Shown here: positions 1 through 31,217 of the stretch, piece after piece
How the letters are laid out: each line of letters starts with the position of its first letter
Numbering within the stretch: the stretch's first letter is position 1
Virus record (IMG/VR): IMGVR_UViG_2698536549_000026
Origin: a virus
Taxonomy: Duplodnaviria > Heunggongvirae > Uroviricota > Caudoviricetes
Reading direction: 5' to 3' (one strand)
Length of the DNA stretch: 31,217 bases
Translations under genes and position numbers: made by a program
The notes under the pieces: generated by a model
What the model was told of the DNA's origin: nothing
What the model saw: the letters and a program-made list of their open reading frames with translations, nothing else
The model's database searches: none

Positions 1-1674
1 CTATTCGATTATTGGTGAATATTTATTTTTAAGCTGGCGGCACTCCTGAGCGACCTGGCTGAACTGTGCGGCCTGCGGAGACGTGCCCGTTTTGGGGTGG
101 GTATGTGATGCTGTAATATCGGCCAGCTCTTCCACCACATCGGCAAGGTCCGTCAGCATGGTCAGTACATTAATGCCCTCGTTTCCCAGCTTCACCGTAT
201 CGCCAACCAGCTTCTGCGCCAGCGCAATACTGTGACGGACGCCCTTAATCTTTTCGGTAAGGCTGCCGCCCACGGTGTCCAGGGTGTCGCCTTCCACGTC
301 GCGCTCACAGGTACCGGCAACCACCATCATGTGTCCGCCCGTGCTGATGCTGTAGCTCTCTTCAGTGATATGGGTGACCGCGCCAGCCTGAAGCGTGGAT
401 ACGCCCAGGACGGTGGTTGTGTCGGTTGCCTGTATGGTGGTCTCCCGGCTGGTCAGGCTCCGCGTTTCCTCGTCTGCGCTCACCACGCGCTCGCGTGATG
501 TCTCCTGTATCCGCTGGTCTGTCTGGCGCACCCAGTCTCCGGCGACCGTCACGCGCTGCGATACGCCGTCGCGCTGTTGCTGCAACTGCTCGCCCGGCTT
601 CACGTCGGGCAGATTGTGGCCCTCTGCCATTATCTGGCGGATGAAGGGCTTATCCGCCCGGCCTTCCACAAATCCCACTTCCACCAGGGTTCCGGGCGGC
701 GGGAACTGGAACATGCCGGACTCACTGCCCGCCATGGGAACGGGGAGGGGAACGGCGTTATAAACGGGCGTATCCGCTGCCGGGTTGCCGTTCTCGTCAA
801 GCAGCTGGAGATTCACCGCGTAGCGGGGTCTGAACGGGTCGGCAATATTGCCCGCGCTGACGGCTTCGGTCGGCGCCTCAACACGTGCCAGTTTGGGCAG
901 GTGAAGCCCTGATGCCAGTTCAGGGAAGGCCTTTTCAGCCTGGCGACGGAAAGGGGACTTCTGGAGGGGAGCGCCGGTGGCTTTATTGCGCGGTGTCCAC
1001 GTGATGGTCATGTTGTCATCTTCCAGCATGACCATCGTCAGGCGCTGACCGTTCACCTCCACACCCGGTCGCAGCGTCTGAATCATCGGGAGGGTCATAC
1101 TGTGCCCGCCCGTTGATGCCTGGCTGAACTCGTGCGGGATGGTGACGGGGCGACCGGAAAACATCCCCTGCGCGGCAGCAGCGGCCATAATGCCGCCGTC
1201 CGGTAACGGATGCCAGATGTAATCCGGTACGGAGAAAATACGCCCCAGACTGGCCAGCAGTTCGTAGCCCGTGCCGCTGTGTGTGAAATGCGGAACGGGT
1301 CTGTCAGTGTAAGCCGCGTTGTCCGGCAGGATGATTTCCAGCCCGCTGGTCTCACTCAGCCACTGTGTGACCGTGCGCATTGTCGGGTGCTGAAATGAAC
1401 AGGGGAAGGGGTGATCAAGGATCCCCGCCATTTCACGAATCAGAAGCCGCACCGAGCCGTTTTCAGCGGGCTGGCTGCGTTCAACGTATCCGGTAAACCA
1501 GCGCACCAGGTCGTTTCCGTATCCGATATCGAGACGAACGGGGCGCCCGGTGTAGTTCTGCTCTGTTCTGGCCGTGATAAATCCGCGTCCGCACGCGTTC
1601 AGCTCAAGCATGACGGAACAACTGACCAGCTGAATGGTGTCGTTACCCAGTAACAGACGTTTAGTGGGGTTCAT
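1..1674 (-). CDS. phage tail/baseplate protein, possibly hub-spike-like; last late gene in the window
   Basis: 557-aa ORF, stop TAG at 1-3 on minus strand, co-oriented with tail operon. Central motif FQFPPPGTLVEVGFVEGRADKPFIRQI resembles the OB-fold signature of gp5/gpV/VgrG-type spikes. Family not verifiable by eye. Confidence 0.4.
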   Translation of the reverse strand: MNPTKRLLLGNDTIQLVSCSVMLELNACGRGFITARTEQNYTGRPVRLDIGYGNDLVRWFTGYVERSQPAENGSVRLLIREMAGILDHPFPCSFQHPTMRTVTQWLSETSGLEIILPDNAAYTDRPVPHFTHSGTGYELLASLGRIFSVPDYIWHPLPDGGIMAAAAAQGMFSGRPVTIPHEFSQASTGGHSMTLPMIQTLRPGVEVNGQRLTMVMLEDDNMTITWTPRNKATGAPLQKSPFRRQAEKAFPELASGLHLPKLARVEAPTEAVSAGNIADPFRPRYAVNLQLLDENGNPAADTPVYNAVPLPVPMAGSESGMFQFPPPGTLVEVGFVEGRADKPFIRQIMAEGHNLPDVKPGEQLQQQRDGVSQRVTVAGDWVRQTDQRIQETSRERVVSADEETRSLTSRETTIQATDTTTVLGVSTLQAGAVTHITEESYSISTGGHMMVVAGTCERDVEGDTLDTVGGSLTEKIKGVRHSIALAQKLVGDTVKLGNEGINVLTMLTDLADVVEELADITASHTHPKTGTSPQAAQFSQVAQECRQLKNKYSPIIE

Positions 1675-1676
1675 GG

Positions 1677-2219
1677 TTACTCCAGTGCATCATTGACGGG
1701 TTTGAGGACCTTTTCTTCGAACCAGGTCATTTTCTCCGGTGTTTCGTCGGCCACGGTCCCGCCTTTTGCGCCGGGCGTCTGCGGCGTCTGTTTACGGCTG
1801 CTGGCGGGGGTGGCGCGTGCCTGGCGTTTTTCCGGTACGCTTCGTCTTTCGCGTAATGTGAAGCTGACCTGCCAGGCGAGGCGGTCGGTCTGCTGCTGTG
1901 CGTCTATCTGCCCGGAAAATGTCCCTTCACGAAAGTTAATGGCGGCAGCGGTGGCGTTTGCGATACGGTAAACTTTCAGGGCACCGTCCCCGGTGGTGGC
2001 AGAGGCCAGCTGGAAAATGCGCTGAAGGGCCCGCTCATTGTCAAAGGTGATCATCCCGGTTACGCGAAGCTCTTTGGCCTTGATGCCCTGCTCGGCGTTC
2101 GCGGTGCTCGATGTCTGGCCGGACTGGTCCTTTTCCTGGAACTGCATCGAGGGCGAAATCACCATGTTCTGCATGAAAATACCCTCACCATCAAGGGCGA
2201 GCAGTGCGGTCTGGCTCAT
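1677..2219 (-). CDS. hypothetical phage protein, tail-associated by position
   Basis: 180-aa ORF between tail fibre assembly gene and the 557-aa tail protein, same strand. Start uncertain (29-nt overlap with upstream ORF; internal Met possible). No recognisable motif. Confidence 0.35.
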   Translation of the reverse strand: MSQTALLALDGEGIFMQNMVISPSMQFQEKDQSGQTSSTANAEQGIKAKELRVTGMITFDNERALQRIFQLASATTGDGALKVYRIANATAAAINFREGTFSGQIDAQQQTDRLAWQVSFTLRERRSVPEKRQARATPASSRKQTPQTPGAKGGTVADETPEKMTWFEEKVLKPVNDALE

Positions 2220-2916
2220 GGATCATTTTCCCCAGTTCAGTTAATGAGTCTGCCGCCAGGAGTGCGGCAACGGTATGTACGGCGGTCGGTGCCGGGATAT
2301 CCTTCACCATGGCCGCCGCTGCGGCGCGGTGATACCCCCGGTACTGAAATACCCAGGCCTGCGCCTTCTGTTCTGCCAGTGTTCTGATCCCCTCTTCCAG
2401 TCCGGCAAGTGCGCCAGCCCGTCTGCTGATAAAGCGGCTTATCTGGCGGCGAAGCCCTGCGGCATCCGGGCGTTGTGCTGCCAGCTGCCTGGCCTGTGCT
2501 GCACGGGCGGCACTGACTGCGCTGCGTATTGTGGAAACGGAAAGATGCACAGGTGCGGGCAGGGTGTCGGTGGTGATCGGGATTTGCATTTTGTCAGTGC
2601 TCAGACTGGCGGCAGCCTGCGCCATGCGCTGTGCCTGCGTGAATACCGGCACGGGCAGAACGGCGGTCAGTGCCGCCATTGACTGTATAAAAAGATCGTG
2701 GGTGTTTTCGGCAATCATGATAATGGTCACGTCGCCGGATGCACGGCTTCCGGCCATTTTCCCGGCCAGCCAGTTTATGGCGTTCGGAGGGCTTAAATAT
2801 ACCCCCGATTCTTCATATCGTCCCAGCCCGTAAGTCCACGGTGTGACGGGGATGACGGAACAGCTCAGCGGGGGCATGTCAGCGCTGACGCTGATTGTTT
2901 TTCTTGTCCACGTCAT
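2191..2916 (-). CDS. hypothetical protein immediately downstream of tail fibre assembly gene
   Basis: 241-aa ORF. ATG at 2916 preceded by GGAGG (revcomp of 2919-2926), 12 nt after the tfa stop. Ala-rich C-terminal half. No recognisable family. Confidence 0.4.
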   Translation of the reverse strand: MTWTRKTISVSADMPPLSCSVIPVTPWTYGLGRYEESGVYLSPPNAINWLAGKMAGSRASGDVTIIMIAENTHDLFIQSMAALTAVLPVPVFTQAQRMAQAAASLSTDKMQIPITTDTLPAPVHLSVSTIRSAVSAARAAQARQLAAQRPDAAGLRRQISRFISRRAGALAGLEEGIRTLAEQKAQAWVFQYRGYHRAAAAAMVKDIPAPTAVHTVAALLAADSLTELGKMIHEPDRTARP

Positions 2917-2927
2917 GGTGCCTCCGG

Positions 2928-3524
2928 TCAGCCTGCGTGATGATCCGGCGAAGGGGATTCAGGCCAGACAATATCCGGCGCGTTGCCCGTGTCTGTCCGG
3001 TTCAGTAATACCCGGTATTTTTTCCACAGGGGAAGCAGGGCGCTTTCATCGTCGGTCGCCATATTTAAATCCACGGCATCCTGGAGGATGTTTATTGTAT
3101 TTGTTGCTTCCTGTATTAATTCCCGTTTTTTATTCTCCGCCTCGCTCACCCGGTAAGCCTGTTCTGCTGCTTCATCCTTAACCCATGATGAACCATCCCA
3201 CCGGCAGAACTCCCCGTCCGGTTTTATTTCTGTCACGTTTTCCGGCAACGGTCCCGGCCCGGAAATGAATAAGGCAGCCCCCGAGTCCAGACGCCAGACG
3301 GTTTTACCCCGGTGATCTTCCATGAGGTGCCAGGTGTTTTCGTCCTCATCAAAGATAGCCACGTGTCCTTCAGGAATGTCAGGCGGGGCAATGTCCGTTG
3401 AGTGCGCAGGCAGTCCGGTATGCGGAGGGATCCAGGCATCGCCTTCGCCGATAAATTCATTTGTTCCGGCTGACAGGTTGTAGATTTTAATTGTCTGTGG
3501 GTGTTCGCTCATTTTAAAGGTCAT
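2928..3524 (-). CDS. tfa: tail fibre assembly protein (Tfa / P2 gpG-like chaperone)
   Basis: 198 aa. N-terminus [51 protein letters not shown] and C-terminus [29 protein letters not shown] match the conserved Tfa pattern from memory. Start overlaps fibre stop (TAATG). Confidence 0.85.
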
Positions 3525-5584
3525 TATGCAAGCCTCACGATGTAGTTAAATGCGATGTTTTTGACGGTGTTTTCCGCATTACCGGTGGGGTTAATGGTCA
3601 GGCCGTGGCCATGTTGACCCAGTGCGAGCGTGTGGATGTGTTCGCCAATGCTTACCGAATGTGTGTGTTCCGAAACTCTGGCGATCAGGTTCGCCCCGGA
3701 GCCCGGCCCGTATGCGGTCCAGTCAGCGCTGCCTTCCGGTGACGCGGTGGCGGTTCTTAATGATATTATTGCGCTGAACGGCCCCGCGCTGTTTGTTGTT
3801 TTTGTGCCGTAATTGAAGGATGAGGTCGTTTTTGTGCCAAGGTCAGTATTTGAGACGCTCCCTCCGTGGGTGTGCGATTTGATGCCGTCCTGCTCCTGTG
3901 ACAATACCGCACGACCGCTGGCAGGTTTTCCCTTGATTGTCCAGCCACGCATATCCGGGATACGACCATCCGGATAGGCTTTTGCCAGCAGGGGATATCG
4001 TGCTTTATCGAATGCCTGCCCCACCATGATGGCGTAACCGGCAGGCGGGGTGTCTGACGGCCACGGCAGGGGAACGCCTGCGGGTAACAACTCACTTGCA
4101 GGCAGTGCGCCGATGTCCTGTGGTGTGGGTTTGTTTTTGTCCGTGTAAGTGCGGTACCAGATGGTGCTTTTCCCTTTATTTAAAACAACCCCGGTGAACT
4201 GTGTGCGGAGGTACATGTCGGCAGGGTTTGGGCTTTCGAGACCTGTCGTGATCCTGATGATCCCCCCGTTGATGTCGCCTGATACTTCGATAAGGCAGCC
4301 TCCAAGGCAGATATCACCATAGCCCGTATCAGTGAGCACGCTGTGCCGGGAAAGTGAAATATTGGCTTTGAATATCCAGAGTCCTGGTCTGAAGGCGCCA
4401 CGTTCATTCAGCCATTCCACGAATTGTTCTGTTGTCCAGCGTTGCCCTGCTTCACCCACGTACCCGTCTTTTGCATAAACGCGTGGTGCGCCCACGTTGA
4501 TCAGGAACAGCTCCTTGTTGGGGATGTCCTCACCATTGCGGTTTTTCGCAAGCCGACCATCGGCGTTGTCCATGGCGATCTTTATAGCCTTTGGCGTGGC
4601 TGCCTGTGTCTCTGATGTACTGGTGGTGGCGCTGCTTAACTGTGTGAAGCCCTTTTCTTTCAGCGTTGCGTCCGGGTGGTTGCGTGATTTCTCGTGTTTT
4701 TTCAGAGCGTCCAGCCAGCGGCGTTCTTCCGGCGTTCCTCTGGGGCGCAGGTCAGTCACGTTGCCGTCTTCATCAATGTCAGCAAGGGCAAAAAAATATT
4801 GCCGGGCGGCCTCCTTCCTGTGTGCTTCCAGCAGGATCTCTTCCGTGGCGGCGGGGTCGGCCATGATAATATCGTGCTCCACCGTCCATTCACTGGTGAG
4901 CGTACCGGTCCACCATACTGTCAGCCAGATACGGGACGGGAAGTCTGGCGTGGTCAGCGGTATGTCTTCGGTCAGCTCTGCGCGTAATCCCTCCACGTAA
5001 CCGGTCCCTTTGCAGAGTGACCATCTTTCGCCTTTTTTAACCAGCCAGCCGTCCCCAAAGAATGCAGCGTTACCGTAAATATCGATGTTTTCCCGGCGCT
5101 GGCGCTCGTCCATGGCCGCCAGGCGTGCCGTGAAGTCTATCTGCCAGGTCTGCGCCGGGGTGGTGATACCTGTGGCTTCCTTCGCACCGCTGTACTCCAT
5201 GAGCATGGAACGGACCAGCACATTACCTTCGTTACCGTTGTGGGTTCTGATTTTTTTCTGTGTGGGGGCGTGAACAATCATGGCCAGCGTGCTGGTTGCT
5301 TTGCTGACCAGTCCCACCCAGTTAAATTCAAAATCACCCAGCTCTGCCCCCAGGGTGACCGAATAAACCACGGCATTCTCATTCACCACGCCGGTTTTGC
5401 CAACGGCCTGGCGGTGAACAATCTGATCTTCAGGTGGCAGGGTTTCGTCGGGGGATACCGGTGTTTCCGGGTTGAGGTCCGGGACGTTTGCAAAAACAAA
5501 CTCATCCAGCACAACGGGGGTGCCTTCCGCCGCCTGCTGTGCCTTGAGCCGGATAAAGGCGCTGGTAATTACAGATTTCGCCAT
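3524..5584 (-). CDS. tail fibre protein, lambda Stf / P2 gpH-like
   Basis: 686 aa. Contains [40 protein letters not shown] (conserved fibre collar motif) and a C-terminal receptor-binding region [31 protein letters not shown] ... [18 protein letters not shown] typical of Stf/gp37-like fibres. Confidence 0.9.
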
Positions 5585-5606
5585 AAAGTCATACTCCTTC
5601 AGTCAT

Positions 5607-6155
5607 TCACTCTGCCCTGGCCGTCCAGCAGATATACTCCCCTTCGTATGCGCCATAATGGATGATGAAGGGGTTAAGGGTTTCCACCTCAAAACGGTAA
5701 CGGCGGCATGTCCTGCCATATTTGCGGATGATCTCCAGAAGAAGATCGCTGTTGTCGGCTATCTGGCTGTCTGTCACCTGCACCAGGATCACATCCCAGT
5801 CCACGCCGGGCTTGCGCTCCTGCAACTCCACATGTCCAATGCCCAGCCGTTCAAAAATGGCAATAAATCCTGCCACCTCTCCGGCGTCCTGTGCATTGAC
5901 AAAGGCGTGGGCGATACGGCGGCGGTACAGTGATGTGGGTTCACCTTTAAAACGGGTGATGTCCCGCTCCCATGCCAGTAAATCAAGTACGGGCTCTGCA
6001 CATGTCATGGGGTCAAACTGGCGCACGGGCCAGGTGATCCATTCCCATACGCGGGACCAGAACGCCTGCGCGGCCCGCAGCAGTTTGTCGGGTTCCCCCC
6101 TGTCCATCCAGGAGGGCAGTTTCAGCGAGCGAAGTCGCTGCAAAAAGTCATTCAA
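5607..6155 (-). CDS. baseplate/tail protein (P2 gpI-like)
   Basis: 182-aa ORF between baseplate J-like gene and fibre gene, the position of P2 gpI and of YmfQ-type genes in e14-type tails. Assignment by synteny and size. Confidence 0.55.
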   Translation of the reverse strand: MNDFLQRLRSLKLPSWMDRGEPDKLLRAAQAFWSRVWEWITWPVRQFDPMTCAEPVLDLLAWERDITRFKGEPTSLYRRRIAHAFVNAQDAGEVAGFIAIFERLGIGHVELQERKPGVDWDVILVQVTDSQIADNSDLLLEIIRKYGRTCRRYRFEVETLNPFIIHYGAYEGEYICWTARAE

Positions 6156-7332
6156 TGACCACCTCCACTGTCAGGGATTCGAGCCGTGGCACGGCCAGAT
6201 CGCTGATGATGTCTTCCAGTGAAAACTGAACCGAAGCCACCACCGGGAAGGTCTGATGAATTTCCTTGCCCAGCGTGGAAAACGAAAAGCGCGAATAGGG
6301 CCAGACTTTTTTCACATTAAAGCGGGCGTTCTCCCGAAAAGCGCAGCGTATCAGGTCGCTGATATCCTGTTTCAGCCCTTCCGCGCCGTCCGGTGGCAGG
6401 GTGGTTGAGCTTCTGATGTATACGGTGACGTCCAGACGGTGACGCGTCTCCGGCATGGCGAAACACTGCAAATCATCCCCGTGTCCGTGGTGCCCCTCTT
6501 CGTTGATGTAGCGGTTGACTGCTTCAATGAAAGGGGCAGAGGCCTCGCCGCTGTCCAGTAACAGGTAGGCGTTGGCCGTTCCCGGTCCTCTCGGGGCGTC
6601 GTGCTGAAAGTAGATCCGGTCGATGCTCAGGCCTGCCACGCTGGCGATAAGTCCCCGGTAGACGGCGTCCGTGTGGTAACTGCTCACGAGGTTAAACTGG
6701 TTGCGTATTCTGTCGCGCAGTTCGTCGTCGCTTTCCTCATCGGCACCCGGTACGGTCAGCCAGTCTTCCCGGTTCACCACGGATGCAATGCCGGGAATGG
6801 CAACGGGAAGGATACGGAAGTACCCCGGCGCGAGGTTGTGCCCGCTGCCTTCGGTGGTGGCTTCCACGGGAACGGATGCGCCGCTTTTACCGCTGCTGAT
6901 AAGCGTTTCCTCCGTGACGGCCATGCTGTATATCACGCCGTTAATTCTGGCGGTCTGGACGATGGTCCCTTCGGGGATGAGAACATCATCATTTGCCCTG
7001 GTTTTGGCAAACCAGATCACGCCACTGGCCTTACTGGCCGGTTTTGGGGTGATGTTGACGTCGTGCGCATGAAGCAGAAGAAGTGACCGGTCAGCCGTGG
7101 CGACAAACATACCGGGCAGCACAACGTCAACCAGCGCATCACGCAGCCACTGAACGGGTCGTATGACAATGGTCAGAATGAGCCGCCAGAAGGGACTCAT
7201 GGGCGAGGTGTTGGTGATGAGTCCGGTTTTCTGTACATCCTCATGAAAGAGGGTGGCGATCTCTTCTTCTGTTTCCGGCATACCGCTTTCACGGAATACC
7301 TGATTAAAATCAACGTCCGGTTTCCCTTTCAT
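6148..7332 (-). CDS. baseplate J-like protein (gpJ/gp47 family)
   Basis: 394-aa ORF downstream of tape measure and small baseplate gene, upstream of gpI-like and fibre genes. Size and synteny fit baseplate J. Confidence 0.6.
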   Translation of the reverse strand: MKGKPDVDFNQVFRESGMPETEEEIATLFHEDVQKTGLITNTSPMSPFWRLILTIVIRPVQWLRDALVDVVLPGMFVATADRSLLLLHAHDVNITPKPASKASGVIWFAKTRANDDVLIPEGTIVQTARINGVIYSMAVTEETLISSGKSGASVPVEATTEGSGHNLAPGYFRILPVAIPGIASVVNREDWLTVPGADEESDDELRDRIRNQFNLVSSYHTDAVYRGLIASVAGLSIDRIYFQHDAPRGPGTANAYLLLDSGEASAPFIEAVNRYINEEGHHGHGDDLQCFAMPETRHRLDVTVYIRSSTTLPPDGAEGLKQDISDLIRCAFRENARFNVKKVWPYSRFSFSTLGKEIHQTFPVVASVQFSLEDIISDLAVPRLESLTVEVVIE

Positions 7333-7660
7333 AGTTCACCCTGGTGTTTATGCGTCCAAAATCCTGTGTCTCTGCCGTCACATGCAGCCTGCCCGGTGCC
7401 TCTTCGTTAATGAACACCGTCCCCGGAACCAGCCGTTCATCATCCTCAACCAGGAGGATAAGCCGGGTAATGATGTCGCTGCGCAGCGTCGGGCTGCGTT
7501 CGCCGATAAGCAGGGCGGCGATCCCGCTTTCGATAATGCTGTGCACCACGTCCTGGCCGATGCTGACCCGGTTATCACATCGCTGTGGCTCGTTTCCGCT
7601 GTTCAGCGTAAAACTGCCGTCAGTGATAAGCAGGTCGATGTAAAGCGATGGCGTGTTCAT
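7310..7660 (-). CDS. small baseplate protein (gpW/gp46-like), hypothetical
   Basis: ORF track gives 7310..7681. An in-frame ATG at 7660 forms an ATGA overlap with the tape measure stop, giving about 116 aa. Position immediately after tape measure. Confidence 0.45.
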   Translation of the reverse strand: MNTPSLYIDLLITDGSFTLNSGNEPQRCDNRVSIGQDVVHSIIESGIAALLIGERSPTLRSDIITRLILLVEDDERLVPGTVFINEEAPGRLHVTAETQDFGRINTRVNYERETGR

Positions 7661-9843
7661 CCCGCGTAAAGCTCCGTCCATTCATCCAGTTGCCCCGGCG
7701 TCATCGGGTTCTGCGTGTTGATTGTCAGATTGCCGAACGTCCGGCTGTTGTCGATACGGGTTGAGGTGTCCGTGCGTATCTGGTTGCGTATGCCTCCGGG
7801 TGGCAGCTCTGCGCTGATGCGGTTGCCTGCCAGTGCCGGGACGGCGGTTTCTGCAATCTGCGGAGGTACGGTGCTGCCTGTTGCGCCCCGCGTCATGGTG
7901 TTCACCTGCTCCGTGGGCTTCATGTCGATACTGATACCGGGGATTTTGTTCAGCTTTTCCGCAAGCCAGTTCCACGTCCGGTTAAACGAGTTTTTAATGA
8001 CGTTCCATAAGTCCCCGAAGACGTTACCGATGATCCCCGCCATTTTCCGGAAGGATTCGACCGGGGCGGTCGGGTCAAATGCAGCCACCACGTCCTGCCA
8101 CCCTCTGATGACGATGGCGAAGATGTCGATCAGGGTTCTGATCACGCTGATAACCACCTCCAGCGCGGGGGATATCAGGCTTACCGCTGCGGCCACCACG
8201 CGACCGCATGTTTCCCCGGCACGGGTGACGCTGTTCATCTGTCCCGTGGTCAGCTGTACCGGTGCAAACAGATCGGAGAAGGCACTGAACAGGGTTTTTA
8301 TGCCCTGCCATACCGGGGCCAGCGCCCGGGCAATGTCACCGAACGCGGCAGTCACCGGGCTCATGGCGTCCAGTGCGCTGGTAAAACCATCAATAAAGCC
8401 GCGAATAAAGGCTTTGATGGGCTGCCAGAACTTAATGGCCACCACCACCAGAGCAGCGATGGCGGCGGCAACCAGGAGGACCGGGGCGCTCATGGTCAGA
8501 AACGACACGCCCGCCAGACGCGCGGCAAGACTGGTGGCAATGATGGCACTGCGTACTTTTGTGAGTGCAAGCGTGTACAGACTCCAGGCTGCCCTGGCGC
8601 CCTTTATGATGGCCTTATGGCCTTCCATGATGAAGCTGAACACACCCAGCACGATGTTCGTGACCGCACCGGCTGCGCCCAGCGCCAGCATGGTCAGCGT
8701 GATGTAACCCAGCCAGCGGGCGATGTTCGGGAACATGTTCAGCCAGCGCACGAACGTCGCGCCGATATCGGCAAAACGGCCAGCCAGTGGTGCGAGAATG
8801 GGGTAGAGGGCGTTACCGATGGCGGCCCGGATGTTGTAGAAGGAGGCCACAAGGCGGTCCCACGGGTCGGTCATGGCTTCCGCCATTTCCGTGGCACGCT
8901 TCATGCCGTCATTACGCCCCAGCGCTGATATGCTCCGGTTAAGCATTTCCTGCTGTCCCCAGAGTTTTTTAATCACGTCCGCGCCACTGCCGAAGGCGTC
9001 ATCCAGCGCCTGTTGTGCCGCCACGTTACCCTCAATGTTCCTGCCGAACCTCGCCTGCAGACGGTCGAGGATGTCACCCATGGGTAAAATCTTCCCGGTG
9101 GCATCGACAAAACTCATCCCCATTTTTTGTGCGGCAGCGGGGGCACTGCGCAGGAATTCCTCATAGATGCCCGATGCCTCGGTGCCCATGGTCCGTGACA
9201 GGGTGCCCAGTATGGCAAACTGCTCTGCCATGCTGACGCCAAAATCCGCGCCCGCGTTTTTGGTGCCCTCAATAAGCTCCTGCATGGTGCTCATTTCCAC
9301 GCCGAACTGCTGAACCATCCACGCGGTTTTACCTGCCAGATCTTCAGCAAACCCCACGGCACCCATGGCAGAAAACTCACTGCGGAAACGGGCACCCATG
9401 GCGGCAAGGTAGCCGCTCGCCTCTTCGCTGCTGACGCGGGCAGCCACGGCCAGGGTGCTGGTTGCTGCCGTCACACGGGGTAAATCCCCGTCGCTCAGTC
9501 CGTCCAGTGCGCCGCGAATATGCCATGCGGAACGGATGATCTCCGTGGAAGACTGACCGAATGCGGTCCCCAGTTTCATGGCCTGCGTGGTGAGGGCGGT
9601 CAGCGCCTGCGCCCCGACGCCTTTGGCCTCAAGCTCGCCCAGCGCCTTCTGCATCTCCCACGCCGGATCCATCGCGGCGCGGATACCTTCGGCCACGCCC
9701 CACAGTCCGGCCACACCCACACCGATACGCGCGAACGCGCCCTGCGAGCGTTCGGCGAATCCCGTCACGGATTCCTGAACCTGCCGCAGCGGGCGGGTAA
9801 GCTGGTCTGTCAGATTGATAATGAAATCCAGCTGGCTGGCCAT
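7657..9843 (-). CDS. tail tape measure protein
   Basis: 728 aa, Ala/Gly-rich with a long predicted helical N-terminal part and hydrophobic segments (e.g. ITLTMLALGAAGAVTNIVLGVFSFI). Directly downstream of the frameshifted chaperone. Confidence 0.85.
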   Translation of the reverse strand: MASQLDFIINLTDQLTRPLRQVQESVTGFAERSQGAFARIGVGVAGLWGVAEGIRAAMDPAWEMQKALGELEAKGVGAQALTALTTQAMKLGTAFGQSSTEIIRSAWHIRGALDGLSDGDLPRVTAATSTLAVAARVSSEEASGYLAAMGARFRSEFSAMGAVGFAEDLAGKTAWMVQQFGVEMSTMQELIEGTKNAGADFGVSMAEQFAILGTLSRTMGTEASGIYEEFLRSAPAAAQKMGMSFVDATGKILPMGDILDRLQARFGRNIEGNVAAQQALDDAFGSGADVIKKLWGQQEMLNRSISALGRNDGMKRATEMAEAMTDPWDRLVASFYNIRAAIGNALYPILAPLAGRFADIGATFVRWLNMFPNIARWLGYITLTMLALGAAGAVTNIVLGVFSFIMEGHKAIIKGARAAWSLYTLALTKVRSAIIATSLAARLAGVSFLTMSAPVLLVAAAIAALVVVAIKFWQPIKAFIRGFIDGFTSALDAMSPVTAAFGDIARALAPVWQGIKTLFSAFSDLFAPVQLTTGQMNSVTRAGETCGRVVAAAVSLISPALEVVISVIRTLIDIFAIVIRGWQDVVAAFDPTAPVESFRKMAGIIGNVFGDLWNVIKNSFNRTWNWLAEKLNKIPGISIDMKPTEQVNTMTRGATGSTVPPQIAETAVPALAGNRISAELPPGGIRNQIRTDTSTRIDNSRTFGNLTINTQNPMTPGQLDEWTELYAG

Positions 9844-9844
9844 G

Positions 9845-10308
9845 TCACCTTCCGTTAAATGCGATCGCTATACCTTCAGCGGTCTTGTTGGCGCGGGTAC
9901 GGGCAAAATATTCATCCAGCCAGATGGCACGGGCGATGCTCTCTTCGTCGTCCGGCTCTCCGGGGAGGTAGTGACGCCGCAATGCCAGATACTGCTCAAG
10001 GGGATTGCGGCGGATGCTTTCGACCCGCGCGGTCAGTTTTTTAACTCAATCTCCAGTTTCGGGGAGTAAACCTCGTTAATCTTCTCGACGATCTGCATCT
10101 CACAGCCCGGATAACGCGCAATCAGGTCAGCCAGTGCGTCGCGGCTGGCAGGCGTCACGATGCGGTTAAGATAGGTGCTCATCGGCGCCACCTTGTTGGT
10201 CATCGTGATTTCGTTGATGAGGTTGTTAAATGCCGTTTTGTTCGGTTCAAAGCTCAGGGTTACGCCCGCAACGGACAGGATGATGGTGCCGGTGTTCTTC
10301 GTGGTCAT
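9845..10308 (-). CDS. tail assembly chaperone, predicted -1 frameshift fusion product (GT / E' analogue)
   Basis: After a -1 slip at A_AAA_AAC (10036-10042) the new frame reads 63 sense codons (LTARVESIRRNPLEQYLALRRHYLPGEPDDEESIARAIWLDEYFARTRANKTAEGIAIAFNGR) to TGA at 9845-9847, overlapping the tape measure ATG (9841-9843). The open frame fills the gap exactly. Confidence 0.6.
10033..10308 (-). CDS. tail assembly chaperone, zero-frame product (lambda G / P2 gpE analogue)
   Basis: 91-aa ORF ending ...EIELKN-stop, directly upstream of tape measure. Final codons TTA AAA AAC TGA contain a canonical slippery heptamer. Confidence 0.7.
   Translation of the reverse strand: MTTKNTGTIILSVAGVTLSFEPNKTAFNNLINEITMTNKVAPMSTYLNRIVTPASRDALADLIARYPGCEMQIVEKINEVYSPKLEIELKN
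10036..10042 (-). other. programmed -1 ribosomal frameshift slippery heptamer A_AAA_AAC
   Basis: Minus-strand sequence GAG TTA AAA AAC TGA at the end of the chaperone ORF. X_XXY_YYZ heptamer in the correct register. Confidence 0.6.
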
Positions 10309-10598
10309 TGCAGTTTCTCCGTGTTTCGTATGGTTTCCACCAGGCTGTTATGCCTGGCGGCGCATTCGGTGTAGCGGCTCGTGAGGGTTCGCAGTGCCGC
10401 ATCAAAATCAGCGCCCGTCGGGCCTGCCAGTCTCGGCAGTGTCTTCGGGCATTCCGTCAGCTGGTTTTCCTGCCAGGGTACGCTCAGCGGCTTCAGCACG
10501 GGCGTTGAACAGCCGGACGTAATCATCAGTAGCGCACACATTGCGGAATACCGGGCGGACGGTTTCCGTGTGAATAACGCGTTCAGTGTGAATTTCAT
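10305..10598 (-). CDS. o-spanin (Rz1-like outer-membrane lipoprotein), embedded in the i-spanin gene in another frame
   Basis: Translation contains MCALLMITSGC (signal peptide plus lipobox-like TSGC) followed by a Pro-rich region. Overlaps 10408-10598 of the Rz-like gene out of frame. Start may be the internal ATG at 10541. Confidence 0.55.
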   Translation of the reverse strand: MKFTLNALFTRKPSARYSAMCALLMITSGCSTPVLKPLSVPWQENQLTECPKTLPRLAGPTGADFDAALRTLTSRYTECAARHNSLVETIRNTEKLQ

Positions 10599-10794
10599 TG
10601 CCCTTTAACGCCTCCAGCCGTTTTTCCAGTATGCGGGCGGACTGCTGCCCGGCTTCTGTTACCGCACGTCGCGTGGCTTCCATGGCTTCCTGTTCGGCAA
10701 GCGCCACCCTGGCGTCATGCCAGTCATGGGCCAGCCAGCCCGCCCACATGGCGGCAAAGAGGATCACCAGGCAGCCCGCCACCTGTTTCATCAT
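10408..10794 (-). CDS. i-spanin (Rz-like)
   Basis: 128 aa with N-terminal TM segment (VAGCLVILFAAMWAGWLA) and charged, helical periplasmic part. Immediately downstream of the endolysin with ATGA overlap. Confidence 0.6.
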   Translation of the reverse strand: MMKQVAGCLVILFAAMWAGWLAHDWHDARVALAEQEAMEATRRAVTEAGQQSARILEKRLEALKGNEIHTERVIHTETVRPVFRNVCATDDYVRLFNARAEAAERTLAGKPADGMPEDTAETGRPDGR

Positions 10795-11129
10795 TTCACC
10801 CCGTTGTGCTCAAGGCTGAAATGATTGCCGTCTGCCCGGCTGAAGCGTCCGCCCCATGTGCCGCCGATGGATTCCCAGTATTCCCCCAGCGGCCTGTAGG
10901 CGTCGGTATCGGCCTGGTATTCGCCGTTAATGAACAGGTTGAAGTCCACCGCGAGGCGCAGCGTGTGAAGGCTGTTGCGAATGCCTTTTCCGCTTTTCGC
11001 ATTCAGTGCGGCCTGCTCCGGCGTGCGGTATGCCTCGCCGAAGGTCAGGCGATAGCCGTGCTCCTGTGCCCAGTGGATGAGATCGGCAATCATGACGGCA
11101 AACAGTTGTTGTTTTTCGCTCAGTTTCAT
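10791..11129 (-). CDS. endolysin, peptidase M15-type (L-alanyl-D-glutamate peptidase-like)
   Basis: 112 aa, MKLSEKQQLFAVMIADLIHWAQEHGYRLTFGEAYRTPEQAALNAKSGKGIRNSLHTLRLAVDFNLF...GGRFSRADGNHFSLEH. Matches the small M15 endolysin pattern (H...D...H metal ligands) from memory. Confidence 0.75.
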   Translation of the reverse strand: MKLSEKQQLFAVMIADLIHWAQEHGYRLTFGEAYRTPEQAALNAKSGKGIRNSLHTLRLAVDFNLFINGEYQADTDAYRPLGEYWESIGGTWGGRFSRADGNHFSLEHNGVK

Positions 11130-11881
11130 CAGTCACTCCTCTGTTCCGTCCCCGTAAGACGCGCCTGTGCCACGCTGAAATAGTGGGCGTTCAGTTCAAT
11201 ACCCGTAAAACGGCAGCCCCGGCGAAGGGCGGCCACGCCCGTGGTGCCGGACCCCATAAACGGATCGAGGATCAGCCCTCCGGGTTCACACACGCGCACA
11301 AGCTCATCCATCAACGATTCCGGTTTACCTGTCGGGTGCTGTTTCTCCTGTGGGCGTGTGTGGTGCGTGATGCAGCCGTCGAACGGCCCGGAAGGGGATT
11401 TGCCCAGCGCGCCTTTACTGCCCCAGACCACATATTCGCACTGGTGACGAAAATAACCGGTATGCGGTGTTCTTGAGGCCCGTCCCTTGTTCCATGCCAC
11501 GATCCCCCGCCAGTTAAAGCCGGCGGCCTGGAATGCGTCCGTCAGCGCGGGCAACTGCCGCCAGTCGGTGAAGACCAGGGCGTAACCACCGGGTCGTACC
11601 GTGCGCCATGCCTGTGTCATCCACAGATGCGTCCAGTATTCCCATGAACGGGCGTCCATGTTCTCGCCTTCGAAGCCTTCAAAGCGGTGAAGATCTTCAT
11701 CGTTGATGTATTTGGCGTGGCTGCCCTGGCATGTCCGCCCCGCCTTGTGTGTGGCACCTGAACTGTATGGCGGGTCTGTGATGAGCGCGTCCACACTGTT
11801 TTCCGGCAGCATCCGCAGAACGTCATGCGCCTGCGCGTGATACAGGCTCAGGGAAGGCGAAATGTAAGGCTTATGGGTCAT
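11129..11881 (-). CDS. DNA methyltransferase, beta-class amino-MTase (N6-adenine or N4-cytosine)
   Basis: 250 aa. Catalytic DPPY motif near N-terminus (ALITDPPYSS), AdoMet-binding FxGxG motif near C-terminus (LDPFMGSGTTGVAA). Motif IV before motif I indicates the beta permutation. No adjacent restriction endonuclease gene. Confidence 0.85.
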   Translation of the reverse strand: MTHKPYISPSLSLYHAQAHDVLRMLPENSVDALITDPPYSSGATHKAGRTCQGSHAKYINDEDLHRFEGFEGENMDARSWEYWTHLWMTQAWRTVRPGGYALVFTDWRQLPALTDAFQAAGFNWRGIVAWNKGRASRTPHTGYFRHQCEYVVWGSKGALGKSPSGPFDGCITHHTRPQEKQHPTGKPESLMDELVRVCEPGGLILDPFMGSGTTGVAALRRGCRFTGIELNAHYFSVAQARLTGTEQRSD

Positions 11882-12176
11882 TTCTGCGTTCCTTCTGCTT
11901 CAGGTAGCGGTCTGCCAGACGGCAAAAGCATTCTTCAATAAAGGCGCTGCCCATAATGCCCAGCGCGCACGCCAGACCGACCACTACCAGCTCCGGCATG
12001 TCCGGAAATTTAAACAGCGGAATGGCGGCAACCGGTGCCACGGCAGAGCCCATAATCATTCGCCCGATAAGCAGACGGGCTGTGATGCGATCGCGGCTCA
12101 CCATGAGACGCCCCAGCCCGATGGCAGCACCGATGATAATCAGTTTTGCCAGGAGTGAAGTCTGACCGTCCGGCAT
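11871..12176 (-). CDS. putative holin (three predicted TM segments)
   Basis: 101 aa with hydrophobic stretches LLAKLIIIGAAIGLGRLMV, IMGSAVAPVAAIPLF, LVVVGLACALGIMGSAFI and a charged C-terminus. First gene of the lysis cluster. Confidence 0.55.
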   Translation of the reverse strand: MPDGQTSLLAKLIIIGAAIGLGRLMVSRDRITARLLIGRMIMGSAVAPVAAIPLFKFPDMPELVVVGLACALGIMGSAFIEECFCRLADRYLKQKERRNDP

Positions 12177-12180
12177 GGCA

Positions 12181-12642
12181 TCACCCCTTCAGATCGCGGG
12201 TGTCACGGGCTGACAGGTAGGGCACGCCGTCAATGCTGATAAAGTCCGGGCTTGTGACCATGAACTTGATTTTTTTCGTGGTCTTTCCGGCTTCACCTGT
12301 GCTGATGTTCACCACGTCCGACAACATGGGGACGCAGCCGAACACCTCGATTTTTTCCTCCTCGCTGCCGTTGTTGGCATAAAAGAGAAAATCCTTTTCA
12401 GGAATGGCACGCCACGACCCCGCAGAGCGGGCCACGGCACCAAACTTTTTAAAGTTCTGCGCGTCGACTTCCACCTCCACATCGGCAGAAACAGAACCAC
12501 GGGTGTAGCCGTTCGGCACGCCGCGCGTCTGTGCCACGGCGCTGTTGTCGGTGATGGTGACGGTGGCGCTTTCCACGTGGATCATGATCCCGTCGTAGTT
12601 GATATCAAACGCGCCGCCGCTGATACGTTCATTTCCGGCCAT
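12181..12642 (-). CDS. tail tube protein (by synteny)
   Basis: ORF track gives 12181..12672. ATG at 12642 has a GGAG site about 8 nt upstream and lies 1 nt after the sheath stop, giving about 153 aa. Follows the sheath gene in the canonical sheath-tube-chaperone-tape measure order. Confidence 0.55.
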   Translation of the reverse strand: MAGNERISGGAFDINYDGIMIHVESATVTITDNSAVAQTRGVPNGYTRGSVSADVEVEVDAQNFKKFGAVARSAGSWRAIPEKDFLFYANNGSEEEKIEVFGCVPMLSDVVNISTGEAGKTTKKIKFMVTSPDFISIDGVPYLSARDTRDLKG

Positions 12643-12643
12643 G

Positions 12644-13789
12644 TCAGATCTCCAGTGCTGTGTCGAGTTCAATACTTACGCCAATGGCTTTTGCGCTCTC
12701 GTAGGGGCGTACCACAATGTAAATCTGCACGTGTGTACTGCTGGTCCAGACGATGGTGATATCCCCGTCCTGTGGCGGTTTAACCTCGCCGGGGAACGGT
12801 ACGCCGTTAATCTCCGTGGCGAGCGCCATTTCACGCAGCGTGCGGCTGAAATATGTCTGGCTGGCGGCAATGCTGCCCGGTGTGCTGTTGAGTGCGCGAT
12901 CCGCAAGGCGGGCAATGGCGCGCAGACGTACACGGCGGGAGACTTTATCCACCACGCGCACGTTTTCGATGACCTGGTAATCTCCCCCCTCCACATCAAG
13001 GGTGCGTCCGTCTGACCAGTAGAGCCCGTCGAAATCGTGATACCACATGGGCACGCTGAAGCGTTTGCCTTCCAGCGAGCGCAGCGTGGCCAGCTCAAGG
13101 GGCTGTTTCTTGCCGTCCTGCGGGATCTCATCGTTACCCATCGCCACCAGGGCACCGGTTGCCACACGTGCCGGACTGTCCGCAACGGTGACGGAAGGAT
13201 TACAGAGACGGCCCGCCAGTACGCCGGGCTCATTTCCCCATAAGCGGGGAACCACCATCACGCCAGGTGCTGCCACGCCGTCCTGTATGGCACTGATGCG
13301 GGTGACGTATGCCGCCCATGCCTCATCCTTGCCCGGTCCGGCCACGCACAGCATGAACCAGACAAAACGGCCATAAGCGGACTGAAGCAGGGCGCGGGTT
13401 TCGGTGGCGCGGTTAACGGCATCTTTGGCCGTGATGTCAATGGCAATCACCACGCCCTCGGCAGAAGCAATGGTCTGCGCTTTTTTCACCGCGTCCACCC
13501 ATGCGGCGTTAGCGTCGCCGCCCTCCGGTGCCGGGGGTTTGGGTTCAGACAGAACGTGAACATAGGCAAACCAGTTCTGGCCACCGTTGGCGATTGCGGC
13601 GGTAAGCGTGGATTTAAGCAGGCTTTCATCCGGTCCCAGCACGTCGTCCAGGTCGGTCTCAGGGGAGACGGAAAGGGTGTTACCTGTGTTCTTTTTGCCA
13701 TAGCCCACAAAAAGCAGCGTGCGCTCCACTTCACGGGTGGCACCGTTGAAACGGTTCTGATGGCTTACGGTTACATTCGGCCAGCTCAC
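12644..13789 (-). CDS. contractile tail sheath protein (non-P2-type, by synteny and size)
   Basis: 381 aa, immediately upstream of the tube gene and downstream of the tail-completion genes. No similarity to P2 FI that I can recognise. Confidence 0.55.
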   Translation of the reverse strand: MSWPNVTVSHQNRFNGATREVERTLLFVGYGKKNTGNTLSVSPETDLDDVLGPDESLLKSTLTAAIANGGQNWFAYVHVLSEPKPPAPEGGDANAAWVDAVKKAQTIASAEGVVIAIDITAKDAVNRATETRALLQSAYGRFVWFMLCVAGPGKDEAWAAYVTRISAIQDGVAAPGVMVVPRLWGNEPGVLAGRLCNPSVTVADSPARVATGALVAMGNDEIPQDGKKQPLELATLRSLEGKRFSVPMWYHDFDGLYWSDGRTLDVEGGDYQVIENVRVVDKVSRRVRLRAIARLADRALNSTPGSIAASQTYFSRTLREMALATEINGVPFPGEVKPPQDGDITIVWTSSTHVQIYIVVRPYESAKAIGVSIELDTALEI

Positions 13790-13800
13790 GGTGTGACTCC

Positions 13801-14511
13801 TTATCTGATATCCTGTGCGTCAACGTCCAGGCCGTAGCCCATTGCGTTCATCTGGCGTGCCAGGATGTGTGAAAATTCTTCGTTTGTTACCCCCAGAAAG
13901 ACGCGCGACGGAAGGGTAATGGTCCATGTCCGGGCCTTCTGCTGGCGTGGTCCGGCGATAATCTGATCTTCCATAATGGTGATCAGCAACCCGGCCTGCG
14001 CCCGCGAAAGCGTTAACAGGTATTTCATGGATGCTTTCCGCCAGCGCCCCTTCTGACGTACCTTAAAGCCCAGCTCCCGCAGTCGTTTTGCCTGTCGGCG
14101 GGTGGCGGTCTGCCCGCTCTGGTCCTGACCGCTGAAGCTGTCAGCACTGACCCGGATTTCTGCGCCGTTGTGGTGAACCCAGCCCACGGCACCGGCACTG
14201 ATGCGGCTCCTGCCACTGGTGTGATTGCCGTTACGGAAATAAACCTTTACGGCATCCTGTCCGGGCATCTCACGGACCGCCAGAAGACGCGGCAGCTTTC
14301 TGAACATTTTCCCCTTACCGCGTTTCCTGGGTGCCCATGCTGTACCGTCCGGTGCGGCCTGATCGCGCTGATGGCGTCTGGCAGCGGCGATAATGCCGTG
14401 CCGGGCAATACGCCATAACAGGCGACGGCGTTTTTTTGGTGGCAGATCCAGCGACTGAAGCATCGCCTGCGCTTCTGCCAGCTGCTGCGGGTTCAGCTGG
14501 CCGCTTATCAT
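13801..14511 (-). CDS. tail completion / virion morphogenesis protein (P2 gpS-like position)
   Basis: 236 aa, basic. Start ATG overlaps the stop of the gpR-like gene (ATGA at 14508-14511). Confidence 0.4.
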   Translation of the reverse strand: MISGQLNPQQLAEAQAMLQSLDLPPKKRRRLLWRIARHGIIAAARRHQRDQAAPDGTAWAPRKRGKGKMFRKLPRLLAVREMPGQDAVKVYFRNGNHTSGRSRISAGAVGWVHHNGAEIRVSADSFSGQDQSGQTATRRQAKRLRELGFKVRQKGRWRKASMKYLLTLSRAQAGLLITIMEDQIIAGPRQQKARTWTITLPSRVFLGVTNEEFSHILARQMNAMGYGLDVDAQDIR

Positions 14512-14981
14512 TCGCGGCTCCTGCTGACAAACAGATCCATGGTTTCCGCCGTCCAGATTTCAGGGTTAACCAGTGTCCAGCGTTTCCCCCTGTACGGAAC
14601 GGGGCCGTCTTCCTGCACCCGGATGATCAGCGGGTCAGCCAGTCCCACCGTGATATCGAGAAGGCACGAGTCCTCATCGTTAAACTGCGGGTCGACGTTC
14701 ACATCCTCCGGGCGGAATTCCTCCCTCAGCGGGTCCGCGTGCTCTTCCAGCCAGGCCATGACCAGCGCGTAAACCAGCCCCGGTGAGTATTTGCGGAACG
14801 GGAAGTTATCCCATGCAATCACGCCGGTGTACGTCATCACGCCCATGCGGATCTGGTCGTTACCCAGCGCCTTCTGACTGCGGATAAGCTGCGCGTCTTC
14901 CTGACTGCTCATGAAGAACTGCATGGCGTCAGGCGGCAGATTTTCGGTAATGAAGGCGGTCAGGCTTTCCAGCTGGTTCAT
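14508..14981 (-). CDS. tail completion protein (P2 gpR-like)
   Basis: 157 aa. Segment LVYALVMAWLEEHADPLRE resembles the P2 gpR core as I recall it. Sits directly after the head completion gene. Confidence 0.5.
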   Translation of the reverse strand: MNQLESLTAFITENLPPDAMQFFMSSQEDAQLIRSQKALGNDQIRMGVMTYTGVIAWDNFPFRKYSPGLVYALVMAWLEEHADPLREEFRPEDVNVDPQFNDEDSCLLDITVGLADPLIIRVQEDGPVPYRGKRWTLVNPEIWTAETMDLFVSRSRE

Positions 14982-15451
14982 ATGATGTGCACTCCCGCGC
15001 GTCTGTGCCCCAGCATGTTACGCATGACCAGCGAGGCTTCAGCCAGTAAGGTGGCGCGTGTGTCCTCGCTTTCCTGCCCCGGATAGGTTTCACGGCGACC
15101 AATGGTGGCGAACTCGCCCATAAGATCGGCCTTGGCACGGGCATAAACGGCCTTTTTGTACTGTGCGACCAGCTGGGTTTCATCGCCCAGCCTGGCCCCT
15201 GGTACGTCTGCGGCGCGTTCATGCCCCTGCGCCTTCCAGTGCGCCACAACCGGCGCCAGCGTGGTGTTCACCTCGGCCACTGCGGCAAGCAGCGCCATGG
15301 CCGCCGTGTCGTCGGGTAAATCAGCCGGAAGCGTGCGTGACCCCTGAAGCTCAGCCAGATCAAGGTCCGGCCAGAACGGCTCGCCGTTTGTCACCGTCTG
15401 CGGTGTGGATTTCAGCGGTTTACCGCTGACGCTGAAGCTCGGTTCGCTCAT
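14978..15451 (-). CDS. L: head completion/stabilisation protein (P2 gpL-like)
   Basis: ORF track gives 14978..15502. In-frame ATG at 15451 has a GAGG site about 7 nt upstream, giving about 157 aa. Follows M and N as in P2. Confidence 0.55.
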   Translation of the reverse strand: MSEPSFSVSGKPLKSTPQTVTNGEPFWPDLDLAELQGSRTLPADLPDDTAAMALLAAVAEVNTTLAPVVAHWKAQGHERAADVPGARLGDETQLVAQYKKAVYARAKADLMGEFATIGRRETYPGQESEDTRATLLAEASLVMRNMLGHRRAGVHII

Positions 15452-15558
15452 GACGTGCCTCATATGAATAAAAAGGCGGGCTGTCCGGGATTCCACGGCC
15501 ATACAGTTTCCGTCACTGATGCCTCCTCCCGCGCCCGCCCGGCCCTGCGGGTAGTCGT

Positions 15559-16257
15559 TTACGCTGCATTAAGGGCGCTGATGCGTGCCCTGATGCGCGC
15601 CCTGATACTTTTTACGCCAGCGGTACGGCTCAGTGCTGCCGCCTGTGCCAGGTATGCGTCTGCCTTTTCCAGTACGGCAGTATCATTAATCGCGGTGGCT
15701 CTCGGTTTGCCTGCCTCGTCGCGCAGAAGATACAGCCCGGCAAATCTGAACCACTTCGCGCGGATTTCCTCATGCAGCCGCCACGTGGTGGTGACGTTCC
15801 TGAAGGTGCGCGAAAAATACGGCTCTATGCTGTGTCCGGCCTCGCTGTTGTCGGTGGCCCACTGCAACACCGTGTCGGCCACGAAGGCGGGCAGGGTGCT
15901 GCGGAAGTTGTCCGGCGTGGCCTGGCCTTCACTGATGGCAATGTCTGCCCAGTCAAGGGCGCGACTCAGGTCGCCCGTGTCGAACAGCCAGATGATGCAG
16001 TACACCAGTACCGGGCAGGCGTGGCGCTTTCCGTCAGCGATATAGCGCTCCGCGACGGGCAGCCAGCGCGGCAGGAGAATGTCGCGCTTGAACGCCAGCC
16101 GCTCTTCGCGGACAGGAAGACTGCGCAGCCGTGCCACATCGCGATCAAGCTCCGCGCGTAACAGGTGGAAGCTGACCGGGGAGGCCGTCAGCGCTTCCCG
16201 GCGTTCGAGTGCCTCCTGTGTGCGGATTTTCGCCCGGTGTCGCTGGCAGGGTGTCAT
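15559..16257 (-). CDS. M: terminase small (endonuclease) subunit, P2 gpM-like
   Basis: 232 aa, downstream of the capsid gene in the O-N-M-L order. Sequence consistent with the P2 M family from memory. Confidence 0.75.
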   Translation of the reverse strand: MTPCQRHRAKIRTQEALERREALTASPVSFHLLRAELDRDVARLRSLPVREERLAFKRDILLPRWLPVAERYIADGKRHACPVLVYCIIWLFDTGDLSRALDWADIAISEGQATPDNFRSTLPAFVADTVLQWATDNSEAGHSIEPYFSRTFRNVTTTWRLHEEIRAKWFRFAGLYLLRDEAGKPRATAINDTAVLEKADAYLAQAAALSRTAGVKSIRARIRARISALNAA

Positions 16258-16274
16258 TGCGCCGCCCTCTGTGC

Positions 16275-17303
16275 TTATGCGCCGCCAGGTGCGGGCTCTT
16301 CTGCCGCTTCTGCGCCCTTGATGGTCAGCTTGTCGTAGGCCGCGTAAATTTCGTCGTGCTCCACGGCGTAACCTTCCATGCGCAGATAGTTGTTTTCAAA
16401 ACGCTTGCGATCGTCGTTCCACTCCGCACGGCGCTGACGGGTGCCGCGCTGCGTGTAGATGTGAAGGTTTGCCAGCGTGGTGACAATCAGGCGTCCTTCC
16501 GGCATGAACGGCGGGGTGTATGCTGTCAGCCCGGCGATCTGGCGACCGATAAGCTGCGCGGCCACTTTTTCCGTGGGGGCGTCGATGGCGTTAAGCAGCG
16601 TCACCTTGTCCTGTGCCACAAGATCGGGCGCAACCAGTACCACCAGATCCGGATGACCGCGATACGACTCATCAATGAGGGTGTGCACGAGGTCTGCCAC
16701 GGCTGCATCCAGCCCGATAAAGTCGCCACCCTTGCCCAGCGTCGGGCCAGCCTCCACGATCTGTTTTGCGCTGCGGCCTTTGACGATGGCATGCCAGCCG
16801 GTGTTGACGTCCTCGCCGTTTTTGTTGGTTACCGGGTCGGTATCTTCGGCCACGCTGGTACCGTTAAAGGCAATGCGCAGGATATCCAGCGCGATCTGTC
16901 TGTTAACAAAATTCTGAATGCGGTTAAAGAACTCGTTTTCACCGCCTGCGTTTGCCCAGGTGACCAGTGTGGTGTACAGGAGGTGGGCACCGGAATCGGT
17001 TTCAGCCAGCTTGTATTCATTCCCGGTAACACCCAGCGGAAGGGTGAAGCGGGCATTTTTTTTACGTCCGGTATGGAGGCCCGGAACGCCGGTGGTAACC
17101 ACCTGGCCTGTCACCTGTTCAACATCCAGCACGTTCGGCAGTTTTGATAAAAACTCGTCGGAGTGCATGATGGCGTCACGCAGCGCGGTCTCCTTCGGGT
17201 CAGACAGCGCAAAATAGCGTGTGACGTCGTCAACCCCGTTTGCCGCACCCAGCCCGGCAGCGTACTTACGAAGCAGTGATTCGGTTTTCTGGTTCAGTTG
17301 CAT
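16275..17303 (-). CDS. N: major capsid protein, P2 gpN family
   Basis: 342 aa. Region GKGGDFIGLDAAVADLVHTLIDESYRGHPDLVVLVAPDLVAQDK... matches the conserved P2 gpN core (GKGGDYASLDALV...DPDLVVIVGRQLLADK). Confidence 0.9.
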   Translation of the reverse strand: MQLNQKTESLLRKYAAGLGAANGVDDVTRYFALSDPKETALRDAIMHSDEFLSKLPNVLDVEQVTGQVVTTGVPGLHTGRKKNARFTLPLGVTGNEYKLAETDSGAHLLYTTLVTWANAGGENEFFNRIQNFVNRQIALDILRIAFNGTSVAEDTDPVTNKNGEDVNTGWHAIVKGRSAKQIVEAGPTLGKGGDFIGLDAAVADLVHTLIDESYRGHPDLVVLVAPDLVAQDKVTLLNAIDAPTEKVAAQLIGRQIAGLTAYTPPFMPEGRLIVTTLANLHIYTQRGTRQRRAEWNDDRKRFENNYLRMEGYAVEHDEIYAAYDKLTIKGAEAAEEPAPGGA

Positions 17304-17314
17304 GTTGCGTATCC

Positions 17315-18364
17315 TTAAACAAAGTCAAACGGTTTTTCGCTTTCTGCCGGTGTGCCAGCCGGGCGTGGCGTGATGCCGGTGGCTGACAGCTTCGTGGTCA
17401 GGTCGTTAAGTTTTTCGGCAATGGCTTTGATTTCTTCTTTGTCGGTGTCGTCCCGGCGACGGGCGGCAAAGCGGCGGTAACGTTCGCCTTTTTCCGGTGT
17501 GATGGCACTGAACGCTTTAATCGCGTCTTCCAGCTTCGCTTTCGCGGCGCTGAAGGCTTCAGCCTTAACCTCATCTTCCGGGGCGGCTTCCACCTCTTCT
17601 GCCAGCTCTGCCACCTCTGCGGCGGCATCGGCGATTTCGGCGGCGATTTCCGCGACTTCGGCTTTTGCTTCTTCCGGTGTGTCTGCTGTGCCCTCGCCAG
17701 CGGCAGCGGCGCTGCCGCCTTCCACCAGGGTGATCAGCTTTTCAAGCAGTGCTTTAATTTCGTCCATTTTTGCGTCCTCGCCTGTATCAGGCTTACTGGT
17801 ATCGGTGTTGTCGGTCTGTCCTGCGCTGAACAGGCGTTTCAGGAATGACTCAGGTTTACGGGGGGCCGGGGTGGTGTCCGGTGACAGGCTGCCCAGCGTG
17901 AACGTCTGGCAGTTCGCCCGCTGTGCCGTGTATTCCTCGTTGTTCAGGGTGAAGCGGATTTTTTCCGTCCCCAGACTGGCGGGGATATCCGTCACCGCCA
18001 CACCCATGAGATAGTCGCGTCCGCTTTTGGCAAAGTTCGGTATTAATTCGGCTGATGTGAAGAGTTTTTGCCCCAGCCTGTTGGCTTCAATCAGGTACTG
18101 ATTAGGGACCAGTCGCGCGTAAAGACGGGTTTTACCGTCCTCGCGGGTTTCCACTTTCAGCGCGTCCACTTCGCCCAGATTGAAGGTGTACTGGCGGTAA
18201 CTGGTGTCGTTCTCATGGCAGGGCCACAGCATCGCCGTGTAGGTGTTGCGGGAATAGGTTTCAGCGGCATCAATCAGCCACTGCGGATCAATTTCGCGAC
18301 CGTCAGCGGTCGGCCCTGATGTGGCGATGCATGTCCAGTCGGTCATCAACGTTGGCTGCGGCAT
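17315..18364 (-). CDS. O: capsid scaffolding protein, P2 gpO-like
   Basis: ORF track gives 17315..18556, which would overlap the divergent P start. ATG at 18364 (MPQPTLMTDW...) has AAAGAGG upstream. Ala/Glu-rich helical C-terminus typical of scaffolds. Immediately upstream of N. Confidence 0.75.
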   Translation of the reverse strand: MPQPTLMTDWTCIATSGPTADGREIDPQWLIDAAETYSRNTYTAMLWPCHENDTSYRQYTFNLGEVDALKVETREDGKTRLYARLVPNQYLIEANRLGQKLFTSAELIPNFAKSGRDYLMGVAVTDIPASLGTEKIRFTLNNEEYTAQRANCQTFTLGSLSPDTTPAPRKPESFLKRLFSAGQTDNTDTSKPDTGEDAKMDEIKALLEKLITLVEGGSAAAAGEGTADTPEEAKAEVAEIAAEIADAAAEVAELAEEVEAAPEDEVKAEAFSAAKAKLEDAIKAFSAITPEKGERYRRFAARRRDDTDKEEIKAIAEKLNDLTTKLSATGITPRPAGTPAESEKPFDFV

Positions 18365-18509
18365 CGTGGCCTCTTTTACGTGAAAATCTGAAGAACTCCG
18401 GTGAGTGTCGGGATTTTTACGGCAGGGGGCTACTGGATTAATTCGGTTGCATTCGGATAACACGGAATAGCCGAACACAGCCGAAATTTTCTGCCTGAAT
18501 GCGGGCCGG
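18365..18509. promoter_or_regulatory. divergent late promoter region between O (minus) and P (plus)
   Basis: 145-bp intergenic region between divergent late operons, as in P2 PO/PP. Contains imperfect dyad ATTCGGTTGCATTCGG ... CCGAACACAGCCGAAAT (18441-18487). Confidence 0.5.
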
Positions 18510-20336
18510 ATGCGCCGCCATAATGGGCGCATGGCTAAATATTCTGACGAAATCAAAGAGGCGGCGCGATCGCTTTACCTGAAGCGGTGGCACCCCCGCG
18601 ATATTGCGGCGGAACTCGGTATTCCGCCGCGCACGGTTTACCACTGGTGTGATGTGGGGCAGTGGGCTACCCTGCTGCCCGCTGAATCCGTTGAGGACGT
18701 GATCGCCCGGCGTATTGATGTGCTGACCGGACGGGAGGGCAAGACAGAGTGTGAACTTGCCGAACTGCGTGAACTTATCGCGCAGCACGTGAAGATCATC
18801 GCCCAGAAAAACAAACACGCTGAAAGGATGGCGGAAATTGCCGCCCTGCGTCCGGCAGGGTATGAGGACGGCGCGGCTGCGGGGACCTGCGGCGGGGGAG
18901 AAGGGAAAAAGCGGCGCTACCGGAAAAACGACGTTTCCGGACTGACTGCTGAAATGCTGGATGAATGGGCGCGTAAAAAACTTTATGCCTACCAACTGCA
19001 CTGCCGCGAGAACCGGCACCGTGAGCGCCGTTTCATCCTCAAGAGCCGCCAGATCGGCATGACCTGGTATTTTGCATGGGAGGCGTTCGAAGATGCGGTG
19101 GTGACCGGTGATAACCAGATTTTCTTTTCTGCGTCACGGGTACAGGCGGAAATCTTCCGTGAATATATTATTAACTTCGCCCTGCAGTTCGGGATCACGC
19201 TCACGGGTAAACATATCCGTCTGAGCAATGGTGCAATGCTGCGTTTCCTGTCCACCAATGCCAGTACCGCCCAGGGATTTAACGGCCACCTTTACGGCGA
19301 TGAGGTGTTCTGGATCCCAAAATTCACGCGACTGCATGAAGTGGCCTCGGCAATGGCGACCCACGACAAATACCGCACGACGTATTTTTCCACACCCAGC
19401 GCCAAAACCCACCAGGCTTATCTGGTCTGGAATGGTGACGACTGGCGCGGGGATGACCCGGCGCGTCGTGCTGTTGAGTTTCCGAAAGAAAGCGCGATGC
19501 GTGTGGGCTGTGAATGCCCTGACGGGATCTGGCGCTACATTATCCGGCTGGAAGAGGCGGTGGCGGGTGGCCTGTCTGCTCGGGTTGATATTGAACGTAT
19601 CAGGAACCGCTACAATCCGACCACTTACGCGATGCTGTACGGCTGCGAGTTTGTTGACAGCAAGGATGCGGTATTTAAGTTCTCCGAACTGGTCAGGTGC
19701 GAGGTGGAGATGGAGACGTGGGGTGACTACGATCCCACGGCGGCACGTCCGTTCGGCAATCGTGAGGTGTGGGCGGGCTTTGACCCGTCAAGGTCCGGGG
19801 ATAATTCCACGTTTGTAATTGTGGCTCCGCCTGTCCATGAGGGCGAGCGGTTCCGTGTGCTCGCCGTCTGGCAGTGGCAGGGATTTAACTTCACCTGGCA
19901 GGCCGATCAGATTCGCGAACTGATGCAGCGTTTTAACATTACCTATATCGGCATAGATATCACCGGTATCGGGAAAGGGGTGTTTGATATCGTCAGTCGC
20001 TTTGCGCCACGTGAGGCTAACGCCATTCTTTACAGCGTGGAGAGCAAAAACCGCCTGGTGATGAAAATGATAGACGTGGTGGCCCATAAGCGTATCGAGT
20101 GGGCGAAAGACGCCATTGATGAGGCCAGCCGTGAACGCACGGAGATCCCCGCGTCGTTCATGTCCATACGCCGCACCACCACAAAAAGCGGTAACGCGCT
20201 GACGTTCGTGGCGGAACGGTCGGATGTTACGGGGCATGCGGATGTGTTTTTTGCCATTTCGCACGCCGTGATTAATGAGCCTGTAGATTATGACTATGAA
20301 CGCCCGTCCACATGGGCCTTCGGGAAAGCCGCATGA
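18510..20336 (+). CDS. P: terminase large (ATPase) subunit, P2 gpP family
   Basis: 608 aa with N-terminal HTH-like segment (RDIAAELGIPPRTVYHWC) and terminase ATPase/nuclease body. Divergent from O and followed by Q exactly as in P2. Start could be the ATG at 18531. Confidence 0.9.
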   Translation: MRRHNGRMAKYSDEIKEAARSLYLKRWHPRDIAAELGIPPRTVYHWCDVGQWATLLPAESVEDVIARRIDVLTGREGKTECELAELRELIAQHVKIIAQKNKHAERMAEIAALRPAGYEDGAAAGTCGGGEGKKRRYRKNDVSGLTAEMLDEWARKKLYAYQLHCRENRHRERRFILKSRQIGMTWYFAWEAFEDAVVTGDNQIFFSASRVQAEIFREYIINFALQFGITLTGKHIRLSNGAMLRFLSTNASTAQGFNGHLYGDEVFWIPKFTRLHEVASAMATHDKYRTTYFSTPSAKTHQAYLVWNGDDWRGDDPARRAVEFPKESAMRVGCECPDGIWRYIIRLEEAVAGGLSARVDIERIRNRYNPTTYAMLYGCEFVDSKDAVFKFSELVRCEVEMETWGDYDPTAARPFGNREVWAGFDPSRSGDNSTFVIVAPPVHEGERFRVLAVWQWQGFNFTWQADQIRELMQRFNITYIGIDITGIGKGVFDIVSRFAPREANAILYSVESKNRLVMKMIDVVAHKRIEWAKDAIDEASRERTEIPASFMSIRRTTTKSGNALTFVAERSDVTGHADVFFAISHAVINEPVDYDYERPSTWAFGKAA

Positions 20337-21385
20337 GCAAGAAACGCAGAAACAAAACGTCACGCGTGACGAAAAAAGCATTCACGCCCGCACGTGGCAG
20401 CACAATCACGTTTGGTCAGCCGGAACCGGTGCTGACCACCGGCACGGACTACCATAACATCTGGTATGACAACGAACACAACCACTGGCAGCTGCCGATT
20501 AACCGCCTGGCACTGGCGCAGCTCCCGAACCTTAACGCCCAGCACGGTGGGGTGCTGTATGCCCGCCGTAACATGGTGGCGGGGGGCTATACCGGTGGTG
20601 GCCTCACAACGGACCAGATGGAACAGGCGGTATTTGACTACCTGTTGTTCGGCGATCTCGCCCTGCTCAAGGTGCGTAACGTATTCGGCGACGTCGTGGC
20701 ACTTGAGCCGCTTCCGTCGCTGTATCTCCGGCGCCGCAAAACCGGTGAGTTCGTGGTGCTTCAGGAAGGCCCCGCGCTGGTCTATACGCCGGAAGATATT
20801 ATCTTTCTGCGGATGTATGATCCGCGTCAGCAAATTTACGGGCTGCCGGATTATATCGGTGGCATTCACTCGGCGCTGCTGAACAGCGAGGCCAGCCTTT
20901 TTCGTCGCCGTTACTACAACAACGGGGCGCATATGGGGTTTTTGCTGTATACGAACGACCCGGGGATCACCACGGAGATGGAGGATGAGATCCGCGAGAA
21001 GGTGGCGGAGTCTAAGGGGCTGGGAAATTTCCGCAATCTGTACATCAACATCCCCAAAGGTTCGCCGGATGGGGTGAAAATTATTCCGATTGGTGAGGTG
21101 AGCGCCAAGGATGAATTTTCAAACATCAAGGGGATCAGCGCCCAGGATGTGTTTACGGCACACCGCTTTCCTGCCGGTCTTGCGGGGATCATCCCCACGA
21201 ACGGGGCCACCATCCCTAACCCGGAAACGACGCGTGAAACGTACCGCAAGGATGAGGTGATACCGCTTCAGCGTAAAATCATGAACTCCGTGAACAGCGA
21301 TCCCGATATACCGGAACACCTTTATCTTCGTTTTGATGCAGACGCCGGGCATGTGGCGGAAGAAAAAGTGGTGCCGGTCGGGTAA
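20333..21385 (+). CDS. Q: portal protein, P2 gpQ family
   Basis: ORF track gives 20312..21385. ATG at 20333 (MSKKRRNKTSR...) forms an ATGA overlap with the P stop. Size about 350 aa and position fit gpQ. Confidence 0.9.
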   Translation: MSKKRRNKTSRVTKKAFTPARGSTITFGQPEPVLTTGTDYHNIWYDNEHNHWQLPINRLALAQLPNLNAQHGGVLYARRNMVAGGYTGGGLTTDQMEQAVFDYLLFGDLALLKVRNVFGDVVALEPLPSLYLRRRKTGEFVVLQEGPALVYTPEDIIFLRMYDPRQQIYGLPDYIGGIHSALLNSEASLFRRRYYNNGAHMGFLLYTNDPGITTEMEDEIREKVAESKGLGNFRNLYINIPKGSPDGVKIIPIGEVSAKDEFSNIKGISAQDVFTAHRFPAGLAGIIPTNGATIPNPETTRETYRKDEVIPLQRKIMNSVNSDPDIPEHLYLRFDADAGHVAEEKVVPVG

Positions 21386-21422
21386 AATGTCCTCCCCGGG
21401 ATACACGTTATCGGGAGGTAAG

Positions 21423-21686
21423 ATGCGGATTTTTAAAGCCCGGTGTCCGGACTGTGGCGCACCTGCTGTCATCCGGAAGACAGACTGGAAAACCCCTGAA
21501 CTTGCGGATCTGTACTGTGCATGCAGTGATGTCGAATGCGGGCATACCTTCGTCTGTACGATGACCTTTTCCCATACCCTCAGCCCCGGCGCCCGCTCCG
21601 GTCGCAATATGGTGAAGTTTCTTGTTGATGCCATGTGCCCGGAAGATCGCCGGTATGCGCTTGAACTACTGTCGCGGCGTTCCTGA
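21423..21686 (+). CDS. ogr: Ogr/Delta-family zinc-finger late transcription activator
   Basis: 87 aa from ATG at 21423 (GGAGG 8 nt upstream). MRIFKARCPDCGAPAVIRKTDWKTPELADLYCACSDVECGHTF carries the C-x2-C-x22-C-x4-C spacing diagnostic of Ogr. Confidence 0.85.
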   Translation: MRIFKARCPDCGAPAVIRKTDWKTPELADLYCACSDVECGHTFVCTMTFSHTLSPGARSGRNMVKFLVDAMCPEDRRYALELLSRRS

Positions 21687-21712
21687 CGCGCTTCGCTTGT
21701 CTGCTGCTTCGC

Positions 21713-21737
21713 CGGGGCAAAAAGAATTTTTGCCCCG
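21713..21737. terminator. perfect 11-bp inverted repeat (CGGGGCAAAAA-gaa-TTTTTGCCCCG) between convergent ogr and early operon
   Basis: Read directly. Sits in the 65-bp gap between two convergent transcription units. No clean U-tract on either side, so terminator function is inferred only. Confidence 0.35.
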
Positions 21738-21751
21738 ACTCACCAGCTCCT

Positions 21752-22078
21752 TTAACGGAATGCAGCGCCGTAGATAAACAGAATTCGCTTCATGATTTCG
21801 CTGCGCTTGCAGGCTTCGATGACTGATTTTTCCTGCTGCTGTTCAGCCCGTTGCGCCAGTTCCTGTCGTTCCTTTTCCGTTGGCTTCCGGTAATGCGTTA
21901 TCTTGTCCGTGTACCCGTCCACAACCAGCAACCCTTCCCGTACCATTTTTCCGGCGGCCTGATTAATGACGGTTCTTTTCACGCCCAGTTTTTCTACCAG
22001 TTCTGGGGCGCTGAAACGTGCGTGCGTTTCCAGGTAGCGTAAAATGATTTCCTTTCCGGTCATTCCTGGGGTCTTCAT
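21752..22078 (-). CDS. small winged-helix-like DNA-binding protein, last gene of the early operon
   Basis: ORF track gives 21752..22147. ATG at 22078 has AGGAG upstream and an ATGA overlap with the preceding gene, giving 108 aa. Segment KEIILRYLETHARFSAPELVEKLGVKRTVINQAAGKMVREGLLVV looks like a winged HTH. Confidence 0.5.
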   Translation of the reverse strand: MKTPGMTGKEIILRYLETHARFSAPELVEKLGVKRTVINQAAGKMVREGLLVVDGYTDKITHYRKPTEKERQELAQRAEQQQEKSVIEACKRSEIMKRILFIYGAAFR

Positions 22079-22245
22079 TTGGCGGCTCCTTCGTTGTTCC
22101 GGCGTTCCCGGAGTTCGGTCAGTGCTGCCAGTAAATTCTCCCACCATGTTTCTTCCACGACCGGGTTTTGTCGTGAAAGCAGCTGCTGCGCCGACTCAAT
22201 CATTTTCGTAAGCTCTCTGTCGCTGATCCTCCTGGTGCTGTTCAT
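22075..22245 (-). CDS. small hypothetical protein (about 57 aa)
   Basis: ORF track gives 22075..22284. In-frame ATG at 22245 has AAGGAG 7 nt upstream. Charged, helical-looking. No recognisable family. Confidence 0.4.
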   Translation of the reverse strand: MNSTRRISDRELTKMIESAQQLLSRQNPVVEETWWENLLAALTELRERRNNEGAAK

Positions 22246-22293
22246 GGTGCGCTCCTTTAGTTGGCTGTTTCTGGTTATGTTCATGGTCTTTGT

Positions 22294-22698
22294 TTACCTG
22301 CGTGATTGTCTGCCAGCGGCTGAATGCACATAGCGGGCAATTGCCGCTTTGCGGTTAATCGATGCCAGTGTTCTGGTCAGTTCTGCGTTGTGTTTGTGTG
22401 CCTGCTCTTCGTGGTACTGCCGCATGATTTTTCCGGCAGGCGTGAGCGGCTCCGGCTCTCCGGGCGGACGGCGCGGACGAACGGCGACAAGCCAGCTGCG
22501 GTTGGTGCTGTCCGGTCGTCCGTTGAGTATGTCGGTGATGATGGCCGTGGTGGTGCGATCGGGACTGACGACCGTGATTTCCAGCTCATCGCCCGGTTGT
22601 GGCCCCGTGGCAATGTTGTTCAGGGTCAGTAAGGGCGTGCGCTGGCGCATCATTTCGTCAAAACGCTGGCGCTGCATGGCGCAATAAAAGCGGGTCAT
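22294..22698 (-). CDS. hypothetical protein translationally coupled to replication gene A
   Basis: 134 aa. ATG overlaps the A stop (ATGA at 22695-22698) with GGAGG 8 nt upstream. No recognisable motif. Confidence 0.5.
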   Translation of the reverse strand: MTRFYCAMQRQRFDEMMRQRTPLLTLNNIATGPQPGDELEITVVSPDRTTTAIITDILNGRPDSTNRSWLVAVRPRRPPGEPEPLTPAGKIMRQYHEEQAHKHNAELTRTLASINRKAAIARYVHSAAGRQSRR

Positions 22699-25223
22699 TG
22701 TGGCGCCTCCGTATTCGGTGCGGGGGTGATATCAATGCGGCGGGTGCTGTCATTCCAGTACGCGGTGCGTCCGTCAGCCAGGCGCACGCGGGCACCGTGA
22801 CGGACGGAAACGACGGCGCTTTCATGCAGCTGCACGCCCAGCGCATCAAGCTCGCGGGTGATTTGTGCGGTGATGTGTGGCTCAGCGGTCAGTGCGACAC
22901 TCACGCGAACGCCGCCAGCGGACGCACTGATGCCGCCGTTTTTCACGGTTTCCGTGTCAGGTTGCGGGTTTTTCAACTGCCTGGTGAGTTGTTTTCGCTC
23001 TGTGGGGGTCAGTGACCTTAACCATTCACCCAAATCACCTTCCGGCAGGGTAAGTCGCTGCTCCCTGCGTCCGTCCGGCTGCCTTTCTGGCGGGTCGTTT
23101 ATGGTCAGATTCTGGTCAGGGGGACAGTTATTGCCACGAGTCCAAGGTGCGGCAAAGCCGCACTCAACGTCAAAACCCTCGTCCGTGCGGTCTTCGTTTT
23201 CCGGCTTACGTCTGACCAGTTTCCAGGTGTCCGGGTGGGTGCATATGGTGTAGCGCTCCCCGAGTGACGGGGCGCGGACGCCGTAAATGCGTTGCGGGAA
23301 TTCGCCGTAGTCGTTGGCCTCTTCGGCAGTTTCGTATGCGGTGCGGACCAGGTACGTGTTGCGGGGAATGAGCACACCACCCTGGCGGGTGATATAGGTG
23401 GCAAAACATCCCACGTCGGCGGCGGCCAGTATGGCGTCAATGTCGTCATGGTCCAGACGCTGCGGGGCAGCCGGGTTACGGGCCATTTGCCCGGCAAGAC
23501 GGCGGAGTTCGCGCCATACCTGGCGGGGAGGGATACCGAAGAACTGGAACTGGTGGATGCGGTGAAGGCCTGCCCAGCCGATGGCGTTCTCCACGGTTTC
23601 GGCCATGGTTTTGCCTGATTCCTTATCGACGTAAGGTTTGCCGGTTTTCGGGTCATTCCCCATGAAGGTGCTGGCGTCCAGGTTCTTACCGATATAGGTC
23701 GCGATATAGCTTGTCGGTGTGCCTTTTGCCGGGTCGATTTTTTTGCATTTAAAACGCGGGGAGATATCATCACCCAGCTCTGCGCGGTCCTCCCTGATGG
23801 CGGCGTTGCGCATGATTTCAGTGATACGGGCTTCGTTTTCCTGGCTGGTGAATACCAGCATGTGCCAGTGCGGTGTACCGTCGTGGTGGGGCTCCACGGT
23901 GCGCACGCCGTACCAGCCCAGCCCGGCCTTGTCGATGGCCCTGCGGACGGCGGCGAAAAAGCGGTAAACCAGATAATCACTGGCATCGCGTACCGTTGCT
24001 CCGCAGTATTTCGGGTTCAGGCTGCCGTCATCGTTCACGCTGTGAAAACGGGAAGGGGCTGTGACGGTGACGAAAAACGCCACGTCGCCGCGTGCTTCGG
24101 CGACCTGCTCCATTCCCCGGGCGCAGGTCATCATCTCGTTACGGCGGTTACGCGGATTAGAGAGACCTGCCCAGTAGATATCCTCAAGGCTGAACCGTTC
24201 TCCCTCTTCGTTCTCGATGTCCCAGGCCTTCAGAAAATCGCGGGTGCGCTGGCGTTTTTCGCGCCAGTCCAGTAACGCTTCATGGCTGATATATACCGAT
24301 GTCTTACGTGACACCAGACCTGCGGCGCGTAACAGTTCTTCACGCCAGATGTCCCGGAGGTGTCTTAACTGACTGTTCCACCATGTCGCACAGGAAAGGC
24401 GCATGACCGCACCCGGCACCCGTTCCGGGTCGGGGTCGGTGCGGCGGTCGGGCCTGATTTCCAGCGACGGCCAGCAGGGTGGCGTGATACCCAGTTTTAA
24501 CGCCATGTGTGCCAGTGGCTGGTAGGTCAGTAACCAGGTGAGCAGGTCATCGTCACCCCTGCCGGTCTTTTCGATGACTTCATCACATGCGCGCTCCAGT
24601 GCGGTGGAAAACGCGGTGGCGGTCAGGGTGGCAAGGCGCTGGATTTCGTCACGGCTCAGCTGTGGCAGCATAAGCAGTTCATCCAGCCGTTTGCGCGCGG
24701 CGGTGGCCTTAAAGGCCGGGGTGGCAAAGCGTTCATTCACACGGGCGATACGTTTCAGGCGGGCACGCAGCCCGTGACGAACGAAGTTATCCGCCGCATA
24801 TGCGCTGTTATTCTTAAGCCCTTCCCGGCGTGCGCTCTCCTGTTTGCGGCTCAGGCGCGCCAGGTCACGGATGAGCGGACCGGCAAGAAACGGCGGCAGG
24901 GCGCGCAGCTCTGCCATGGCTTCAGATACCAGTGTTGGCGGATTCTCGTGTTTGTGCCGCGCCAGTTTTTCCAGCCTGATCCGACGCTCTTCGTCGTGGT
25001 AAAGATGCGAATTAATTCGCTTCCCTTCGTCTGTGGTTGTCAGGAAGGCGACGGTTTCTTCATCCAGTCTGGCGTCAGTGCGAATATCCTCGTTGATGTA
25101 GCTCTGAATGGCCTGGCGTAATGCGGTTGGCTGCGCTCTGCCGAACGTTTCAGGATCGATAACCGGTAGCGGGGCGTTCCACGGGTACGCCAGTTGTGCA
25201 TTATGGTCGCTCATGCGTCGCAC
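22695..25223 (-). CDS. A: replication initiation protein (P2 gpA family rolling-circle endonuclease)
   Basis: 842 aa. Contains HUH-type motif (TPHWHMLVF) and catalytic-tyrosine region (TSYIATYIGKNLD) characteristic of the P2 A family. Confidence 0.9.
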   Translation of the reverse strand: MRRMSDHNAQLAYPWNAPLPVIDPETFGRAQPTALRQAIQSYINEDIRTDARLDEETVAFLTTTDEGKRINSHLYHDEERRIRLEKLARHKHENPPTLVSEAMAELRALPPFLAGPLIRDLARLSRKQESARREGLKNNSAYAADNFVRHGLRARLKRIARVNERFATPAFKATAARKRLDELLMLPQLSRDEIQRLATLTATAFSTALERACDEVIEKTGRGDDDLLTWLLTYQPLAHMALKLGITPPCWPSLEIRPDRRTDPDPERVPGAVMRLSCATWWNSQLRHLRDIWREELLRAAGLVSRKTSVYISHEALLDWREKRQRTRDFLKAWDIENEEGERFSLEDIYWAGLSNPRNRRNEMMTCARGMEQVAEARGDVAFFVTVTAPSRFHSVNDDGSLNPKYCGATVRDASDYLVYRFFAAVRRAIDKAGLGWYGVRTVEPHHDGTPHWHMLVFTSQENEARITEIMRNAAIREDRAELGDDISPRFKCKKIDPAKGTPTSYIATYIGKNLDASTFMGNDPKTGKPYVDKESGKTMAETVENAIGWAGLHRIHQFQFFGIPPRQVWRELRRLAGQMARNPAAPQRLDHDDIDAILAAADVGCFATYITRQGGVLIPRNTYLVRTAYETAEEANDYGEFPQRIYGVRAPSLGERYTICTHPDTWKLVRRKPENEDRTDEGFDVECGFAAPWTRGNNCPPDQNLTINDPPERQPDGRREQRLTLPEGDLGEWLRSLTPTERKQLTRQLKNPQPDTETVKNGGISASAGGVRVSVALTAEPHITAQITRELDALGVQLHESAVVSVRHGARVRLADGRTAYWNDSTRRIDITPAPNTEAPQ

Positions 25224-25627
25224 TCCCCGGCAGTCGCCGCCTGAAACGCCGCGCGGTACAGCACGAGAAGGCGCTGGTATTCACCGATAAAGTCTTCTGC
25301 GGTGTATATACCTTTCACGGCCACGCTGTGGTTTGTCATTTCCAGAACAAGCGTCATCTCTGACGACGACCAGCTGATGGCGGTGCTGTCGGTTCCGTTG
25401 ATGTGAAATAAACCAAAACCATCACCATCACCTTTCACGTCCACGCGGTAACGGTCGTCAACGGTGAAGGAGAAATCCCCGTATGTGGTGACGCGTCTGG
25501 TGGCCTGTTTACAGGCGCGGCGGTAATAGTCGTGCCAGTCGTTCAGGCGGGAAGCCAGCCGGGGATCCACTGCCCACATCCAGTTAAAAAAGTCCTGAAT
25601 ATCTGAAAGTCCCTTAACGCTCTTCAT
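25211..25627 (-). CDS. hypothetical early protein immediately upstream of A
   Basis: 138 aa. ATG at 25627 has GGAGG about 7 nt upstream. Overlaps the A start by 13 nt. Function unknown. Confidence 0.5.
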   Translation of the reverse strand: MKSVKGLSDIQDFFNWMWAVDPRLASRLNDWHDYYRRACKQATRRVTTYGDFSFTVDDRYRVDVKGDGDGFGLFHINGTDSTAISWSSSEMTLVLEMTNHSVAVKGIYTAEDFIGEYQRLLVLYRAAFQAATAGECDA

Positions 25628-25695
25628 GAGAACCTCCGGTAACAGACGTGCGGAAGCCTCCCGCGCACGGGTGCGGGATGGCTTCAGGATGTTGT

Positions 25696-25923
25696 TTAGT
25701 GGTGGTGTTGCTGGTTGATAAGGTCCTGCAGTTCTGCCAGGTCTTCGGCCAGATAGCTGAAGACTGCCGCGTAATACCCGGCAGCGATACCATCGTTAAG
25801 TCGATGTAATGCGTTTGACTGCATGATGAAGGTGACAGATGCAGCCCGATGGAGTCTGCGGTTAATTTCAGTGCGGATGTGAAGACGCTCAGCGCGGGCG
25901 CGCTGTTGTTTGCGGTTTGCCAT
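25696..25923 (-). CDS. hypothetical small basic protein
   Basis: 75 aa. ATG at 25923 has AAGAGG upstream. Arg-rich N-terminus, ends in HHH. Confidence 0.4.
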   Translation of the reverse strand: MANRKQQRARAERLHIRTEINRRLHRAASVTFIMQSNALHRLNDGIAAGYYAAVFSYLAEDLAELQDLINQQHHH

Positions 25924-25999
25924 GGTGTTTGGCCTCTTGTAGTAAGTTCTGAAAACTCACCAACCCGAGGTTCCAAGCTCAGGGTGGCGAGACGTACAG

Positions 26000-26152
26000 G
26001 GTTGGAACTACCGGCTACAAGAGATCCCGGCCCGACCGAAGTCGGCCCCGTACGCCCCGCCATAATTCTGACGCGAAAAAGACGTGGCGATACAGTACGC
26101 ACAAAAAAACCGCTGGCGCGGTTGTGCGCTCTTGTAGTCGGCGGGGTTCCAA
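26000..26152. repeat. inverted repeats of a two-part motif (CTCTTGTAG-N6/7-GGTTCCAA) flanking about 105 bp, with a third partial direct copy at 25934-25976
   Basis: 26002-26023 TTGGAACTACCGGCTACAAGAG is the reverse complement of a near-copy of 26129-26152 CTCTTGTAGTCGGCGGGGTTCCAA. Both half-motifs recur at 25934-25942 and 25969-25976. Lies in a 320-bp non-coding gap. Confidence 0.6.
26102..26123 (-). terminator. intrinsic terminator-like hairpin on the minus strand inside the early operon
   Basis: Minus-strand sequence AACCGC-GCCA-GCGGTT followed by TTTTTTT (revcomp of 26102-26123). Downstream of the 184-aa gene, upstream of the 75-aa/138-aa/A genes. Confidence 0.5.
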
Positions 26153-26243
26153 TCCCGGCACCCGTTTTATGAGGTGCGGGAAAACTGTAACCCGACCAGG
26201 CGAACGCTGGCAAGCGGTTTTTTTGTGTGTGCATGATGATCAC

Positions 26244-26798
26244 TCAGTCCGGTAACAGTTCACAGAGCACTGCGTCAGTTGCGGTGCGGCGGTGGTAGAG
26301 ATGAAACGCCGCATCGTCGTTAATGTGCATCTGTATCGTGCTGTTGATGTGTTCAGCGATCATGCAGAACGTCATGTTGTGTATGTCGCGTAGCTCCGTG
26401 ACCAGCTCAACCAGATGATCGCTGTATCTGGCGCAATGGTGGTTCTCACCGCATTTTTTCAGGTTGTAACCCCGTTTACGCAGTGTGTACCTCACTGTGC
26501 ACTCACTGCATCCCACTTCCAGAGCCATTTCCTGTGCGGTTTTTACATGACGGTTTTTAATAAGAAAGGCTATGGCTTCTGTACTCAGTGGTGCTTTTCT
26601 CTTGCGGCCAATCAGCCCACGATTACGTAAAAAACGAATCCGGTACATAACTGCTTTACGGGTTCGCTGAATTCGTTCAGCCATCTGATGTGTGTTGTGT
26701 TCCTGATAAAGCGAGATGAGTAACCGATCTTCCTGCTGTGTCCACGCCTTCACATGTGCCGGGGCTTTGCCCGGTATTCCCATTGGTGTAAGTCTCAT
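26244..26798 (-). CDS. putative DNA-binding protein with two HTH-like segments
   Basis: 184 aa with two segments resembling HTH/region-4-like motifs (THQMAERIQRTRKAVMYRIRFLRNRG and AQEMALEVGCSECTVRYTLRKRGYNL). Early-operon position. Family uncertain. Confidence 0.45.
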   Translation of the reverse strand: MRLTPMGIPGKAPAHVKAWTQQEDRLLISLYQEHNTHQMAERIQRTRKAVMYRIRFLRNRGLIGRKRKAPLSTEAIAFLIKNRHVKTAQEMALEVGCSECTVRYTLRKRGYNLKKCGENHHCARYSDHLVELVTELRDIHNMTFCMIAEHINSTIQMHINDDAAFHLYHRRTATDAVLCELLPD

Positions 26799-26824
26799 CG
26801 CGATAACCTCCGTTACTGTTCCGG

Positions 26825-27037
26825 TTATTCGGTCGGGTTCAGGGTGTAATCAATGGCGTTTTCAATACGGCGTTTAAGGTCCCGGTGGATCTCACCTGGT
26901 GTTACTGGTGCGCCCGGACCGCTCAGCGTTGCCGTGAAGTCGTCGATTTCCTCCAGTAACAGATTGCGGAGTACGGCGATGTGGTGGCGTGCGTCTTTAC
27001 CGGGTTTACGTGCGTTGGTGGTGTACTTGCTGATCAT
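26825..27037 (-). CDS. hypothetical small early protein
   Basis: ORF track gives 26825..27076. Internal ATG at 27037 forms an ATGA overlap with the upstream gene stop, giving about 70 aa. Confidence 0.4.
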   Translation of the reverse strand: MISKYTTNARKPGKDARHHIAVLRNLLLEEIDDFTATLSGPGAPVTPGEIHRDLKRRIENAIDYTLNPTE

Positions 27038-27291
27038 GGCCGCAGCTCTCCGTGGGCTTGTGTTTCTGATTTCCATGCCCCTCTGATGGTCATTACTTCG
27101 CGAACGGTACTGGCAATCGCGGTGATTTGTGTTCCGTCAGCCAGATGGATGTAGAGATAATCAGCGTCTGACGGGCACGGCGTGGTCGTTGTGATCAAAT
27201 GACTTTCCACCATGAACTCGTGGCCCACGGCATCGGTGAAACGCGTCAGCATGGTGGCGGTAAATATGCTGTTCATCGACCTGCCCCTCAC
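27034..27291 (-). CDS. hypothetical small early protein
   Basis: 85 aa. ATGA overlap with the upstream gene stop at 27288-27291. Confidence 0.4.
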   Translation of the reverse strand: MRGRSMNSIFTATMLTRFTDAVGHEFMVESHLITTTTPCPSDADYLYIHLADGTQITAIASTVREVMTIRGAWKSETQAHGELRP

Positions 27292-27566
27292 GCTGAAAAC
27301 TGGCCGGACTGTGCCCGGAGTTCTGCCAGTTCGCGCTCGAGGCGCAGGTTTTTCATATAGAGTTCACTGATGGTCTGTTTTGCTGTCACCATTGCCATGC
27401 TTTGCATTTGCAGGGCCATGTAAGTAGCAAAATGCTTGTCTTTATCTATTTCTGATATTCTTTCATCCAGTACATTGGTTATTTCAGTCAGCGTTTTTTG
27501 CGTCAATTCAATATGCGCCGGGTCGGTAAATAGTTTGTTTATTTCTGTAGGTGTATTGGTGCTCAT
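27288..27566 (-). CDS. hypothetical small early protein, predicted coiled coil
   Basis: 92 aa with heptad-like C-terminus (ELYMKNLRLERELAELRAQ). AT-rich region. Confidence 0.4.
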   Translation of the reverse strand: MSTNTPTEINKLFTDPAHIELTQKTLTEITNVLDERISEIDKDKHFATYMALQMQSMAMVTAKQTISELYMKNLRLERELAELRAQSGQFSA

Positions 27567-27645
27567 AGCTGTTTCTCCGTTTCTGGATTGAGTGAAGCCC
27601 TCCGCAGATGCGGATGGTTTTAATGTTTTCTGTCCGGTTGGTTAT

Positions 27646-27771
27646 TTATTTACGGCGTTCTTCGCCAGTAAATAAAGATTCGATATTTTTCAGCGCTTCG
27701 ATAATTCGCATAATGCCAATCGCCATAAGCACGGAAATAATCAGAATCACCCATGAAAGAAATACGCTCAT
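27646..27771 (-). CDS. small single-pass membrane peptide (41 aa), not in the ORF track
   Basis: Translated by hand: MSVFLSWVILIISVLMAIGIMRIIEALKNIESLFTGEERRK. ATG at 27769-27771 overlaps the stop of the 80-aa gene (ATGA). Hydrophobic N-terminal helix, charged tail, stop TAA at 27646-27648. Confidence 0.4.
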   Translation of the reverse strand: MSVFLSWVILIISVLMAIGIMRIIEALKNIESLFTGEERRK

Positions 27772-28010
27772 GCTGCATTCCCAAGTGCGTATGGCTCAAT
27801 ATGTACTCCGCATTCTGCATCACGAACAAGCTCAGACAGCTCATTGAGAGCATCCAGATCGTCAGCGTAAAAAGCTGCGTCATACAGGCTGCGAATTGCT
27901 CTGGTCAGTGAGTCTCTTGCTGCATGTTCTGCGGCAACTCCTGACATACTCAGGCGAAAGTTAAAGCGCTCAAGGGCTTTATTGATGAGAACCTTATATT
28001 CTTTGTCCAT
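27768..28010 (-). CDS. hypothetical small early protein
   Basis: 80-aa ORF, co-oriented in the early operon. Confidence 0.4.
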   Translation of the reverse strand: MDKEYKVLINKALERFNFRLSMSGVAAEHAARDSLTRAIRSLYDAAFYADDLDALNELSELVRDAECGVHIEPYALGNAA

Positions 28011-28030
28011 TGTATTTCCCCGGAAAACAA

Positions 28031-28285
28031 TTAAACAAAATCGCTTAATGATTTACCTGATTCAATCTTCTCTATCGTGTCTTCAATAGCCATGTATGCG
28101 GCGTAATCGCCTGCGAGGTCGGCGCATTTCTGTAGCCCCTGTAATGCGCTGATGATATCTTCTTTTGCTTCCCATAAAGGTTTTGCTGTATTTAGTGCAT
28201 TACGGGCATTATTAGCTATGAGCCGGTGTATGATAATTGTGTAGGCTGATGCTATCTCTGCCATGTCTTTTGTCGTTGTTGCCAT
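28031..28285 (-). CDS. hypothetical small early protein
   Basis: 84-aa ORF, co-oriented in the early operon. Confidence 0.4.
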   Translation of the reverse strand: MATTTKDMAEIASAYTIIIHRLIANNARNALNTAKPLWEAKEDIISALQGLQKCADLAGDYAAYMAIEDTIEKIESGKSLSDFV

Positions 28286-28288
28286 GTA

Positions 28289-28675
28289 TTAATTCCCCCA
28301 TGGATGCTGAAAACTGCGACCGCTGATTAACCGGTCTGCCGTTCTTAATGCTTCGTGCAGGGTGAAATCCTGCCCGAACTGCTCATCTCCGCGAGTCAGG
28401 GAGTAACAGGTATTTCCGGTAATCGGGTTGCGTGCGCCTCTGTGTATGACAATTCCGGCATCATTAATCAGCCAGGTGTGTTTACCGGTTTGTTTAACCG
28501 GATGCCCGTCAGGTGTGGCGTGCGTTTCCTGCAGGCTATAGTGCGTGTTGCTGCGTGATGCACTGGTTGAGAAACGGGCTGCGTGGCGTTCTGTGCCAGT
28601 GCGGAAGTTGCGTCGCTGTGTCATATCGGAAAACCCGCTTAAGTTAAAAGAATTGAAATAACGGTGTATTGGCAT
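28289..28675 (-). CDS. hypothetical early protein
   Basis: 128-aa ORF. Start abuts the stop of the preceding gene. Confidence 0.45.
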   Translation of the reverse strand: MPIHRYFNSFNLSGFSDMTQRRNFRTGTERHAARFSTSASRSNTHYSLQETHATPDGHPVKQTGKHTWLINDAGIVIHRGARNPITGNTCYSLTRGDEQFGQDFTLHEALRTADRLISGRSFQHPWGN

Positions 28676-28906
28676 TTATGCCCAGTTGTCTTTTCTTATT
28701 ACTGTTTCATTCTGAAATCCTGTCTGCTCCATTGCATTTTTTAAGGACTCTTCTGTTTCAAATGTCACAACGATGCAATGGGTCGGGTAATGGAAATACA
28801 AATCGTTGCCAGCCCGAACAATGGCATCTAAGTTCTGATTACAGATTATTACTGAAGCGTCGTCGCTTATTTTTATTCTTTGTCTGATTTCCGTGTGTTT
28901 AATCAT
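28676..28906 (-). CDS. hypothetical small early protein (position of P2 orf78)
   Basis: 76-aa ORF immediately downstream of the cox-like gene, AT-rich. Confidence 0.45.
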   Translation of the reverse strand: MIKHTEIRQRIKISDDASVIICNQNLDAIVRAGNDLYFHYPTHCIVVTFETEESLKNAMEQTGFQNETVIRKDNWA

Positions 28907-28936
28907 CTTGCCCCTCCAATGATTGCCAGTTCTATA

Positions 28937-29362
28937 TCACGCAGCTTTTTTACTGATGCGTTTATTCCGTGAACCAGCTGCTGGCTTAAATAAAAAAAGT
29001 CGGTTTTCCCATTCGTGCCATTCTTGCGGTGCGTTTTCAGTGAGTCGATCGCAGGCTTCATCCCACGCTTTCCGGTTGATGTAGAGTTCGGCGTTTCCGC
29101 CAGGCTTGAGAGGGTCCGCCATGTACACAGCGGGTAATTTCCCTGCTTTTGCCATGCTCACGATGGCGTCAACGGTCTTGCCGATATACATCGCAAACCC
29201 TTCTTTTGACAGGAGATGAGAAGGGTTTTGTGAAAGCCTGATTTCCTGGCGTTCAGGGGCTTTGCGCCCGGTCTTTTGGTGTGCGGTTTCTGGCGCATCT
29301 GTCAACTGATCGCACTGTGTTTCGGCAGGCGATTCAGGCGCGTTTTGAGTGACTTCTTGCAT
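28937..29362 (-). CDS. cox: Cox-like excisionase / early transcriptional regulator
   Basis: ORF track gives 28937..29401. ATG at 29362 has GGAGG 8 nt upstream, giving about 141 aa. Segment FAMYIGKTVDAIVSMAKAGKLPAVYMADPLKPGGNAELYINRKAWDEA resembles P2 Cox (FAKLIGKSTGAVRRMIDKGKLPVIDMTDP...). First gene of the early operon, divergent from the repressor. Confidence 0.6.
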   Translation of the reverse strand: MQEVTQNAPESPAETQCDQLTDAPETAHQKTGRKAPERQEIRLSQNPSHLLSKEGFAMYIGKTVDAIVSMAKAGKLPAVYMADPLKPGGNAELYINRKAWDEACDRLTENAPQEWHEWENRLFLFKPAAGSRNKRISKKAA

Positions 29363-29477
29363 CTGGTATCCTCCGTTATTGGTGCTATTTCTATCTGGCA
29401 CTAGTTGGAACCACTTAGAACATTTCTTTTTATGTTCATATGTGGTATTAATCTACACATATGTAGGAGTTTGTCAA
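29363..29477. promoter_or_regulatory. immunity switch region between divergent cox-like and repressor genes (promoters/operators)
   Basis: 115-bp gap. Contains repeated CACTAG/CACTTAG elements (29399-29418) and palindrome CATATGTG-N11-CACATATG (29437-29463) centred on TATTAAT. Confidence 0.55.
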
Positions 29478-29744
29478 ATGGACATTCCTCAAAAAATTCG
29501 CGTCATGCGTAAATCTGAAGATCTCACTCAACGGGAGTTCGCTGATATGATTGGAATTTCTTACTCTGCTCTGACCAGTTATGAGTATGGTCGTAACCTT
29601 CCTGGTCTTGAGATCACTATCAAGCTTTTTAAGCACCCGAGATTTTCTAAATACCGAGACTGGTTTTTGTTCGATGAGGTCGAACCAAAGGCCGGACAGG
29701 TGGTGCCGGCTCTCGCACACATTGGGCAAAGCGAAGCTGAATAG
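29478..29744 (+). CDS. C-type immunity repressor paralogue, C-terminally truncated (88 aa)
   Basis: ORF track gives 29349..29744. ATG at 29478 has AGGAG upstream. MDIPQKIRVMRKSEDLTQREFADMIGISYSALTSYEYGRNLP...FSKYRDWFLFDEVEPKAGQVVPALAHIGQSEAE-stop. C-terminal 35 residues nearly identical to the downstream repressor, N-terminal HTH half divergent. Confidence 0.75.
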   Translation: MDIPQKIRVMRKSEDLTQREFADMIGISYSALTSYEYGRNLPGLEITIKLFKHPRFSKYRDWFLFDEVEPKAGQVVPALAHIGQSEAE

Positions 29745-29855
29745 TCCATCTGATACCCTCCGTTATTGGTGCTATTTCTATTAGCACTAGTTAGAGCCGC
29801 CTAGATTGTCTCTGGGTGTGTTTATTGATGCATAAACTAAGAGAGTTAACTTACT
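29745..29855. repeat. duplicated copy of the cox-proximal promoter/operator/RBS segment, between the two repressor genes
   Basis: 29748-29808 (CATCTGATACCCTCCGTTATTGGTGCTATTTCTATTAGCACTAGTTAGAGCCGCCTAG) is a near-copy of 29359-29420 (CATCTGGTATCCTCCGTTATTGGTGCTATTTCTATCTGGCACTAGTTGGAACCACTTAG). Confidence 0.7.
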
Positions 29856-30155
29856 ATGTCAACTAACGTAGGTGAAAAAATTAGAATCATGCGTAAGTCT
29901 GAAATGCTTACACAAGAAAAAATGGCTGAAATTACAGGGCTCACGGTAGCGGCCCTGCGTCAATATGAGCAGGGGAGAAATGAGCCAAATCTTGAATCCA
30001 CAAAAAAGCTGCTCAAGTCTCCCGTCTTCCGTAAATACCGTGACTGGTTTTTGTTCGATGAGGTCGAACCAAAGGCCGGGCAGGTGGTACCGGCTCTCGC
30101 ACACATTGGGCAAAGCGAAGCGGAATCATCCCACTCCGGCAAGAAGACTGGTTAA
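29856..30155 (+). CDS. C: immunity repressor, P2 C family
   Basis: 99 aa, MSTNVGEKIRIMRKSEMLTQEKMAEITGLTVAALRQYEQGRNEP...PALAHIGQSEAESSHSGKKTG. Closely parallels P2 C along its whole length (MSNTISEKIVLMRKSEYLSRQQLADLTG...PALAHFGQNETTSPHSGQKTG). Confidence 0.85.
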   Translation: MSTNVGEKIRIMRKSEMLTQEKMAEITGLTVAALRQYEQGRNEPNLESTKKLLKSPVFRKYRDWFLFDEVEPKAGQVVPALAHIGQSEAESSHSGKKTG

Positions 30156-30221
30156 CGGTCCATCTGGCCTTTATTTCTCAAAATTGTGATCAAGATGATG
30201 TTTTCATTGGGGGGCTTCCTT

Positions 30222-31217
30222 ATGTCGATTAAGAAGCTCGCTGATGGCAAATACTGTGTGGACGTGCGGCCTGCTGGATCTGAAGGAAGAAGATTTCGGC
30301 GGCGATTTCCTACCCGTGGTGAAGCGGCGATGTATGAACGCCATGTTCTGACGCATTATCACGATAAGGACTGGGTCGAAAAACCTATTGAACGTAAAGC
30401 GTTAAGCGATCTTCTGGAACTGTGGTGGGTGTACCACGGTAAGAATCATCGTTATGGCGCGATGAATCGGGTCAGAATTGAAGCGGTTCTTCGTGATATG
30501 CAAGAGCTTGGTATTAACAGAAGTGACCACTTAACCCGAAAAAATATTATCAGATATCGCCTTGAATTAATGAATCGCGGAATTAAGCAGTCAACGGTAA
30601 ATCGTTATTGTGCAATGATGAGCGGTTTCTTTGAAAAGCTGATTGATGTTGAAGAGTTTGTGGGTGATAACCCGTTTCACGAGATACGCAAGCTAACAAT
30701 TAATCAGCCGGAAATGGCTTATCTTGCACATGATGATATTCCCAGGCTAACCGCACTTTTATCTGGCGATAATCTTAAGGCTGTATTGTTAAGCTTGGCT
30801 ACAGGCGGGCGCTGGGGTGAAGTTGCCAATATTAAAGGTGAACACATAATTGGTGGGAAGGTTATTTTCATGGAGACAAAGAATGGATCGCGGCGGGTTA
30901 TTCCTATAGCTAAAGATCTTGAATCTCTGATTAAAGTCAAAGCGACGGGAAGATTAATGAACCCCAGTTATGCGATAGTCAGAAGTGCAATAAGGACTGT
31001 GCGGCCTGATTTACCAGTCGGTCAGTCTGTGCATGTTTTACGGCACACATTCGCAACTCATTTCATGATTAATGGAGGGAACATTATTACCCTTCAGCGT
31101 ATTTTAGGGCACAGCACAATTCAGCAGACAATGACCTATGCGCACTTTGCACCTGATTATCTCCAGGACGCGGTAAGGTTCAATCCGGTTGCGGAGTTGT
31201 CCAGATTTTGCCCATAA
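30222..31217 (+). CDS. int: tyrosine integrase (P2 Int family)
   Basis: ORF track gives 30186..31217 from a GTG. ATG at 30222 gives about 331 aa. C-terminal catalytic region HVLRHTFATHFMINGGNIITLQRILGHSTIQQTMTYAHFAP with conserved R...HxxR...Y. Stop at 31215-31217, so attP/attR lies just beyond the window. Confidence 0.9.
   Translation: MSIKKLADGKYCVDVRPAGSEGRRFRRRFPTRGEAAMYERHVLTHYHDKDWVEKPIERKALSDLLELWWVYHGKNHRYGAMNRVRIEAVLRDMQELGINRSDHLTRKNIIRYRLELMNRGIKQSTVNRYCAMMSGFFEKLIDVEEFVGDNPFHEIRKLTINQPEMAYLAHDDIPRLTALLSGDNLKAVLLSLATGGRWGEVANIKGEHIIGGKVIFMETKNGSRRVIPIAKDLESLIKVKATGRLMNPSYAIVRSAIRTVRPDLPVGQSVHVLRHTFATHFMINGGNIITLQRILGHSTIQQTMTYAHFAPDYLQDAVRFNPVAELSRFCP

What the first reader, a model, noticed from the sequence alone, without database searches (positions are those of the whole stretch)
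9845..10308. Programmed -1 frameshift in the tail assembly chaperone, with the extension exactly filling the gap to the tape measure gene
The 91-aa chaperone ORF ends TTA AAA AAC TGA, i.e. heptamer A_AAA_AAC in register. The -1 frame downstream is open for 63 codons and stops at a TGA overlapping the tape measure ATG. This is the conserved G/GT (lambda) or E/E' (P2) arrangement and explains the otherwise gene-free 190 bp. The spurious plus-strand ORF 9815..10069 covers the same DNA.
Basis: partly seen in the sequence, partly recalled or inferred. Interest (0 to 1): 0.45.

Follow-up and report, generated by a model that had tools for sequence, protein, structure and literature searches.

The report
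Tail chaperone −1 frameshift, HP1-type prophage
An E. coli prophage makes a longer version of its small tail-assembly helper protein when a few ribosomes slip back one base at A-AAA-AAC just before the stop codon; this is the ordinary, well-known phage trick, but databases record the extension as a separate protein of unknown function (DUF6890).

Summary
On the minus strand, a 91-aa ORF (10308..10033; Pfam Phage_TAC_10, E 7e-30) ends GAG TTA AAA AAC TGA. The heptamer A_AAA_AAC (10042..10036) is in register and directly abuts the stop. The −1 frame opens one codon upstream and runs to TGA 9847..9845. That TGA lies 1 nt before the tape-measure ATG (9843); it does not overlap it.

The extension is a real protein domain (Pfam DUF6890, E 3e-20). 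In 14 diverse phages (HP1, K139, phiO18P, F108, SI7 and others), 80 bacterial genomes and 68 distinct viral contigs, every locus has AAAAAA[C/A] followed at once by a zero-frame stop. Every locus also has a 61–66-codon −1 extension that ends close to the tape-measure start where one was found (51 nt at most). Extension conservation starts at the slip site. Substitutions concentrate at third positions of the −1 frame. No conserved start codon exists.

The interpretation as a G/GT-type (λ) or E/E+E′-type (P2) programmed −1 frameshift is supported. There is no detectable sequence homology to P2 E+E′. No 3′ RNA structure is conserved, and the window's own fold is not significant.

This is a new, unannotated member of a well-known kind, of modest interest. 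Its main value is correcting annotation: DUF6890 is the "T" domain.

The parts
10033..10308 (-). Tail assembly chaperone gene ('G', 91 aa), the zero-frame product. It ends ...LEIELKN-TGA.
10036..10042 (-). Slippery heptamer A_AAA_AAC, in register (P-site AAA Lys, A-site AAC Asn).
   Evidence: AAAAAA[C/A] sits at the same place in 14/14 phages, 80/80 genome loci and 68/68 distinct viral loci. The wobble A of the preceding V/L/I codon and the AAA Lys codon are invariant in 93/93 sequences. The last codon is never AAG or AAT.
10033..10035 (-). Zero-frame stop TGA, immediately 3' of the heptamer. It is a possible 'shifty stop' stimulator.
   Evidence: A stop follows the heptamer with 0 intervening codons in all 162 loci, and all three stop codons are used. 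A stimulatory role is an inference.
9848..10039 (-). -1 frame extension ('T' part), 64 codons: (K/N)LTARVESIRRNPLEQYLALRRHYLPGEPDDEESIARAIWLDEYFARTRANKTAEGIAIAFNGR.
   Evidence: It aligns without gaps from its first residue across 14 phages. There is a third-position excess of substitutions in this frame, both upstream and downstream of the PGAP start.
9851..9982 (-). Pfam DUF6890 match inside the extension. It coincides with the 45-aa 'DUF6890 family protein' that PGAP calls from TTG 9982.
   Evidence: PF21830, E 2.7e-20, fusion residues 110-153. RefSeq annotation WP_001252557. Database members are 45-63 aa with inconsistent starts and none is fused.
9845..9847 (-). Stop codon (TGA) of the -1 frame, 1 nt upstream of the tape-measure ATG.
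   Evidence: In relatives with a detectable TMP start, the -1 stop lies from an 11-nt overlap to 51 nt before that start, mostly a 4-nt or 1-nt overlap or a 1-nt spacer.
9845..10308 (-). Whole span of the predicted frameshift fusion protein GT (154 aa).
   Evidence: Assembled. tblastn with the fusion gives two-frame hits covering at least 80% of it in 67/67 phage records.
9845..9853 (-). GGAAGGTGA: probable ribosome-binding site of the tape measure gene, embedded in the last codons of the extension.
   Evidence: Read from the sequence. Inference only.
7657..9843 (-). Tape measure protein gene (728 aa), the presumed client of the chaperone.
   Evidence: Pfam PhageMin_Tail, E 1.5e-11. PGAP 'phage tail tape measure protein'.
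9975..10035 (-). Predicted local hairpins 3' of the slip site (10035..10021 and 10012..9975). Not significant in this sequence.
   Evidence: strand folding z = -0.85. The 60-nt window gives z = -0.72. RNAalifold finds no consensus structure over 93 relatives.

Best explanation
This is a programmed -1 ribosomal frameshift in the tail assembly chaperone gene of an HP1-like (Peduoviridae) E. coli prophage.

Most ribosomes translate the 91-aa chaperone and terminate at TGA 10035..10033. A minority slip back one base on A_AAA_AAC (10042..10036). They then continue in the -1 frame for 63 more codons and terminate 1 nt before the tape-measure ATG. The result is a 154-aa fusion, 'GT', made of Phage_TAC_10 plus DUF6890.

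By analogy with lambda G/GT and P2 E/E+E', both proteins would coat the tape measure protein through the shared N-terminal part. The rarer C-terminal DUF6890 part would recruit the tail tube (and possibly sheath) subunits, and neither protein would end up in the virion.

Shown here: the anatomy, its register, its invariance in 162 related loci, protein-level selection on the -1 frame starting at the slip site, and the absence of independent initiation signals.

Inferred: that slippage actually occurs, its efficiency, the roles of the two products, and the exact slip mode. Two modes give junction ...K-N-L...: a tandem P/A-site slip, or a slip of peptidyl-tRNA-Asn while the adjacent stop occupies the A site. 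A P-site-only slip before Asn decoding would give ...K-K-L.... The invariant abutting stop makes a stop-assisted ('shifty stop') contribution plausible.
For: Sequence anatomy.

Pfam: the fusion carries Phage_TAC_10 (6.9e-30) plus DUF6890 (2.7e-20), and the neighbouring gene is a tape measure.

Identity of the element: it is 100% identical to a prophage region in E. coli JNEC-KY174 and is present in 12 complete E. coli genomes at 96.8-100% identity, so it is not a sequencing error.

Phage records: tblastn with the fusion gives two-frame hits covering at least 80% of the query in 67/67 records.

Conservation of the site:
- 14/14 diverse phages (down to about 33% protein identity) have A_AAA_AAC or A_AAA_AAA in register, 0 codons from the stop, and a 61-65-aa extension.
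- 80/80 loci from the genome collection (one genome per species; a few genomes contributed two loci), found through the T domain alone, show the same. 79/80 have a Phage_TAC_10-like zero-frame ORF upstream; the remaining one is cut by a contig end.
- 68/68 distinct viral contigs show the same.

Nucleotide-level selection: the wobble A before the run is present in 93/93, the Lys codon is AAA in 93/93, and the last codon is never AAG or AAT.

Protein-level selection: the extension aligns gaplessly from residue 1. The ratio of third-position to first/second-position substitutions is 1.5 in the 18 codons upstream of the PGAP start and 1.8 downstream, against 0.6-0.9 in the other two frames. Window versus SI7 gives 20 synonymous and 10 non-synonymous codon changes in the -1 frame, against 2:29 and 3:28 in the other frames.

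No independent start: no position carries a start-type codon in more than 21/94 loci. 31/94 loci have none in the first 25 codons, and 88/94 have none with an SD-like motif.

Literature: G-T frameshifting is widely conserved in long-tailed dsDNA phages. A_AAA_AAC is a weak shift site in E. coli compared with A_AAA_AAG, which suits a low GT:G ratio (PMC5009743).
Against: There is no experimental evidence of the fusion protein. No record among the 14 examined annotates a frameshift, and all database DUF6890 proteins are stand-alone 45-63-aa calls.

No conserved downstream stimulatory structure exists (RNAalifold returned nothing). The window's own 3' region folds no better than shuffles (z -0.7 to -0.85). 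No Rfam frameshift element matches. An upstream SD-like GGAG in the window is not conserved in relatives.

A_AAA_AAC is reported to be much less shifty than A_AAA_AAG in E. coli (PMC5009743), so efficiency may be low.

The loci are phylogenetically related, so the counts overstate the number of independent observations.
Confidence: 0.88

Rival explanations
1. Transcriptional slippage. RNA polymerase adds one extra A in the A6 run, so a fraction of the mRNAs encode the same G-T fusion in a single frame.
For: The site is a homopolymeric A run. An extra A would place the same -1 ORF in frame. The protein product would be nearly identical (K-K-L junction).
Against: The run is exactly 6 A (followed by C) or 7 A (preceded by T, followed by T) in all 162 loci, and never longer. 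From established knowledge (Wagner 1990; Baranov 2005; recalled, not re-read here), productive bacterial slippage generally needs runs of about 8-9 or more. The strict X_XXY_YYZ register with the reading frame and the invariant abutting stop codon are irrelevant to RNA polymerase but are conserved.
Confidence: 0.06
2. DUF6890 is an independent small gene, as RefSeq/PGAP annotates it (45 aa from TTG 9982). It would be translated from its own start, with no frameshift.
For: PGAP and several phage records call it as a separate CDS. Pfam and PHROGs hold it as a stand-alone family.
Against: Annotated starts are inconsistent: 45, 47, 48, 57, 59 and 63 aa, including a CTG start. No start-type codon is conserved at any position, 31/94 loci have none in the first 25 codons, and 88/94 have none with an SD-like motif. 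The window has only TTG at codon 20, without an SD. Protein conservation and the synonymous substitution pattern extend through the 19 codons upstream of that TTG, right up to the heptamer. The -1 frame is closed just upstream of the heptamer (1 codon in the window; 2-12 codons, counted with the slip codon, in most relatives).
Confidence: 0.03
3. Termination-reinitiation. Ribosomes terminate at the chaperone stop and restart at the overlapping CUG (C-UGA), producing a separate 63-aa T peptide.
For: The CUG codon overlaps the UGA stop in the window, a geometry like AUGA coupling. One database entry uses exactly this start (P0051).
Against: In most relatives the corresponding -1 codon is CUA or AUA (stops TAA/TAG: 59/80 genome loci, 17/68 viral loci, 10/14 phages). 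These are not initiation codons. This model would place no selection on the six preceding A's, yet they are invariant.
Confidence: 0.02
4. Chance open frame. The 189 nt are a non-coding spacer and the heptamer is coincidental.
For: About 4.5% of -1-frame positions in this GC-rich window are followed by at least 64 open codons. AAAAAAC occurs 11 times in the window.
Against: The Pfam DUF6890 hit at E 2.7e-20. Coding-type substitution pattern. Conservation in 162 loci across more than 20 gammaproteobacterial genera.
Confidence: 0.01

Closest known systems
Bacteriophage lambda G / GT tail assembly chaperones (Levin, Hendrix & Casjens 1993; Xu, Hendrix & Duda 2004, 2013, 2014)
   Same: A small chaperone ORF sits immediately upstream of the tape measure gene. 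An in-register slippery heptamer lies near its 3' end, and the -1 extension lacks its own start. The extension ends at the tape measure gene. A low-efficiency shift is expected to set a G:GT ratio (PMC5009743).
   Different: The heptamer is A_AAA_AAC rather than G_GGA_AAG. Here the stop codon abuts the heptamer. The phage is a contractile-tailed HP1-like myophage. The tube gene and chaperone gene are separated by the lysis cassette. The Pfam families differ. The function of the two products was not tested here.
Bacteriophage P2 E / E+E' (Christie et al. 2002; annotated in NC_001895)
   Same: Same virus family (Peduoviridae). E is also 91 aa. The -1 extension runs to the start of the tape measure gene T, overlapping it by 8 nt in P2. 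Each half has its own Pfam family: Phage_TAC_7 plus Phage_P2_GpE in P2, Phage_TAC_10 plus DUF6890 here.
   Different: The P2 slip site is T_TTT_TTG, 6 codons before the E stop, not abutting it. The P2 extension is 51 aa against 63 aa here. There is no detectable sequence homology (hhalign probability 0.14%, E 0.43). In P2 the chaperone directly follows the tube gene FII.
Haemophilus phage HP1 orf26 / gap / orf27, and relatives (HP2, K139, Kappa, F108, phiO18P, ESSI-2, SI7/SW3/SW5, vB_YenM_324)
   Same: These are true homologues. They have the same two Pfam domains, the same heptamer (A_AAA_AAC or A_AAA_AAA) abutting the stop, a 61-65-aa extension, and the same gene order of lysis genes, chaperone, tape measure.
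   Different: Protein identity is only 33-78%. The window carries an extra DNA methyltransferase gene in the lysis cassette. None of the records examined annotates the frameshift. Whether Xu et al. 2004 listed HP1 could not be checked, because the paper is not held.
IS1 insA-insB' and dnaX -1 frameshift sites (A_AAA_AAC / A_AAA_AAG)
   Same: The same class of A-rich heptamer, decoded by tRNA-Lys (and tRNA-Asn). That IS1 uses A6C is recalled from Sekine et al. 1992, which is cited only as a reference title.
   Different: dnaX uses a defined upstream SD and a downstream stem-loop. No conserved counterpart was found here. The gene products are unrelated.

Membership tests
G/GT-type tail assembly chaperone frameshift (lambda paradigm) | Chaperone ORF immediately upstream of the tape measure gene in the tail module | tested here: met
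   Phage_TAC_10 ORF 10308..10033 and PhageMin_Tail ORF 9843..7657. Sheath and tube genes lie upstream, but the lysis genes separate them from the chaperone.
G/GT-type tail assembly chaperone frameshift (lambda paradigm) | In-register slippery sequence X_XXY_YYZ in the short overlap between the two frames | tested here: met
   A_AAA_AAC at 10042..10036. The -1 frame opens one codon upstream. The site is invariant in 162 loci.
G/GT-type tail assembly chaperone frameshift (lambda paradigm) | Downstream ORF lacks its own initiation signals yet is conserved as protein | tested here: met
   (no conserved start or SD). (protein-level conservation from the slip site; DUF6890 E 2.7e-20).
G/GT-type tail assembly chaperone frameshift (lambda paradigm) | Fusion protein actually produced at a low fixed ratio and required for tail assembly | not testable with these tools
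   This needs proteomics, reporter assays and genetics.
Pfam Phage_TAC_10 (PF10963) | Score above the gathering threshold (25.7 bits) | tested here: met
   103.5 bits, E 6.9e-30, profile positions 2-82 of 82.
Pfam DUF6890 (PF21830) | Score above the gathering threshold (23.6 bits) | tested here: met
   72.3 bits, E 2.7e-20, profile positions 1-44 of 44, in the -1 frame extension.
P2 E/E+E' family (Phage_TAC_7 + Phage_P2_GpE) | Sequence homology to P2 gpE / gpE+E' | tested here: not met
   hhalign of the 14-member GT alignment against P2 E+E' gives probability 0.14%, E 0.43. P2 hits different Pfam families. The resemblance is one of architecture only.
Tail assembly chaperone fold (e.g. HK97 TAC, PDB 2ob9) | Structural similarity of the G part to a solved TAC | tested here: inconclusive
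dnaX/IS3-type stimulated -1 frameshift sites | Conserved upstream SD-like element and/or downstream stem-loop or pseudoknot at 5-9 nt | tested here: inconclusive
   There is no consensus structure and no Rfam match. The window gives z -0.7 to -0.85. Across the family, however, the 60 nt 3' of the heptamer fold better than shuffles (mean z -1.5, 35% below -2, against -0.6 to 0.0 in five control windows). Positions 15-26 are paired with P 0.7-0.84, but to varying partners.
Transcriptional slippage sites | Homopolymer run of about 8-9 or more A/T | tested here: not met
   The run length is 6 or 7 in all loci.

The most novel reading that the evidence does not exclude
In this HP1-type chaperone family, the stop codon that always abuts the heptamer would itself be the frameshift stimulator (a -1 'shifty stop'). 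It would take the place of a conserved RNA structure. Peptidyl-tRNA-Asn/Lys would slip from AAC/AAA to AAA while the A site waits for a release factor. The G:GT ratio would then be set by competition between termination and slippage, and would shift with release-factor activity or the host's physiological state.
Probability: 0.3. Interest if true: 0.45.

Novelty: new member of a known kind. Interest (0 to 1): 0.3.

Why it matters
The biology is textbook: nearly all long-tailed phages make a frameshift-extended tail chaperone. The practical value is in annotation.

RefSeq/PGAP, Pfam (DUF6890) and PHROGs (phrog_7050, 'unknown function') all treat the extension as a separate small protein of unknown function. 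All 14 phage records examined leave it unjoined. The comparative data here assign DUF6890 as the 'T/E′-like' frameshift domain of Phage_TAC_10 chaperones throughout the HP1-like Peduoviridae.

The data also reveal a very rigid recoding signal: six A's plus C or A, then a stop, and never the shiftier AAG. That makes a clean natural system for asking whether an abutting stop codon tunes −1 frameshifting.

Tried and rejected
- The search for related loci with the 14-member G alignment failed because no stretch was conserved enough. The T-domain alignment worked instead.
- The key papers could not be read (Christie 2002, Xu 2004). Whether HP1 was already listed as a frameshift case is therefore unverified.
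- Literature searches for DUF6890, Phage_TAC_10 and HP1/K139 plus frameshift found nothing.
- Rfam scan of 9600..10400 at E ≤ 1 gave no match.
- RNAalifold on 93 in-register sequences gave no consensus structure.
- The upstream GGAG in the window, considered as a dnaX-like SD stimulator, is not conserved.
- Homology to P2 E+E′ by hhalign was rejected.
- NCBIfam has no model for either part.
The single-sequence fusion model is too poor to use (pLDDT 54).
- The search for naturally in-frame G–T fusions or annotated fusion proteins found none. All G hits are 89–91 aa and all T hits are 47–63 aa.

Full report
**Observation.** All genes in this part of the window run on the minus strand.

- The 91-aa ORF 10308..10033 ends GAG TTA AAA AAC TGA.
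- The heptamer A_AAA_AAC occupies 10042..10036 in X_XXY_YYZ register, with Lys AAA in the P site and Asn AAC in the A site.
- The zero-frame stop TGA (10035..10033) follows with no intervening codon.
- The −1 frame has a stop one codon before the heptamer. It is then open for 64 codons (10039..9848) and ends at TGA 9847..9845.
- The tape-measure ORF (728 aa) starts at ATG 9843.

The −1 stop and the ATG are therefore separated by one base (TGAcATG).

From this sequence alone the arrangement is unusual but not overwhelming. In 25 putative genes of the window, 4.5% of −1-frame positions are followed by at least 64 open codons. There are 26 in-register X_XXY_YYZ heptamers in 7876 codons. Only this one sits at a gene end in front of a long open −1 frame.

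**What the pieces are.** A conceptual fusion across the slip site hits two Pfam families above their thresholds:

- Phage_TAC_10 (tail assembly chaperone, E 6.9e-30, residues 10–91);
- DUF6890 (E 2.7e-20, residues 110–153), which lies in the −1 frame extension.

The downstream gene is a tape measure (PhageMin_Tail). Upstream lie an Rz1/LysC-like ORF, an i-spanin-like ORF, an M15 endolysin, a DNA methyltransferase, a holin, an HP1_Orf24 tube protein and a DUF2586 sheath.

The region is 100% identical to a prophage in E. coli JNEC-KY174. It occurs in 12 of 5426 complete E. coli genomes at 96.8–100% identity, so the frame relation is not a sequencing error. PGAP annotates a 'putative phage tail assembly chaperone' and, separately, a 45-aa 'DUF6890 family protein' starting at TTG 9982. 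The nearest named phages are Salmonella phages SI7/SW3/SW5 (Peduoviridae, Irrigatiovirus, about 74% nucleotide identity).

**Comparative test.** tblastn with the fusion gave two-piece (two-frame) hits covering at least 80% of the query in 67 of 67 phage records. These include HP1, HP2, K139, Kappa, F108, phiO18P, ESSI-2, vB_YenM_324 and many Vibrio phages.

I fetched 13 diverse records, and none annotates a frameshift. They either leave a gap of about 190 bp or call a small 'hypothetical protein' with varying starts. Including the window, all 14 loci share the same layout, with protein identity down to about 33%:

- the chaperone ORF ends …(V/L)-K-(N/K)-stop;
- A_AAA_AAC or A_AAA_AAA is in register, exactly 0 codons from the stop;
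- the −1 frame continues for 61–65 codons;
- it ends between a 4-nt overlap and 30 nt before the tape-measure start.

A scan of the genome collection (one genome per species), using only the T-domain alignment, returned 80 loci from more than 20 gammaproteobacterial genera.

- All 80 have AAAAAAC (73) or AAAAAAA (7), followed at once by a zero-frame stop (TAA 48, TGA 21, TAG 11).
- Their extensions are 61–66 codons long.
- 79 of 80 have a Phage_TAC_10-like ORF upstream in the zero frame. The remaining locus is cut by a contig end.

A viral-contig scan added 68 distinct loci, all with AAAAAAC plus an abutting stop.

At the nucleotide level:

- the wobble position of the V/L/I codon before the run is A in 93 of 93 sequences;
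- the Lys codon is always AAA;
- the last codon is never AAG or AAT.

That is selection on the RNA sequence itself, beyond what the amino acids require.

**The extension is translated from the slip site, not from its own start.**

- The 14 extensions align without a single gap from their first residue, following K(L/I)xxRVxAIExNxLEQxLALRRHYLP…ARAIWLD….
- Summed over 91 pairs, substitutions pile up at third positions of the −1 frame. This holds in the 18 codons upstream of the PGAP start (ratio 1.5) and downstream of it (1.8). The ratio is 0.6–0.9 in the other two frames.
- Window versus SI7 shows 20 synonymous and 10 non-synonymous codon changes in the −1 frame, against 2:29 and 3:28 in the other frames.
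- The variable sites fall on first codon positions of the plus-strand ORF 9815..10069, which is therefore spurious.
- No extension codon position carries ATG/GTG/TTG in more than 21 of 94 loci. 31 of 94 have no start-type codon in the first 25 codons, and 88 of 94 have none with an SD-like motif.
- The window has only TTG at codon 20, without an SD.
- Database 'DUF6890 family proteins' are 45–63 aa with arbitrary starts, one of them at the CTG right after the heptamer. None is fused.
- Reinitiation at the codon overlapping the stop is excluded as a general mechanism, because that codon is CUA or AUA in most relatives.

**Stimulators.**

- Rfam finds nothing.
- The window's 3′ region folds no better than shuffles (z −0.85 for 98 nt; z −0.72 for 60 nt).
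- RNAalifold finds no consensus over 93 in-register sequences.
- The GGAG 8 nt upstream of the heptamer in the window is not conserved.

There is, however, a family-level tendency. The 60 nt after the heptamer have mean z −1.5, with 35% of loci below −2. Five control windows in the same loci give means of −0.6 to 0.0, with 0–8% below −2. Positions 15–26 from the heptamer start, about 8 nt after it, are paired with probability 0.7–0.84. Their partners vary, and the best mean pair probability is only 0.23.

This suggests lineage-specific hairpins at canonical spacing, but it is not proof, and the window itself is a weak case. The only invariant flanking feature is the abutting stop codon. All three stop codons occur, which argues for 'any stop here' rather than a specific sequence.

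A stop is needed in any case, because zero-frame read-through would add about 55 residues in the window. Whether its position is mechanistically required therefore remains an inference. 'Shifty stops' are an established concept (Weiss et al. 1987, cited in PMC5009743). In P2, by contrast, the stop lies 6 codons after the slip site.

**Mechanism proposed.** The most likely mechanism is −1 ribosomal frameshifting on A_AAA_AAC, giving a 154-aa GT fusion alongside an excess of the 91-aa G.

Two modes predict the junction K-N-L: a tandem slip (tRNA-Lys AAA→AAA, tRNA-Asn AAC→AAA), or a slip of peptidyl-tRNA-Asn with the stop in the A site. A P-site slip before Asn decoding, or transcriptional slippage, predicts K-K-L.

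A_AAA_AAC is reported as far less shift-prone than A_AAA_AAG in E. coli (PMC5009743). That fits the low GT:G ratios known for λ (about 1:30) and P2 (2- to 3-fold higher in that review; about 10% as I recall from Christie 2002). The complete avoidance of AAG in the family is consistent with selection for a low ratio. Transcriptional slippage is unlikely because the run is never longer than 7.

The roles of the products are inferred from λ (PMC5009743), not tested. G and the G part of GT would bind the tape measure, and the DUF6890 part would recruit tube subunits.

**Comparison with known systems.** The arrangement works like λ G/GT and P2 E/E+E′.

P2's record annotates E (91 aa) and E+E′ (142 aa). 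The slip is at T_TTT_TTG, and the extension runs into the T gene. Its halves are Phage_TAC_7 and Phage_P2_GpE.

Profile comparison finds no homology with the present family (probability 0.14%). This is therefore not a member of the P2 E family but a parallel one, Phage_TAC_10 plus DUF6890. Its type phage is HP1 (orf26, gap, orf27).

**Verdict.** The kind of element is well known. This family's frameshift is unannotated in every record and library I examined. I could not check whether the 2002/2004 papers already listed HP1.

Interest is modest. The useful outcomes are that DUF6890 / phrog_7050 is explained as the frameshift 'T' domain, and that a strikingly rigid signal (A6[C/A] plus stop, never AAG) has been documented and could be used to test stop-assisted −1 frameshifting.

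Noticed in passing
window 11129-11881 (-): A 250-aa N6/N4 DNA methyltransferase gene (Pfam N6_N4_Mtase, E 7e-28) sits between the holin (12176..11871) and the M15 endolysin (11129..10791). In the related Salmonella phage SI7 the holin and endolysin are adjacent. This looks like a moron-type insertion inside the lysis cassette.
   Followed up: partly
window 10305-10598 (-): A 97-aa ORF overlaps the 3' half of the i-spanin-like ORF 10794..10408 in another frame. It has a weak Rz1-like LysC Pfam hit (E 9.5e-4, below threshold) and a Cys-containing signal-like segment (…LLMITSGCS…). This is probably an overlapped o-spanin that PGAP does not annotate. Its TGA overlaps the chaperone ATG (ATGA), which suggests translational coupling.
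   Followed up: partly
related loci L001-L175, 60 nt 3' of the heptamer: Across 94 loci the 60 nt following the slip site fold better than dinucleotide shuffles (mean z -1.5; 35% below -2). Five control windows in the same loci do not. Positions 15-26 are usually paired, but with different partners in different lineages, and no consensus structure emerges. These may be lineage-specific stimulatory hairpins. Phylogenetic non-independence was not corrected for.
   Followed up: partly
window, whole; e.g. 14430-14437 (-), 3524-5584 (-), 16275-17303 (-): AAAAAAC occurs 11 times in the window against 5.1 expected (0 of 100 shuffles reach 11). Other in-register homopolymeric heptamers exist inside genes: A_AAA_AAA near the start of the 236-aa Phage_tail_S-like gene, T_TTT_TTT in the 686-aa gene and A_AAA_AAT in the 342-aa gene. 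None was examined for an open alternative frame.
   Followed up: no
L080, L082 (genome contigs): Two contigs labelled as Bacillota/Bacillales MAGs carry this otherwise gammaproteobacterial HP1-type chaperone module with the same heptamer. This is likely binning contamination rather than host range.
   Followed up: no
protein database entries P0051-P0065; RefSeq WP_001252557: Gene callers give the DUF6890 ORF at least six different lengths (45, 47, 48, 57, 59 and 63 aa), including one that starts at the CTG directly after the heptamer. The Pfam model (44 positions) covers only the C-terminal two thirds of the conserved 61-66-aa extension.
   Followed up: yes

Follow-up and report, generated by a model that had tools for sequence, protein, structure and literature searches.

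A DNA methyltransferase (MTase) gene lies between the holin and endolysin genes of a tailed phage, with the lysis genes themselves embedded in a tail operon, raising the questions of which of these placements is unusual and what role an enzyme encoded at such a site would play. The window (the whole 31,217-nt stretch of DNA analysed) is a prophage of E. coli that belongs to the HP1-like branch of Peduoviridae (HP1/P2-type). The genes on the minus strand run in the order sheath, tube, holin, MTase, M15 endolysin, i-spanin and o-spanin, tail chaperone, and tape measure, with those of the tail-lysis region as follows:

12181..12642, minus strand: tail tube, HP1 Orf24 family (PF10772, E = 4.8e-51; PHROG 1182 tail protein; start as in RefSeq)
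11871..12176, minus strand: class I-type holin, 101 aa (Pfam Phage_holin_3_2, PF04550, E = 1.2e-19; PHROG 175, E = 5.7e-31)
11129..11881, minus strand: orphan beta-class amino-DNA methyltransferase, 250 aa (Pfam N6_N4_Mtase, PF01555, 98.5 bits)
10791..11129, minus strand: endolysin, M15-family (VanY-like) metallopeptidase, 112 aa (Peptidase_M15_4, PF13539, E = 3.7e-10; PHROG endolysin)
10408..10794, minus strand: Rz-like i-spanin (PHROG 1152 Rz-like spanin, E = 4.2e-31)
10305..10598, minus strand: putative Rz1/LysC-like o-spanin (PHROG 2425, E = 7.8e-22; PHROG 456, E = 1.6e-5)
10033..10308, minus strand: tail assembly chaperone, TAC (Phage_TAC_10, PF10963, E = 9.2e-31)
9845..10036, minus strand: putative -1-frame chaperone extension, DUF6890 ORF (PHROG 7050, E = 1.8e-23; frame arithmetic)
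7657..9843, minus strand: tape measure protein, TMP, which follows in this operon (PF10145; RefSeq annotation)

Lysis genes within an HP1-type tail operon

All five genes named in the initial annotation, a holin, an MTase, an M15 endolysin, and two spanins, are present on the minus strand. The holin combines three hydrophobic segments with a charged tail, the endolysin carries neither a signal nor a SAR segment, and the i-spanin has a transmembrane segment at its N-terminus, with its ATG overlapping the endolysin stop codon (ATGA). These three assignments are firm, and the genes together constitute a holin-endolysin-spanin cassette. The o-spanin is a more tentative call, made from weak profile matches (E ~1e-3, below the cut-off, against the LysC/P2_Rz1 profiles), its position, and a signal-like N-terminus ending in a lipobox-like ITSGC. 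Its gene, which carries no annotation in RefSeq, occupies a different frame from that of the i-spanin, overlapping the latter and extending beyond it, with a stop codon that overlaps the chaperone ATG (ATGA). A slippery heptamer, A AAA AAC (10036-10042), forms the 3' end of the chaperone gene, and the DUF6890 ORF is open from this site as far as a stop at 9845, suggesting that the chaperone may be extended into this ORF by -1 frameshifting.

The presence of a lysis cassette in the tail operon had been regarded as an oddity relative to P2, however P2 is the wrong comparator. Judged by gene order, a cassette between the tube and the tail chaperone is the normal arrangement of HP1-type Peduoviridae, shared by 65 of 66 IMG/VR relatives, with the window matching the sheath (DUF2586)-tube (HP1 Orf24)-holin-endolysin-spanin-TAC-TMP order found on one strand in HP1, SI7, and ev239. 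In HP1 the genes run orf23-orf24-hol-lys-orf25-orf26-orf27, the order of the window minus the MTase, and in Salmonella phage SI7 and Escherichia phage ESSI2_ev239 they run sheath-tube-holin-endolysin-spanin-TAC-(small ORF)-TMP, as in the window. The tube and endolysin of SI7 are 85-86% identical to those of the window (86% for the endolysin), and the holins and M15 endolysins of the two belong to the same families. Unlike the window, HP1, SI7, and ESSI2_ev239 all have no gene at the holin/endolysin junction, with the holin and endolysin genes of SI7 overlapping by 14 nt. The HP1-type branch comprises here the genera Hpunavirus, Irrigatiovirus, and Evevirus. A megablast search with this region found no match among 50,697 phage records, the nearest sequenced phages being relatives at the protein level only.

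The peculiarity of the window is thus the MTase, and not the position of the cassette. Among 5,426 complete E. coli genomes the gene was found in 12, and among 80 HP1-like IMG/VR loci at one, and the distance from tube to endolysin is 100-400 nt in 65 of the 66 HP1-like IMG/VR loci, reaching ~1000 nt only in the MTase-bearing locus L181.

An orphan beta-class methyltransferase

The MTase scores far above the Pfam N6_N4_Mtase cut-off of 26.7 bits, and matches PHROG 67 (E = 2.1e-70) and the PADLOC model MTase_II (E = 1.2e-61). Its DPPY motif (residues 36-39) lies ahead of DPFMGSG (residues 206-212, with FMGSG at 208-212), and since motif IV precedes motif I the enzyme belongs to the beta class, as first proposed. 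A pseudogene with mutated catalytic motifs had also been considered, however all family-invariant residues are intact, with DPPY and FMGSG both occupying columns that are invariant across an alignment of 22 sequences. The GC content of the gene (0.600) and its GC3 (0.685) match those of neighbouring genes. The lack of a restriction partner is likewise borne out across the window, in which neither a restriction endonuclease nor a second MTase was found; ten otherwise unassigned larger ORFs were scanned with no match to a nuclease or defence gene, and RefSeq describes the other genes as structural or regulatory, the MTase itself being flanked by the holin and endolysin.

The AlphaFold2 model of the enzyme (pLDDT 82) adopts a class I MTase fold, like that of solved beta-class enzymes, with a fold search giving TM-scores of 0.75 for CcrM and 0.70-0.73 for M.BceJIV. 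Whilst fold and motif order are common to the MTase and CcrM (GANTC, 6PBD), M.BceJIV (GTWWAC, 8URK), and M1.HpyAVI (5HEK), with TM-scores of 0.63-0.75, the sequence identity to these enzymes is only 21-26% and the loop formed by residues 46-67, after DPPY, is unmodelled, so that their specificities are not transferable. The enzyme also falls below the NCBIfam equivalog cut-offs for CcrM (104.9 against 244 bits), YhdJ (85.9 against 830 bits), and PRK13699 (60.4 against 292 bits).

The MTase is a member of a very large phage-borne family; the gene is of a common type, and it is its location that is unusual. Family members in late operons adjoin lysis, packaging, or tail genes, with the orders TAC-DUF6890-MTase-TMP in an HP1-like locus (L109), GH108 endolysin-MTase-sheath-tube in P2-like loci (L099, L100, L102), and endolysin ... 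MTase-terminase or portal in E. coli and Salmonella phages. In Burkholderia phage KS5, a Com-MTase pair (gp21/gp20) lies in the tail cluster, directly upstream of the sheath and tube (Lynch et al. 2010, PMC3091744). The MTase gp27 of Burkholderia phage phiE125, which directly follows Rz/Rz1, proved unrelated in sequence. Text searches for a holin-MTase-endolysin arrangement found no paper reporting one, and those for host-strain methylomes and the specificity of Bpm yielded nothing usable.

Fit between holin and endolysin, and a sibling prophage

Three further features bear on how the gene is seated at the junction:

11889..11894, minus strand: candidate Shine-Dalgarno-like AAGGAA for the MTase, in the 3' end of the holin gene (from the sequence)
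11136..11140, minus strand: candidate Shine-Dalgarno-like AGGAG for the endolysin, in the 3' end of the MTase gene (from the sequence)
11830..11881, minus strand: 5'-terminal 52 nt of the MTase ORF, the sole part kept in sibling prophage L179 (alignment; 4 substitutions)

Gaps and overlaps along the cassette measure 4, -11, -1, -4, and -4 nt, beginning with the 4 nt between the tube stop and the holin start. The MTase start overlaps the last 11 nt of the holin gene, with AAGGAA lying 7 nt upstream of the ATG (11881), and base 11129 is common to the MTase TGA and the endolysin ATG (TGATG). The position of the MTase ATG in the holin frame (..AAT G..) is that of the endolysin ATG in SI7. This spacing leaves no room for a promoter, and scans for sigma-70 promoters and terminators gave motifs at chance level with no excess, making the co-transcription with late genes claimed in the initial annotation likely. 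Dyads of the form TGT-N12-ACA, the P2 late-promoter type, number 8 against 6 expected; the one inside the holin gene (11999-12016) could permit separate transcription of the MTase, though such dyads occur at chance frequency. RNA structure at the MTase and endolysin starts shows no extra stability compared with shuffled sequences (z = 0.03 and 2.28 respectively), so that it is only the overlap geometry that argues for coupling of the MTase to the holin.

A sibling prophage, L179, is ~99% identical to the window yet lacks the MTase gene save for the 52 nt listed above, with 10-16 nt at its right junction unlike the window. These 52 nt code for the L-x-L-Y strand conserved in the family, correctly spaced relative to DPPY, favouring a deletion in L179 over ancestral absence. 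The existence of this sibling further indicates that the MTase is dispensable. A search for a Hok-Com-MTase relic beside the hok genes that flank the prophage in strain JNEC-KY174 gave no significant match.

Role of the methyltransferase and comparison with known systems

We consider it probable that the gene encodes a late lytic orphan N6-adenine MTase, coupled to the holin, that protects progeny phage DNA from restriction. In this model, the holin/endolysin junction would have taken up a 250-aa orphan beta-class amino-MTase in the lineage of the window. Having no promoter, terminator, or Com of its own, the gene would be transcribed only within the late sheath-tube-lysis-tail message and translated by coupling to the holin through the 11-nt overlap and its AAGGAA, with the endolysin ATG overlapping its own stop codon. 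The enzyme would be made only in the final phase of lytic growth, methylating phage DNA after its replication, as well as host DNA, ahead of packaging, and virions carrying this methylation would be guarded in the next host against restriction systems of matching specificity.

A rather unlikely alternative is that the enzyme is an adenine MTase of relaxed specificity, possibly toxic and analogous to Mu Mom or M.EcoGII, for which coupling to the holin replaces gating by Com in a slot that has been selected. The nearest homologues (63-73% identity), from E. coli, Salmonella, and Yersinia, each follow a Zn_ribbon_Com ORF, which either runs into the MTase start or stops immediately ahead of it, and Com adjoins the MTase at 19 of 125 family loci, as also in KS5 and Smp131; most family loci, however, have neither Com nor lysis neighbours. 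In the window the gene upstream is the holin rather than a Com controller, and two Com seeds searched against all six frames of the window matched only at E values above 1. A holin-MTase-GH24 endolysin-spanin order with 4-nt overlaps recurs in a Salmonella Mu-like prophage (P0011; loci L010-L012 and L097), where a 250-aa MTase of the same family (60% identity) fills the same holin/endolysin slot as in the window, whereas the holin (PHROG 20) and GH24 endolysin of this phage, which carries Mor, GemA, and DUF1804, are unrelated to those of the window. As the window MTase is nearer to the Com-linked enzymes, the two placements look independent. Furthermore, non-specific MTases adjoin the lysis cassette in Serratia phage OS31, with p25 directly before it (PMC7556043), and M.EcoGII is deleterious when expressed (PMC5778455).

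Against relaxed specificity, the window MTase lies outside the characterised non-specific families. Kinship with Hia5/Hin1523 was ruled out, these enzymes being alpha-class with DPPY near residue 194 (PMC3299994), and membership of the M.EcoGII type was rejected with phiP27 L24 (352 aa), a cited homologue of the non-specific OS31 p25 and taken as M.EcoGII-type by size and class, aligning at the motif regions only (E = 9e-10). The best PADLOC model is additionally an ordinary Type II MTase cluster, and the MTase start codon lacks special RNA structure. A stronger form of this reading, which we regard as doubtful, holds that the junction is a selected MTase slot where coupling replaces Com and confines an enzyme that is harmful, and possibly of relaxed specificity, to the minutes preceding lysis, with endolysin synthesis needing ribosomes to pass through the MTase and the recurrence in Salmonella representing convergence.

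Progeny-DNA protection would be unchanged were the target N4-cytosine rather than N6-adenine. The initial annotation had proposed an HHpred-type comparison to assign the subfamily, however fold comparison does not separate the two, with CcrM (N6A) ranked first, the N4C enzyme 8s9m second, and M.PvuII within the top 15, and the Pfam N6_N4_Mtase family spans both chemistries. Sequence E-values, in contrast, are 6-8 orders of magnitude better for N6A structures (CcrM 4e-22, M.BceJIV 1e-20, and M1.HpyAVI 3e-20, against 5e-14 for N4C enzymes). A motif IV of DPPY is typical of N6A enzymes, with N4C enzymes usually having S/T-PP-F/Y, and the JGI and BPP-1 Bpm annotations give adenine as the putative target. 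The sequence comparisons point to adenine as the most likely target base, and a cytosine target appears quite improbable.

Dam methylation acts at P1 pac and at the Mu mom promoter, and the gene lies directly upstream of terminase genes in several enterobacterial relatives, however a role in the phage programme itself, be it packaging initiation, late gene control, or the epigenetic effect on the lysogen initially entertained, is highly improbable, since the gene is missing from the ~99%-identical L179 and, at this position, from every other HP1-like relative examined, arguing that it is not integral to packaging or regulation, and since its place within a late operon makes expression in the lysogen unlikely.

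The proposed comparison of methylomes, lysogen against deletion mutant, would probably yield a false-negative result; the prophage MTases M.EcoGI and M.EcoGII are silent in their lysogen (PMC5778455). The importance of the locus is modest, in that it would represent another way for temperate phages to keep an anti-restriction MTase strictly lytic, here lacking both a promoter and a regulator of its own, and fitted ORF-for-ORF into a lysis cassette. Such enzymes would be invisible in lysogen methylomes, leaving their motifs unassigned. The natural pair of MTase-plus (the window and L181) and MTase-minus (L179) prophages is suited to measuring the effect of a late MTase on host range.

The MTase of the window can be likened to Mu com-mom, M.EcoGII, OS31 p25, and Hia5/Hin1523, which provide late, lysogen-silent DNA modification with broad anti-restriction effect. 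These systems differ from it in that Mom is a modification function other than an MTase, Hia5 belongs to the alpha class, and M.EcoGII-type enzymes are ~350 aa in length with similarity to the window MTase at the motifs only. Among P2-like and HP1-like phages with Com-MTase modules, the enzymes of Escherichia phage Chuche, Stenotrophomonas phage Smp131, and a Yersinia prophage (L008) are orphans of ~250 aa belonging to the same family (48-73% identity), as is the orphan KS5 gp20 going by its published description (PMC3091744). In all four, a Mu Com-type zinc-ribbon ORF lies upstream of the MTase, whereas in the window it is the holin that takes this place.

Lysis genes and prophage setting

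The lysis genes and the methyltransferase gene lie within the tail operon, with every gene identity proposed in the initial annotation upheld by minus-strand gene calls and profile matches.

Tail and lysis genes of the window (coordinates, strand, identity)
12644-13789, minus, tail sheath (DUF2586)
12181-12642, minus, tail tube (HP1 Orf24 family)
11871-12176, minus, holin
11129-11881, minus, methyltransferase
10791-11129, minus, M15 endolysin
10408-10794, minus, i-spanin
10305-10598, minus, o-spanin (LysC/P2_Rz1 matches below cut-off, PHROG 456 match, ITSGC lipobox-like motif)
10033-10308, minus, tail assembly chaperone
9845-9982, minus, DUF6890 ORF, 45 codons
7657-9843, minus, tape measure

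The putative o-spanin is the weakest identification of the cassette, its ORF overlapping the i-spanin and running beyond its end, a typical placement shared with lysB/lysC of P2. In strain JNEC-KY174 the same ORF (20506-20799 of the prophage locus, L001) has no RefSeq annotation, and only the i-spanin is listed, as 'hypothetical protein'. The genes are closely packed, with a 4 nt gap between tube and holin, overlaps of 11 nt between holin and methyltransferase and 1 nt (TGATG) between methyltransferase and endolysin, and 4 nt overlaps (ATGA) at both the endolysin/i-spanin and o-spanin/chaperone junctions. The chaperone gene ends in GAG TTA AAA AAC TGA, which includes a classic slippery heptamer for -1 frameshifting, A AAA AAC (10036-10042), and the -1 frame is open from this site into the separately annotated DUF6890 ORF; because of these two features DUF6890 is probably a frameshift extension of the chaperone and no independent gene, an arrangement known as E/E+E' in P2 and G/GT in lambda.

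The position of the cassette inside the tail operon, as first described, stands, but its supposed oddity relative to P2 does not, since P2 and the window fall in different branches of the family. HP1 has the order orf23 (sheath), orf24 (tube), hol, lys, orf25 (spanin), orf26, orf27, which is that of the window minus the methyltransferase, and SI7 and ESSI2_ev239 are identical to HP1 in this respect. Among 80 HP1-like IMG/VR loci gathered via tube-protein alignment, the spacing between tube stop and endolysin start was measurable in 66, and is 100-400 nt, room for one holin gene, in 65 of these. The remaining locus (~1000 nt) is L181, the window's own prophage with the same methyltransferase. 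Judged by gene order, the cassette occupies the normal HP1-type site, and the methyltransferase, rather than cassette position, is the real peculiarity of the locus.

A 2.9-kb region around these genes is matched at full length (98-99.8%) in 12 of 5,426 complete E. coli genomes, in all cases on the chromosome, with no DNA-level match to any sequenced phage found for it. The tail tube protein is 85% identical to its counterpart in Salmonella phage SI7 (Peduoviridae, Irrigatiovirus), and ~50% identical to those of HP1, HP2, K139, F108, and ESSI-2-like phages. In JNEC-KY174 the prophage is flanked by dmsA on one side, and serS and three hok genes on the other, with RefSeq listing P2-family capsid, scaffold, terminase, and portal genes, an Ogr/Delta zinc-finger protein, a replication endonuclease, Cox, a repressor, and an integrase. 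The 686-aa tail fibre gene, intact in the window (3524-5584), is annotated in that strain as two partial pseudogene fragments (L001 13725-15785). The lysogeny and early end (window 26500-31217) has a G+C of 0.45-0.47 versus ~0.58-0.62 in the structural/replication part, a drop that suggests a mosaic origin for this module. At 25980-26177 (minus strand), gathering-level Rfam matches to C4 antisense RNA (83 bits) and the Hfq-binding sRNA isrK (69 bits) fall within or beside an ORF (25614-26243) with a weak Ash-family match, and together these resemble a c4/antirepressor immunity element of P1/P7 type, here carried by a P2/HP1-like prophage.

The methyltransferase gene as a discrete unit

In alignment with SI7 the holin C-terminus is conserved at the protein level, and the methyltransferase ATG occupies the exact holin-frame position of the SI7 endolysin ATG (..AAT G..), so the inserted unit is one ORF, start to stop. 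A sibling prophage, L179 (IMGVR_UViG_2579778804_000007, 5273-5322), is ~99% identical to the window in its holin, endolysin, and spanin genes. Of the methyltransferase ORF it has just the initial 52 nt, carrying four substitutions, after which come GAGATACCCC and the endolysin ATG. Deletion is the favoured reading, because the retained codons encode the family-conserved L-x-L-Y strand, spaced correctly from DPPY; the right junction carries no clean deletion scar. Whichever the direction of change, the gene is self-contained and dispensable, with L179 its natural minus variant. Its composition (G+C 0.600, GC3 0.685) is like that of neighbouring genes.

The family is large, with more than 5,500 database proteins (E ≤ 1e-30) and 1,629 phage records matching. 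The closest relatives (63-73% identical), from E. coli P2-like phage Chuche, Salmonella, and Yersinia, are all preceded by a Com-type ORF, named for the zinc-ribbon translational regulator of Mu, and lie at a prophage end, sometimes beside hok. The pairing also occurs in Smp131 and in Burkholderia phage KS5, where it immediately precedes sheath and tube (PMC3091744). Just beyond the window's left end (L001 8007-9345), the interval from serS to the last tail gene contains three Hok/Gef toxin genes in tandem, with no Com or methyltransferase relic detectable near them; a Yersinia HP1-like prophage (L008) has a single hok then Com-methyltransferase at the same prophage end.

In a survey of ~125 family loci from genome and IMG/VR collections, Com is the commonest identifiable neighbour (13/124 immediate upstream ORFs by Pfam; 19/125 loci by our own iterated search), with same-strand lysis genes within 1.5 kb in 6 loci, and sheath, tube, or tape-measure genes in 5. 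Salmonella enterica Mu-like prophages (L010-L012 and L097, 3807-5286) share the window's order of holin, methyltransferase, endolysin, and spanin, with 4-nt overlaps on both sides of a methyltransferase of the same length (250 aa) and 60% identity; their two-TMD holin and GH24 endolysin belong to families unrelated to those of the window. The contig index lists 106 blocks for this methyltransferase cluster. Other placements are chaperone-DUF6890-methyltransferase-tape measure in an HP1-like phage (L109, IMGVR_UViG_2636415516_000001, 3039-6325; 44% identical), GH108 endolysin-methyltransferase-sheath-tube in P2-like phages, and between lysis genes and terminase or portal genes in certain E. coli and Salmonella phages. 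In L109, moreover, a zinc-finger ORF of DksA/TraR type separates the tube from the lysis genes. The methyltransferase is a mobile late-operon passenger gene, with the holin/endolysin slot one of several landing sites, used at least twice.

Enzyme class, expression, and proposed role

The protein matches Pfam N6_N4_Mtase (98.5 bits), with DPPY (residues 36-39) N-terminal to DPFMGSG (206-212), placing it in the beta class; it reaches none of the NCBIfam equivalog cut-offs for CcrM, YhdJ, or PRK13699. The nearest solved structures by sequence, CcrM, M.BceJIV (8URK/9C3U; recognition GTWWAC, PMC11380664), and M1.HpyAVI, are all N6-adenine enzymes, with N4C enzymes matching 6-8 orders of magnitude more weakly. 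An AlphaFold model from 22 homologues (pLDDT 82, post-DPPY loop of residues 46-67 unmodelled) retrieves CcrM first in Foldseek (TM 0.75) and an N4C enzyme second. Adenine is the better guess as target base because of the DPPY motif and the sequence ranking; the fold does not settle the base. No restriction enzyme, second methyltransferase, or Com-like ORF was found in the window, in keeping with the claim of no restriction partner.

Shine-Dalgarno-like AAGGAA lies 7 nt ahead of the methyltransferase ATG and AGGAG 6 nt ahead of the endolysin ATG, within the methyltransferase 3' end, and in scans, promoter and terminator motifs did not exceed chance. Within the holin gene, a perfect TGT-N12-ACA dyad (11999-12016) precedes the methyltransferase ATG by ~120 nt, with CATTAT ~50 nt downstream; it is absent at the aligned position in SI7 and ev239, and such dyads occur in the window at chance frequency (8 seen, 6 expected).

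The methyltransferase would be transcribed only within the late sheath-tube-lysis-tail message, late transcription in P2 being dependent on Ogr, and translated by ribosomes coupled from holin. It may then methylate progeny genomes before packaging, so protecting them in the next host. A lysogen methylome comparison would probably fail to reveal the enzyme's activity, for which heterologous expression or virion DNA is suited. M.EcoGII, another prophage methyltransferase, is silent in the lysogen and harmful when expressed (PMC5778455).

In being linked to Com, the nearest relatives resemble com-mom of Mu (PMC3299994), which suggests a need for tight post-transcriptional control in the family, the window gene differing in its lack of Com. 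On this basis holin coupling might stand in for Com, with an enzyme of relaxed specificity, a reading we consider unlikely: Hia5 is alpha-class, unlike the window enzyme, M.EcoGII-type enzymes match it only at motifs, its top PADLOC match is to an ordinary Type II methyltransferase cluster, and RNA structure around the start codon is unremarkable.

The initial observation is confirmed, and its interpretation partly supported. Full-text literature searches found no published description of the holin-methyltransferase-endolysin arrangement. Orphan N6_N4 methyltransferases within P2-like late/tail operons have been described since 2010, and what is uncommon is that here, with no Com, the gene fits exactly, ORF for ORF, between holin and endolysin, and that the arrangement recurs in an unrelated Salmonella phage.

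Follow-up and report, generated by a model that had tools for sequence, protein, structure and literature searches.

Our analysis of a 31,217-nucleotide stretch of Caudoviricetes DNA (IMG/VR record IMGVR_UViG_2698536549_000026; this whole stretch is hereafter the window) revealed that a perfect palindrome at 21713-21737 is the core of a conserved intergenic element of 66 bp (CTGACGCGCTTCGCTTGTCTGCTGCTTCGCCGGGGCAAAAAGAATTTTTGCCCCGACTCACCAGCT, 21683-21748, with no strand assigned). Judging from comparison with related phages and prophages, this element appears to be an unusually conserved hairpin module that carries no U-tract and sits at a boundary between phage modules. The reading that we favour, and to which we give an even chance of being right, is that the palindrome is the stem-loop of this element and that two converging transcription units would end there. 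The palindrome is probably not the packaging site (cos) of this phage, which we would place outside the window, beyond the tail genes.

A perfect palindrome lies between convergent genes

The palindrome reads CGGGGCAAAAA-GAA-TTTTTGCCCCG on the + strand, with two fully complementary arms of 11 bp around a spacer of 3 nt, and direct readout of the sequence confirmed both the exact arms and the position given for it in the first-pass annotation. The 65-bp gap that the same annotation had described between ogr and the convergent early operon is likewise correct, and runs stop to stop from 21687 to 21751. To its left lies an Ogr/Delta-like zinc-finger gene (21423-21686, + strand; Pfam PF04606, E = 1.2e-15, in line with PGAP annotation), which is the final gene of a rightward P-Q-ogr block and whose TGA stop codon (21684-21686) falls within the first bases of the 66-bp element. 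To its right lies a winged-helix/MarR-like cargo gene (21752-22078, - strand; assigned by domain search and by PGAP annotation of a 99% identical E. coli prophage), which belongs to the gpA-gpQ hotspot and whose stop codon is 4 nt from the right edge of the element. The element fills the space from the ogr stop to near the stop of this first opposite-strand gene; 26 nt separate the ogr stop from the stem, which is 14 nt away from the stop of the - strand gene.

Gene order across the region is P (large terminase), Q, ogr, element, cargo, two small genes and A, with the two small genes and the replication gene A on the - strand and the integrase gene at the window's right end. The portal gene Q (20333-21385, + strand) is SI7-like and is 31% identical at the protein level to Q of P88, and the arrangement of Q followed by ogr is common to the window, SI7 and relatives in 10 genera. 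Within the Q-ogr gap of the window (21391-21418) we also observed an inverted repeat, CCTCCC...GGGAGG, that would fold the ogr ribosome-binding site into a hairpin; the corresponding spacer of SI7 relatives differs, being ~60 bp long and strongly conserved, and contains CCATTG-TTAG-CAATGG.

Within the 31-kb window there is no other perfect inverted repeat with arms of at least 10 bp and a loop of at most 8, and an inverted-repeat scan for a second copy of the palindrome in the window returned none. First-order Markov simulation gave an expectation of 0.115 11-bp repeats of this kind per window, and because 8% of the simulated sequences hold at least one, the palindrome is by chance alone only mildly improbable; it is its conservation among the phages compared that marks it as a real feature. 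The RNA hairpin has a calculated energy of -17 kcal/mol on the + strand and -22.5 kcal/mol on the - strand (z = -3.8 and z = -4.9 against shuffled sequences, respectively), and the corresponding DNA fold has z = -4.8. The stem comprises 11-13 bp, extending to 13 pairs in the - strand RNA, with six G-C pairs at its base, and is in this respect the GC-rich stem-loop of an intrinsic terminator; its A5 and T5 runs sit inside the stem, beside the loop. An A5/T5 core of this kind is likely to be intrinsically bent DNA.

The element is nearly invariant across phage lineages

When we searched the region from 20900 to 22700 for high-identity matches in phages, only ~74 bp were recovered, i.e., the gap itself. 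The match to P88-like phages (Xuanwuvirus, Gemsvirus), in which the element lies directly after the portal gene, is 91-94% identical and has sharp edges. We delimited the 66-bp unit by scans of viral contigs and E. coli genomes, and its edges are constant in all contexts, with at least six distinct flanks on the left and at least eight distinct and unrelated flanks on the right. To its left, the element adjoins the end of ogr or of one of two types of Q, one of them that of P88, and in different lineages these + strand genes stop at the element's own TGA. In phages of the L127 type, an inserted cargo gene instead precedes the element, with its promoter side towards it. On the right, the - strand cargo gene of sister prophages, whichever one is present, ends 0-60 nt from the element's edge. 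Among complete E. coli genomes, 1,111 of 5,426 (about 20%) carry the element, with a median of one copy and a maximum of three copies per genome, nearly always at a phage portal gene. A search of the literature on P88, Xuanwuvirus and the P2 hotspots returned no description of it.

Across eight distinct variants from several phage lineages, variation is seen at 10 of the 44 positions outside the stem, while the 22 positions of the stem show no uncompensated change and all 88 of its cells are paired. A single stem pair has changed on both sides, being A-T in the window and T-A in the P88 types, and by this double change the P88 arms (CGGGGCATAAA/TTTATGCCCCG) keep the palindrome; the loop occurs as GAA, AAA, GGA or AA. 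The probability that 10 single changes would all miss the stem by chance is ~0.017, calculated as (44/66)^10. Substitutions avoid the stem, and the hairpin appears to be under selection. The one covarying pair is weak when taken alone, as 73 of 500 shuffles reach the same level. A search for divergent copies in which covariation might be seen yielded, besides the window type, just one loop variant, one deletion of 1 nt in the loop and one rearranged form; since the element is nearly invariant, its covariation support consists of a single event.

In two contigs from IMG genome 2563366990 (L182 at 10335 and L203 at 9900), the right half of the element is an inverted copy of the left half, giving arms of 21 bp (GCTGCTTCGCCGGGGCAAAAA / TTTTTACCCCGGCGAAGCAGC). 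This variant looks like a product of palindrome-driven template switching.

Conservation also extends over the 26 nt between the ogr stop and the hairpin (21687-21712), a C/U-rich and A-poor stretch that is nearly invariant across lineages. Direct readout of this part of the + strand gives two direct GCTTCGC heptamers, at 21690-21696 and 21706-21712. The stretch as a whole could be a Rho loading stretch or a protein site.

Two converging transcription units would end at the hairpin

In the reading that we favour, the late block (P-Q-ogr, rightward) and the early/cargo operon (from A to the MarR-like gene, leftward) would converge at the element, where the transcript of either strand would form the same stable hairpin. 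The hairpin would mark and protect the 3' ends of both converging transcripts and would block each transcript from antisense run into the other, serving as a pause or barrier and as an exonuclease-resistant end, probably with the aid of Rho or of polymerase collision; Rho may load on the 26 nt that separate stop codon from stem and are rich in C/U and poor in A. It is unlikely that the hairpin is a self-sufficient intrinsic terminator. Cargo genes would be exchanged on either side of the element, and because the job needs host RNA polymerase and not phage-specific proteins, the element could be moved unchanged between unrelated P2-like lineages. The sequence, its conservation and limits, the hairpin, the slot shared with terminators and the lack of association with terminase type are results of the comparison; from them we infer both the ending of transcripts at the hairpin and the mechanism by which it would occur.

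As alternatives to a packaging site, the first-pass annotation had suggested a bidirectional terminator or a protein-binding site. The position of the palindrome, its strong symmetric hairpin and the genes that, in all contexts examined, stop at the element's edges on both strands agree with that suggestion, but the T-run of a terminator is absent: the 3' flanks of the stem are ACTCACCAGC on the + strand and GCGAAGCAGC on the - strand, with no T-run on either, and a consensus terminator scan did not include the hairpin among its terminator-like sites. The element has the stem-loop and the post-operon slot of an intrinsic terminator, but because there is no T-run 3' of the stem it departs from classic intrinsic termination.

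The slot after portal or ogr is one that terminators occupy in P2, 186, SI7 and prophages of eight genera. In P2 the annotated terminator tQ lies 5 bp after Q, and in 186 tW lies directly after the portal gene, the same slot as the element; SI7 has an ordinary intrinsic terminator after ogr (AAGCCCGCATAAAGCGGGCTTTTTT), which like those of related prophages is bidirectional. Prophages of Citrobacter, Hafnia, Buttiauxella, Erwinia, Serratia, Providencia and Enterobacter, as well as SI7, have canonical GC hairpins with T-runs, often with A-runs before them, directly after ogr. Like tQ, tW and the SI7-type terminators, the element is a GC-rich stem-loop at the end of the late block, facing the early/cargo region; unlike them, it has no external T-run, holds its A5/T5 inside the stem and brings 26 extra conserved nt. 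Its sequence hardly changes from one lineage to the next, whereas that of ordinary terminators is different in each phage.

A stable palindrome between convergent genes also recalls REP/BIME sequences and the conserved 'linker' sequences at module boundaries of temperate phages, and like these the element could protect mRNA 3' ends or supply shared homology for module exchange. REP/BIME sequences differ from it in that the element is not dispersed, being present as one copy per P2-like prophage near the portal gene, and we know of no sequence similarity between it and the REP consensus.

Several observations count against the reading that we favour. The 26 invariant nt at 21687-21712, with their two GCTTCGC heptamers, are not obviously needed by a terminator; the L127-type Q has its own canonical terminator, and the element is still kept beyond the cargo; and near-identity across lineages could stem from recent recombination instead of function. 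Because the reading leaves the invariant 26 nt, the exact edges and the retention in L127-type phages unexplained, rival readings as a protein site, a recombination anchor and a module-joining site persist.

The element travels with the early and cargo module

Comparison along the length of the window indicates that its phage is a chimera, with an SI7-like structural half and a P88-like early half that includes the element. From 58 to 21591 (tail, head, terminase, portal and ogr) the window has ~70% DNA identity to Salmonella phage SI7 (Irrigatiovirus), with protein identities of 66% for gpM, 77% for gpP and 68% for the capsid. From 21681 to 31217 (early region, gene A and integrase side) it instead has ~78% DNA identity to P88-like phages, and this P88 homology begins exactly at 21681, so that the joint lies at the ogr stop codon and the left edge of the element. 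Gene A of the window is 78-89% identical to gene A of element-bearing phages (the closest figure for the protein being 89%, to L064) vs. 35% to that of SI7, and the packaging proteins are distant from those of P88 (29% for gpM and 36% for gpP, besides the 31% for Q). Carriers of the element fall into at least four portal/terminase lineages that are mutually about 30-70% identical. Because gene A tracks the element while gpM, gpP and Q diverge among its carriers, we conclude that the element travels with the early/cargo module, independently of the packaging genes.

Gene A, which otherwise diverges, has a block of ~40 bp (~23119-23161) that keeps 86-97% identity in prophages of several genera; the block is probably the replication origin or nick site that P2-type A proteins cut within their own gene. 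Except for blocks inside gene A, our search for conserved non-coding DNA between ogr and A among SI7 relatives found none.

P2-like phages carry cos and an adjoining cargo hotspot between Q and A (Rousset et al. 2022, PMC9122126), and the cos-proximal gpA-gpQ hotspot is traced to Dodd and Egan 1996 where that work is cited in PMC5694545. The element resembles the borders of this hotspot in being the fixed edge of a variable cargo slot, which contains the winged-helix/MarR-like gene in the window (21752-22100), genes for proteins of 72 aa and 54 aa in prophage L130 (1937-2650), and a gene for a protein of 187 aa in prophage L131 (1950-2700). The latter two are sister prophages that are 97-98% identical elsewhere, with unrelated cargo at the same junction. 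Cos and a terminator serve as the fixed borders in classical P2 and 186, whereas here the hairpin element borders the late genes, and cargo is also found on its other side, as in L127.

Some P88-like phages, such as L127 (6035-6640), have the final ~6 codons of Q replaced and carry, between Q and the element, an inserted canonical terminator and leftward cargo gene. Cargo slots therefore flank the element on both sides.

Protein binding, recombination and module joining as alternatives

The palindrome might be bound by a dimeric protein that the host or the P88-like early module encodes and that acts as a roadblock, a regulator or an architectural factor, with the GCTTCGC repeats as auxiliary sites. 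We consider this unlikely. A binding site would suit the perfect dyad of 11+11 bp, kept by a symmetric double change, the A5/T5 core of a type that is generally likely to be bent, the 26 invariant flanking nt with their two direct heptamers, and the movement of the element with the early module. However, contiguous arms with a 3-bp spacer are equally expected of an RNA hairpin, and the window holds a single copy of the palindrome; we identified no protein, other than that of gene A, shared by all carriers, and the adjoining winged-helix gene is cargo that is missing from most of them.

Also unlikely, in our estimate, is that the element lacks a biochemical role of its own and borders the gpA-gpQ hotspot as a homology anchor or a hitch-hiking remnant, with its uniformity kept by frequent recombination among co-resident P2-like prophages. 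Its 0-5 differences per 66 bp next to neighbouring genes of saturating divergence are what this would predict; cargo junctions lie exactly at both edges, the window phage is itself a recombinant joined at the left edge, and a rearranged variant with 21-bp arms is known. Random joints, however, should give ragged edges and remnants of the donor, whereas the same 66 bp are delimited everywhere, and because the limits are the same in every context, selection would seem to act on the whole block. The absence of all 10 single changes from the 22 stem positions among 66, expected by chance at the ~0.017 given above, and a hairpin far more stable than its shuffles also argue against an anchor with no role of its own.

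A further reading, which we rate as decidedly unlikely, is that the element is a dedicated and lineage-independent cis site bordering the defence/cargo hotspot, a landing pad at both of whose exact edges cassettes, and even whole structural or early modules, would be joined. Joining could proceed by a site-directed mechanism, or by breakage and template switching promoted by the hairpin or a cruciform. If true, this would explain why the element is found unchanged in unrelated P2-like phages of a fifth of E. coli genomes.

The packaging site probably lies beyond the tail genes

By analogy with P2, the first-pass annotation had also raised the possibility that the packaging site is in the gap. 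In its most specific form, the element would be cos or the nicking part of cos, with terminase cutting in or beside the palindrome and GGTGAGTCGGGGCAAAAAT of the - strand representing a diverged P2-type cohesive end; we regard this as very unlikely. The cos sites of the P2 family reportedly have a core of 55 bp (Ziermann and Calendar 1990), and their 19-nt ends are GGCGAGGCGGGGAAAGCAC. The element is of similar size, forms an island of conservation beside variable cargo, as adjoins cos in P2 and P4, and lies between portal gene Q and replication gene A, where cos sites of the P2 family lie (PMC9122126). In the window lineage, no other non-coding DNA of appreciable length is conserved between Q and A, and the - strand of the element holds a 12-mer, GGTGAGTCGGGG, with a single mismatch to the GGYGAGGCGGGG with which the P2 and RSA1 cohesive ends open, oriented to Q as in P2.

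These likenesses are not borne out by similarity to the cos core. Alignment with the cos regions of P2 and 186, a check that the first pass had proposed, found nothing significant: of all targets tested, a cos profile of P2, P4 and 186 matched best in the element of the sister prophage L130, at a non-significant E = 0.18 (nhmmer), the window itself gave E = 4.9, and none of 113 related loci matched at E < 0.01. The 19-mer of the P2 cohesive end is absent from the window even with up to 3 mismatches, so that the first pass was right in seeing no convincing match to it, and BLAST of the cos-side regions of P2 and P88 against the window returned nothing above noise. The 12-mer belongs to a class that occurs at chance frequency, with 65 instances in the window vs. 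~50 expected, 5 of which have at most one mismatch. Among the phage records in our collection, none starts or ends in the element, and we found no literature report of a cos site for P88 or Xuanwuvirus.

Other cos-like candidates were set aside. GC-rich look-alikes of the cos start in the gap downstream of A in SI7, in the conserved Q-ogr spacer of SI7 relatives and in the P/O spacer were put down to chance. The gap between M and L (15452-15558) strikingly resembles GGGCGGGCGAGG of P2 cos, but it is a long hairpin that P2 and SI7 likewise have between M and L, and hence not cos. On the - strand, this spacer between gpM and the head-completion gene contains a long GC-rich hairpin followed by TTTTTATT, shares CAGTGACGG, and keeps its architecture in SI7 and P2; it is perhaps an internal attenuator or terminator of the O-N-M-L operon.

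The relation between element and terminase also argues against cos. Terminase and cos have to match, yet the element occurs with small subunits that share 29% identity, with 0-5 differences per 66 bp beside gpM and gpP that are 29-36% identical to those of the window, and it does not co-vary with terminase. The closest terminase relatives, SI7, SW3 and SW5 (gpM 66%, gpP 77%), are without the element and have a plain terminator in its slot; prophages in ten other genera with a window-type portal are without it as well, and it entered the chimera with the early module and not with the terminase. Compared with cos sites of the P2 family, the element has the Q-A location and has neither the sequence likeness nor the matching to terminase. 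With no significant cos match, no tracking of terminase and a terminator in the same slot of SI7, a packaging site in the gap is not supported.

Separate conserved non-coding blocks in which phage records start exist in both the P88-like and the window lineages, and these also speak against the element as cos. In P2 and 186, cos lies ~160 bp beyond tQ or tW. P88-like phages have a conserved non-coding block of 260 bp ~130 bp beyond the element, present in 1,106 genomes, which contains GGATCC/GACGGA repeats, a GC-rich core and three TTGTGCA repeats. A block of the same architecture is found at SI7 20421-20640 and, in the window lineage, beside the tail genes, ~300 bp to the left of position 1 (NZ_CP027323.1 ~646,400-646,700; L177 5400-5700); the latter block is homologous to that of SI7 and contains TTTGCA(A/C)AA repeats, CACCCCGCCAG and GGCGTGTGCGGGG.

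The records of the sister phage SW5 and of LR595891.1 start inside such blocks. The start of SW5 corresponds to SI7 position 20480, and the P88_4B11 record starts 21-26 nt from there on the opposite strand of the aligned block, an offset roughly like that of staggered cos nicks. This evidence is weak, since the start of a record may be an arbitrary choice; for LR595891.1, nucleotide 1 was set 'relative to reference genomes' (Mathieu et al. 2020). In E. coli, the block and a window-type gpM co-occur in 12 of 12 genomes and at 15 of 15 places. From these comparisons, cos probably lies in the block ~300 bp to the left of the window, which is a better candidate than the element.

The prophage in NZ_CP027323.1 is inserted between serS and dmsA. 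Its left end, which the window does not include, carries three Hok/Gef toxin genes between serS and the phage tail genes (644,690-646,028).

Finally, it is extremely unlikely that the element encodes or terminates a small regulatory RNA, since a stable hairpin within a conserved non-coding block and a sub-threshold match to RF01740 (gyrA RNA; the best in an Rfam 15 scan of the element, at 25.2 bits vs. a gathering score of 45, with nothing else near and no family at threshold) are set against a promoter scan that returned no promoter-like site in or beside the element, the lack of the U-tail of Hfq-type small RNAs, and a length of only 66 bp with coding sequence on both sides.

Implications for P2-like phages

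For the annotation of prophages, these results mean that cos should not be annotated between ogr and the early operon, and that the packaging site of this lineage is probably found beyond the tail genes, just outside the window. They also point to a discrete 66-bp element as a fixed border of the P2-like cargo (defence-gene) hotspot, common to lineages whose packaging genes are unrelated. If the hairpin stops transcripts from both sides without a U-tract, convergent operons would have in it a compact natural insulator; if the element instead helps modules to join, it would be relevant to the shuffling of defence cargo and whole genome halves among temperate phages.

Follow-up and report, generated by a model that had tools for sequence, protein, structure and literature searches.

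Gene content of the locus

The window, by which we mean the whole stretch of DNA analysed here (31,217 nucleotides), is a complete P2-like prophage of E. coli, ~31 kb long, and a 99.8%-identical prophage copy adjoins dmsA in E. coli 2013C-3033 (locus L001; window position = L001 position + 1599). On the plus strand, structural genes are followed by capsid genes and by the P-Q-ogr unit. After this unit the minus strand carries a cox-like gene, the A operon and the three small genes that are the subject of this study, here called g1, g2 and g3; plus-strand repressor-like and integrase genes then follow. The replication gene A (22695–25223, minus strand; ORF list) encodes a Phage_GPA-type replication endonuclease of 839–842 aa. 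PGAP names the L001 copy a 'replication endonuclease', and Pfam Phage_GPA matches the A homologues of two more distant loci, L012 and L041.

An earlier reading of this DNA, made from the sequence alone and referred to below as the sequence-only reading, had described three minus-strand genes after A, each with a strong Shine-Dalgarno site and two with ATGA overlaps, facing a convergent ogr-Q unit. This description is borne out throughout by the ORF list, the sequence and PGAP, which also calls all three genes in L001; the one small correction concerns the length of g2, given then as about 57 aa. The genes are g1 (22294–22698, minus strand; 134 aa), g2 (22075–22245, minus strand; 56 aa, or 69 aa if read from ATG 22284) and g3 (21752–22078, minus strand; 108 aa), all three defined from the ORF list and the sequence. 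At the A/g1 junction the g1 ATG overlaps the A TGA by 4 nt (ATGA at 22698–22695), with GGAGG 7 nt upstream of the ATG. A gap of 48 nt, without overlap, separates g1 from g2, whose ATG at 22245 is preceded by AAGGAG at a distance of 7 nt; the alternative in-frame ATG at 22284 has no good Shine-Dalgarno site, and in divergent relatives the g2 start lies further upstream, giving proteins of 64–66 aa. At the g2/g3 junction the g3 ATG again overlaps the preceding stop (ATGA), with GAAGGAG 7 nt upstream. The P-Q-ogr unit is present in both the ORF list and PGAP, and it ends, convergent with g1–g3, in an ogr/Delta-like zinc-finger late activator gene (21423–21686, plus strand), which PGAP calls in L001 (19824–20087) and whose ORF contains the motif CPDCG...CSDVECGH.

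The three genes can be considered more than chance ORFs because they have conserved homologues and because dN/dS, taken against four to six relatives, stays within 0.09–0.49: the values are 0.09–0.49 for g1, 0.17–0.48 for g2 and 0.18–0.26 for g3. By these substitution ratios, g1, g2 and g3 are true coding genes, with purifying selection acting on all three.

Regulatory signals and a probable cos site

A consensus scan, which is sequence-based and blind to weak or non-sigma-70 promoters, found no sigma-70-like promoter on either strand of 21300–23300, nor any within A on the minus strand. In a search for a 186-like SOS unit, LexA boxes were recovered at chance-level counts, with no site in the A-to-ogr interval, and no inverted-repeat operator was found near g3 besides the hairpin described below. 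Upstream of A lie isrK and C4 regulatory RNAs together with a derepression-family gene, and the presence of these elements fits regulated rather than constitutive expression.

The hairpin begins 13 nt past the g3 stop. It has a 13-bp stem, GUCGGGGCAAAAA-UUC-UUUUUGCCCCGGC (21711–21739), corresponds to inverted repeat I2, and faces the transcripts of both g3 and ogr. Folded as RNA, the segment 21680–21760 reaches -36.8 kcal/mol (z -4.9); the stem has no trailing U run and is therefore not called by the terminator scan. It lies within a ~70-nt invariant block (21683–21750) that is conserved in the window, in L002, L003, L005 and L007 and in phage P88, with flanks that differ. This block is probably the cos site. 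A candidate 19-nt cohesive end, GGCGAAGCAGCAGACAAGC, lies at 21713–21695 on the minus strand, and the arrangement can be set beside that of P2, in which cosR consists of a hairpin followed by GGCGAGGCGGGGAAAGCAC, the window having a hairpin followed by GGCGAAGCAGCAGACAAGC. The assignment is made because of this layout and the conservation of the block; a distant DNA search with the block itself recovered P88-type phages only, and not P2, 186 or P4.

Relatives, synteny and exchange of genes

DNA resembling g1 is present in 67 of the 5,426 complete E. coli genomes and g2 with g3 in 38 of the 5,426, and about one in two of the prophages with g1 lack the latter pair. The window, L002, L007 and L012 retain the gene order A-g1-g2-g3, and across this set A diverges to dS ~0.8. 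Two further prophages, L003 and L004, have flanks 98% identical to the window and differ in a single replaced segment (21749/21767–22099), which spans g3 and the final 25 nt of g2 and leaves g2 in place; unrelated small genes, encoding 54 and 72 aa or 54 and 187 aa, take its position. In L005, L006 and L041, g1 is present without g2 or g3 and is followed by other small coupled genes. No Pfam domain was found in the small genes that replace g2 or g3 in relatives, and their PHROG matches are exclusively to families of unknown function.

These patterns bear on the distal pair in two ways. First, g2 and g3 of the window are 91–93% identical to those of the L002 type, against just 68–74% for g1; the pair has therefore been exchanged by recombination. 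Second, g3 is swapped in some prophages and g2 and g3 are often absent; they are therefore dispensable and partly cargo-like in behaviour.

Additional genes occupy a different position. An additional ~2 kb of genes separates g3 from the cos-like block in L002 and L007. In L002 these genes encode an SSB, a DUF4760 protein and a protein of 167 aa; in L007 they include a TumE/HVO_A0114 toxin–antitoxin pair, which is preceded by a promoter-like site (TTGATA-16-TATGAT, 10/12 matches plus an extended -10). A pair of TumE with HVO_A0114 is found at the locus in L041 as well. Judged from this comparison, the true cargo slot is the one between g3 and cos, and in the window, where g3 ends 13 nt before the cos hairpin, this slot is therefore empty.

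The occurrence of such pairs at this locus, in L007 and L041, raises the question of whether g1–g3 might themselves be a toxin–antitoxin or abortive-infection cassette, with g3 and/or g2 as antitoxin and g1 as toxin, and it is true that the genes are small and overlapping and include one HTH protein. We find this highly improbable. Pfam, NCBIfam and PADLOC returned no toxin-family match, no autoregulated promoter was found, and g1 persists without g2 and g3 in L005, L006 and L041, where an unneutralised toxin would be lethal.

The A-coupled gene g1 and its predicted fold

The start of g1 overlaps the stop of A at every locus inspected (L002–L007, L012 and L041), including L012, at 55% identity, and L041, the most divergent member, which comes from a metagenome. 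On the strength of this linkage, g1 is best described as a backbone gene of this A lineage. Its family is small: 35 clusters, from E. coli only, were found among 5.8 billion proteins searched, and an exhaustive profile search of 1.84 billion proteins left only three representatives at 50% identity. Four further profile matches (E 5e-6 to 3e-4) were rejected as short stretches in unrelated long proteins. No match to g1 emerged from a tblastn search of 50,697 deposited phage genomes, no meaningful one from Pfam, NCBIfam or PADLOC, and none from a PDB sequence search. For 23 members of the family, a check that included PF04266 and PF12961 found no Pfam match at E up to 10.

Structure prediction is more informative about the possible nature of g1. 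The best AlphaFold2 model has a pLDDT of 81.9, the remaining four of five models lying at 53–60, and it consists of a five-stranded barrel with one helix (residues 3–75) and a long basic helix (87–133), a predicted fold that resembles ASCH/EVE/YTH proteins and phage DUF3850 proteins. The fold class is predicted, from this one confident model of five, to be ASCH/DUF3850-like with a PUA-type beta barrel; the modelled barrel, taken together with the basic helix, indicates that g1 probably binds nucleic acid.

A protein of this kind is found in the same slot in P2. Orf91 is assigned to DUF3850/ASCH by Pfam (1e-16 and 2e-10) and is encoded directly after A, with A ending at 30319 and orf91 starting at 30316, the same 4-nt overlap slot that g1 occupies. 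Orf91 and g1 would therefore share slot, coupling and, as far as the model goes, predicted fold class. Similarity at the level of sequence did not emerge: hhalign gave a probability of 0.2–0.3% for g1 against Orf91 alone and against a seven-member DUF3850 alignment, and homology between g1 and Orf91 is not claimed because this result is not significant. The g1/DUF3850 alignment from hhalign does place F-D, G-D-x-L and I-T-D in register. The ASCH signature G-x-K-x-x-E-x-R, located after helix 1, reads GKKRAEFR in Orf91, and the DUF3850 alignment shows no variation at K23, E26 and R28, whereas the aligned segment of g1 is QRTPLLTL, in which the signature is absent; the long basic C-terminal helix, in turn, is present in g1 and not in Orf91. 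With Orf91 and g1 representing two lineages, the predicted fold suggests that P2-like phages repeatedly carry a small PUA-like protein coupled to A.

The small gene g2

Little can be said of g2 beyond its conservation. It matches PHROG 14672, a family of unknown function, at 3e-32; the 75 clusters of its own family come exclusively from E. coli, with identities of 76% or more. No domain was recognised by Pfam, NCBIfam or PADLOC, and tblastn found no match among the 50,697 deposited phage genomes. The first 8–13 residues vary across relatives, and in the alignment the conserved core starts at RRISDREL and reads, in full, RRISDRELxKMIESAQQLLSRxNPVVEETWWENLLAALTELRER. By these searches g2 is an orphan small protein.

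g3 and the lambda Ren family

For g3, by comparison, a named relative is readily found. It matches PHROG 142 ('Ren-like exclusion protein') at 6.3e-29 over profile positions 9–111 of 116, and BLASTP aligns residues 6–104 with residues 1–93 of lambda Ren at 42% identity (7e-27). With tblastn, identity to lambda Ren is 41% over 95% of the query, and lambda ren and its lambdoid relatives are recovered in 159 phage records at 33–52% identity; among these 159 matching records there is no Ren homologue in a deposited P2-like phage genome. Residues T7, G8, Y15, L16, T18, H19, T36 and I38-N-Q-A-A42 are invariant in the P2-type, lambda and Klebsiella members, in whose alignment the T-x-INQAA helix is likewise invariant, and all three groups have in common the C-terminal pattern C-x-x-S-x-x-M-K-R-x-L-x-x-Y-G. 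Relative to lambda Ren, g3 has five extra N-terminal residues and a six-residue insertion; its M1 is invariant in relatives and the internal M6 is not.

The structure model of g3 shows an H-strand-H-H-wing arrangement over residues 8–64 (pLDDT 85–91), with low-confidence helices after it. The winged helix is also detected by Pfam as MarR_2 (E 9e-6; 26.2 bits against a gathering cut-off of 27 bits), so that the winged-helix-like fold previously noticed in the last gene is upheld by both approaches. A PDB sequence search gave only a weak LrpA winged-helix match, and PADLOC gave only weak winged-helix matches (E 1.6e-4 to 9e-3). On the full-length alignment, g3 is a homologue of the lambda Ren family, with a minimal winged helix-turn-helix and a conserved C-terminal helical tail. 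The earlier suggestion that the block may be an undescribed module has to be given up for this gene.

The name assigned to g3 by PGAP, 'MarR family', is too specific. Both g3 and MarR are winged helix-turn-helix proteins, but MarR proteins have ~140–150 aa, with dimerisation helices on both sides, whereas g3, at 108 aa, is ~40 residues shorter and has no such helices. The name suggests a reading in which g3 is a conventional DNA-binding transcription regulator that tunes phage development, acting for example in the early-to-late switch or on the convergent ogr unit, with g1 and g2 as unrelated passengers. Such a role is unlikely in our estimation: the MarR_2 match stays below the gathering threshold, the winged helix starts as early as residue 8, no inverted-repeat operator lies nearby besides the cos hairpin, and the existence of near-identical prophages without g3 indicates that the gene is not needed for development. 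Lambda ren is likewise dispensable for the P-lethality and replicative-killing phenotypes that have been studied (PMC3640518).

The position of g3 recalls that of its lambda relative. Each lies at the far end of its replication operon and starts in an ATGA-type overlap, and in lambda, in Klebsiella RCIP0098 and in IdasGreatGrand, ren overlaps the final replication gene at its stop codon. The host elements differ, g3 residing in a P2-like element with a rolling-circle A protein and lambda Ren in a lambdoid phage with O and P; in addition, g1 and g2 separate g3 from A, whereas lambda ren abuts P. Toothman and Herskowitz reportedly observed in 1980 that lambda ren mutants become sensitive to Rex exclusion, and Ren is said, from the same work, to shield the phage from Rex exclusion and not to exclude other phages. 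In lambda, ren is transcribed from pR together with O and P (PMC3640518). For Thomason et al., ren is 'likely involved in DNA replication', and in their two-hybrid assays Rex proteins contact Ren (bioRxiv 10.1101/2021.04.19.439022). Beyond this, literature searches for a modern mechanism of Ren yielded passing mentions of it. A scan of genome contigs for Ren relatives returned mostly matches of 42% identity, which is the level of lambda ren, in unrelated species; these were taken as lambda contamination and are uninformative on context.

Comparison with the tin/old and tum loci

The sequence-only reading had compared the block with the tin/old genes of P2 and the tum region of 186, and had pointed to the A-to-Q interval as a described hotspot for anti-phage cargo. 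As statements about position, these comparisons are correct. The P2 genes tin and old, which are expressed in the lysogen, occupy the same interval as g1–g3, between A and the portal gene and next to cos. In 186, it is the LexA-controlled tum/orf97 genes that follow A and precede cos. The cos-proximal interval between gpA and gpQ has been described as a defence hotspot (Rousset et al. 2022, PMC9122126), and the PGAP accessions of the g1–g3 proteins are not among the entries of its supplement that were examined.

Beyond position, the resemblance to either locus is lost. The 186 genes have the p95 promoter with its LexA site and encode DinI-like Tum proteins, whereas in the window neither a LexA box nor a promoter was found and the proteins are unrelated. 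In P2, tin and old are encoded on the opposite strand, and a transcript start of their own has been mapped. By contrast, g1–g3 run in the direction of A and are coupled to it, and no promoter-like site, defence-model match or enzymatic domain was found among them. The proposed likeness to tin/old thus fails for strand, promoter, coupling and conservation.

These differences weigh on the idea that g1–g3 are a prophage-expressed superinfection-exclusion or defence module that protects the host in the manner of tin/old, an idea for which several observations speak. The block adjoins cos within the gpA-gpQ hotspot; an exchange of g3 and part of g2 sets apart prophages that are otherwise near-identical; the PHROG label of the g3 family is 'Ren-like exclusion protein'; and many unknown genes at such loci have proved defensive on testing, although the loci tested were those of P4 (PMC13586616). 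We nevertheless judge it quite unlikely. Besides the translational coupling to a replication gene and the lack of a promoter-like site in the scan, which contrast with the strand and transcript start of old and tin, PADLOC is without matches for g1 and g2, and Pfam and NCBIfam identify no enzymatic or effector domain in g1, g2 or g3. At the loci inspected, g1 is invariably linked to A, and in relatives the cargo that does have a promoter-like site is distal to g3. Ren itself reportedly counters exclusion and does not cause it.

The sequence-only reading had further proposed a possible small exclusion module, and had held that constant synteny in all relatives, along with homologues of known replication or regulatory function, would speak against it. 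About half of that picture was found: g1 has constant synteny, g2 and g3 are often syntenic, and a named homologue exists for g3. What survives of the proposal is that g3 is exchangeable and that lambda Ren, its sole characterised relative, is part of exclusion biology; what does not survive is the view of the block as one variable cargo module.

Interpretation and implications

We consider it reasonably probable that g1–g3 are the lytic-cycle tail of the A transcription unit, and not a tin/old-type cassette expressed from the prophage. The three genes would then form the distal end of this unit and be made with A via translational coupling; co-transcription with A and lytic-only expression are what we infer from this arrangement. 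In such a unit g1 would fill the A-coupled slot as a probable nucleic-acid binder, with g2 as a small orphan partner. By analogy with lambda Ren, g3 would keep the phage's own replication from triggering the Rex-type abortive system of resident lambdoid prophages; alternatively, it may prevent a Rex-type system from stopping phage replication, or may assist replication in some other way. The analogy thus points to g3 as probably a counter-defence protein or a replication helper. The more specific claim, that g3 protects or assists phage replication in cells with Rex-type systems, names its likeliest role by homology and is a serious possibility that we would place a little short of probable.

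Several observations go against reading g1–g3 as the tail of the A operon. In near-identical prophages g3 is swapped for unrelated small genes, g2 and g3 are often missing where g1 is present, and the pair moves by recombination. Two genes intervene between A and g3, unlike the arrangement in lambda, where ren abuts P. The promoter scan would miss weak or non-sigma-70 promoters, and the g1 fold comes from one confident model of five, with no significant sequence similarity to Orf91.

A bolder interpretation would treat the A-coupled triad as a whole as a counter-defence island of the P2-like phage. In this case g3 could mask the replication intermediate that activates the Rex-like systems of co-resident lambdoid prophages, or bind their sensor, and the PUA-like g1 (and, by extension, P2 Orf91) could bind a nucleic-acid or modified-base signal arising from rolling-circle replication. 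We regard this as rather doubtful, but its consequences would be broad: Ren function would be independent of the mode of replication, and the whole post-A slot of the Peduoviridae would have an anti-defence role.

If g1–g3 are the tail of the A transcription unit, they offer a caution for automated hotspot surveys, in which every gene between gpA and gpQ is counted as hotspot content; here, such content would be an operon tail. On the database comparisons made here, what appears to be new is the occurrence of a Ren homologue in a P2-like phage background, beside an orphan family that is Orf91-like in its slot and predicted fold. A homologue of lambda Ren is now found in a P2-like phage whose mechanism of replication is another one. 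The place that the two genes share in their operons is an argument for Ren acting on a general feature of phage replication, and not on O or P specifically. The residues conserved across both Ren contexts provide a short list for mutagenesis.

RNA elements upstream of gene A

Two RNAs on the minus strand were recognised by Rfam at gathering level, the C4 antisense RNA (25980-26067; 83 bits) and the Hfq-binding sRNA isrK (26103-26177; 69 bits). They span 25980-26177 (-), and the stretch 25696-25923 (-) is considered with them. Immediately downstream of both RNAs come a 'Derepression'-family gene, a 138-aa ORF and the replication gene A. Only 7 nt separate the 5' end of isrK from the end of a promoter-like site (26213-26184), and the 3' end of isrK carries a terminator-like hairpin (26123-26108). 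An RNA-based immunity or antirepressor system may therefore control the A operon.

The cos-like block and its neighbors

The block at 21683-21750 is probably the cos site. These approximately 70 nt are unchanged across divergent relatives and phage P88, and comprise a 13-bp hairpin followed by GGCGAAGCAGCAGACAAGC, a layout that matches that of P2 cosR. The cargo slot between this block and g3, the Ren homolog, is empty in the window. Ahead of the block, and directly 3' of the portal gene, lies an ogr/Delta-like late activator gene (21423-21686, +). The ogr gene of P2, in contrast, is situated near att. Among the related prophages, L003, L004 and L006 carry an ogr/Delta-like gene at this portal–cos position; it is missing from the same position in L002, L005, L007 and P88.

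Protein families and the defense scan

The gene following A in the window (g1, 22294-22698) is the positional counterpart of P2 Orf91 (2817-3146 in the P2 locus L013), whose gene is coupled to A and which clearly belongs to the DUF3850/ASCH domain proteins. Members of this family occur in varied contexts across 460 deposited phage genomes; comparative tables list P2 Orf91 as 'unknown'.

Defense cargo was also considered as an identity for the three 'hypothetical' genes at the left end (1-2916, -). The 180-aa product is an HP1 ORF34 baseplate protein (4e-54) and PADLOC matched none of the three genes, and a defense identity was rejected as far as tested. No recognized defense system was found among the PADLOC-scanned genes, which form part of the window's gene content, or among PGAP product names.

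In the Ren search, the genome-contig hits L015-L030 include contigs that matched g3 at 42% identity, a value equal to that of lambda ren. Their source assemblies represent unrelated species (Pseudomonas, Shewanella, Oceanobacillus, Bradyrhizobium and others), and four of the contigs span 48.4-48.5 kb; these matches look like putative lambda contamination of public assemblies.

Within the lysis cassette, a DNA methyltransferase gene (about 11129-11881, -; 9530-10282 in the near-identical prophage L001) is flanked by a holin gene and an M15 peptidase gene.

Follow-up and report, generated by a model that had tools for sequence, protein, structure and literature searches.

The locus examined here most closely resembles RNA-based immunity regions described in P4, in P1 and P7, and in Gifsy-1. 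In P4, the immunity region is arranged in the order PLE, seqA, CI RNA (seqB), and seqC, followed further on by epsilon, orf151, and alpha. The immI region of P1 and P7 has the order a1b1, c4, a2b2, icd, and ant1/2, and the specificity boxes differ between these two heteroimmune relatives. Repression in trans by the processed C4 or CI RNA is established in both P1 and P4. The antisense RNA of P1 controls an anti-repressor of the primary repressor (PMC8546580), and IsrK acts in trans to activate anti-repressor translation and induce Gifsy-1 (PMC4825925). The latter report equates IsrK with P4 seqA and compares STnc1160 with P4 CI, and an “IsrK-C4 immunity system” has been described elsewhere (PMC3632133).

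We find that a 320-bp gap without a convincing open reading frame (positions 25924 to 26243) in the 31,217-bp phage sequence analyzed here, hereafter called the window, holds two small RNA genes of kinds already known from phages, together with the sites they target, all on the minus strand. The arrangement is of the same kind as seqA-CI-seqC of P4, immI (a1b1-c4-a2b2) of P1/P7, and IsrK-STnc1160 of Gifsy-1. The gap is very probably a minus-strand IsrK-C4 antisense-RNA immunity module within the early operon of a P88-like (Xuanwuvirus) phage of the P2 family. The IsrK-C4 system itself is already known, and the locus represents a new instance of it in a P2-like prophage, located just upstream of the replication gene and of a likely anti-repressor gene. 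Among the papers searched, none describes the module in P2-like phages and none links C4 antisense RNA with P2-like terms; those consulted on P2-like or P88-like phages make no mention of it.

The sequence features listed in an earlier, sequence-only reading of this gap are confirmed at their reported positions or within a few bases of them. Its interpretation is partly supported: two of its four candidates are essentially right, but the antisense RNA with its two target sets, and the relevant strand, went unrecognized. The 9-mer CTCTTGTAG occurs as three exact copies in the window (25934-25942 and 26129-26137 on the plus strand and 26015-26023 on the minus strand). All lie within the gap, against an expectation of 0.06, and at least three copies were seen in 0 of 100 shuffled sequences. 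The 8-mer GGTTCCAA is present exactly at 25969-25976 and 26145-26152, and a third copy of this type is inverted (AGTTCCAA, 26002-26009, minus strand, one mismatch). This 8-mer has no significance by itself in the window, where an additional exact copy at 29405-29412 is unrelated. As had been proposed, inverted repeats flank about 105 bp: 13-nt arms at 26011-26023 and 26129-26141 match at 92% and lie 105 nt apart. The three copies of a two-part motif are likewise real, but they are not repeats in the sense intended. They belong to an ordered minus-strand RNA module, in which the motif is the C4 recognition pair a′/b′ together with its two target sets.

The C4/CI-type antisense RNA maps to 25980..26067 on the minus strand, where the Rfam model RF01695 scores 83.3 bits (threshold 45) over positions 1-87 of 87. 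It comprises a 17-bp basal stem, a UUCG hairpin, a third hairpin whose 12-nt loop carries recognition box a′ (CUCUUGUAG, 26015..26023), and a single-stranded junction carrying recognition box b′ (GUUCCAACC, 26000..26008). The minus-strand C(UUCG)G hairpin that had been singled out previously is indeed found at 26045..26032, and it constitutes helix 2 of this RNA. The minimum-energy fold has a free energy of -47.8 kcal/mol (z = -5.0). In an alignment of 11 sequences, the 27 helix pairs are formed in 100% of 297 cells, with double changes in 13 pairs, compared to 35-47% pairing in slid controls. An AUG at C4 positions 5-7 is invariant among the compared loci, as is the ACC that follows the basal stem (A83, C84, C85). 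The latter is the sole sequence-level hint of excision by RNase P. Processing of C4 by this enzyme and its action in trans are proposed by homology and are carried over from P1 and P4.

Upstream of C4 lies an IsrK-like RNA (26103..26177, minus strand), which is matched over its full length (1-77) by Rfam RF01394 at 69.1 bits (threshold 50), and which we take to be equivalent to P4 seqA and the a1/b1 region of P1. Its parts are hairpin 1, hairpin 2 with box b1 in the loop, a single-stranded box a1, and an intrinsic terminator. In the 11 aligned sequences, 99.4% of cells in the IsrK helices are paired and seven pairs show double changes; slid controls for C4 and IsrK pairing taken together give 32-50%. 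The terminator (26103..26123, minus strand; AACCGC GCCA GCGGTT followed by T7) was identified by the terminator scan. Its helix is 100% paired in the 11 sequences with two compensatory pairs, and its stem at 26123..26108 followed by a T-run bears out the terminator-like hairpin that had been noticed on this strand. The tandem of isrK followed by C4 is kept in all 13 loci scanned with the Rfam models. A separate Rfam model for the c4-a1b1 motif, RF03163, scores 21.5 bits here against a curated value of 46.7. The isrK model, which does exceed its threshold, accounts for this stretch, and RF03163 gives only 44.1 bits for P4. The Rfam scan thus yields two minus-strand RNAs above curated thresholds, and the suggestion of a small RNA in the gap proves essentially right. 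Other RNA types were not recovered: ARAGORN predicts no tRNA or tRNA fragment, although GGTTCCAATCC had suggested one, and the only riboswitch match, to SAM-I/IV on the plus strand, is at chance level (E = 3.6).

A candidate sigma-70 promoter precedes the IsrK-like RNA (26184..26224, minus strand), with a -35 element TTGCCA (26213..26208), an 18-nt spacer, and a -10 element TACAGT (26189..26184), which predicts a transcription start near 26177. It is the sole promoter-like site in 25600-26900; its elements match the consensus, but the number of such sites is not above that in shuffled sequences. Its position is conserved, however. The P88-type loci keep the hexamers directly before the IsrK +1 despite a different spacer sequence, and the lambdoid phages, a Yersinia phage, and P4 (TTGCCT-18-TATAGT) carry a promoter-like site at the same position. 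An A7 tract at 26224..26218, approximately -47..-41 relative to the start, resembles an UP element. The T7 run seen previously on the plus strand is present at 26218-26224, but the hairpin accompanying it is weak and is not kept in relatives. A plus-strand terminator at 26201-26227 was rejected: the terminator scan was negative, the hairpin is lost where the spacer sequence differs, and there is no convergent transcription that would need to be stopped. This run is better read as the A-tract at -47..-41 of the minus-strand promoter.

Two sets of target boxes face the C4 recognition elements. In the IsrK-like RNA, box b1 (UUGGAACC, 26145..26152, minus strand) occupies the loop of hairpin 2 and is complementary to b′, and box a1 (CUACAAGAG, 26129..26137, minus strand) lies in the single-stranded part and is the exact complement of a′. 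The same sequences recur in the leader of the next gene as b2 (UUGGAACC, 25969..25976, minus strand) and a2 (CUACAAGAG, 25942..25934, minus strand). Box a2 overlaps the Shine-Dalgarno sequence AAGAGG (25938..25933), which is located 9 nt before the ATG at 25923 of a 75-amino acid gene. Complementarity extends over 9 of 9 nt for a1 and a2 with a′ and over 7 nt for b1 and b2 with b′. The suggestion that the gap contains a regulated terminator was also essentially right, since the terminator and the antisense targets stand where they can regulate read-through, as well as translation, into the replication genes.

The three sets of boxes (a′/b′, a1/b1, and a2/b2) co-vary at fixed positions in 15 loci drawn from P88-like phages, lambdoid phages, a P1-like phage, and P4. 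The order a2-GAGG-ATG, with GAGG 8-10 nt before the ATG, is found in 14 of these loci; the exception is the Yersinia locus, which has no GAGG after a2. Where the interior of a box departs from perfect complementarity, the mismatches are G.U wobbles (sal3 a1, F039 a1, and Stx131990 a1 and a2). In RNAduplex energy matrices the cognate C4-target duplex is best in every row, but only by modest margins, owing to the high G+C content of the RNAs, and exact box complementarity was used as the main criterion rather than duplex energies. A closely related prophage, N51 (97.2% identical), illustrates the co-variation. All of its 36 differences from the window fall within 25744-26149, with 28 in the 254-nt module and 0 in the 723 nt upstream, and among them are three-way compensations by single bases at positions 26149, 26005, and 25973. 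This near-identical prophage with fully re-matched boxes provides a natural experiment on RNA-determined heteroimmunity.

These patterns also bear on whether the repeats could be iteron- or operator-like DNA sites for a co-evolving protein, such as the adjacent 184-amino acid Myb/HTH protein or gpA. The 8-9-mers do occur in both orientations beside genes for a DNA-binding protein and a replication protein, and protein-binding sites would also be expected to co-vary. However, the boxes differ between the window and N51 even though the 184-amino acid gene is 100% identical, they reside in the loops and single strands of RNAs supported by covariation, and their interior deviations are wobble pairs. 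Moreover, the homologous systems are RNA-RNA systems by experiment, and the annotated P2 origin lies inside gene A. We consider DNA sites of this type very improbable, and iterons or replication-origin repeats, which had been listed as candidates, were rejected because there are only two direct copies and one inverted copy, all in RNA loops.

Still more remote is an inserted miniature inverted-repeat mobile element, which had been suggested by the 13-nt inverted arms around 105 bp and might appear consistent with the presence of similar sequence in 1,220 of 5,426 E. coli genomes. These genomes carry only 1-4 copies each, and in every locus that was fetched and annotated the module belonged to a phage or prophage. 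The arms lie within two neighboring RNA genes rather than at the ends of an element; they reflect complementarity between C4 and IsrK, and their sequences vary between loci while that complementarity is kept. Alignment with related prophages gives no sign of insertion, as the module has the same position in all P88-type relatives, always preceding the epsilon-like gene, and no empty sites were found among the P88-type loci. This origin therefore has almost no claim on our belief.

The same helices argue against a protein-coding function. An open reading frame of 209 codons (26243..25614) is indeed present, as previously noted, and its start immediately follows the upstream gene’s stop codon. 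Its product would be an “Ash family protein” or a transcriptional regulator: over residues 18-104 it matches several PHROG “transcriptional regulator” families and scores 19.6 bits with Pfam Phage_ASH, and in some genomes PGAP calls an “ash family protein” here. In addition, no stop codon interrupts the frame in 10 of 12 loci, and the distances from IsrK to C4 differ by multiples of three between groups. However, the Phage_ASH score (PF10554) is below the threshold of 26, and the matched residues coincide exactly with the two RNA genes recognized by Rfam, both of which have compensatory changes in their helices. Variation within C4 has no codon periodicity (21, 23, and 21 variable columns and entropies of 0.67, 0.63, and 0.63 by codon position). 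A 97%-identical prophage carries +1 and -1 indels inside the module, and RefSeq annotates no coding sequence there. Finally, the frame overlaps the entire epsilon-like gene out of frame. We therefore regard translation of the region into such a protein as very unlikely, and retain the IsrK-C4 module as the preferred explanation.

The gene that directly follows a2 encodes a 75-amino acid homologue of the P4 epsilon derepression protein (25696..25923, minus strand). This epsilon-like assignment is based on a match to Pfam PF25738 (Derepression) of 27.5 bits, only 0.5 bit above the threshold of 27, and on one pairwise match to P4 epsilon (BLASTP, 34% identity over 50 amino acids, E = 2e-8). A 97%-identical copy is named “derepression protein” in RefSeq, and a search for related loci with the 75-amino acid protein returned two loci, both with C4 upstream. 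From its sequence, this protein is likely the first gene product gated by the module and an anti-repressor of the prophage’s P2-C-type repressor. The repressor gene (29856..30155, plus strand) encodes a protein 45% identical to P2 C over all 99 amino acids (E = 8e-37), and it is presumed to be the target of the epsilon-like protein by analogy with P4, whose E (epsilon) protein binds P2 C (PMC2995052). Also downstream in the putatively gated unit is ORF138 (138 amino acids, phrog_3237; 25211..25627, minus strand), which has no homology to P4 orf151 and whose end runs into the start of gene A. Gene A closes the unit and encodes gpA, a rolling-circle endonuclease that serves as the replication initiator (22695..25223, minus strand; Pfam Phage_GPA, E = 3.5e-105).

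The locus shares most of its organization with the P4 immunity region. In P4 itself, the seqA region is hit by the Rfam isrK model and the CI RNA by the C4 model. P4 and the window have promoter-like sites at the same position (TTGCCT-18-TATAGT in P4 versus TTGCCA-18-TACAGT in the window). Both also have two sets of targets, each complementary to the corresponding loop and single strand of the antisense RNA, with a2 of P4 positioned on a GGAGG Shine-Dalgarno sequence, a hairpin that presents b2, and an epsilon-family gene and then a replication gene downstream. Several distinctions exist, however. P4 is a satellite, whereas the window represents a complete P2-like, helper-type phage. The spacer between IsrK and C4 is 35 nt in the window compared to 107 nt in P4. 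Box a2 directly abuts the epsilon-like gene here, whereas in P4 a different first ORF (MATTLTP...) and approximately 240 nt precede epsilon. The replication protein is the gpA rolling-circle nuclease rather than the alpha primase-helicase, and, unlike in P4, the module forms part of a longer early operon starting at cox.

Similar comparisons can be made with the other systems. The P1-like phage RCS47 has isrK and C4 matches followed by ant, and thus the same architecture and Rfam families as the window. In contrast, P1/P7 gate Icd/Ant rather than a 75-amino acid protein of the epsilon type and carry an icd-like leader ORF that the window lacks, and the primary repressor of P1 is C1 rather than a P2-C type. 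In Gifsy-1 and the lambdoid modules (mEp460, cdtI, and Stx2 phages), the IsrK-C4 tandem precedes an anti-repressor gene, as in the window. Their anti-repressors are of the Rha/Ant type (Pfam Phage_pRha), however, rather than the epsilon type, and the spacer between IsrK and C4 in lambdoid modules is 24 nt rather than 35 nt. Both noncoding RNAs are already annotated in one GenBank record, which carries a lambdoid-type module.

By analogy with experiments on P1, P4, and Gifsy-1, the likely mechanism is that C4 blocks translation of, and read-through into, the unit from the epsilon-like gene to gene A, with IsrK serving as a decoy. Judging from its conserved position, the promoter at 26213..26184 would start transcripts near 26177, most of which would stop at the intrinsic terminator to give an IsrK-like RNA of approximately 75 nt that carries the decoy boxes b1 and a1. 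Only read-through transcripts, or those from the upstream early promoter, would contain C4, so its supply would depend on read-through because it lies after a good intrinsic terminator. By homology with P1 and P4, C4 would then be released from these transcripts, with RNase P generating its 5′ end. Its loop a′ and single strand b′ would pair with a2/b2 in the epsilon-like leader, where the Shine-Dalgarno sequence is overlapped by a2. From what is known of P1 and P4, this pairing is predicted to leave the epsilon-like anti-repressor untranslated and to cause premature termination that is polar on ORF138 and gene A. IsrK, or a1/b1 in cis, may compete for C4. At a high ratio of IsrK to C4 the gate would open, the anti-repressor would inactivate the P2-C-type repressor, and the prophage would be induced, as has been demonstrated experimentally for Gifsy-1. 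The box sequences would set immunity specificity, and appear to be exchanged between otherwise near-identical prophages. The sign of the IsrK effect is uncertain here because published systems differ, with the upstream RNA acting as decoy, activator, or co-terminator.

The module also contains a candidate conditional attenuator. The 3′ strand of the C4 basal stem can form an alternative hairpin with the downstream sequence GGUUGGUGAG (25956..25991, minus strand). In this hairpin b2 occupies an 8-nt loop, and UUUUC (25955..25951) follows. The model structure has a free energy of -19.8 kcal/mol (z = -3.1), it is present in 12 of 12 loci, and compensatory changes are seen in 8 of 10 consensus pairs.

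A somewhat different mode of action is suggested by Gifsy-1, in whose published structure A the IsrK RNA pairs with the C4 region in cis. In this scheme, C4 would function mainly in cis within a silent read-through mRNA, possibly with a leader ORF that starts at the conserved C4 AUG, and the short IsrK RNA would open this fold in trans to switch on the epsilon-like gene, leaving no important role for processed C4 as a trans-repressor. Experiments on the homologous Gifsy-1 locus favor such a mode, and the same cis pairing is predicted for the read-through RNA of the window: its minimum-energy fold (-113.6 kcal/mol, z = -5.3) pairs b1 with b′ and a1 with a′. In this fold, the stretch CUGUAUCGCCACGUC of the IsrK-C4 spacer (26068..26102, minus strand), whose sequence imitates the 3′ side of the C4 basal stem, is also predicted to form 13 bp with the C4 5′ strand. 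The invariant AUG in C4 and the single stop-free frame across the module in 10 of 12 loci are consistent with a leader ORF. However, the frame from the C4 AUG has no stop before the epsilon-like ATG and runs for 150 codons out of frame through that gene, so that translational coupling of the orf45 type known from Gifsy-1 is not apparent. Furthermore, the a2/b2 boxes are placed on the Shine-Dalgarno sequence in the manner of P1 and P4, for which repression in trans by processed C4/CI is established (PMC8546580; PMC3632133). We consider activation as the main mode to be possible but doubtful, and note that it and trans-repression by C4 are not mutually exclusive. Trans-repression by C4 with IsrK as the decoy remains our preferred mechanism.

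We speculate further, and only tentatively, that the IsrK/C4 pair gives P88-like phages of the P2 family their own SOS-independent switch for induction and immunity, in which the ratio of the two RNAs decides expression of the epsilon-type anti-repressor and, in the same step, of gpA. The P4 cassette of immunity region plus epsilon would then share ancestry with this module, and the exchangeable a/b boxes would form a combinatorial RNA “immunity code” that allows or prevents cross-talk between helper and satellite. A conserved 5′ arm (26230..26210) could pair with the IsrK terminator, which would allow read-through by transcripts initiated at the early promoter while those initiated at the module promoter would still stop.

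The tandem is present in P88, Citrobacter phiSM, E. coli prophages, six lambdoid or other phages, a P1-like phage, and P4. No C4 or isrK match at E ≤ 1 was obtained in the early regions of P2 and 186, and the module probably constitutes a second immunity layer and induction route that these model members of the P2 family lack. Helper-type phages carry homologues of both the RNA immunity module and the epsilon gene of P4, and published statements that P4 has almost nothing in common with phages (PMC8628076) need to be qualified accordingly.

Recognition of the module also explains a 320-bp gap that is recurrently left unannotated or misannotated in a common group of enterobacterial P2-like prophages. 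With regard to existing annotation, Pfam “Ash” (PF10554), several PHROG “regulator” families, and the PGAP “ash family protein” calls coincide with translated RNA genes, and PF10554 has also been used as a marker for epsilon.

The 320-bp gap (25924-26243) lies in the minus-strand early run of a P2-like prophage, between the gene for a 184-aa Myb/HTH-like protein (26798..26244) and a 75-aa ORF (25923..25696). The plus strand carries an integrase gene (30186-31217) and a P2-C-type repressor gene (29856-30155); along its full length, the repressor shares 45% identity with P2 C. The minus strand carries the cox gene (28937-29401), a run of small early genes after it and, beyond the 75-aa ORF, a 138-aa ORF (ORF138; 25627..25211) and gene A for the 842-aa replication nuclease gpA (25223..22695). 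Among public sequences, the nearest come from E. coli prophages (97.2% identity over 1.3 kb) and from two phages of the genus Xuanwuvirus (Peduoviridae), P88 and Citrobacter phage phiSM.

An Rfam scan of the whole window returned exactly two matches over curated thresholds, both full length and both on the minus strand of the gap: isrK (RF01394; 26177..26103; 69.1 bits, threshold 50) and C4 antisense RNA (RF01695; 26067..25980; 83.3 bits, threshold 45). This bears out the small RNA that was among the candidates proposed by the sequence-only reading. In C4, recognition box a′ (CUCUUGUAG) occupies the 12-nt loop of the third hairpin, and box b′ (GUUCCAACC) lies in the single strand after it. Two sets of boxes complementary to a′/b′ are present on the same transcript strand, one in IsrK (b1 in the loop of hairpin 2, a1 in a single-stranded part) and the other (b2 and a2) downstream of C4. 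The a2 box (25942..25934) overlaps the Shine–Dalgarno sequence AAGAGG, which precedes the start codon (ATG) of the 75-aa gene by 9 nt.

All features listed in the sequence-only reading are present. The reported two-part motif is the pair of C4 boxes together with the two complementary target sets. The three copies of CTCTTGTAG in the window all fall within the gap (0.06 expected), and GGTTCCAA has two exact copies there and a third, inverted copy, AGTTCCAA, although the count of this 8-mer by itself is not significant. The inverted arms are indeed separated by 105 nt, the minus-strand terminator is the 3′ end of IsrK, and the UUCG hairpin makes up helix 2 of C4. A further exact GGTTCCAA beside the cox/C switch region (29405-29412, minus strand) is probably a chance occurrence of an 8-mer.

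The spacer between the RNAs (26068-26102, minus strand) includes CUGUAUCGCCACGUC, a mimic of the C4 3′ strand whose predicted partner in the unprocessed transcript is the 5′ strand of C4; lambdoid spacers end in the related sequence ACGCCCA. When the read-through RNA is folded in silico (−113.6 kcal/mol, z = −5.3), b1 and b′ form 11 bp, a1 and a′ form 13 bp, and the spacer forms 13 bp with the 5′ strand of C4; this prediction resembles the inactive “structure A” published for Gifsy-1.

The IsrK-C4 tandem is present in every relative fetched: four P88-type loci, mEp460, cdtI, Salmonella phage 118970_sal3, two Stx2 phages, a Yersinia phage, the P1-like phage RCS47, and P4, where the C4 match is the CI RNA and the isrK match is the seqA region. 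The early regions of P2 (24500-33593) and 186 (21000-30624) gave no C4 or isrK match; among the phages examined, the module occurs in P88-like members of the P2 family and not in P2 or 186. Across 11 sequences, all 27 C4 helix pairs form in every case and 13 have changed on both sides, while slid alignments fall to 35-47% paired. The IsrK helices are 99.4% paired, with seven compensatory pairs. At 15 loci, a′/b′, a1/b1, and a2/b2 are fixed in position but vary in sequence, always together. Where targets depart internally from perfect complementarity, they do so as G·U wobbles, which fits RNA pairing rather than DNA sites. We reject the proposal of iteron-like protein-binding sites: the boxes occupy loops or single strands of RNAs with covarying helices, and they differ between the window and the E. 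coli N51 prophage although the adjacent 184-aa gene is identical. The suggestion of a small mobile element is likewise rejected, as the inverted arms fall inside the two RNA genes and the module keeps one position in all P88-type relatives.

The sharpest test of module function is the comparison with the E. coli N51 prophage. Over 1,301 nt (25600-26900 versus 6001-7301 of the N51 locus) identity is 97.2%, and all 36 differences fall within 25744-26149, comprising the RNA module and the epsilon-like 75-aa gene, with 28 in the 254-nt module. The 723 nt that span the promoter region and the 184-aa gene and extend past it contain none. Among the 36 are two changes that compensate each other in the C4 basal stem (26059/25988) and matched single-base changes across all three of b1, b′, and b2 (26149/26005/25973). 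Such clustering resembles the outcome of cassette exchange, or of diversifying selection acting on immunity specificity. In addition, the a and b boxes assort independently (comparison loci L016, 2230-2500, L004, and L002): a Salmonella locus combines the a box of the window with the b box of P88, and phiSM has the b box of the window with a different a box. Five IMG/VR contigs with the exact boxes of the window are P2-like phages whose gpA is only ~52% identical.

A protein-coding reading, in which the gap encodes an “Ash” protein, is unlikely. It draws some support from a frame with an invariant AUG at C4 positions 5-7, corresponding to the Gifsy-1 orf45 start, that runs through the entire module without a stop in 10 of 12 loci (26243..25930, minus strand, and the same stretch in 11 others), and from IsrK-to-C4 start distances that differ by multiples of three (110 in the P88 type, 101 in lambdoids, 185 in P4). 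However, the “Ash” Pfam match of the window ORF (25614-26243) is below threshold (19.6 bits), the residues it matches fall on the two RNA genes, variation within C4 lacks codon periodicity, and a 97%-identical relative has frame-shifting indels in the module. When translated, the RNA module is matched by PF10554 (“Phage_ASH”) in three cases: the old P4 “cI” ORF, at 59.7 bits; the mEp460 protein annotated as “antirepressor,” in its N-terminal part, at 57.4 bits; and a PGAP “ash family protein,” at 26.7 bits. Similarly, PHROGs 995, 821, 6928, 29966, and 3960 (“transcriptional regulator”) and the PGAP “ash family protein” match the conceptual translation of the IsrK-C4-a2b2 module (window 25614-26243, minus strand; comparison loci L005 8168-8584, L003 2448-3599, and L006 2879-3496). 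True P4 epsilon belongs to PF25738. In a census of P4-like satellites, PF10554 served as the epsilon marker (PMC8628076).

Only one promoter-like site is present in 25600-26900, TTGCCA-18-TACAGT on the minus strand (26213..26184). Transcripts from it would begin with the first nucleotide of the IsrK model, although the count of such sites is not above shuffles. P88-type loci keep its hexamers and position with a different spacer, and lambdoids, the Yersinia phage, and P4 have a promoter-like site at the same place. The plus-strand T7 run that had been linked to a weak hairpin exists, but reads as an A7 tract at approximately −47 to −41 of this minus-strand promoter, a position that we take to fit a proximal UP-element subsite. 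Just before the −35 element lies one arm of a 21-nt, 90% inverted repeat (26210-26230 versus 26097-26117). This arm (ACACACAAAAAAACCGCUUGC in upstream-initiated RNA) complements the 3′ half and U-tract of the IsrK terminator, and in the predicted fold of a transcript entering from the 184-aa gene (−61.6 kcal/mol, z = −5.3) a long arm helix replaces the terminator. All P88-type loci keep the arm, even with a different upstream gene; lambdoids, P1-like phages, and P4 lack it. Displacement of the terminator in upstream-initiated transcripts is speculative, since the local hairpin would be expected to form earlier.

The 75-aa protein scores 27.5 bits against Pfam “Derepression” (PF25738), barely over the threshold of 27 (P4 epsilon scores 170 bits); aligned with P4 epsilon, it shows 34% identity across 50 residues (E = 2e-8). 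RefSeq names its homologues “derepression protein.” Homologues at 61-64% identity again have C4 upstream at the same spacing. P4 epsilon (E) binds P2 C and acts as an anti-repressor (PMC2995052).

What is demonstrated here is that two structured RNAs are encoded, that the boxes are complementary and co-vary, that a2 overlaps the ribosome-binding site, and which genes lie next to the module. By analogy with studied homologues, C4 would be excised from read-through or upstream-initiated transcripts and would pair with a2/b2, blocking anti-repressor translation. With the leader left untranslated, transcription would terminate prematurely, with polar effects on ORF138 and gene A, and IsrK, or the a1/b1 region in cis, would compete for C4. 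A Gifsy-type activation mode is also compatible with the data: in Gifsy-1, extra IsrK turns on the anti-repressor and induces the prophage (PMC4825925). Activation of this type and trans-repression are not mutually exclusive. The same paper equates IsrK with P4 seqA and compares STnc1160 with P4 CI (PMC4825925).

The closest system is the P4 immunity region, which shares the same RNAs, the promoter position, the a2-on-Shine–Dalgarno arrangement, and an epsilon-family gene followed by a replication gene. In contrast to P4, the carrier here is a complete helper-type phage, the IsrK-C4 spacer is 35 nt rather than 107 nt, and the replication gene is gpA rather than alpha. The window also lacks a kil/icd-like first ORF, so a2 directly abuts the epsilon-like gene. 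Barquist et al. use the term “IsrK-C4 immunity system” for this arrangement, naming P1, P7, N15, P4, and lambdoid prophages as its carriers (PMC3632133), and one GenBank Stx-phage record annotates both RNAs routinely. In the literature searched, no account of the module in P2-like phages turned up. The system is already known, and its instance in a P2-like phage is a new member.

Several additional features were observed. A contig titled Vagococcus sp. (NZ_JBQPOM010000071.1) carries a P88-type module and epsilon-like gene in a layout nearly identical to the enterobacterial one; this assembly may be contaminated or mislabelled. The N51 prophage adjoins dmsA, and an STnc130 sRNA match (122 bits; 11860-11994 of that locus) lies between its integrase gene and dmsA. 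On the minus strand of the window, a conserved hairpin (25991..25956) followed by UUUUC (25955..25951) displays b2 in an 8-nt loop. Formed by the C4 3′ strand and a downstream mimic of the 5′ strand, it is mutually exclusive with the C4 basal stem. Across 12 loci, compensatory changes affect 8 of its 10 pairs. The hairpin may act in attenuation or serve to present b2. Finally, a strong G+C-rich hairpin (GAAGCC.UCCCGC...GCGGGAGGCUUC; 25685..25653, minus strand) follows the 75-aa ORF and immediately precedes the GGAGG Shine–Dalgarno sequence of the 138-aa ORF; it is part of a −27.1 kcal/mol fold (z = −2.7) and lacks a U-tract.

Follow-up and report, generated by a model that had tools for sequence, protein, structure and literature searches.

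The window analyzed in this study is the whole 31,217-nt stretch of viral DNA (IMGVR_UViG_2698536549_000026), which represents a P2-like E. coli prophage of the P88-like group (Xuanwuvirus, Peduoviridae). Over the 1.2 kb around the gene characterized here, identity is 99.9% to E. coli N51 and 98-99.7% to a few other genomes. On the minus strand, the order is Cox, small ORFs, DUF4761, an 84-aa ORF, DUF4754 and a 41-aa ORF, followed by a 79-nt spacer. Beyond the spacer lie small ORFs, including a Myb-like DNA-binding protein, a 'derepression protein' and the gpA replication endonuclease. The features relevant to the analysis are the following.

10305..12176, minus strand: late lysis cassette, ~16 kb from the peptide gene
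27601..27614, minus strand: hairpin or palindrome with a 5-bp stem, TCCGC-N4-GCGGA, in the spacer that follows the peptide gene
27646..27771, minus strand: very probable small membrane protein gene, 41 codons plus stop, identical to RefSeq WP_000110304.1
27649..27708, minus strand: codons 22-41 of that gene, a juxtamembrane amphipathic segment (R22-F34) and variable charged tail, where all charges lie
27709..27765, minus strand: codons 3-21, predicted transmembrane (TM) helix, VFLSWVILIISVLMAIGIM, Kyte-Doolittle 2.74, no charges
27768..27771, minus strand: ATGA start/stop overlap of the peptide gene with the DUF4754 gene, a putative translational coupling site
27778..27782, minus strand: weak Shine-Dalgarno (SD)-like GGGAA, 7-11 nt upstream of the peptide ATG and within the last codons of DUF4754
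27650..27883, minus strand: alternative-frame ORF of 77 aa, spurious (pN/pS 1.19, stops in relatives)
27768..28010, minus strand: DUF4754 gene, 80 aa, the constant upstream partner (PF15946, E=3e-43)
28031..28285, minus strand: 84-aa ORF, a neighbor
28289..28675, minus strand: DUF4761 gene
28937..29401, minus strand: Cox family gene (PF10743)
29450..29477, minus strand: promoter-like TTGACA-16-TAGATT, probable Pe, with 10 of 12 consensus matches and called by consensus only

Read on the minus strand, 27646..27771 begins ATG AGC GTA TTT and ends CGT AAA TAA, and its translation is MSVFLSWVILIISVLMAIGIMRIIEALKNIESLFTGEERRK. The ORF, its translation and its coordinates were reproduced exactly as they had been given in a first-pass annotation of the window. 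The ATG occupies 27771..27769, and its last two bases (TG) are common to the TGA stop codon of DUF4754. Four-base overlaps are common along the same operon. By itself, a 41-codon ORF is unremarkable, as 48 ORFs of 20 aa or more overlap the 2.5-kb region. The peptide is the most hydrophobic of the 101 ATG-initiated ORFs of 30-60 aa found in the six frames of the whole window, only 1% of which reach a Kyte-Doolittle 19-residue mean of at least 2.5. This ranking, together with conservation of the frame in relatives, places the ORF above chance.

Evidence for coding was drawn from 94 loci carrying the peptide ORF, taken from annotated E. coli genomes, phage records, IMG/VR contigs and two divergent contigs. 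The frame is open in all 94 over 30-45 codons (37 codons in 80 loci, 41 in nine, 45 in three and 30 in two). For substitution analysis, 35 unique sequences were compared over the first 90 nt of the ORF. Because the values are pairwise sums over related sequences of a shallow family, the ratios are descriptive and carry no formal tests; read in this way, the peptide frame gave pS 0.28, pN 0.079 and pN/pS 0.28, with stops in none of the 35 sequences, and the DUF4754 gene, used as a positive control, gave a pN/pS of 0.27. Codons 2-21, which make up the TM part, were the most constrained (pN/pS 0.24). Summed entropy was 12.8 at codon position 3 vs. 6.7 at position 1 and 3.0 at position 2. The third sense frame, by comparison, had a pN/pS of 1.11 and stops in every sequence.

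The 77-aa ORF at 27650..27883 competes for the same DNA. As the first-pass annotation had pointed out, it is present in another frame and overlaps the neighboring gene; the overlap with the Pfam-supported DUF4754 gene amounts to 116 nt. We rejected this frame as a gene on the grounds of that overlap, its pN/pS of 1.19, the stops that interrupt it in 13 of the 35 unique sequences and an open length that varies from 31 to 84 codons among relatives. Substitution patterns favoring the 77-aa frame had been named as the observation that would count against the peptide. Relatives show the opposite (0.28 vs. 1.19); the peptide frame is the coding one, as had been proposed. Taken together, these data strongly support 27646..27771 as a conserved protein-coding gene, as judged from comparative sequence evidence, and we consider it highly probable that the gene is real and translated into a membrane protein. 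The abundance of short ORFs noted above and the weak SD-like element would suit an unexpressed chance ORF, but the conservation, codon-position and hydrophobicity evidence makes that explanation extremely improbable.

The context of the start codon is consistent with translation by termination-reinitiation coupled to DUF4754, as the earlier reading of the sequence had suggested. The ATGA overlap is kept in all 94 related loci. The GGGAA element has a predicted anti-SD duplex energy of -4.2 kcal/mol, a value reached at 22% of nearby background positions. Nevertheless, a purine-rich element is kept in 12 of 12 upstream variants (-4.2 to -8.5 kcal/mol), even in those with a different DUF4754 C-terminus. 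Wherever codon 77 of DUF4754 encodes glycine, as it does in 90 loci (50 unique sequences), only GGG and GGA are used, and GGC and GGT do not occur.

The product is strongly supported as one long helix of which residues ~3-21 cross the inner membrane. The Kyte-Doolittle 19-residue mean over residues 3-21 is 2.74; residues 1-21 contain no charge, and all nine charged residues fall within 22-41. The description of the peptide as one hydrophobic helix with a charged tail is thus borne out. An amphipathic stretch covers residues 19-34 (hydrophobic moment 0.5-0.7). AlphaFold2, run with a 23-sequence alignment, predicted a single helix over residues 3-39 (mean pLDDT 82), with block-mean pLDDT values of 85-94 over residues 1-30. 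A single-helix model is as expected for such a peptide and tells nothing about its function. The predicted topology is N-out/C-in with essentially no periplasmic part beyond the two N-terminal residues, since no positive charge precedes the helix and R22 and K28 follow it (the positive-inside rule). Features of exported proteins were judged by reading the sequence. A Sec signal peptide was rejected, as there is no charge ahead of the 19-21-residue hydrophobic stretch and the positive charges lie behind it. A lipoprotein was likewise rejected: position 16 is Met in the window, and in variants with Cys16 the residues at -1 to -3 are unlike a lipobox.

M1, S6 and W7 do not vary among 103 unique family members, F4, L10, I11, G19 and I23 are nearly invariant, and I12, S13, V14, A17, I18, I20, I24 and K28 are highly conserved; R22 is also conserved. 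Positions 5, 8, 9, 15, 16, 25-27, 29, 32, 33, 35 and 36 vary. Part of this per-residue conservation reflects recent common ancestry, because the family is shallow (pS ~0.28, 18 clusters). Hydrophobic character is kept in all 103 variants. Conservation peaks with a helix-like periodicity of 105 degrees per residue, which is borderline by permutation (p ~0.05), and the conserved positions cover most of the helix circumference, leaving a single variable stripe. Beyond approximately residue 31 the tail varies, with total lengths of 30, 37, 41 and 45 aa. The last 6-10 residues differ between subtypes in both length and sequence, and the functional core would therefore consist of the TM helix and the juxtamembrane turn or two that follow.

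The first-pass annotation had called the peptide unannotated, which holds only for its own ORF track; RefSeq, GenBank phage records and UniProt all carry the gene. RefSeq WP_000110304.1 has the same 41 residues (100% identity; a CDS in NZ_CM165887.1, called by PGAP as 'hypothetical protein'), and the UniProt entry of the exact peptide is A0AAP6AWC8. In a protein collection, the exact sequence occurs on at least 1000 contigs. The 37-aa form found in RefSeq genomes is WP_000021656.1, and a 37-aa homologue that is 63% identical is annotated in phage P88 as gp07, 'membrane protein' (YP_009113050.1). Homologues in two vB_EcoM phages are labeled 'putative membrane protein', and phage homologues in general are 56-66% identical to the peptide. 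The gene is missing from some phage records, such as Shae_phiSM (no CDS there) and 520873 (none over the ORF). Megablast against the phage collection gave no match; the homologues there surfaced by tblastn. A sensitive DNA search detected DNA for DUF4754 plus the peptide in 1425 of the 5426 complete E. coli genomes, and among the matches listed the annotation beneath reads 'DUF4754 family protein' followed by 'hypothetical protein'. The gene is thus one that standard annotation already calls, and it belongs to a common prophage family.

That family has a narrow range. When 5.8 billion clustered proteins were searched with a profile, every match (E-values of 1e-13 to 1e-21) was a protein named hypothetical from Escherichia, namely E. 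coli, E. albertii, E. fergusonii or an entry labeled 'multispecies'. A HMMER scan of 1.84 billion cluster representatives gave 18 matches at E<=1e-3, all of them members or fragments of the family itself, and no family beyond the P88-like group was found among these representatives. The peptide family belongs to P88-like (Xuanwuvirus) prophages of Escherichia and Citrobacter. Its most divergent full-length member, P0130, has the same arrangement of DUF4761, DUF4754 and peptide.

Known families offered no assignment. Pfam contained no match for the window peptide at E<=0.1; for 23 family members searched at E<=10, only scattered, non-significant TM-type matches appeared, none to a toxin or holin family. 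PADLOC gave no defense-family match, NCBIfam no significant match, and a profile search of PDB sequences with the peptide came back empty. PHROGs gave no clear match: PHROG 5315, of unknown function, matched the window peptide alone at E=0.045 and none of the 23 family members at E<=0.01. For DUF4754, whose AlphaFold2 model is a three-helix bundle (pLDDT 90), comparison with the PDB and BFVD gave no match at E<=1e-3, only generic helical bundles, and a PDB sequence search was empty. No paper was found that names DUF4754, DUF4761, the peptide accessions or the peptide sequence. The P88 genome paper does not discuss the peptide gene, and broader literature searches about small membrane proteins of phages turned up nothing relevant and no experiment on the translation, localization or phenotype of the peptide.

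The placement of the gene in the early operon, as originally described, agrees with the order of Cox, DUF4761 and DUF4754, with gpA downstream and with a Pe-like site upstream. That promoter-like site lies just upstream of cox, is the best in the region, and has the same layout as in P2 and 186. Since it sits where the early promoter of these phages lies, assignment of the peptide gene to the early lytic operon is strongly supported. The conserved early module consists of DUF4761, a variable gene, DUF4754 and the peptide gene, which is last. The same gene order occurs in P88, Shae_phiSM, PhiR44_2, Chuche and the divergent contigs. DUF4754 and the peptide gene are syntenic in every locus examined, and the pair is constant while the downstream genes vary. 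The 84-aa ORF between DUF4761 and DUF4754 was considered as a DUF4754 paralogue and rejected (hhalign probability 1%). At the place equivalent to the peptide gene, P2 and 186 have no ORF.

The hairpin at 27601..27614 is present in nearly all relatives and marks the end of the conserved module. Pairing holds in 99% of the alignment cells, with compensatory changes from C:G to U:A at two of the five pairs; a terminator-like score is obtained on the plus strand only. Being the last ORF before the spacer with this hairpin, and variable in C-terminal length (30 to 45 aa), the gene might be needed for its translation alone, keeping ribosomes on the mRNA against Rho-dependent polarity or positioning them near the hairpin. 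This is very improbable. Amino acids are under purifying selection as strong as in DUF4754 (0.28 vs. 0.27), most of all in the TM part (0.24), and hydrophobicity is retained in every one of the unique variants. Moreover, at least 31 nt separate the peptide stop codon from the hairpin, a distance at which a terminating ribosome probably could not melt it.

Since the peptide is small and highly hydrophobic, with a single TM helix and a short charged C-terminal tail, a membrane-damaging toxin of the type I or holin-like kind deserves consideration. Such a peptide would oligomerize and depolarize or permeabilize the inner membrane, leading to early host shutdown or abortive infection. The first-pass annotation had suggested a host-inhibition or toxin-like role, for which size and hydrophobicity are the only positive evidence. 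Small toxins of the Fst/Ldr type are of similar size and likewise have a single TM helix and a short charged C-terminal tail, and type I toxins more generally (Hok/Gef, Fst/Ldr, TisB and Ibs) are small and hydrophobic with a charged end. However, the peptide has no Pfam match to Hok, Ldr, Fst, TisB, Ibs or holins and no PADLOC match, and Pfam, NCBIfam and PADLOC together gave no membership in the type I families Hok, Ldr, Fst, TisB, Ibs and ShoB. Unlike type I toxin genes, which are monocistronic with their own promoter and an antisense RNA, the peptide gene is coupled within a polycistronic phage operon with no evident promoter or antisense RNA of its own. Promoter- and terminator-like sites around it are no commoner than in shuffled sequence, and an Rfam scan, which covers known RNA families and could miss a novel antisense RNA, showed no antitoxin RNA at the gene, only C4 and isrK 1.5 kb away. 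The charge distribution, which predicts N-out/C-in, is a further difference from type I toxins. The late lysis cassette, moreover, already supplies the phage with a holin (holin PF04550, E=1e-19; a Peptidase_M15_4 endolysin; and a weak, sub-threshold LysC, an Rz1-like spanin), and early depolarization would presumably hurt the phage's own replication. On balance, we regard a membrane-damaging toxin as unlikely. A holin, antiholin or pinholin was rejected separately on the lack of a holin Pfam match and the ~16 kb that separate the gene from the late lysis cassette.

Another role open to a small inner-membrane protein with predicted early expression is superinfection exclusion, in which the peptide would block injection and stop the DNA of competing phages from entering during replication. 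Small early inner-membrane exclusion proteins are known in phages, T4 Imm being an example. Against this, exclusion genes of temperate phages are usually expressed from the prophage, whereas the peptide gene lies in an early lytic operon that is repressed in the prophage. There is also no separate promoter signal above chance and no match to a defense family, and the exclusion genes of P2-type phages (old, tin and fun) are located elsewhere. An exclusion function is therefore quite improbable.

The strict association with DUF4754 raises the possibility that the peptide is purely a membrane tether, serving only to anchor the DUF4754 bundle to the cytoplasmic face in a two-subunit complex of fixed ratio. 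In favor of this are the adjacency of the two genes, with their 4-nt overlap, in every locus examined, and the movement of the pair as a module while the genes downstream vary. Helix 3 of DUF4754 is acidic (DDLDALNELSEL) and the juxtamembrane segment of the peptide is basic in most variants (RIIHSVKKIERFF), a further point in favor; the window's own variant, however, has a nearly neutral segment. In addition, a simple anchor would not need invariant polar and small TM residues (S6, W7, S13, A17 and G19), and tight linkage within a shallow family confounds the co-occurrence. We consider a mere tether unlikely.

The reading that we tentatively prefer, with less than even confidence, is that the peptide is a small membrane adaptor or modulator that acts early in the lytic cycle through specific helix-helix contacts. 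A specific interaction is favored over generic hydrophobicity because many TM positions are near-invariant, small and polar residues among them, and because conservation has the 105-degree periodicity while the tail is free to vary. A lysis gene is not what we envisage, because the holin, endolysin and LysC cassette is ~16 kb away. According to this model, the early promoter upstream of cox would transcribe the peptide gene once the repressor is lifted, and ribosomes ending DUF4754 would reinitiate at the ATGA, so that production of the peptide keeps pace with that of DUF4754 and probably depends on DUF4754 translation. The N-terminus would face the periplasm, with the R22/K28 juxtamembrane amphipathic segment on the cytoplasmic face. 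The conserved helix surface (S6, W7, L10, I11, S13, V14, A17, I18, G19, I20, I23, I24 and K28) would pack against a partner helix, conceivably that of a host inner-membrane or envelope protein, further copies of the peptide, or both, and DUF4754, a soluble three-helix bundle translated along with the peptide, may be recruited by the cytoplasmic segment. The outcome would be host takeover through alteration of a host membrane process early in the lytic cycle, and the peptide would not be a bulk membrane poison. As a point against the adaptor model, the pairing of DUF4754 with the peptide could be plain linkage.

A bolder version, possible although we doubt it, is that DUF4754 and the peptide form a two-part host-takeover device, present in roughly one in four sequenced E. 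coli, in which the helix of 37-41 aa uses its conserved face to dock on a specific, essential inner-membrane machine and recruits DUF4754 to it. The machine could be, for example, the divisome, FtsH or a transport component, engaged at the onset of lytic growth, and the hairpin would then be the 3′ boundary of the module. If true, the pair would establish a new family of transmembrane modulators that are encoded by phages and have a defined target in the host.

Annotation routinely overlooks the small membrane proteins of phages or leaves them as 'hypothetical', yet some are potent, specific modulators of host machinery. This gene is unusual among them for its prevalence in E. coli (1425 of 5426 complete genomes) and for its strict pairing with DUF4754. 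The protein is already in databases as a hypothetical or membrane protein, and its family is known to be common in E. coli prophages. The peptide is tightly conserved, occurs widely and falls in no curated family, so that a straightforward study of expression and interactions could give a function to a very common prophage gene pair. There is also a lesson for method: the size cutoff of the ORF track hid a gene that PGAP calls, and the 77-aa ORF that was tracked in its place is spurious.

Comparison with known systems sets the peptide beside several groups of small proteins. Its closest counterparts are P88 gp07, WP_000021656.1, WP_000110304.1 and A0AAP6AWC8, which are homologous or identical to it; of these, P88 gp07 and WP_000110304.1 directly follow DUF4754 with the same ATGA. 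Proteins of the P88 type have 37 aa and end in ...FFTGE, and those of the window type have 41 aa and end in EERRK. TatA and TatE also have an N-out TM helix followed by an amphipathic helix, and there is a local likeness between SWxxLIIxV of the peptide family and IWQLLIIAV. The NCBIfam TatA match is weak (E=0.11, 12.4 bits vs. a cutoff of 104), and a TatA-like assignment was rejected as chance TM similarity, with an hhalign probability of 4% over 12 TM columns and no Pfam TatA match.

Small host inhibitors of other phages resemble the peptide in genetic position. Lambda Kil is a 47-aa host inhibitor of the early operon (PMC3961180) and a soluble helix-turn-helix peptide (PMC11762379). Like 186 Fil (75 aa) and Dhr (66 aa), it is small and non-essential, and its gene lies in the early lytic operon, flanked by the immunity region and the replication genes. 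Neither Pfam nor PHROG matches link the peptide to the phage cell-division inhibitors lambda Kil, 186 Fil and DicB. Homology to 186 Fil or Dhr, or to early ORFs of P2, was rejected because the sequences are unrelated; Fil and Dhr show no sequence similarity to the peptide and have no N-terminal hydrophobic helix. The likeness is one of placement: in 186, fil and dhr close the first early block before terminator tR1, and here the peptide gene closes its block before the conserved hairpin.

In architecture, the peptide is like small proteins of the AcrZ, Blr, SidA and MgtS type, after which the adaptor reading is modeled and to which it has no detectable homology among the 1.84 billion representatives or in Pfam and NCBIfam. 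These proteins, too, are 30-50 aa in length, with one TM helix, very little outside the cytoplasmic side of the membrane and a short cytoplasmic tail, and they act by binding a larger membrane protein.

The DUF4754-peptide module is bordered by two small ORFs on the operon-sense strand, each of which differs in occurrence among related prophages:

27288..27566 (-), 92-aa ORF directly downstream of the spacer that follows the peptide gene
28031..28285 (-), 84-aa ORF between the DUF4761 and DUF4754 genes

The downstream ORF matched PDC-M64B (E=4e-4) and PDC-M64C (E=3e-3), which are PADLOC candidate defence-system proteins, only weakly, and its slot is variable, being occupied by at least three unrelated genes among the relatives. 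Only some of the relatives carry the 84-aa ORF; it is missing, for example, from the related locus L009. Its faint PHROG match to the DUF4754 family (E=0.077) raised the idea of a DUF4754 paralogue, which was unsupported by profile comparison (probability 1%).

Length variants of the peptide, with 45 or 30 aa, were found at the related loci L005 (PhiR44_2) and L006 (Chuche), and in the peptide-family proteins P0044, P0047, P0071, and P0076. These forms appear to result from indels of one base, or from a stop, within the T-run near codon 33 (…CGCTTTTTCAC…). Since residues 1-30 are intact in the variants and the changes are confined to the tail, the sequences suggest that the tail is dispensable. 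The gene pair also occurs at L010 (NZ_JBQPOM010000071.1, 2501-2740), on a 226-kb contig labelled Vagococcus sp. WN89Y, a Gram-positive bacterium, where a DUF4754 gene 85% identical to that of the window is followed by the same peptide ORF; the label most likely reflects contamination or a mislabelled Enterobacteriaceae assembly.

Features were also noted in two further regions of the prophage:

10791..11129, M15 endolysin gene of the lysis cassette
11129..11881 (-), DNA methyltransferase gene (N6_N4_Mtase, E=7e-28)
11871..12176, holin gene of the lysis cassette
25980..26067 (-), C4 antisense RNA (Rfam, 83 bits)
26103..26177 (-), isrK Hfq-binding RNA (Rfam, 69 bits)

The methyltransferase gene lies inside the lysis cassette, flanked by the holin and endolysin genes, and looks like a moron inserted into the late operon. 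As the tandem C4 and isrK RNAs occupy a region annotated as a 'derepression protein' gene in related prophages, they suggest that this P2-like prophage carries an antirepressor control module of the P1/P7 c4-ant or isrK-anrP type.

Another feature of the module is a conserved inverted repeat in the spacer downstream of the peptide gene (27567..27645):

27601..27614, 5-bp inverted repeat, TCCGC-N4-GCGGA

The repeat is preceded by an A-rich run and followed directly by an invariant GG, so that its 3' arm reads GGAGG. Almost all relatives share the repeat but differ in the genes beyond it, so it marks the module boundary. In the alignment of relatives, 99% of cells were paired, with compensatory C:G to U:A changes in two of the five pairs. 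One variant retains a G-U pair, a pairing functional only on the operon-sense strand; the appearance of an intrinsic terminator is restricted to the + (antisense) strand, on which the repeat leads into a T-run. The element may act as either an RNA hairpin or a DNA palindrome. In P2 and 186, terminators are found at the analogous place.

Follow-up and report, generated by a model that had tools for sequence, protein, structure and literature searches.

Stacked heteroimmune repressor cassettes in P2-like prophages of Escherichia coli and their probable role in multi-immunity

Between a single cox gene and a single integrase gene, the P2-like prophage analysed here carries two C-type repressor genes in tandem, which share their C-terminal portion and differ in their DNA-binding halves. 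We consider it likely that this region consists of two complete heteroimmune P2-type cassettes, stacked in an otherwise normal P2-like prophage and giving that prophage multi-immunity, a function that we infer from the cassette anatomy and distribution described below. Superinfection immunity is usually described as one repressor with one specificity per prophage, and P2-like prophages are very common in E. coli and its relatives. The stacking of switch cores appears to be new, and the C/Cox switch itself is already known.

The window, i.e. the whole stretch of 31,217 nucleotides, has the regulatory region of the prophage at its right end. It holds a full P2-type gene set (baseplate, fibre, tape measure, sheath, capsid, scaffold, terminase, portal and replication nickase), the structural genes of which show at most ~71% nucleotide identity to any isolated phage. 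The genes around the switch are ordered cox (-), C1 (+), C2 (+) and int (+), with C2 as the last gene before int, and the same layout is found in single-copy relatives (Table 1). The stop codon of int is the end of the window, and int lies in the lysogenic operon, 3' of the repressor array. Cox is the excisionase and lytic repressor, encoded by the first gene of the early operon and common to all cassettes; its DNA-binding core (residues 46-126) is invariant across single-copy and array prophages of types A, B and C (defined below), so that one Cox presumably acts on every cassette.

Table 1. Coordinates of the features of the stacked regulatory region in the window
Feature	Position	Strand	Basis or remark
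cox (141 aa)	28937-29362	-	Pfam Phage_Cox 1e-27; phrog_1831
Left boundary of cassette 1: cox start codon (CAT on +), ribosome-binding site (CCTCC) and leader	29360-29394		Conserved in all relatives
Candidate operator B: 8-bp direct repeats TACATATG (29458-29465) and CACATATG (29437-29444), 21 bp apart	29437-29465	-	Flank the Pe(B) -10
Candidate Pe(B), TTGACA-16 nt-TAGATT, towards cox; -35 abuts the C1 start codon	29450-29477	-	Promoter scan
C1, type B repressor, 88 aa	29478-29744	+	HTH_3, phrog_147, P2 C structure match
56-codon ORF antisense to C1, starting at the retained cox ribosome-binding site and ATG	29579-29749	-	
Array junction: C1 TAG (29742-29744), TC, CAT of the retained cox start (29747-29749)	29742-29749		
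Left boundary of cassette 2: second cox start, ribosome-binding site and leader, with no cox gene behind	29747-29781		33/35 match
Predicted Pe(A), TTGACA-17-TAGTTT, and candidate operator A	29833-29866	-	Predicted; -10 hexamer weak
C2, type A repressor, full length, 99 aa	29856-30155	+	HTH_3, phrog_147, P2 C structure match
int, tyrosine integrase	30222-31217	+	Pfam Int_N and Phage_integrase; phrog_1

An earlier note on this DNA had described two C-type repressors with different DNA-binding halves, and the protein comparisons bear this out. Both belong to phrog_147, the P2 C family (8e-33 and 2e-28), and both align without gaps to the P2 C structures 2L49/2XCJ, C2 over residues 1-99 to 1-99 (phmmer E = 1.6e-26) and C1 with E = 4.4e-22, at 45% identity to P2 C. 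A domain search of the two proteins returned HTH-type domains only, and no RecA-dependent self-cleavage domain was found. C1 and C2 are identical at 28 of 55 residues in the HTH half and at 32 of 33 across residues 58-90, and their recognition helices have four of nine residues in common. We name the cassette types after their repressors, with A for C2, B for C1 and C for a third HTH half that is joined to the same C-terminal half (e.g. in strain JNEC-KY202); helix 5 and the C-terminal half are identical among the three E. coli types.

The tandem repeat between cox and int has a unit of ~385 bp (period 378-387 bp). Self-comparison of the region confirmed the near-identical C-terminal ends reported earlier, with 88 of 92 nucleotides matching between 29650-29741 and 30034-30125, whereas the 180 nt on their 5' side show only 47-63% nucleotide identity per 30-nt window, against 93-96% in the flanks. 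The 35 nt of the cox start region are repeated with 33 identical positions, and repeats of such length and identity are far beyond chance. The earlier note had taken this copied cox-proximal segment to contain the operator; the copy is real, but it holds the cox start, ribosome-binding site and leader and not the C operators, since the candidate C operators and Pe adjoin each C start codon and are cassette-specific. The cox start region is probably also the upstream part of Pc. Likewise, the upstream repressor does end early and at the repeat junction, as claimed, but it lacks 9 residues at its C-terminus rather than 11, the remaining two by which C1 is shorter than C2 being N-terminal. In the regional alignment, a cassette begins with the cox start and leader as its conserved left boundary, continues with ~290 nt of variable core, and closes with a conserved right boundary formed by the last ~95 nt kept of C, the encoded residues of which are invariant among types A, B and C. 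The variable core comprises the intergenic control region, with a predicted Pc, Pe and the cassette's own candidate direct-repeat operators, together with the HTH half of C.

A promoter scan of 28800-30400 returned Pe(B) as the sole promoter-like site, with 10 of 12 positions matched, and the same element is present, identical, in the single-copy type B prophage L002. Candidate operator B, here predicted from sequence, has the architecture of the P2 operator, in which 8-bp repeats 22 bp apart flank the Pe -10 (PMC1904268). In the predicted Pe(A) the -35 TTGACA (29857-29862) overlaps the C2 start codon and the -10 TAGTTT lies at 29834-29839; the associated candidate operator A comprises the direct repeats TTAGTTGA and TTAGTTTA (8 bp, 26 bp apart), and phage P88 and the single-copy type A prophage L001 carry these elements too. 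For cassette C we predict a Pe of the form TTGACA-17-AATAAT and a candidate operator in which ATAATTTTT appears twice (9 bp, 19 bp apart). Each cassette type has a perfect TTGACA -35 that overlaps or abuts the C start codon, and the candidate operator repeats differ between cassettes, at a spacing of 19-26 bp; published operators in the P2 family are direct repeats of 8-10 bp at Pe, 22, 26 or 34 bp apart (PMC1904268). A scan of the minus strand between Pe(A) and cox found no terminator-like site. A possible terminator on the plus strand (29798-29818) was rejected, being weak and also present in single-copy relatives, in a scan where the total of sites did not rise above the shuffled expectation.

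Both repressors occur singly elsewhere, at 100% protein identity. Over its 99 aa, C2 is identical to the only C protein of the prophage in E. coli O22:H8 strain 154, and its exact sequence is found on 819 contigs; the 88 aa of C1 all match P0047, a single-copy C of 97 aa that is present on 686 contigs and runs on past the end of C1 with SSHSGKKTG. These counterparts indicate that the window joins two pre-existing heteroimmune cassettes, B and A, through recombination. The tandem layout with its regular period and near-identical C-terminal parts is also what a true tandem duplication of one module would leave, had the DNA-binding halves then diverged, and the earlier note had spoken of a duplicated module. 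We regard this as very improbable, because each copy has a fully identical single-copy counterpart, because the identities of cores and flanks given above form an allele mosaic and not a pattern of divergence in place, and because one and the same junction joins different pairs of cassettes. Three further 88-aa proteins (P0124, P0092 and P0023), considered as additional truncated types, proved to be alternative start-codon calls of full-length genes.

The exact 88-aa C1 was found on 240 contigs (243 blocks) from NCBI, ENA, JGI and Logan, and other 88-aa type B variants on ~36 more, giving ~275 contigs in total for B-88; in all ten loci fetched, another C gene lies 3' of C1. Five cassette orders were seen: B-A in the window, six of the ten fetched loci and a metagenome contig (L016), B-C in L012, C-A in L017, B-A-C in L007, and B-C-A in L009, L013, L022 and L027. 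All non-terminal copies end in ...SEAE at 88 or 90 aa, exactly 9 residues short at the C-terminus; the final copy is of full length. Truncated C-90 is present on 31 contigs and truncated A-90 on 9, the frequency of arrays that do not begin with B being drawn from cluster counts and the one IMG/VR locus L017. The backbones beside the arrays differ in gene content, so the arrays are not one clone. Single copies of B-97 are on >1,500 contigs versus ~275 for B-88, and E. coli arrays are a recurrent minority form. The suggestion of a one-off recombination intermediate is contradicted by the junction being carried on ~240 contigs, and by two- and three-cassette arrays in different orders.

One C gene each was found in 132 of 132 sequenced phage records with a C-type gene, none of them with an array, in keeping with the view in the earlier note that P2-type phages normally have one; a two-repressor layout is therefore not the standard of a well-characterised family. 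When 5,426 complete E. coli genomes were searched with the junction and with the whole region, single-copy relatives only and no array were returned; neither these genomes nor the 132 phages thus offer an example of an array phage that is viable as a virion. An exact junction scan of species-representative genomes gave 0 matches, which is uninformative with one genome per species, and a degenerate junction scan of JGI metagenome contigs also gave 0 matches. The literature searched contains no description of tandem C genes, although its coverage was incomplete and an earlier mention is possible; the main comparative paper on P2-like regulatory regions leaves them unmentioned (PMC3448106).

Every E. 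coli array junction contains GAATAGT(C/T)CATCTGATACCCTCC regardless of the cassettes joined, and the junctions share GAA-TAG-T(C/T)-CAT-CTGATACCCTCC. This one junction sequence across the E. coli arrays points to a single ancestral joining event. The 9-mer GTCCATCTG occurs at the junction (29744) and again at 30158, 3 nt past the C2 stop, the cox start reads TTGCATCTGG, and the spacer after C and the cox start share a 7-nt CATCTG(G/A) microhomology that GTCCATCTG fits. These similarities suggest a join through the CATCTG microhomology followed by a ~30-nt deletion, a route that needs this extra deletion and a point change. In the scheme that we propose, one ancestral illegitimate event would have joined the 3' end of a C gene to the cox start codon, after which ordinary and unequal homologous recombination in the conserved boundaries, among heteroimmune relatives, would have swapped, added and removed cassettes; homologous and unequal recombination of this kind is enough for every cassette order seen. 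A site-specific origin of the junction, as in an integron-like array with a dedicated recombinase, was considered and not adopted, since the junctions of independent arrays lie at different positions; no inverted repeat was found in the region, and homologous exchange within the conserved flanks suffices to account for the arrays, so we do not assign them to an integron-like family. The antisense ORF that starts at the retained cox start has 56-57 codons at 21 of 21 junctions examined, with all three cassette types, and is probably a by-product of the junction.

Arrays are not confined to E. coli. Two samples of 80 C-gene loci each, one from IMG/VR and one from species-representative genomes, contained arrays at four and two loci, respectively, and besides the E. 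coli arrays there are four further multi-copy loci with different junctions. The complete chromosome of Serratia symbiotica (CP050855.1) carries three full-length C genes with a cox copy before each, in units of ~725 bp; both internal cox copies break off near codon 105 and continue into the antisense of the C gene upstream of them. In a second assembly there are two cassettes. A published prophage-activation study of S. symbiotica concerns another prophage, at 1.32 Mb, and not the array carrier (PMC12505973). Xenorhabdus santafensis has two C genes in units of ~490 bp, with a junction that keeps ~17 cox codons, and in Symbiopectobacterium a 1,236-bp unit includes the whole of cox and two early genes at 99% identity, with different C genes. 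A further lineage (L048) has a C gene, a frameshifted C gene and another C gene. In every array the HTH half differs between the copies (25-68% identity), but some pairs from Xenorhabdus and Symbiopectobacterium have recognition helices with no more than one or two differing positions, which makes different specificity less certain there. A seeming two-copy locus in Erwinia tracheiphila (L187) was discarded as one frameshifted gene. Judged from their different junctions, arrays appear to have arisen independently at least four or five times.

The arrays of E. coli were all met in draft assemblies or on metagenome contigs and none lies in a finished genome of that species, as might be expected if the arrays were assembly artefacts, produced by collapse or chimerism of two co-resident heteroimmune prophages. 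We give this next to no credence: the junction GAATAGTCCATCTGATACCC, with its new stop codon and distinct leader variant, is absent from single-copy genomes, so that mis-joined reads cannot make it, and it recurs on ~240 contigs, the longest of 375 kb, drawn from four independent sources. Moreover, reads exceed the length of the repeats (35 nt, and ~95 nt with 4 mismatches), and the analogous three-cassette array of S. symbiotica lies in a complete chromosome.

The truncation that the junction imposes on upstream repressors has a close counterpart in P2, where the last 14 residues of C are disordered and a stop codon removing exactly the last 9 left the repressor fully functional in vivo (Massad et al. 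2010, PMC2995052). In the alignment, the truncation in the arrays coincides with this point, directly after P2 residue 90; unlike the engineered deletion, it is natural, made by the array junction and present in proteins 45% identical. No frameshifts or internal stops were seen in the truncated E. coli copies, B-88 has 9 distinct DNA alleles, and variant codons in truncated copies are synonymous in 24 cases and non-synonymous in 4, a ratio biased by the fact that part of the B-88 set consists of exact protein matches. Helix 5 and the C-terminal half being identical, A, B and C repressors might form heterodimers; selection against heterodimers has been argued (Massad et al., PMC2995052).

The main rival to multi-immunity is that an array is a neutral by-product or scar of cassette exchange, in which a single repressor does the work, or both are redundant or cross-react, and which will be lost by recombination between the repeats. 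The rarity of arrays relative to single copies agrees with this, as do their absence from isolated phages and complete E. coli genomes and the decayed middle copy of L048, which shows that arrays are not always kept intact; in addition, a similar stretch, GCACTAGTTRGARCC, is present in both the A and B intergenic regions, so some cross-recognition is possible. We nevertheless hold a scar to be unlikely. A dead C1 would leave the early operon unrepressed unless C2 cross-reacts, and cross-reaction is at odds with recognition helices that are alike at only four of nine residues and with candidate operators that differ. The truncation matches the P2 C deletion proven functional, no decay is seen across ~275 contigs and 9 DNA alleles, and the independently arisen arrays all retain intact, differing C genes. 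Stacking that recurs in hundreds of E. coli genomes, and that arose separately elsewhere, makes the multi-immunity of one prophage probable.

As we picture the circuit of the window, Pc(B) would transcribe C1, C2 and int, and Pc(A) would transcribe C2 and int. C1 would shut Pe(B), the promoter driving cox and the early operon, and C2 would shut Pe(A) and so keep its transcription from running leftwards through C1 into cox. Because the promoter adjoining cox is that of the upstream cassette, with its truncated repressor, lysogeny would be stable only with a working C1, and because Pe(A) is aimed through C1 at cox with no terminator-like site between, C2 would be needed too. The lysogen would then be immune to type A and type B relatives, and in three-cassette arrays also to type C, and the single common Cox would be able to flip all cassettes. 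Judging by the sequences, dual immunity, which the earlier note had raised, is the most plausible consequence of the array.

It is possible, though we advance it with considerable reserve, that stacking goes further and constitutes an arms-race device with OR-gate logic, in which escape and multi-immunity together would favour added cassettes, convergently in several Enterobacterales lineages. Any unrepressed Pe in the array would read through to the single cox and early operon, so an array phage would be repressed only where the cell supplies all of its repressor types, and it would grow on lysogens of each single-type relative and of shorter arrays. The array lysogen, conversely, would be immune to single-type and shorter-array phages. 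Selection would add cassettes, and unequal recombination in the conserved flanks would expand, shrink and reshuffle the stack in the manner of a small cassette array. A single antirepressor might, moreover, be able to lift all repressors at once, given their identical C-terminal halves.

Multi-immunity through stacked cassettes builds on a well-described switch. In P2, WPhi and P2 Hy dis, convergent Pe and Pc promoters are controlled by Cox and by a C repressor of ~99 aa that binds direct repeats. The prophages described here share with these phages the homologous C and Phage_Cox proteins, the int-C-cox order, the Pe at the C start codon, and candidate direct-repeat operators (at 19-26 bp spacing) of a specificity that presumably varies from phage to phage, alongside a conserved C-terminal half. 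They depart from the single switch of these phages in placing two, and elsewhere three, switch cores between one cox and one int, and in having upstream repressors that are naturally 9 residues shorter. An immunity module that is exchanged naturally by recombination within conserved flanks is also seen in P2 Hy dis and among the immunity classes of other P2-like coliphages, with heteroimmune relatives that are nearly identical in the rest of the genome; in all of these, one module replaces another, whereas here modules are added serially and vary in number and order.

Several immunities in one cell are known from the heteroimmune arrays of CTXphi and RS1 in Vibrio cholerae, in which different rstR alleles lie in tandem. 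There too a variable module of repressor plus operator is set in a conserved backbone, but whole prophage or satellite genomes are repeated, whereas here a ~385-bp cassette is repeated inside one phage genome, so that a single virion could carry the combined immunity. Tandem duplications within the P2 genome, arising by illegitimate recombination, were reportedly obtained in the laboratory by Chattoraj and Inman in the 1970s; unlike those duplications, which were identical and selected, the cassettes described here are heterotypic, natural and widespread.

If this reading is true, a prophage can collect immunities, and one lysogenisation would spread protection against several relatives. It would also predict escape from single-type immunity, which would be a factor in the competition among P2-like prophages. 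With ~385 bp per cassette, natural variants in number and order, and P2 C and Cox for reference, the arrays form a tractable system, and their natural, small and apparently orthogonal repressors on a common scaffold may be useful for circuit design.

At every array junction, in the window as in the relatives' loci with E. coli-type arrays (L006-L029), the cox ribosome-binding site and ATG have been retained, and each time they head an open reading frame antisense to the upstream C gene. This junction frame spans 56-57 codons, a length similar across the three cassette types, and probably arose as a side effect of the join; it could be relevant where transcription reads through from the internal early promoter. 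In the Serratia symbiotica array (L188; CP050855.1, 62038-68337), the internal copies of cox retain approximately 105 cox codons before continuing antisense to the C gene upstream of them, and truncated forms of Cox might be expressed from them.

Features discussed in the text, with coordinates in the window or in the locus named
Feature	Location	Strand	Remarks
ORF antisense to upstream C gene	window 29579-29749	-	headed by retained cox ribosome-binding site and ATG
Internal cox copies, Serratia array	L188 2471-2887, 3215-3619	-	open for 134-138 codons
Middle C gene of three-copy array	L048 2942-3175		frameshifted
ORF, 76 aa	window 28676-28906	-	slot directly downstream of cox
ORF, 131 aa	window 21752-22147	-	matches Ren-like exclusion protein family (phrog_142, 1e-28) and MarR-type regulators

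Decay of array members is possible, because in a non-E. coli-type array with three C copies (L048) the middle copy is frameshifted after approximately residue 60, its C-terminal coding sequence still being recognizable in a different frame. A type B repressor present in single copy (P0131, 108 aa, 5.2 Mb contig) is likewise frameshifted, after residue 42, in a genome that otherwise looks complete; immunity has probably been inactivated in the prophage that carries it.

Across the structural and replication genes of the window (1-25000), the best nucleotide identity to isolated phages was only ~71-76% (Salmonella SI7/SW5 and others), and the switch region is P88-like; the lineage is therefore scarce among cultured phages. 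In the right flanks of L006-L027 the prophage adjoins ppa; in some carriers the chpS-chpB toxin-antitoxin genes separate int from ppa and in others they do not, so the carriers differ either in where the prophage is inserted or in host background.

We also observed that small-gene content immediately downstream of cox differs among prophages that are otherwise very alike. This slot in the window was compared with L006 (1545-2429) and with two loci carrying B-C-A arrays, L009 (1748-2378) and L022 (351-1166). Other loci hold an ORF of 181 aa together with one of 72 or 99 aa, or pair an opposite-strand ORF of 145 aa with one of 64 aa, or have an empty slot; a search for a family match to the window's 76-aa ORF returned none. 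The slot looks like a variable cargo site, possibly for defence or accessory genes. Elsewhere in the same prophage, the 131-aa ORF may provide a second, unrelated superinfection-exclusion function.
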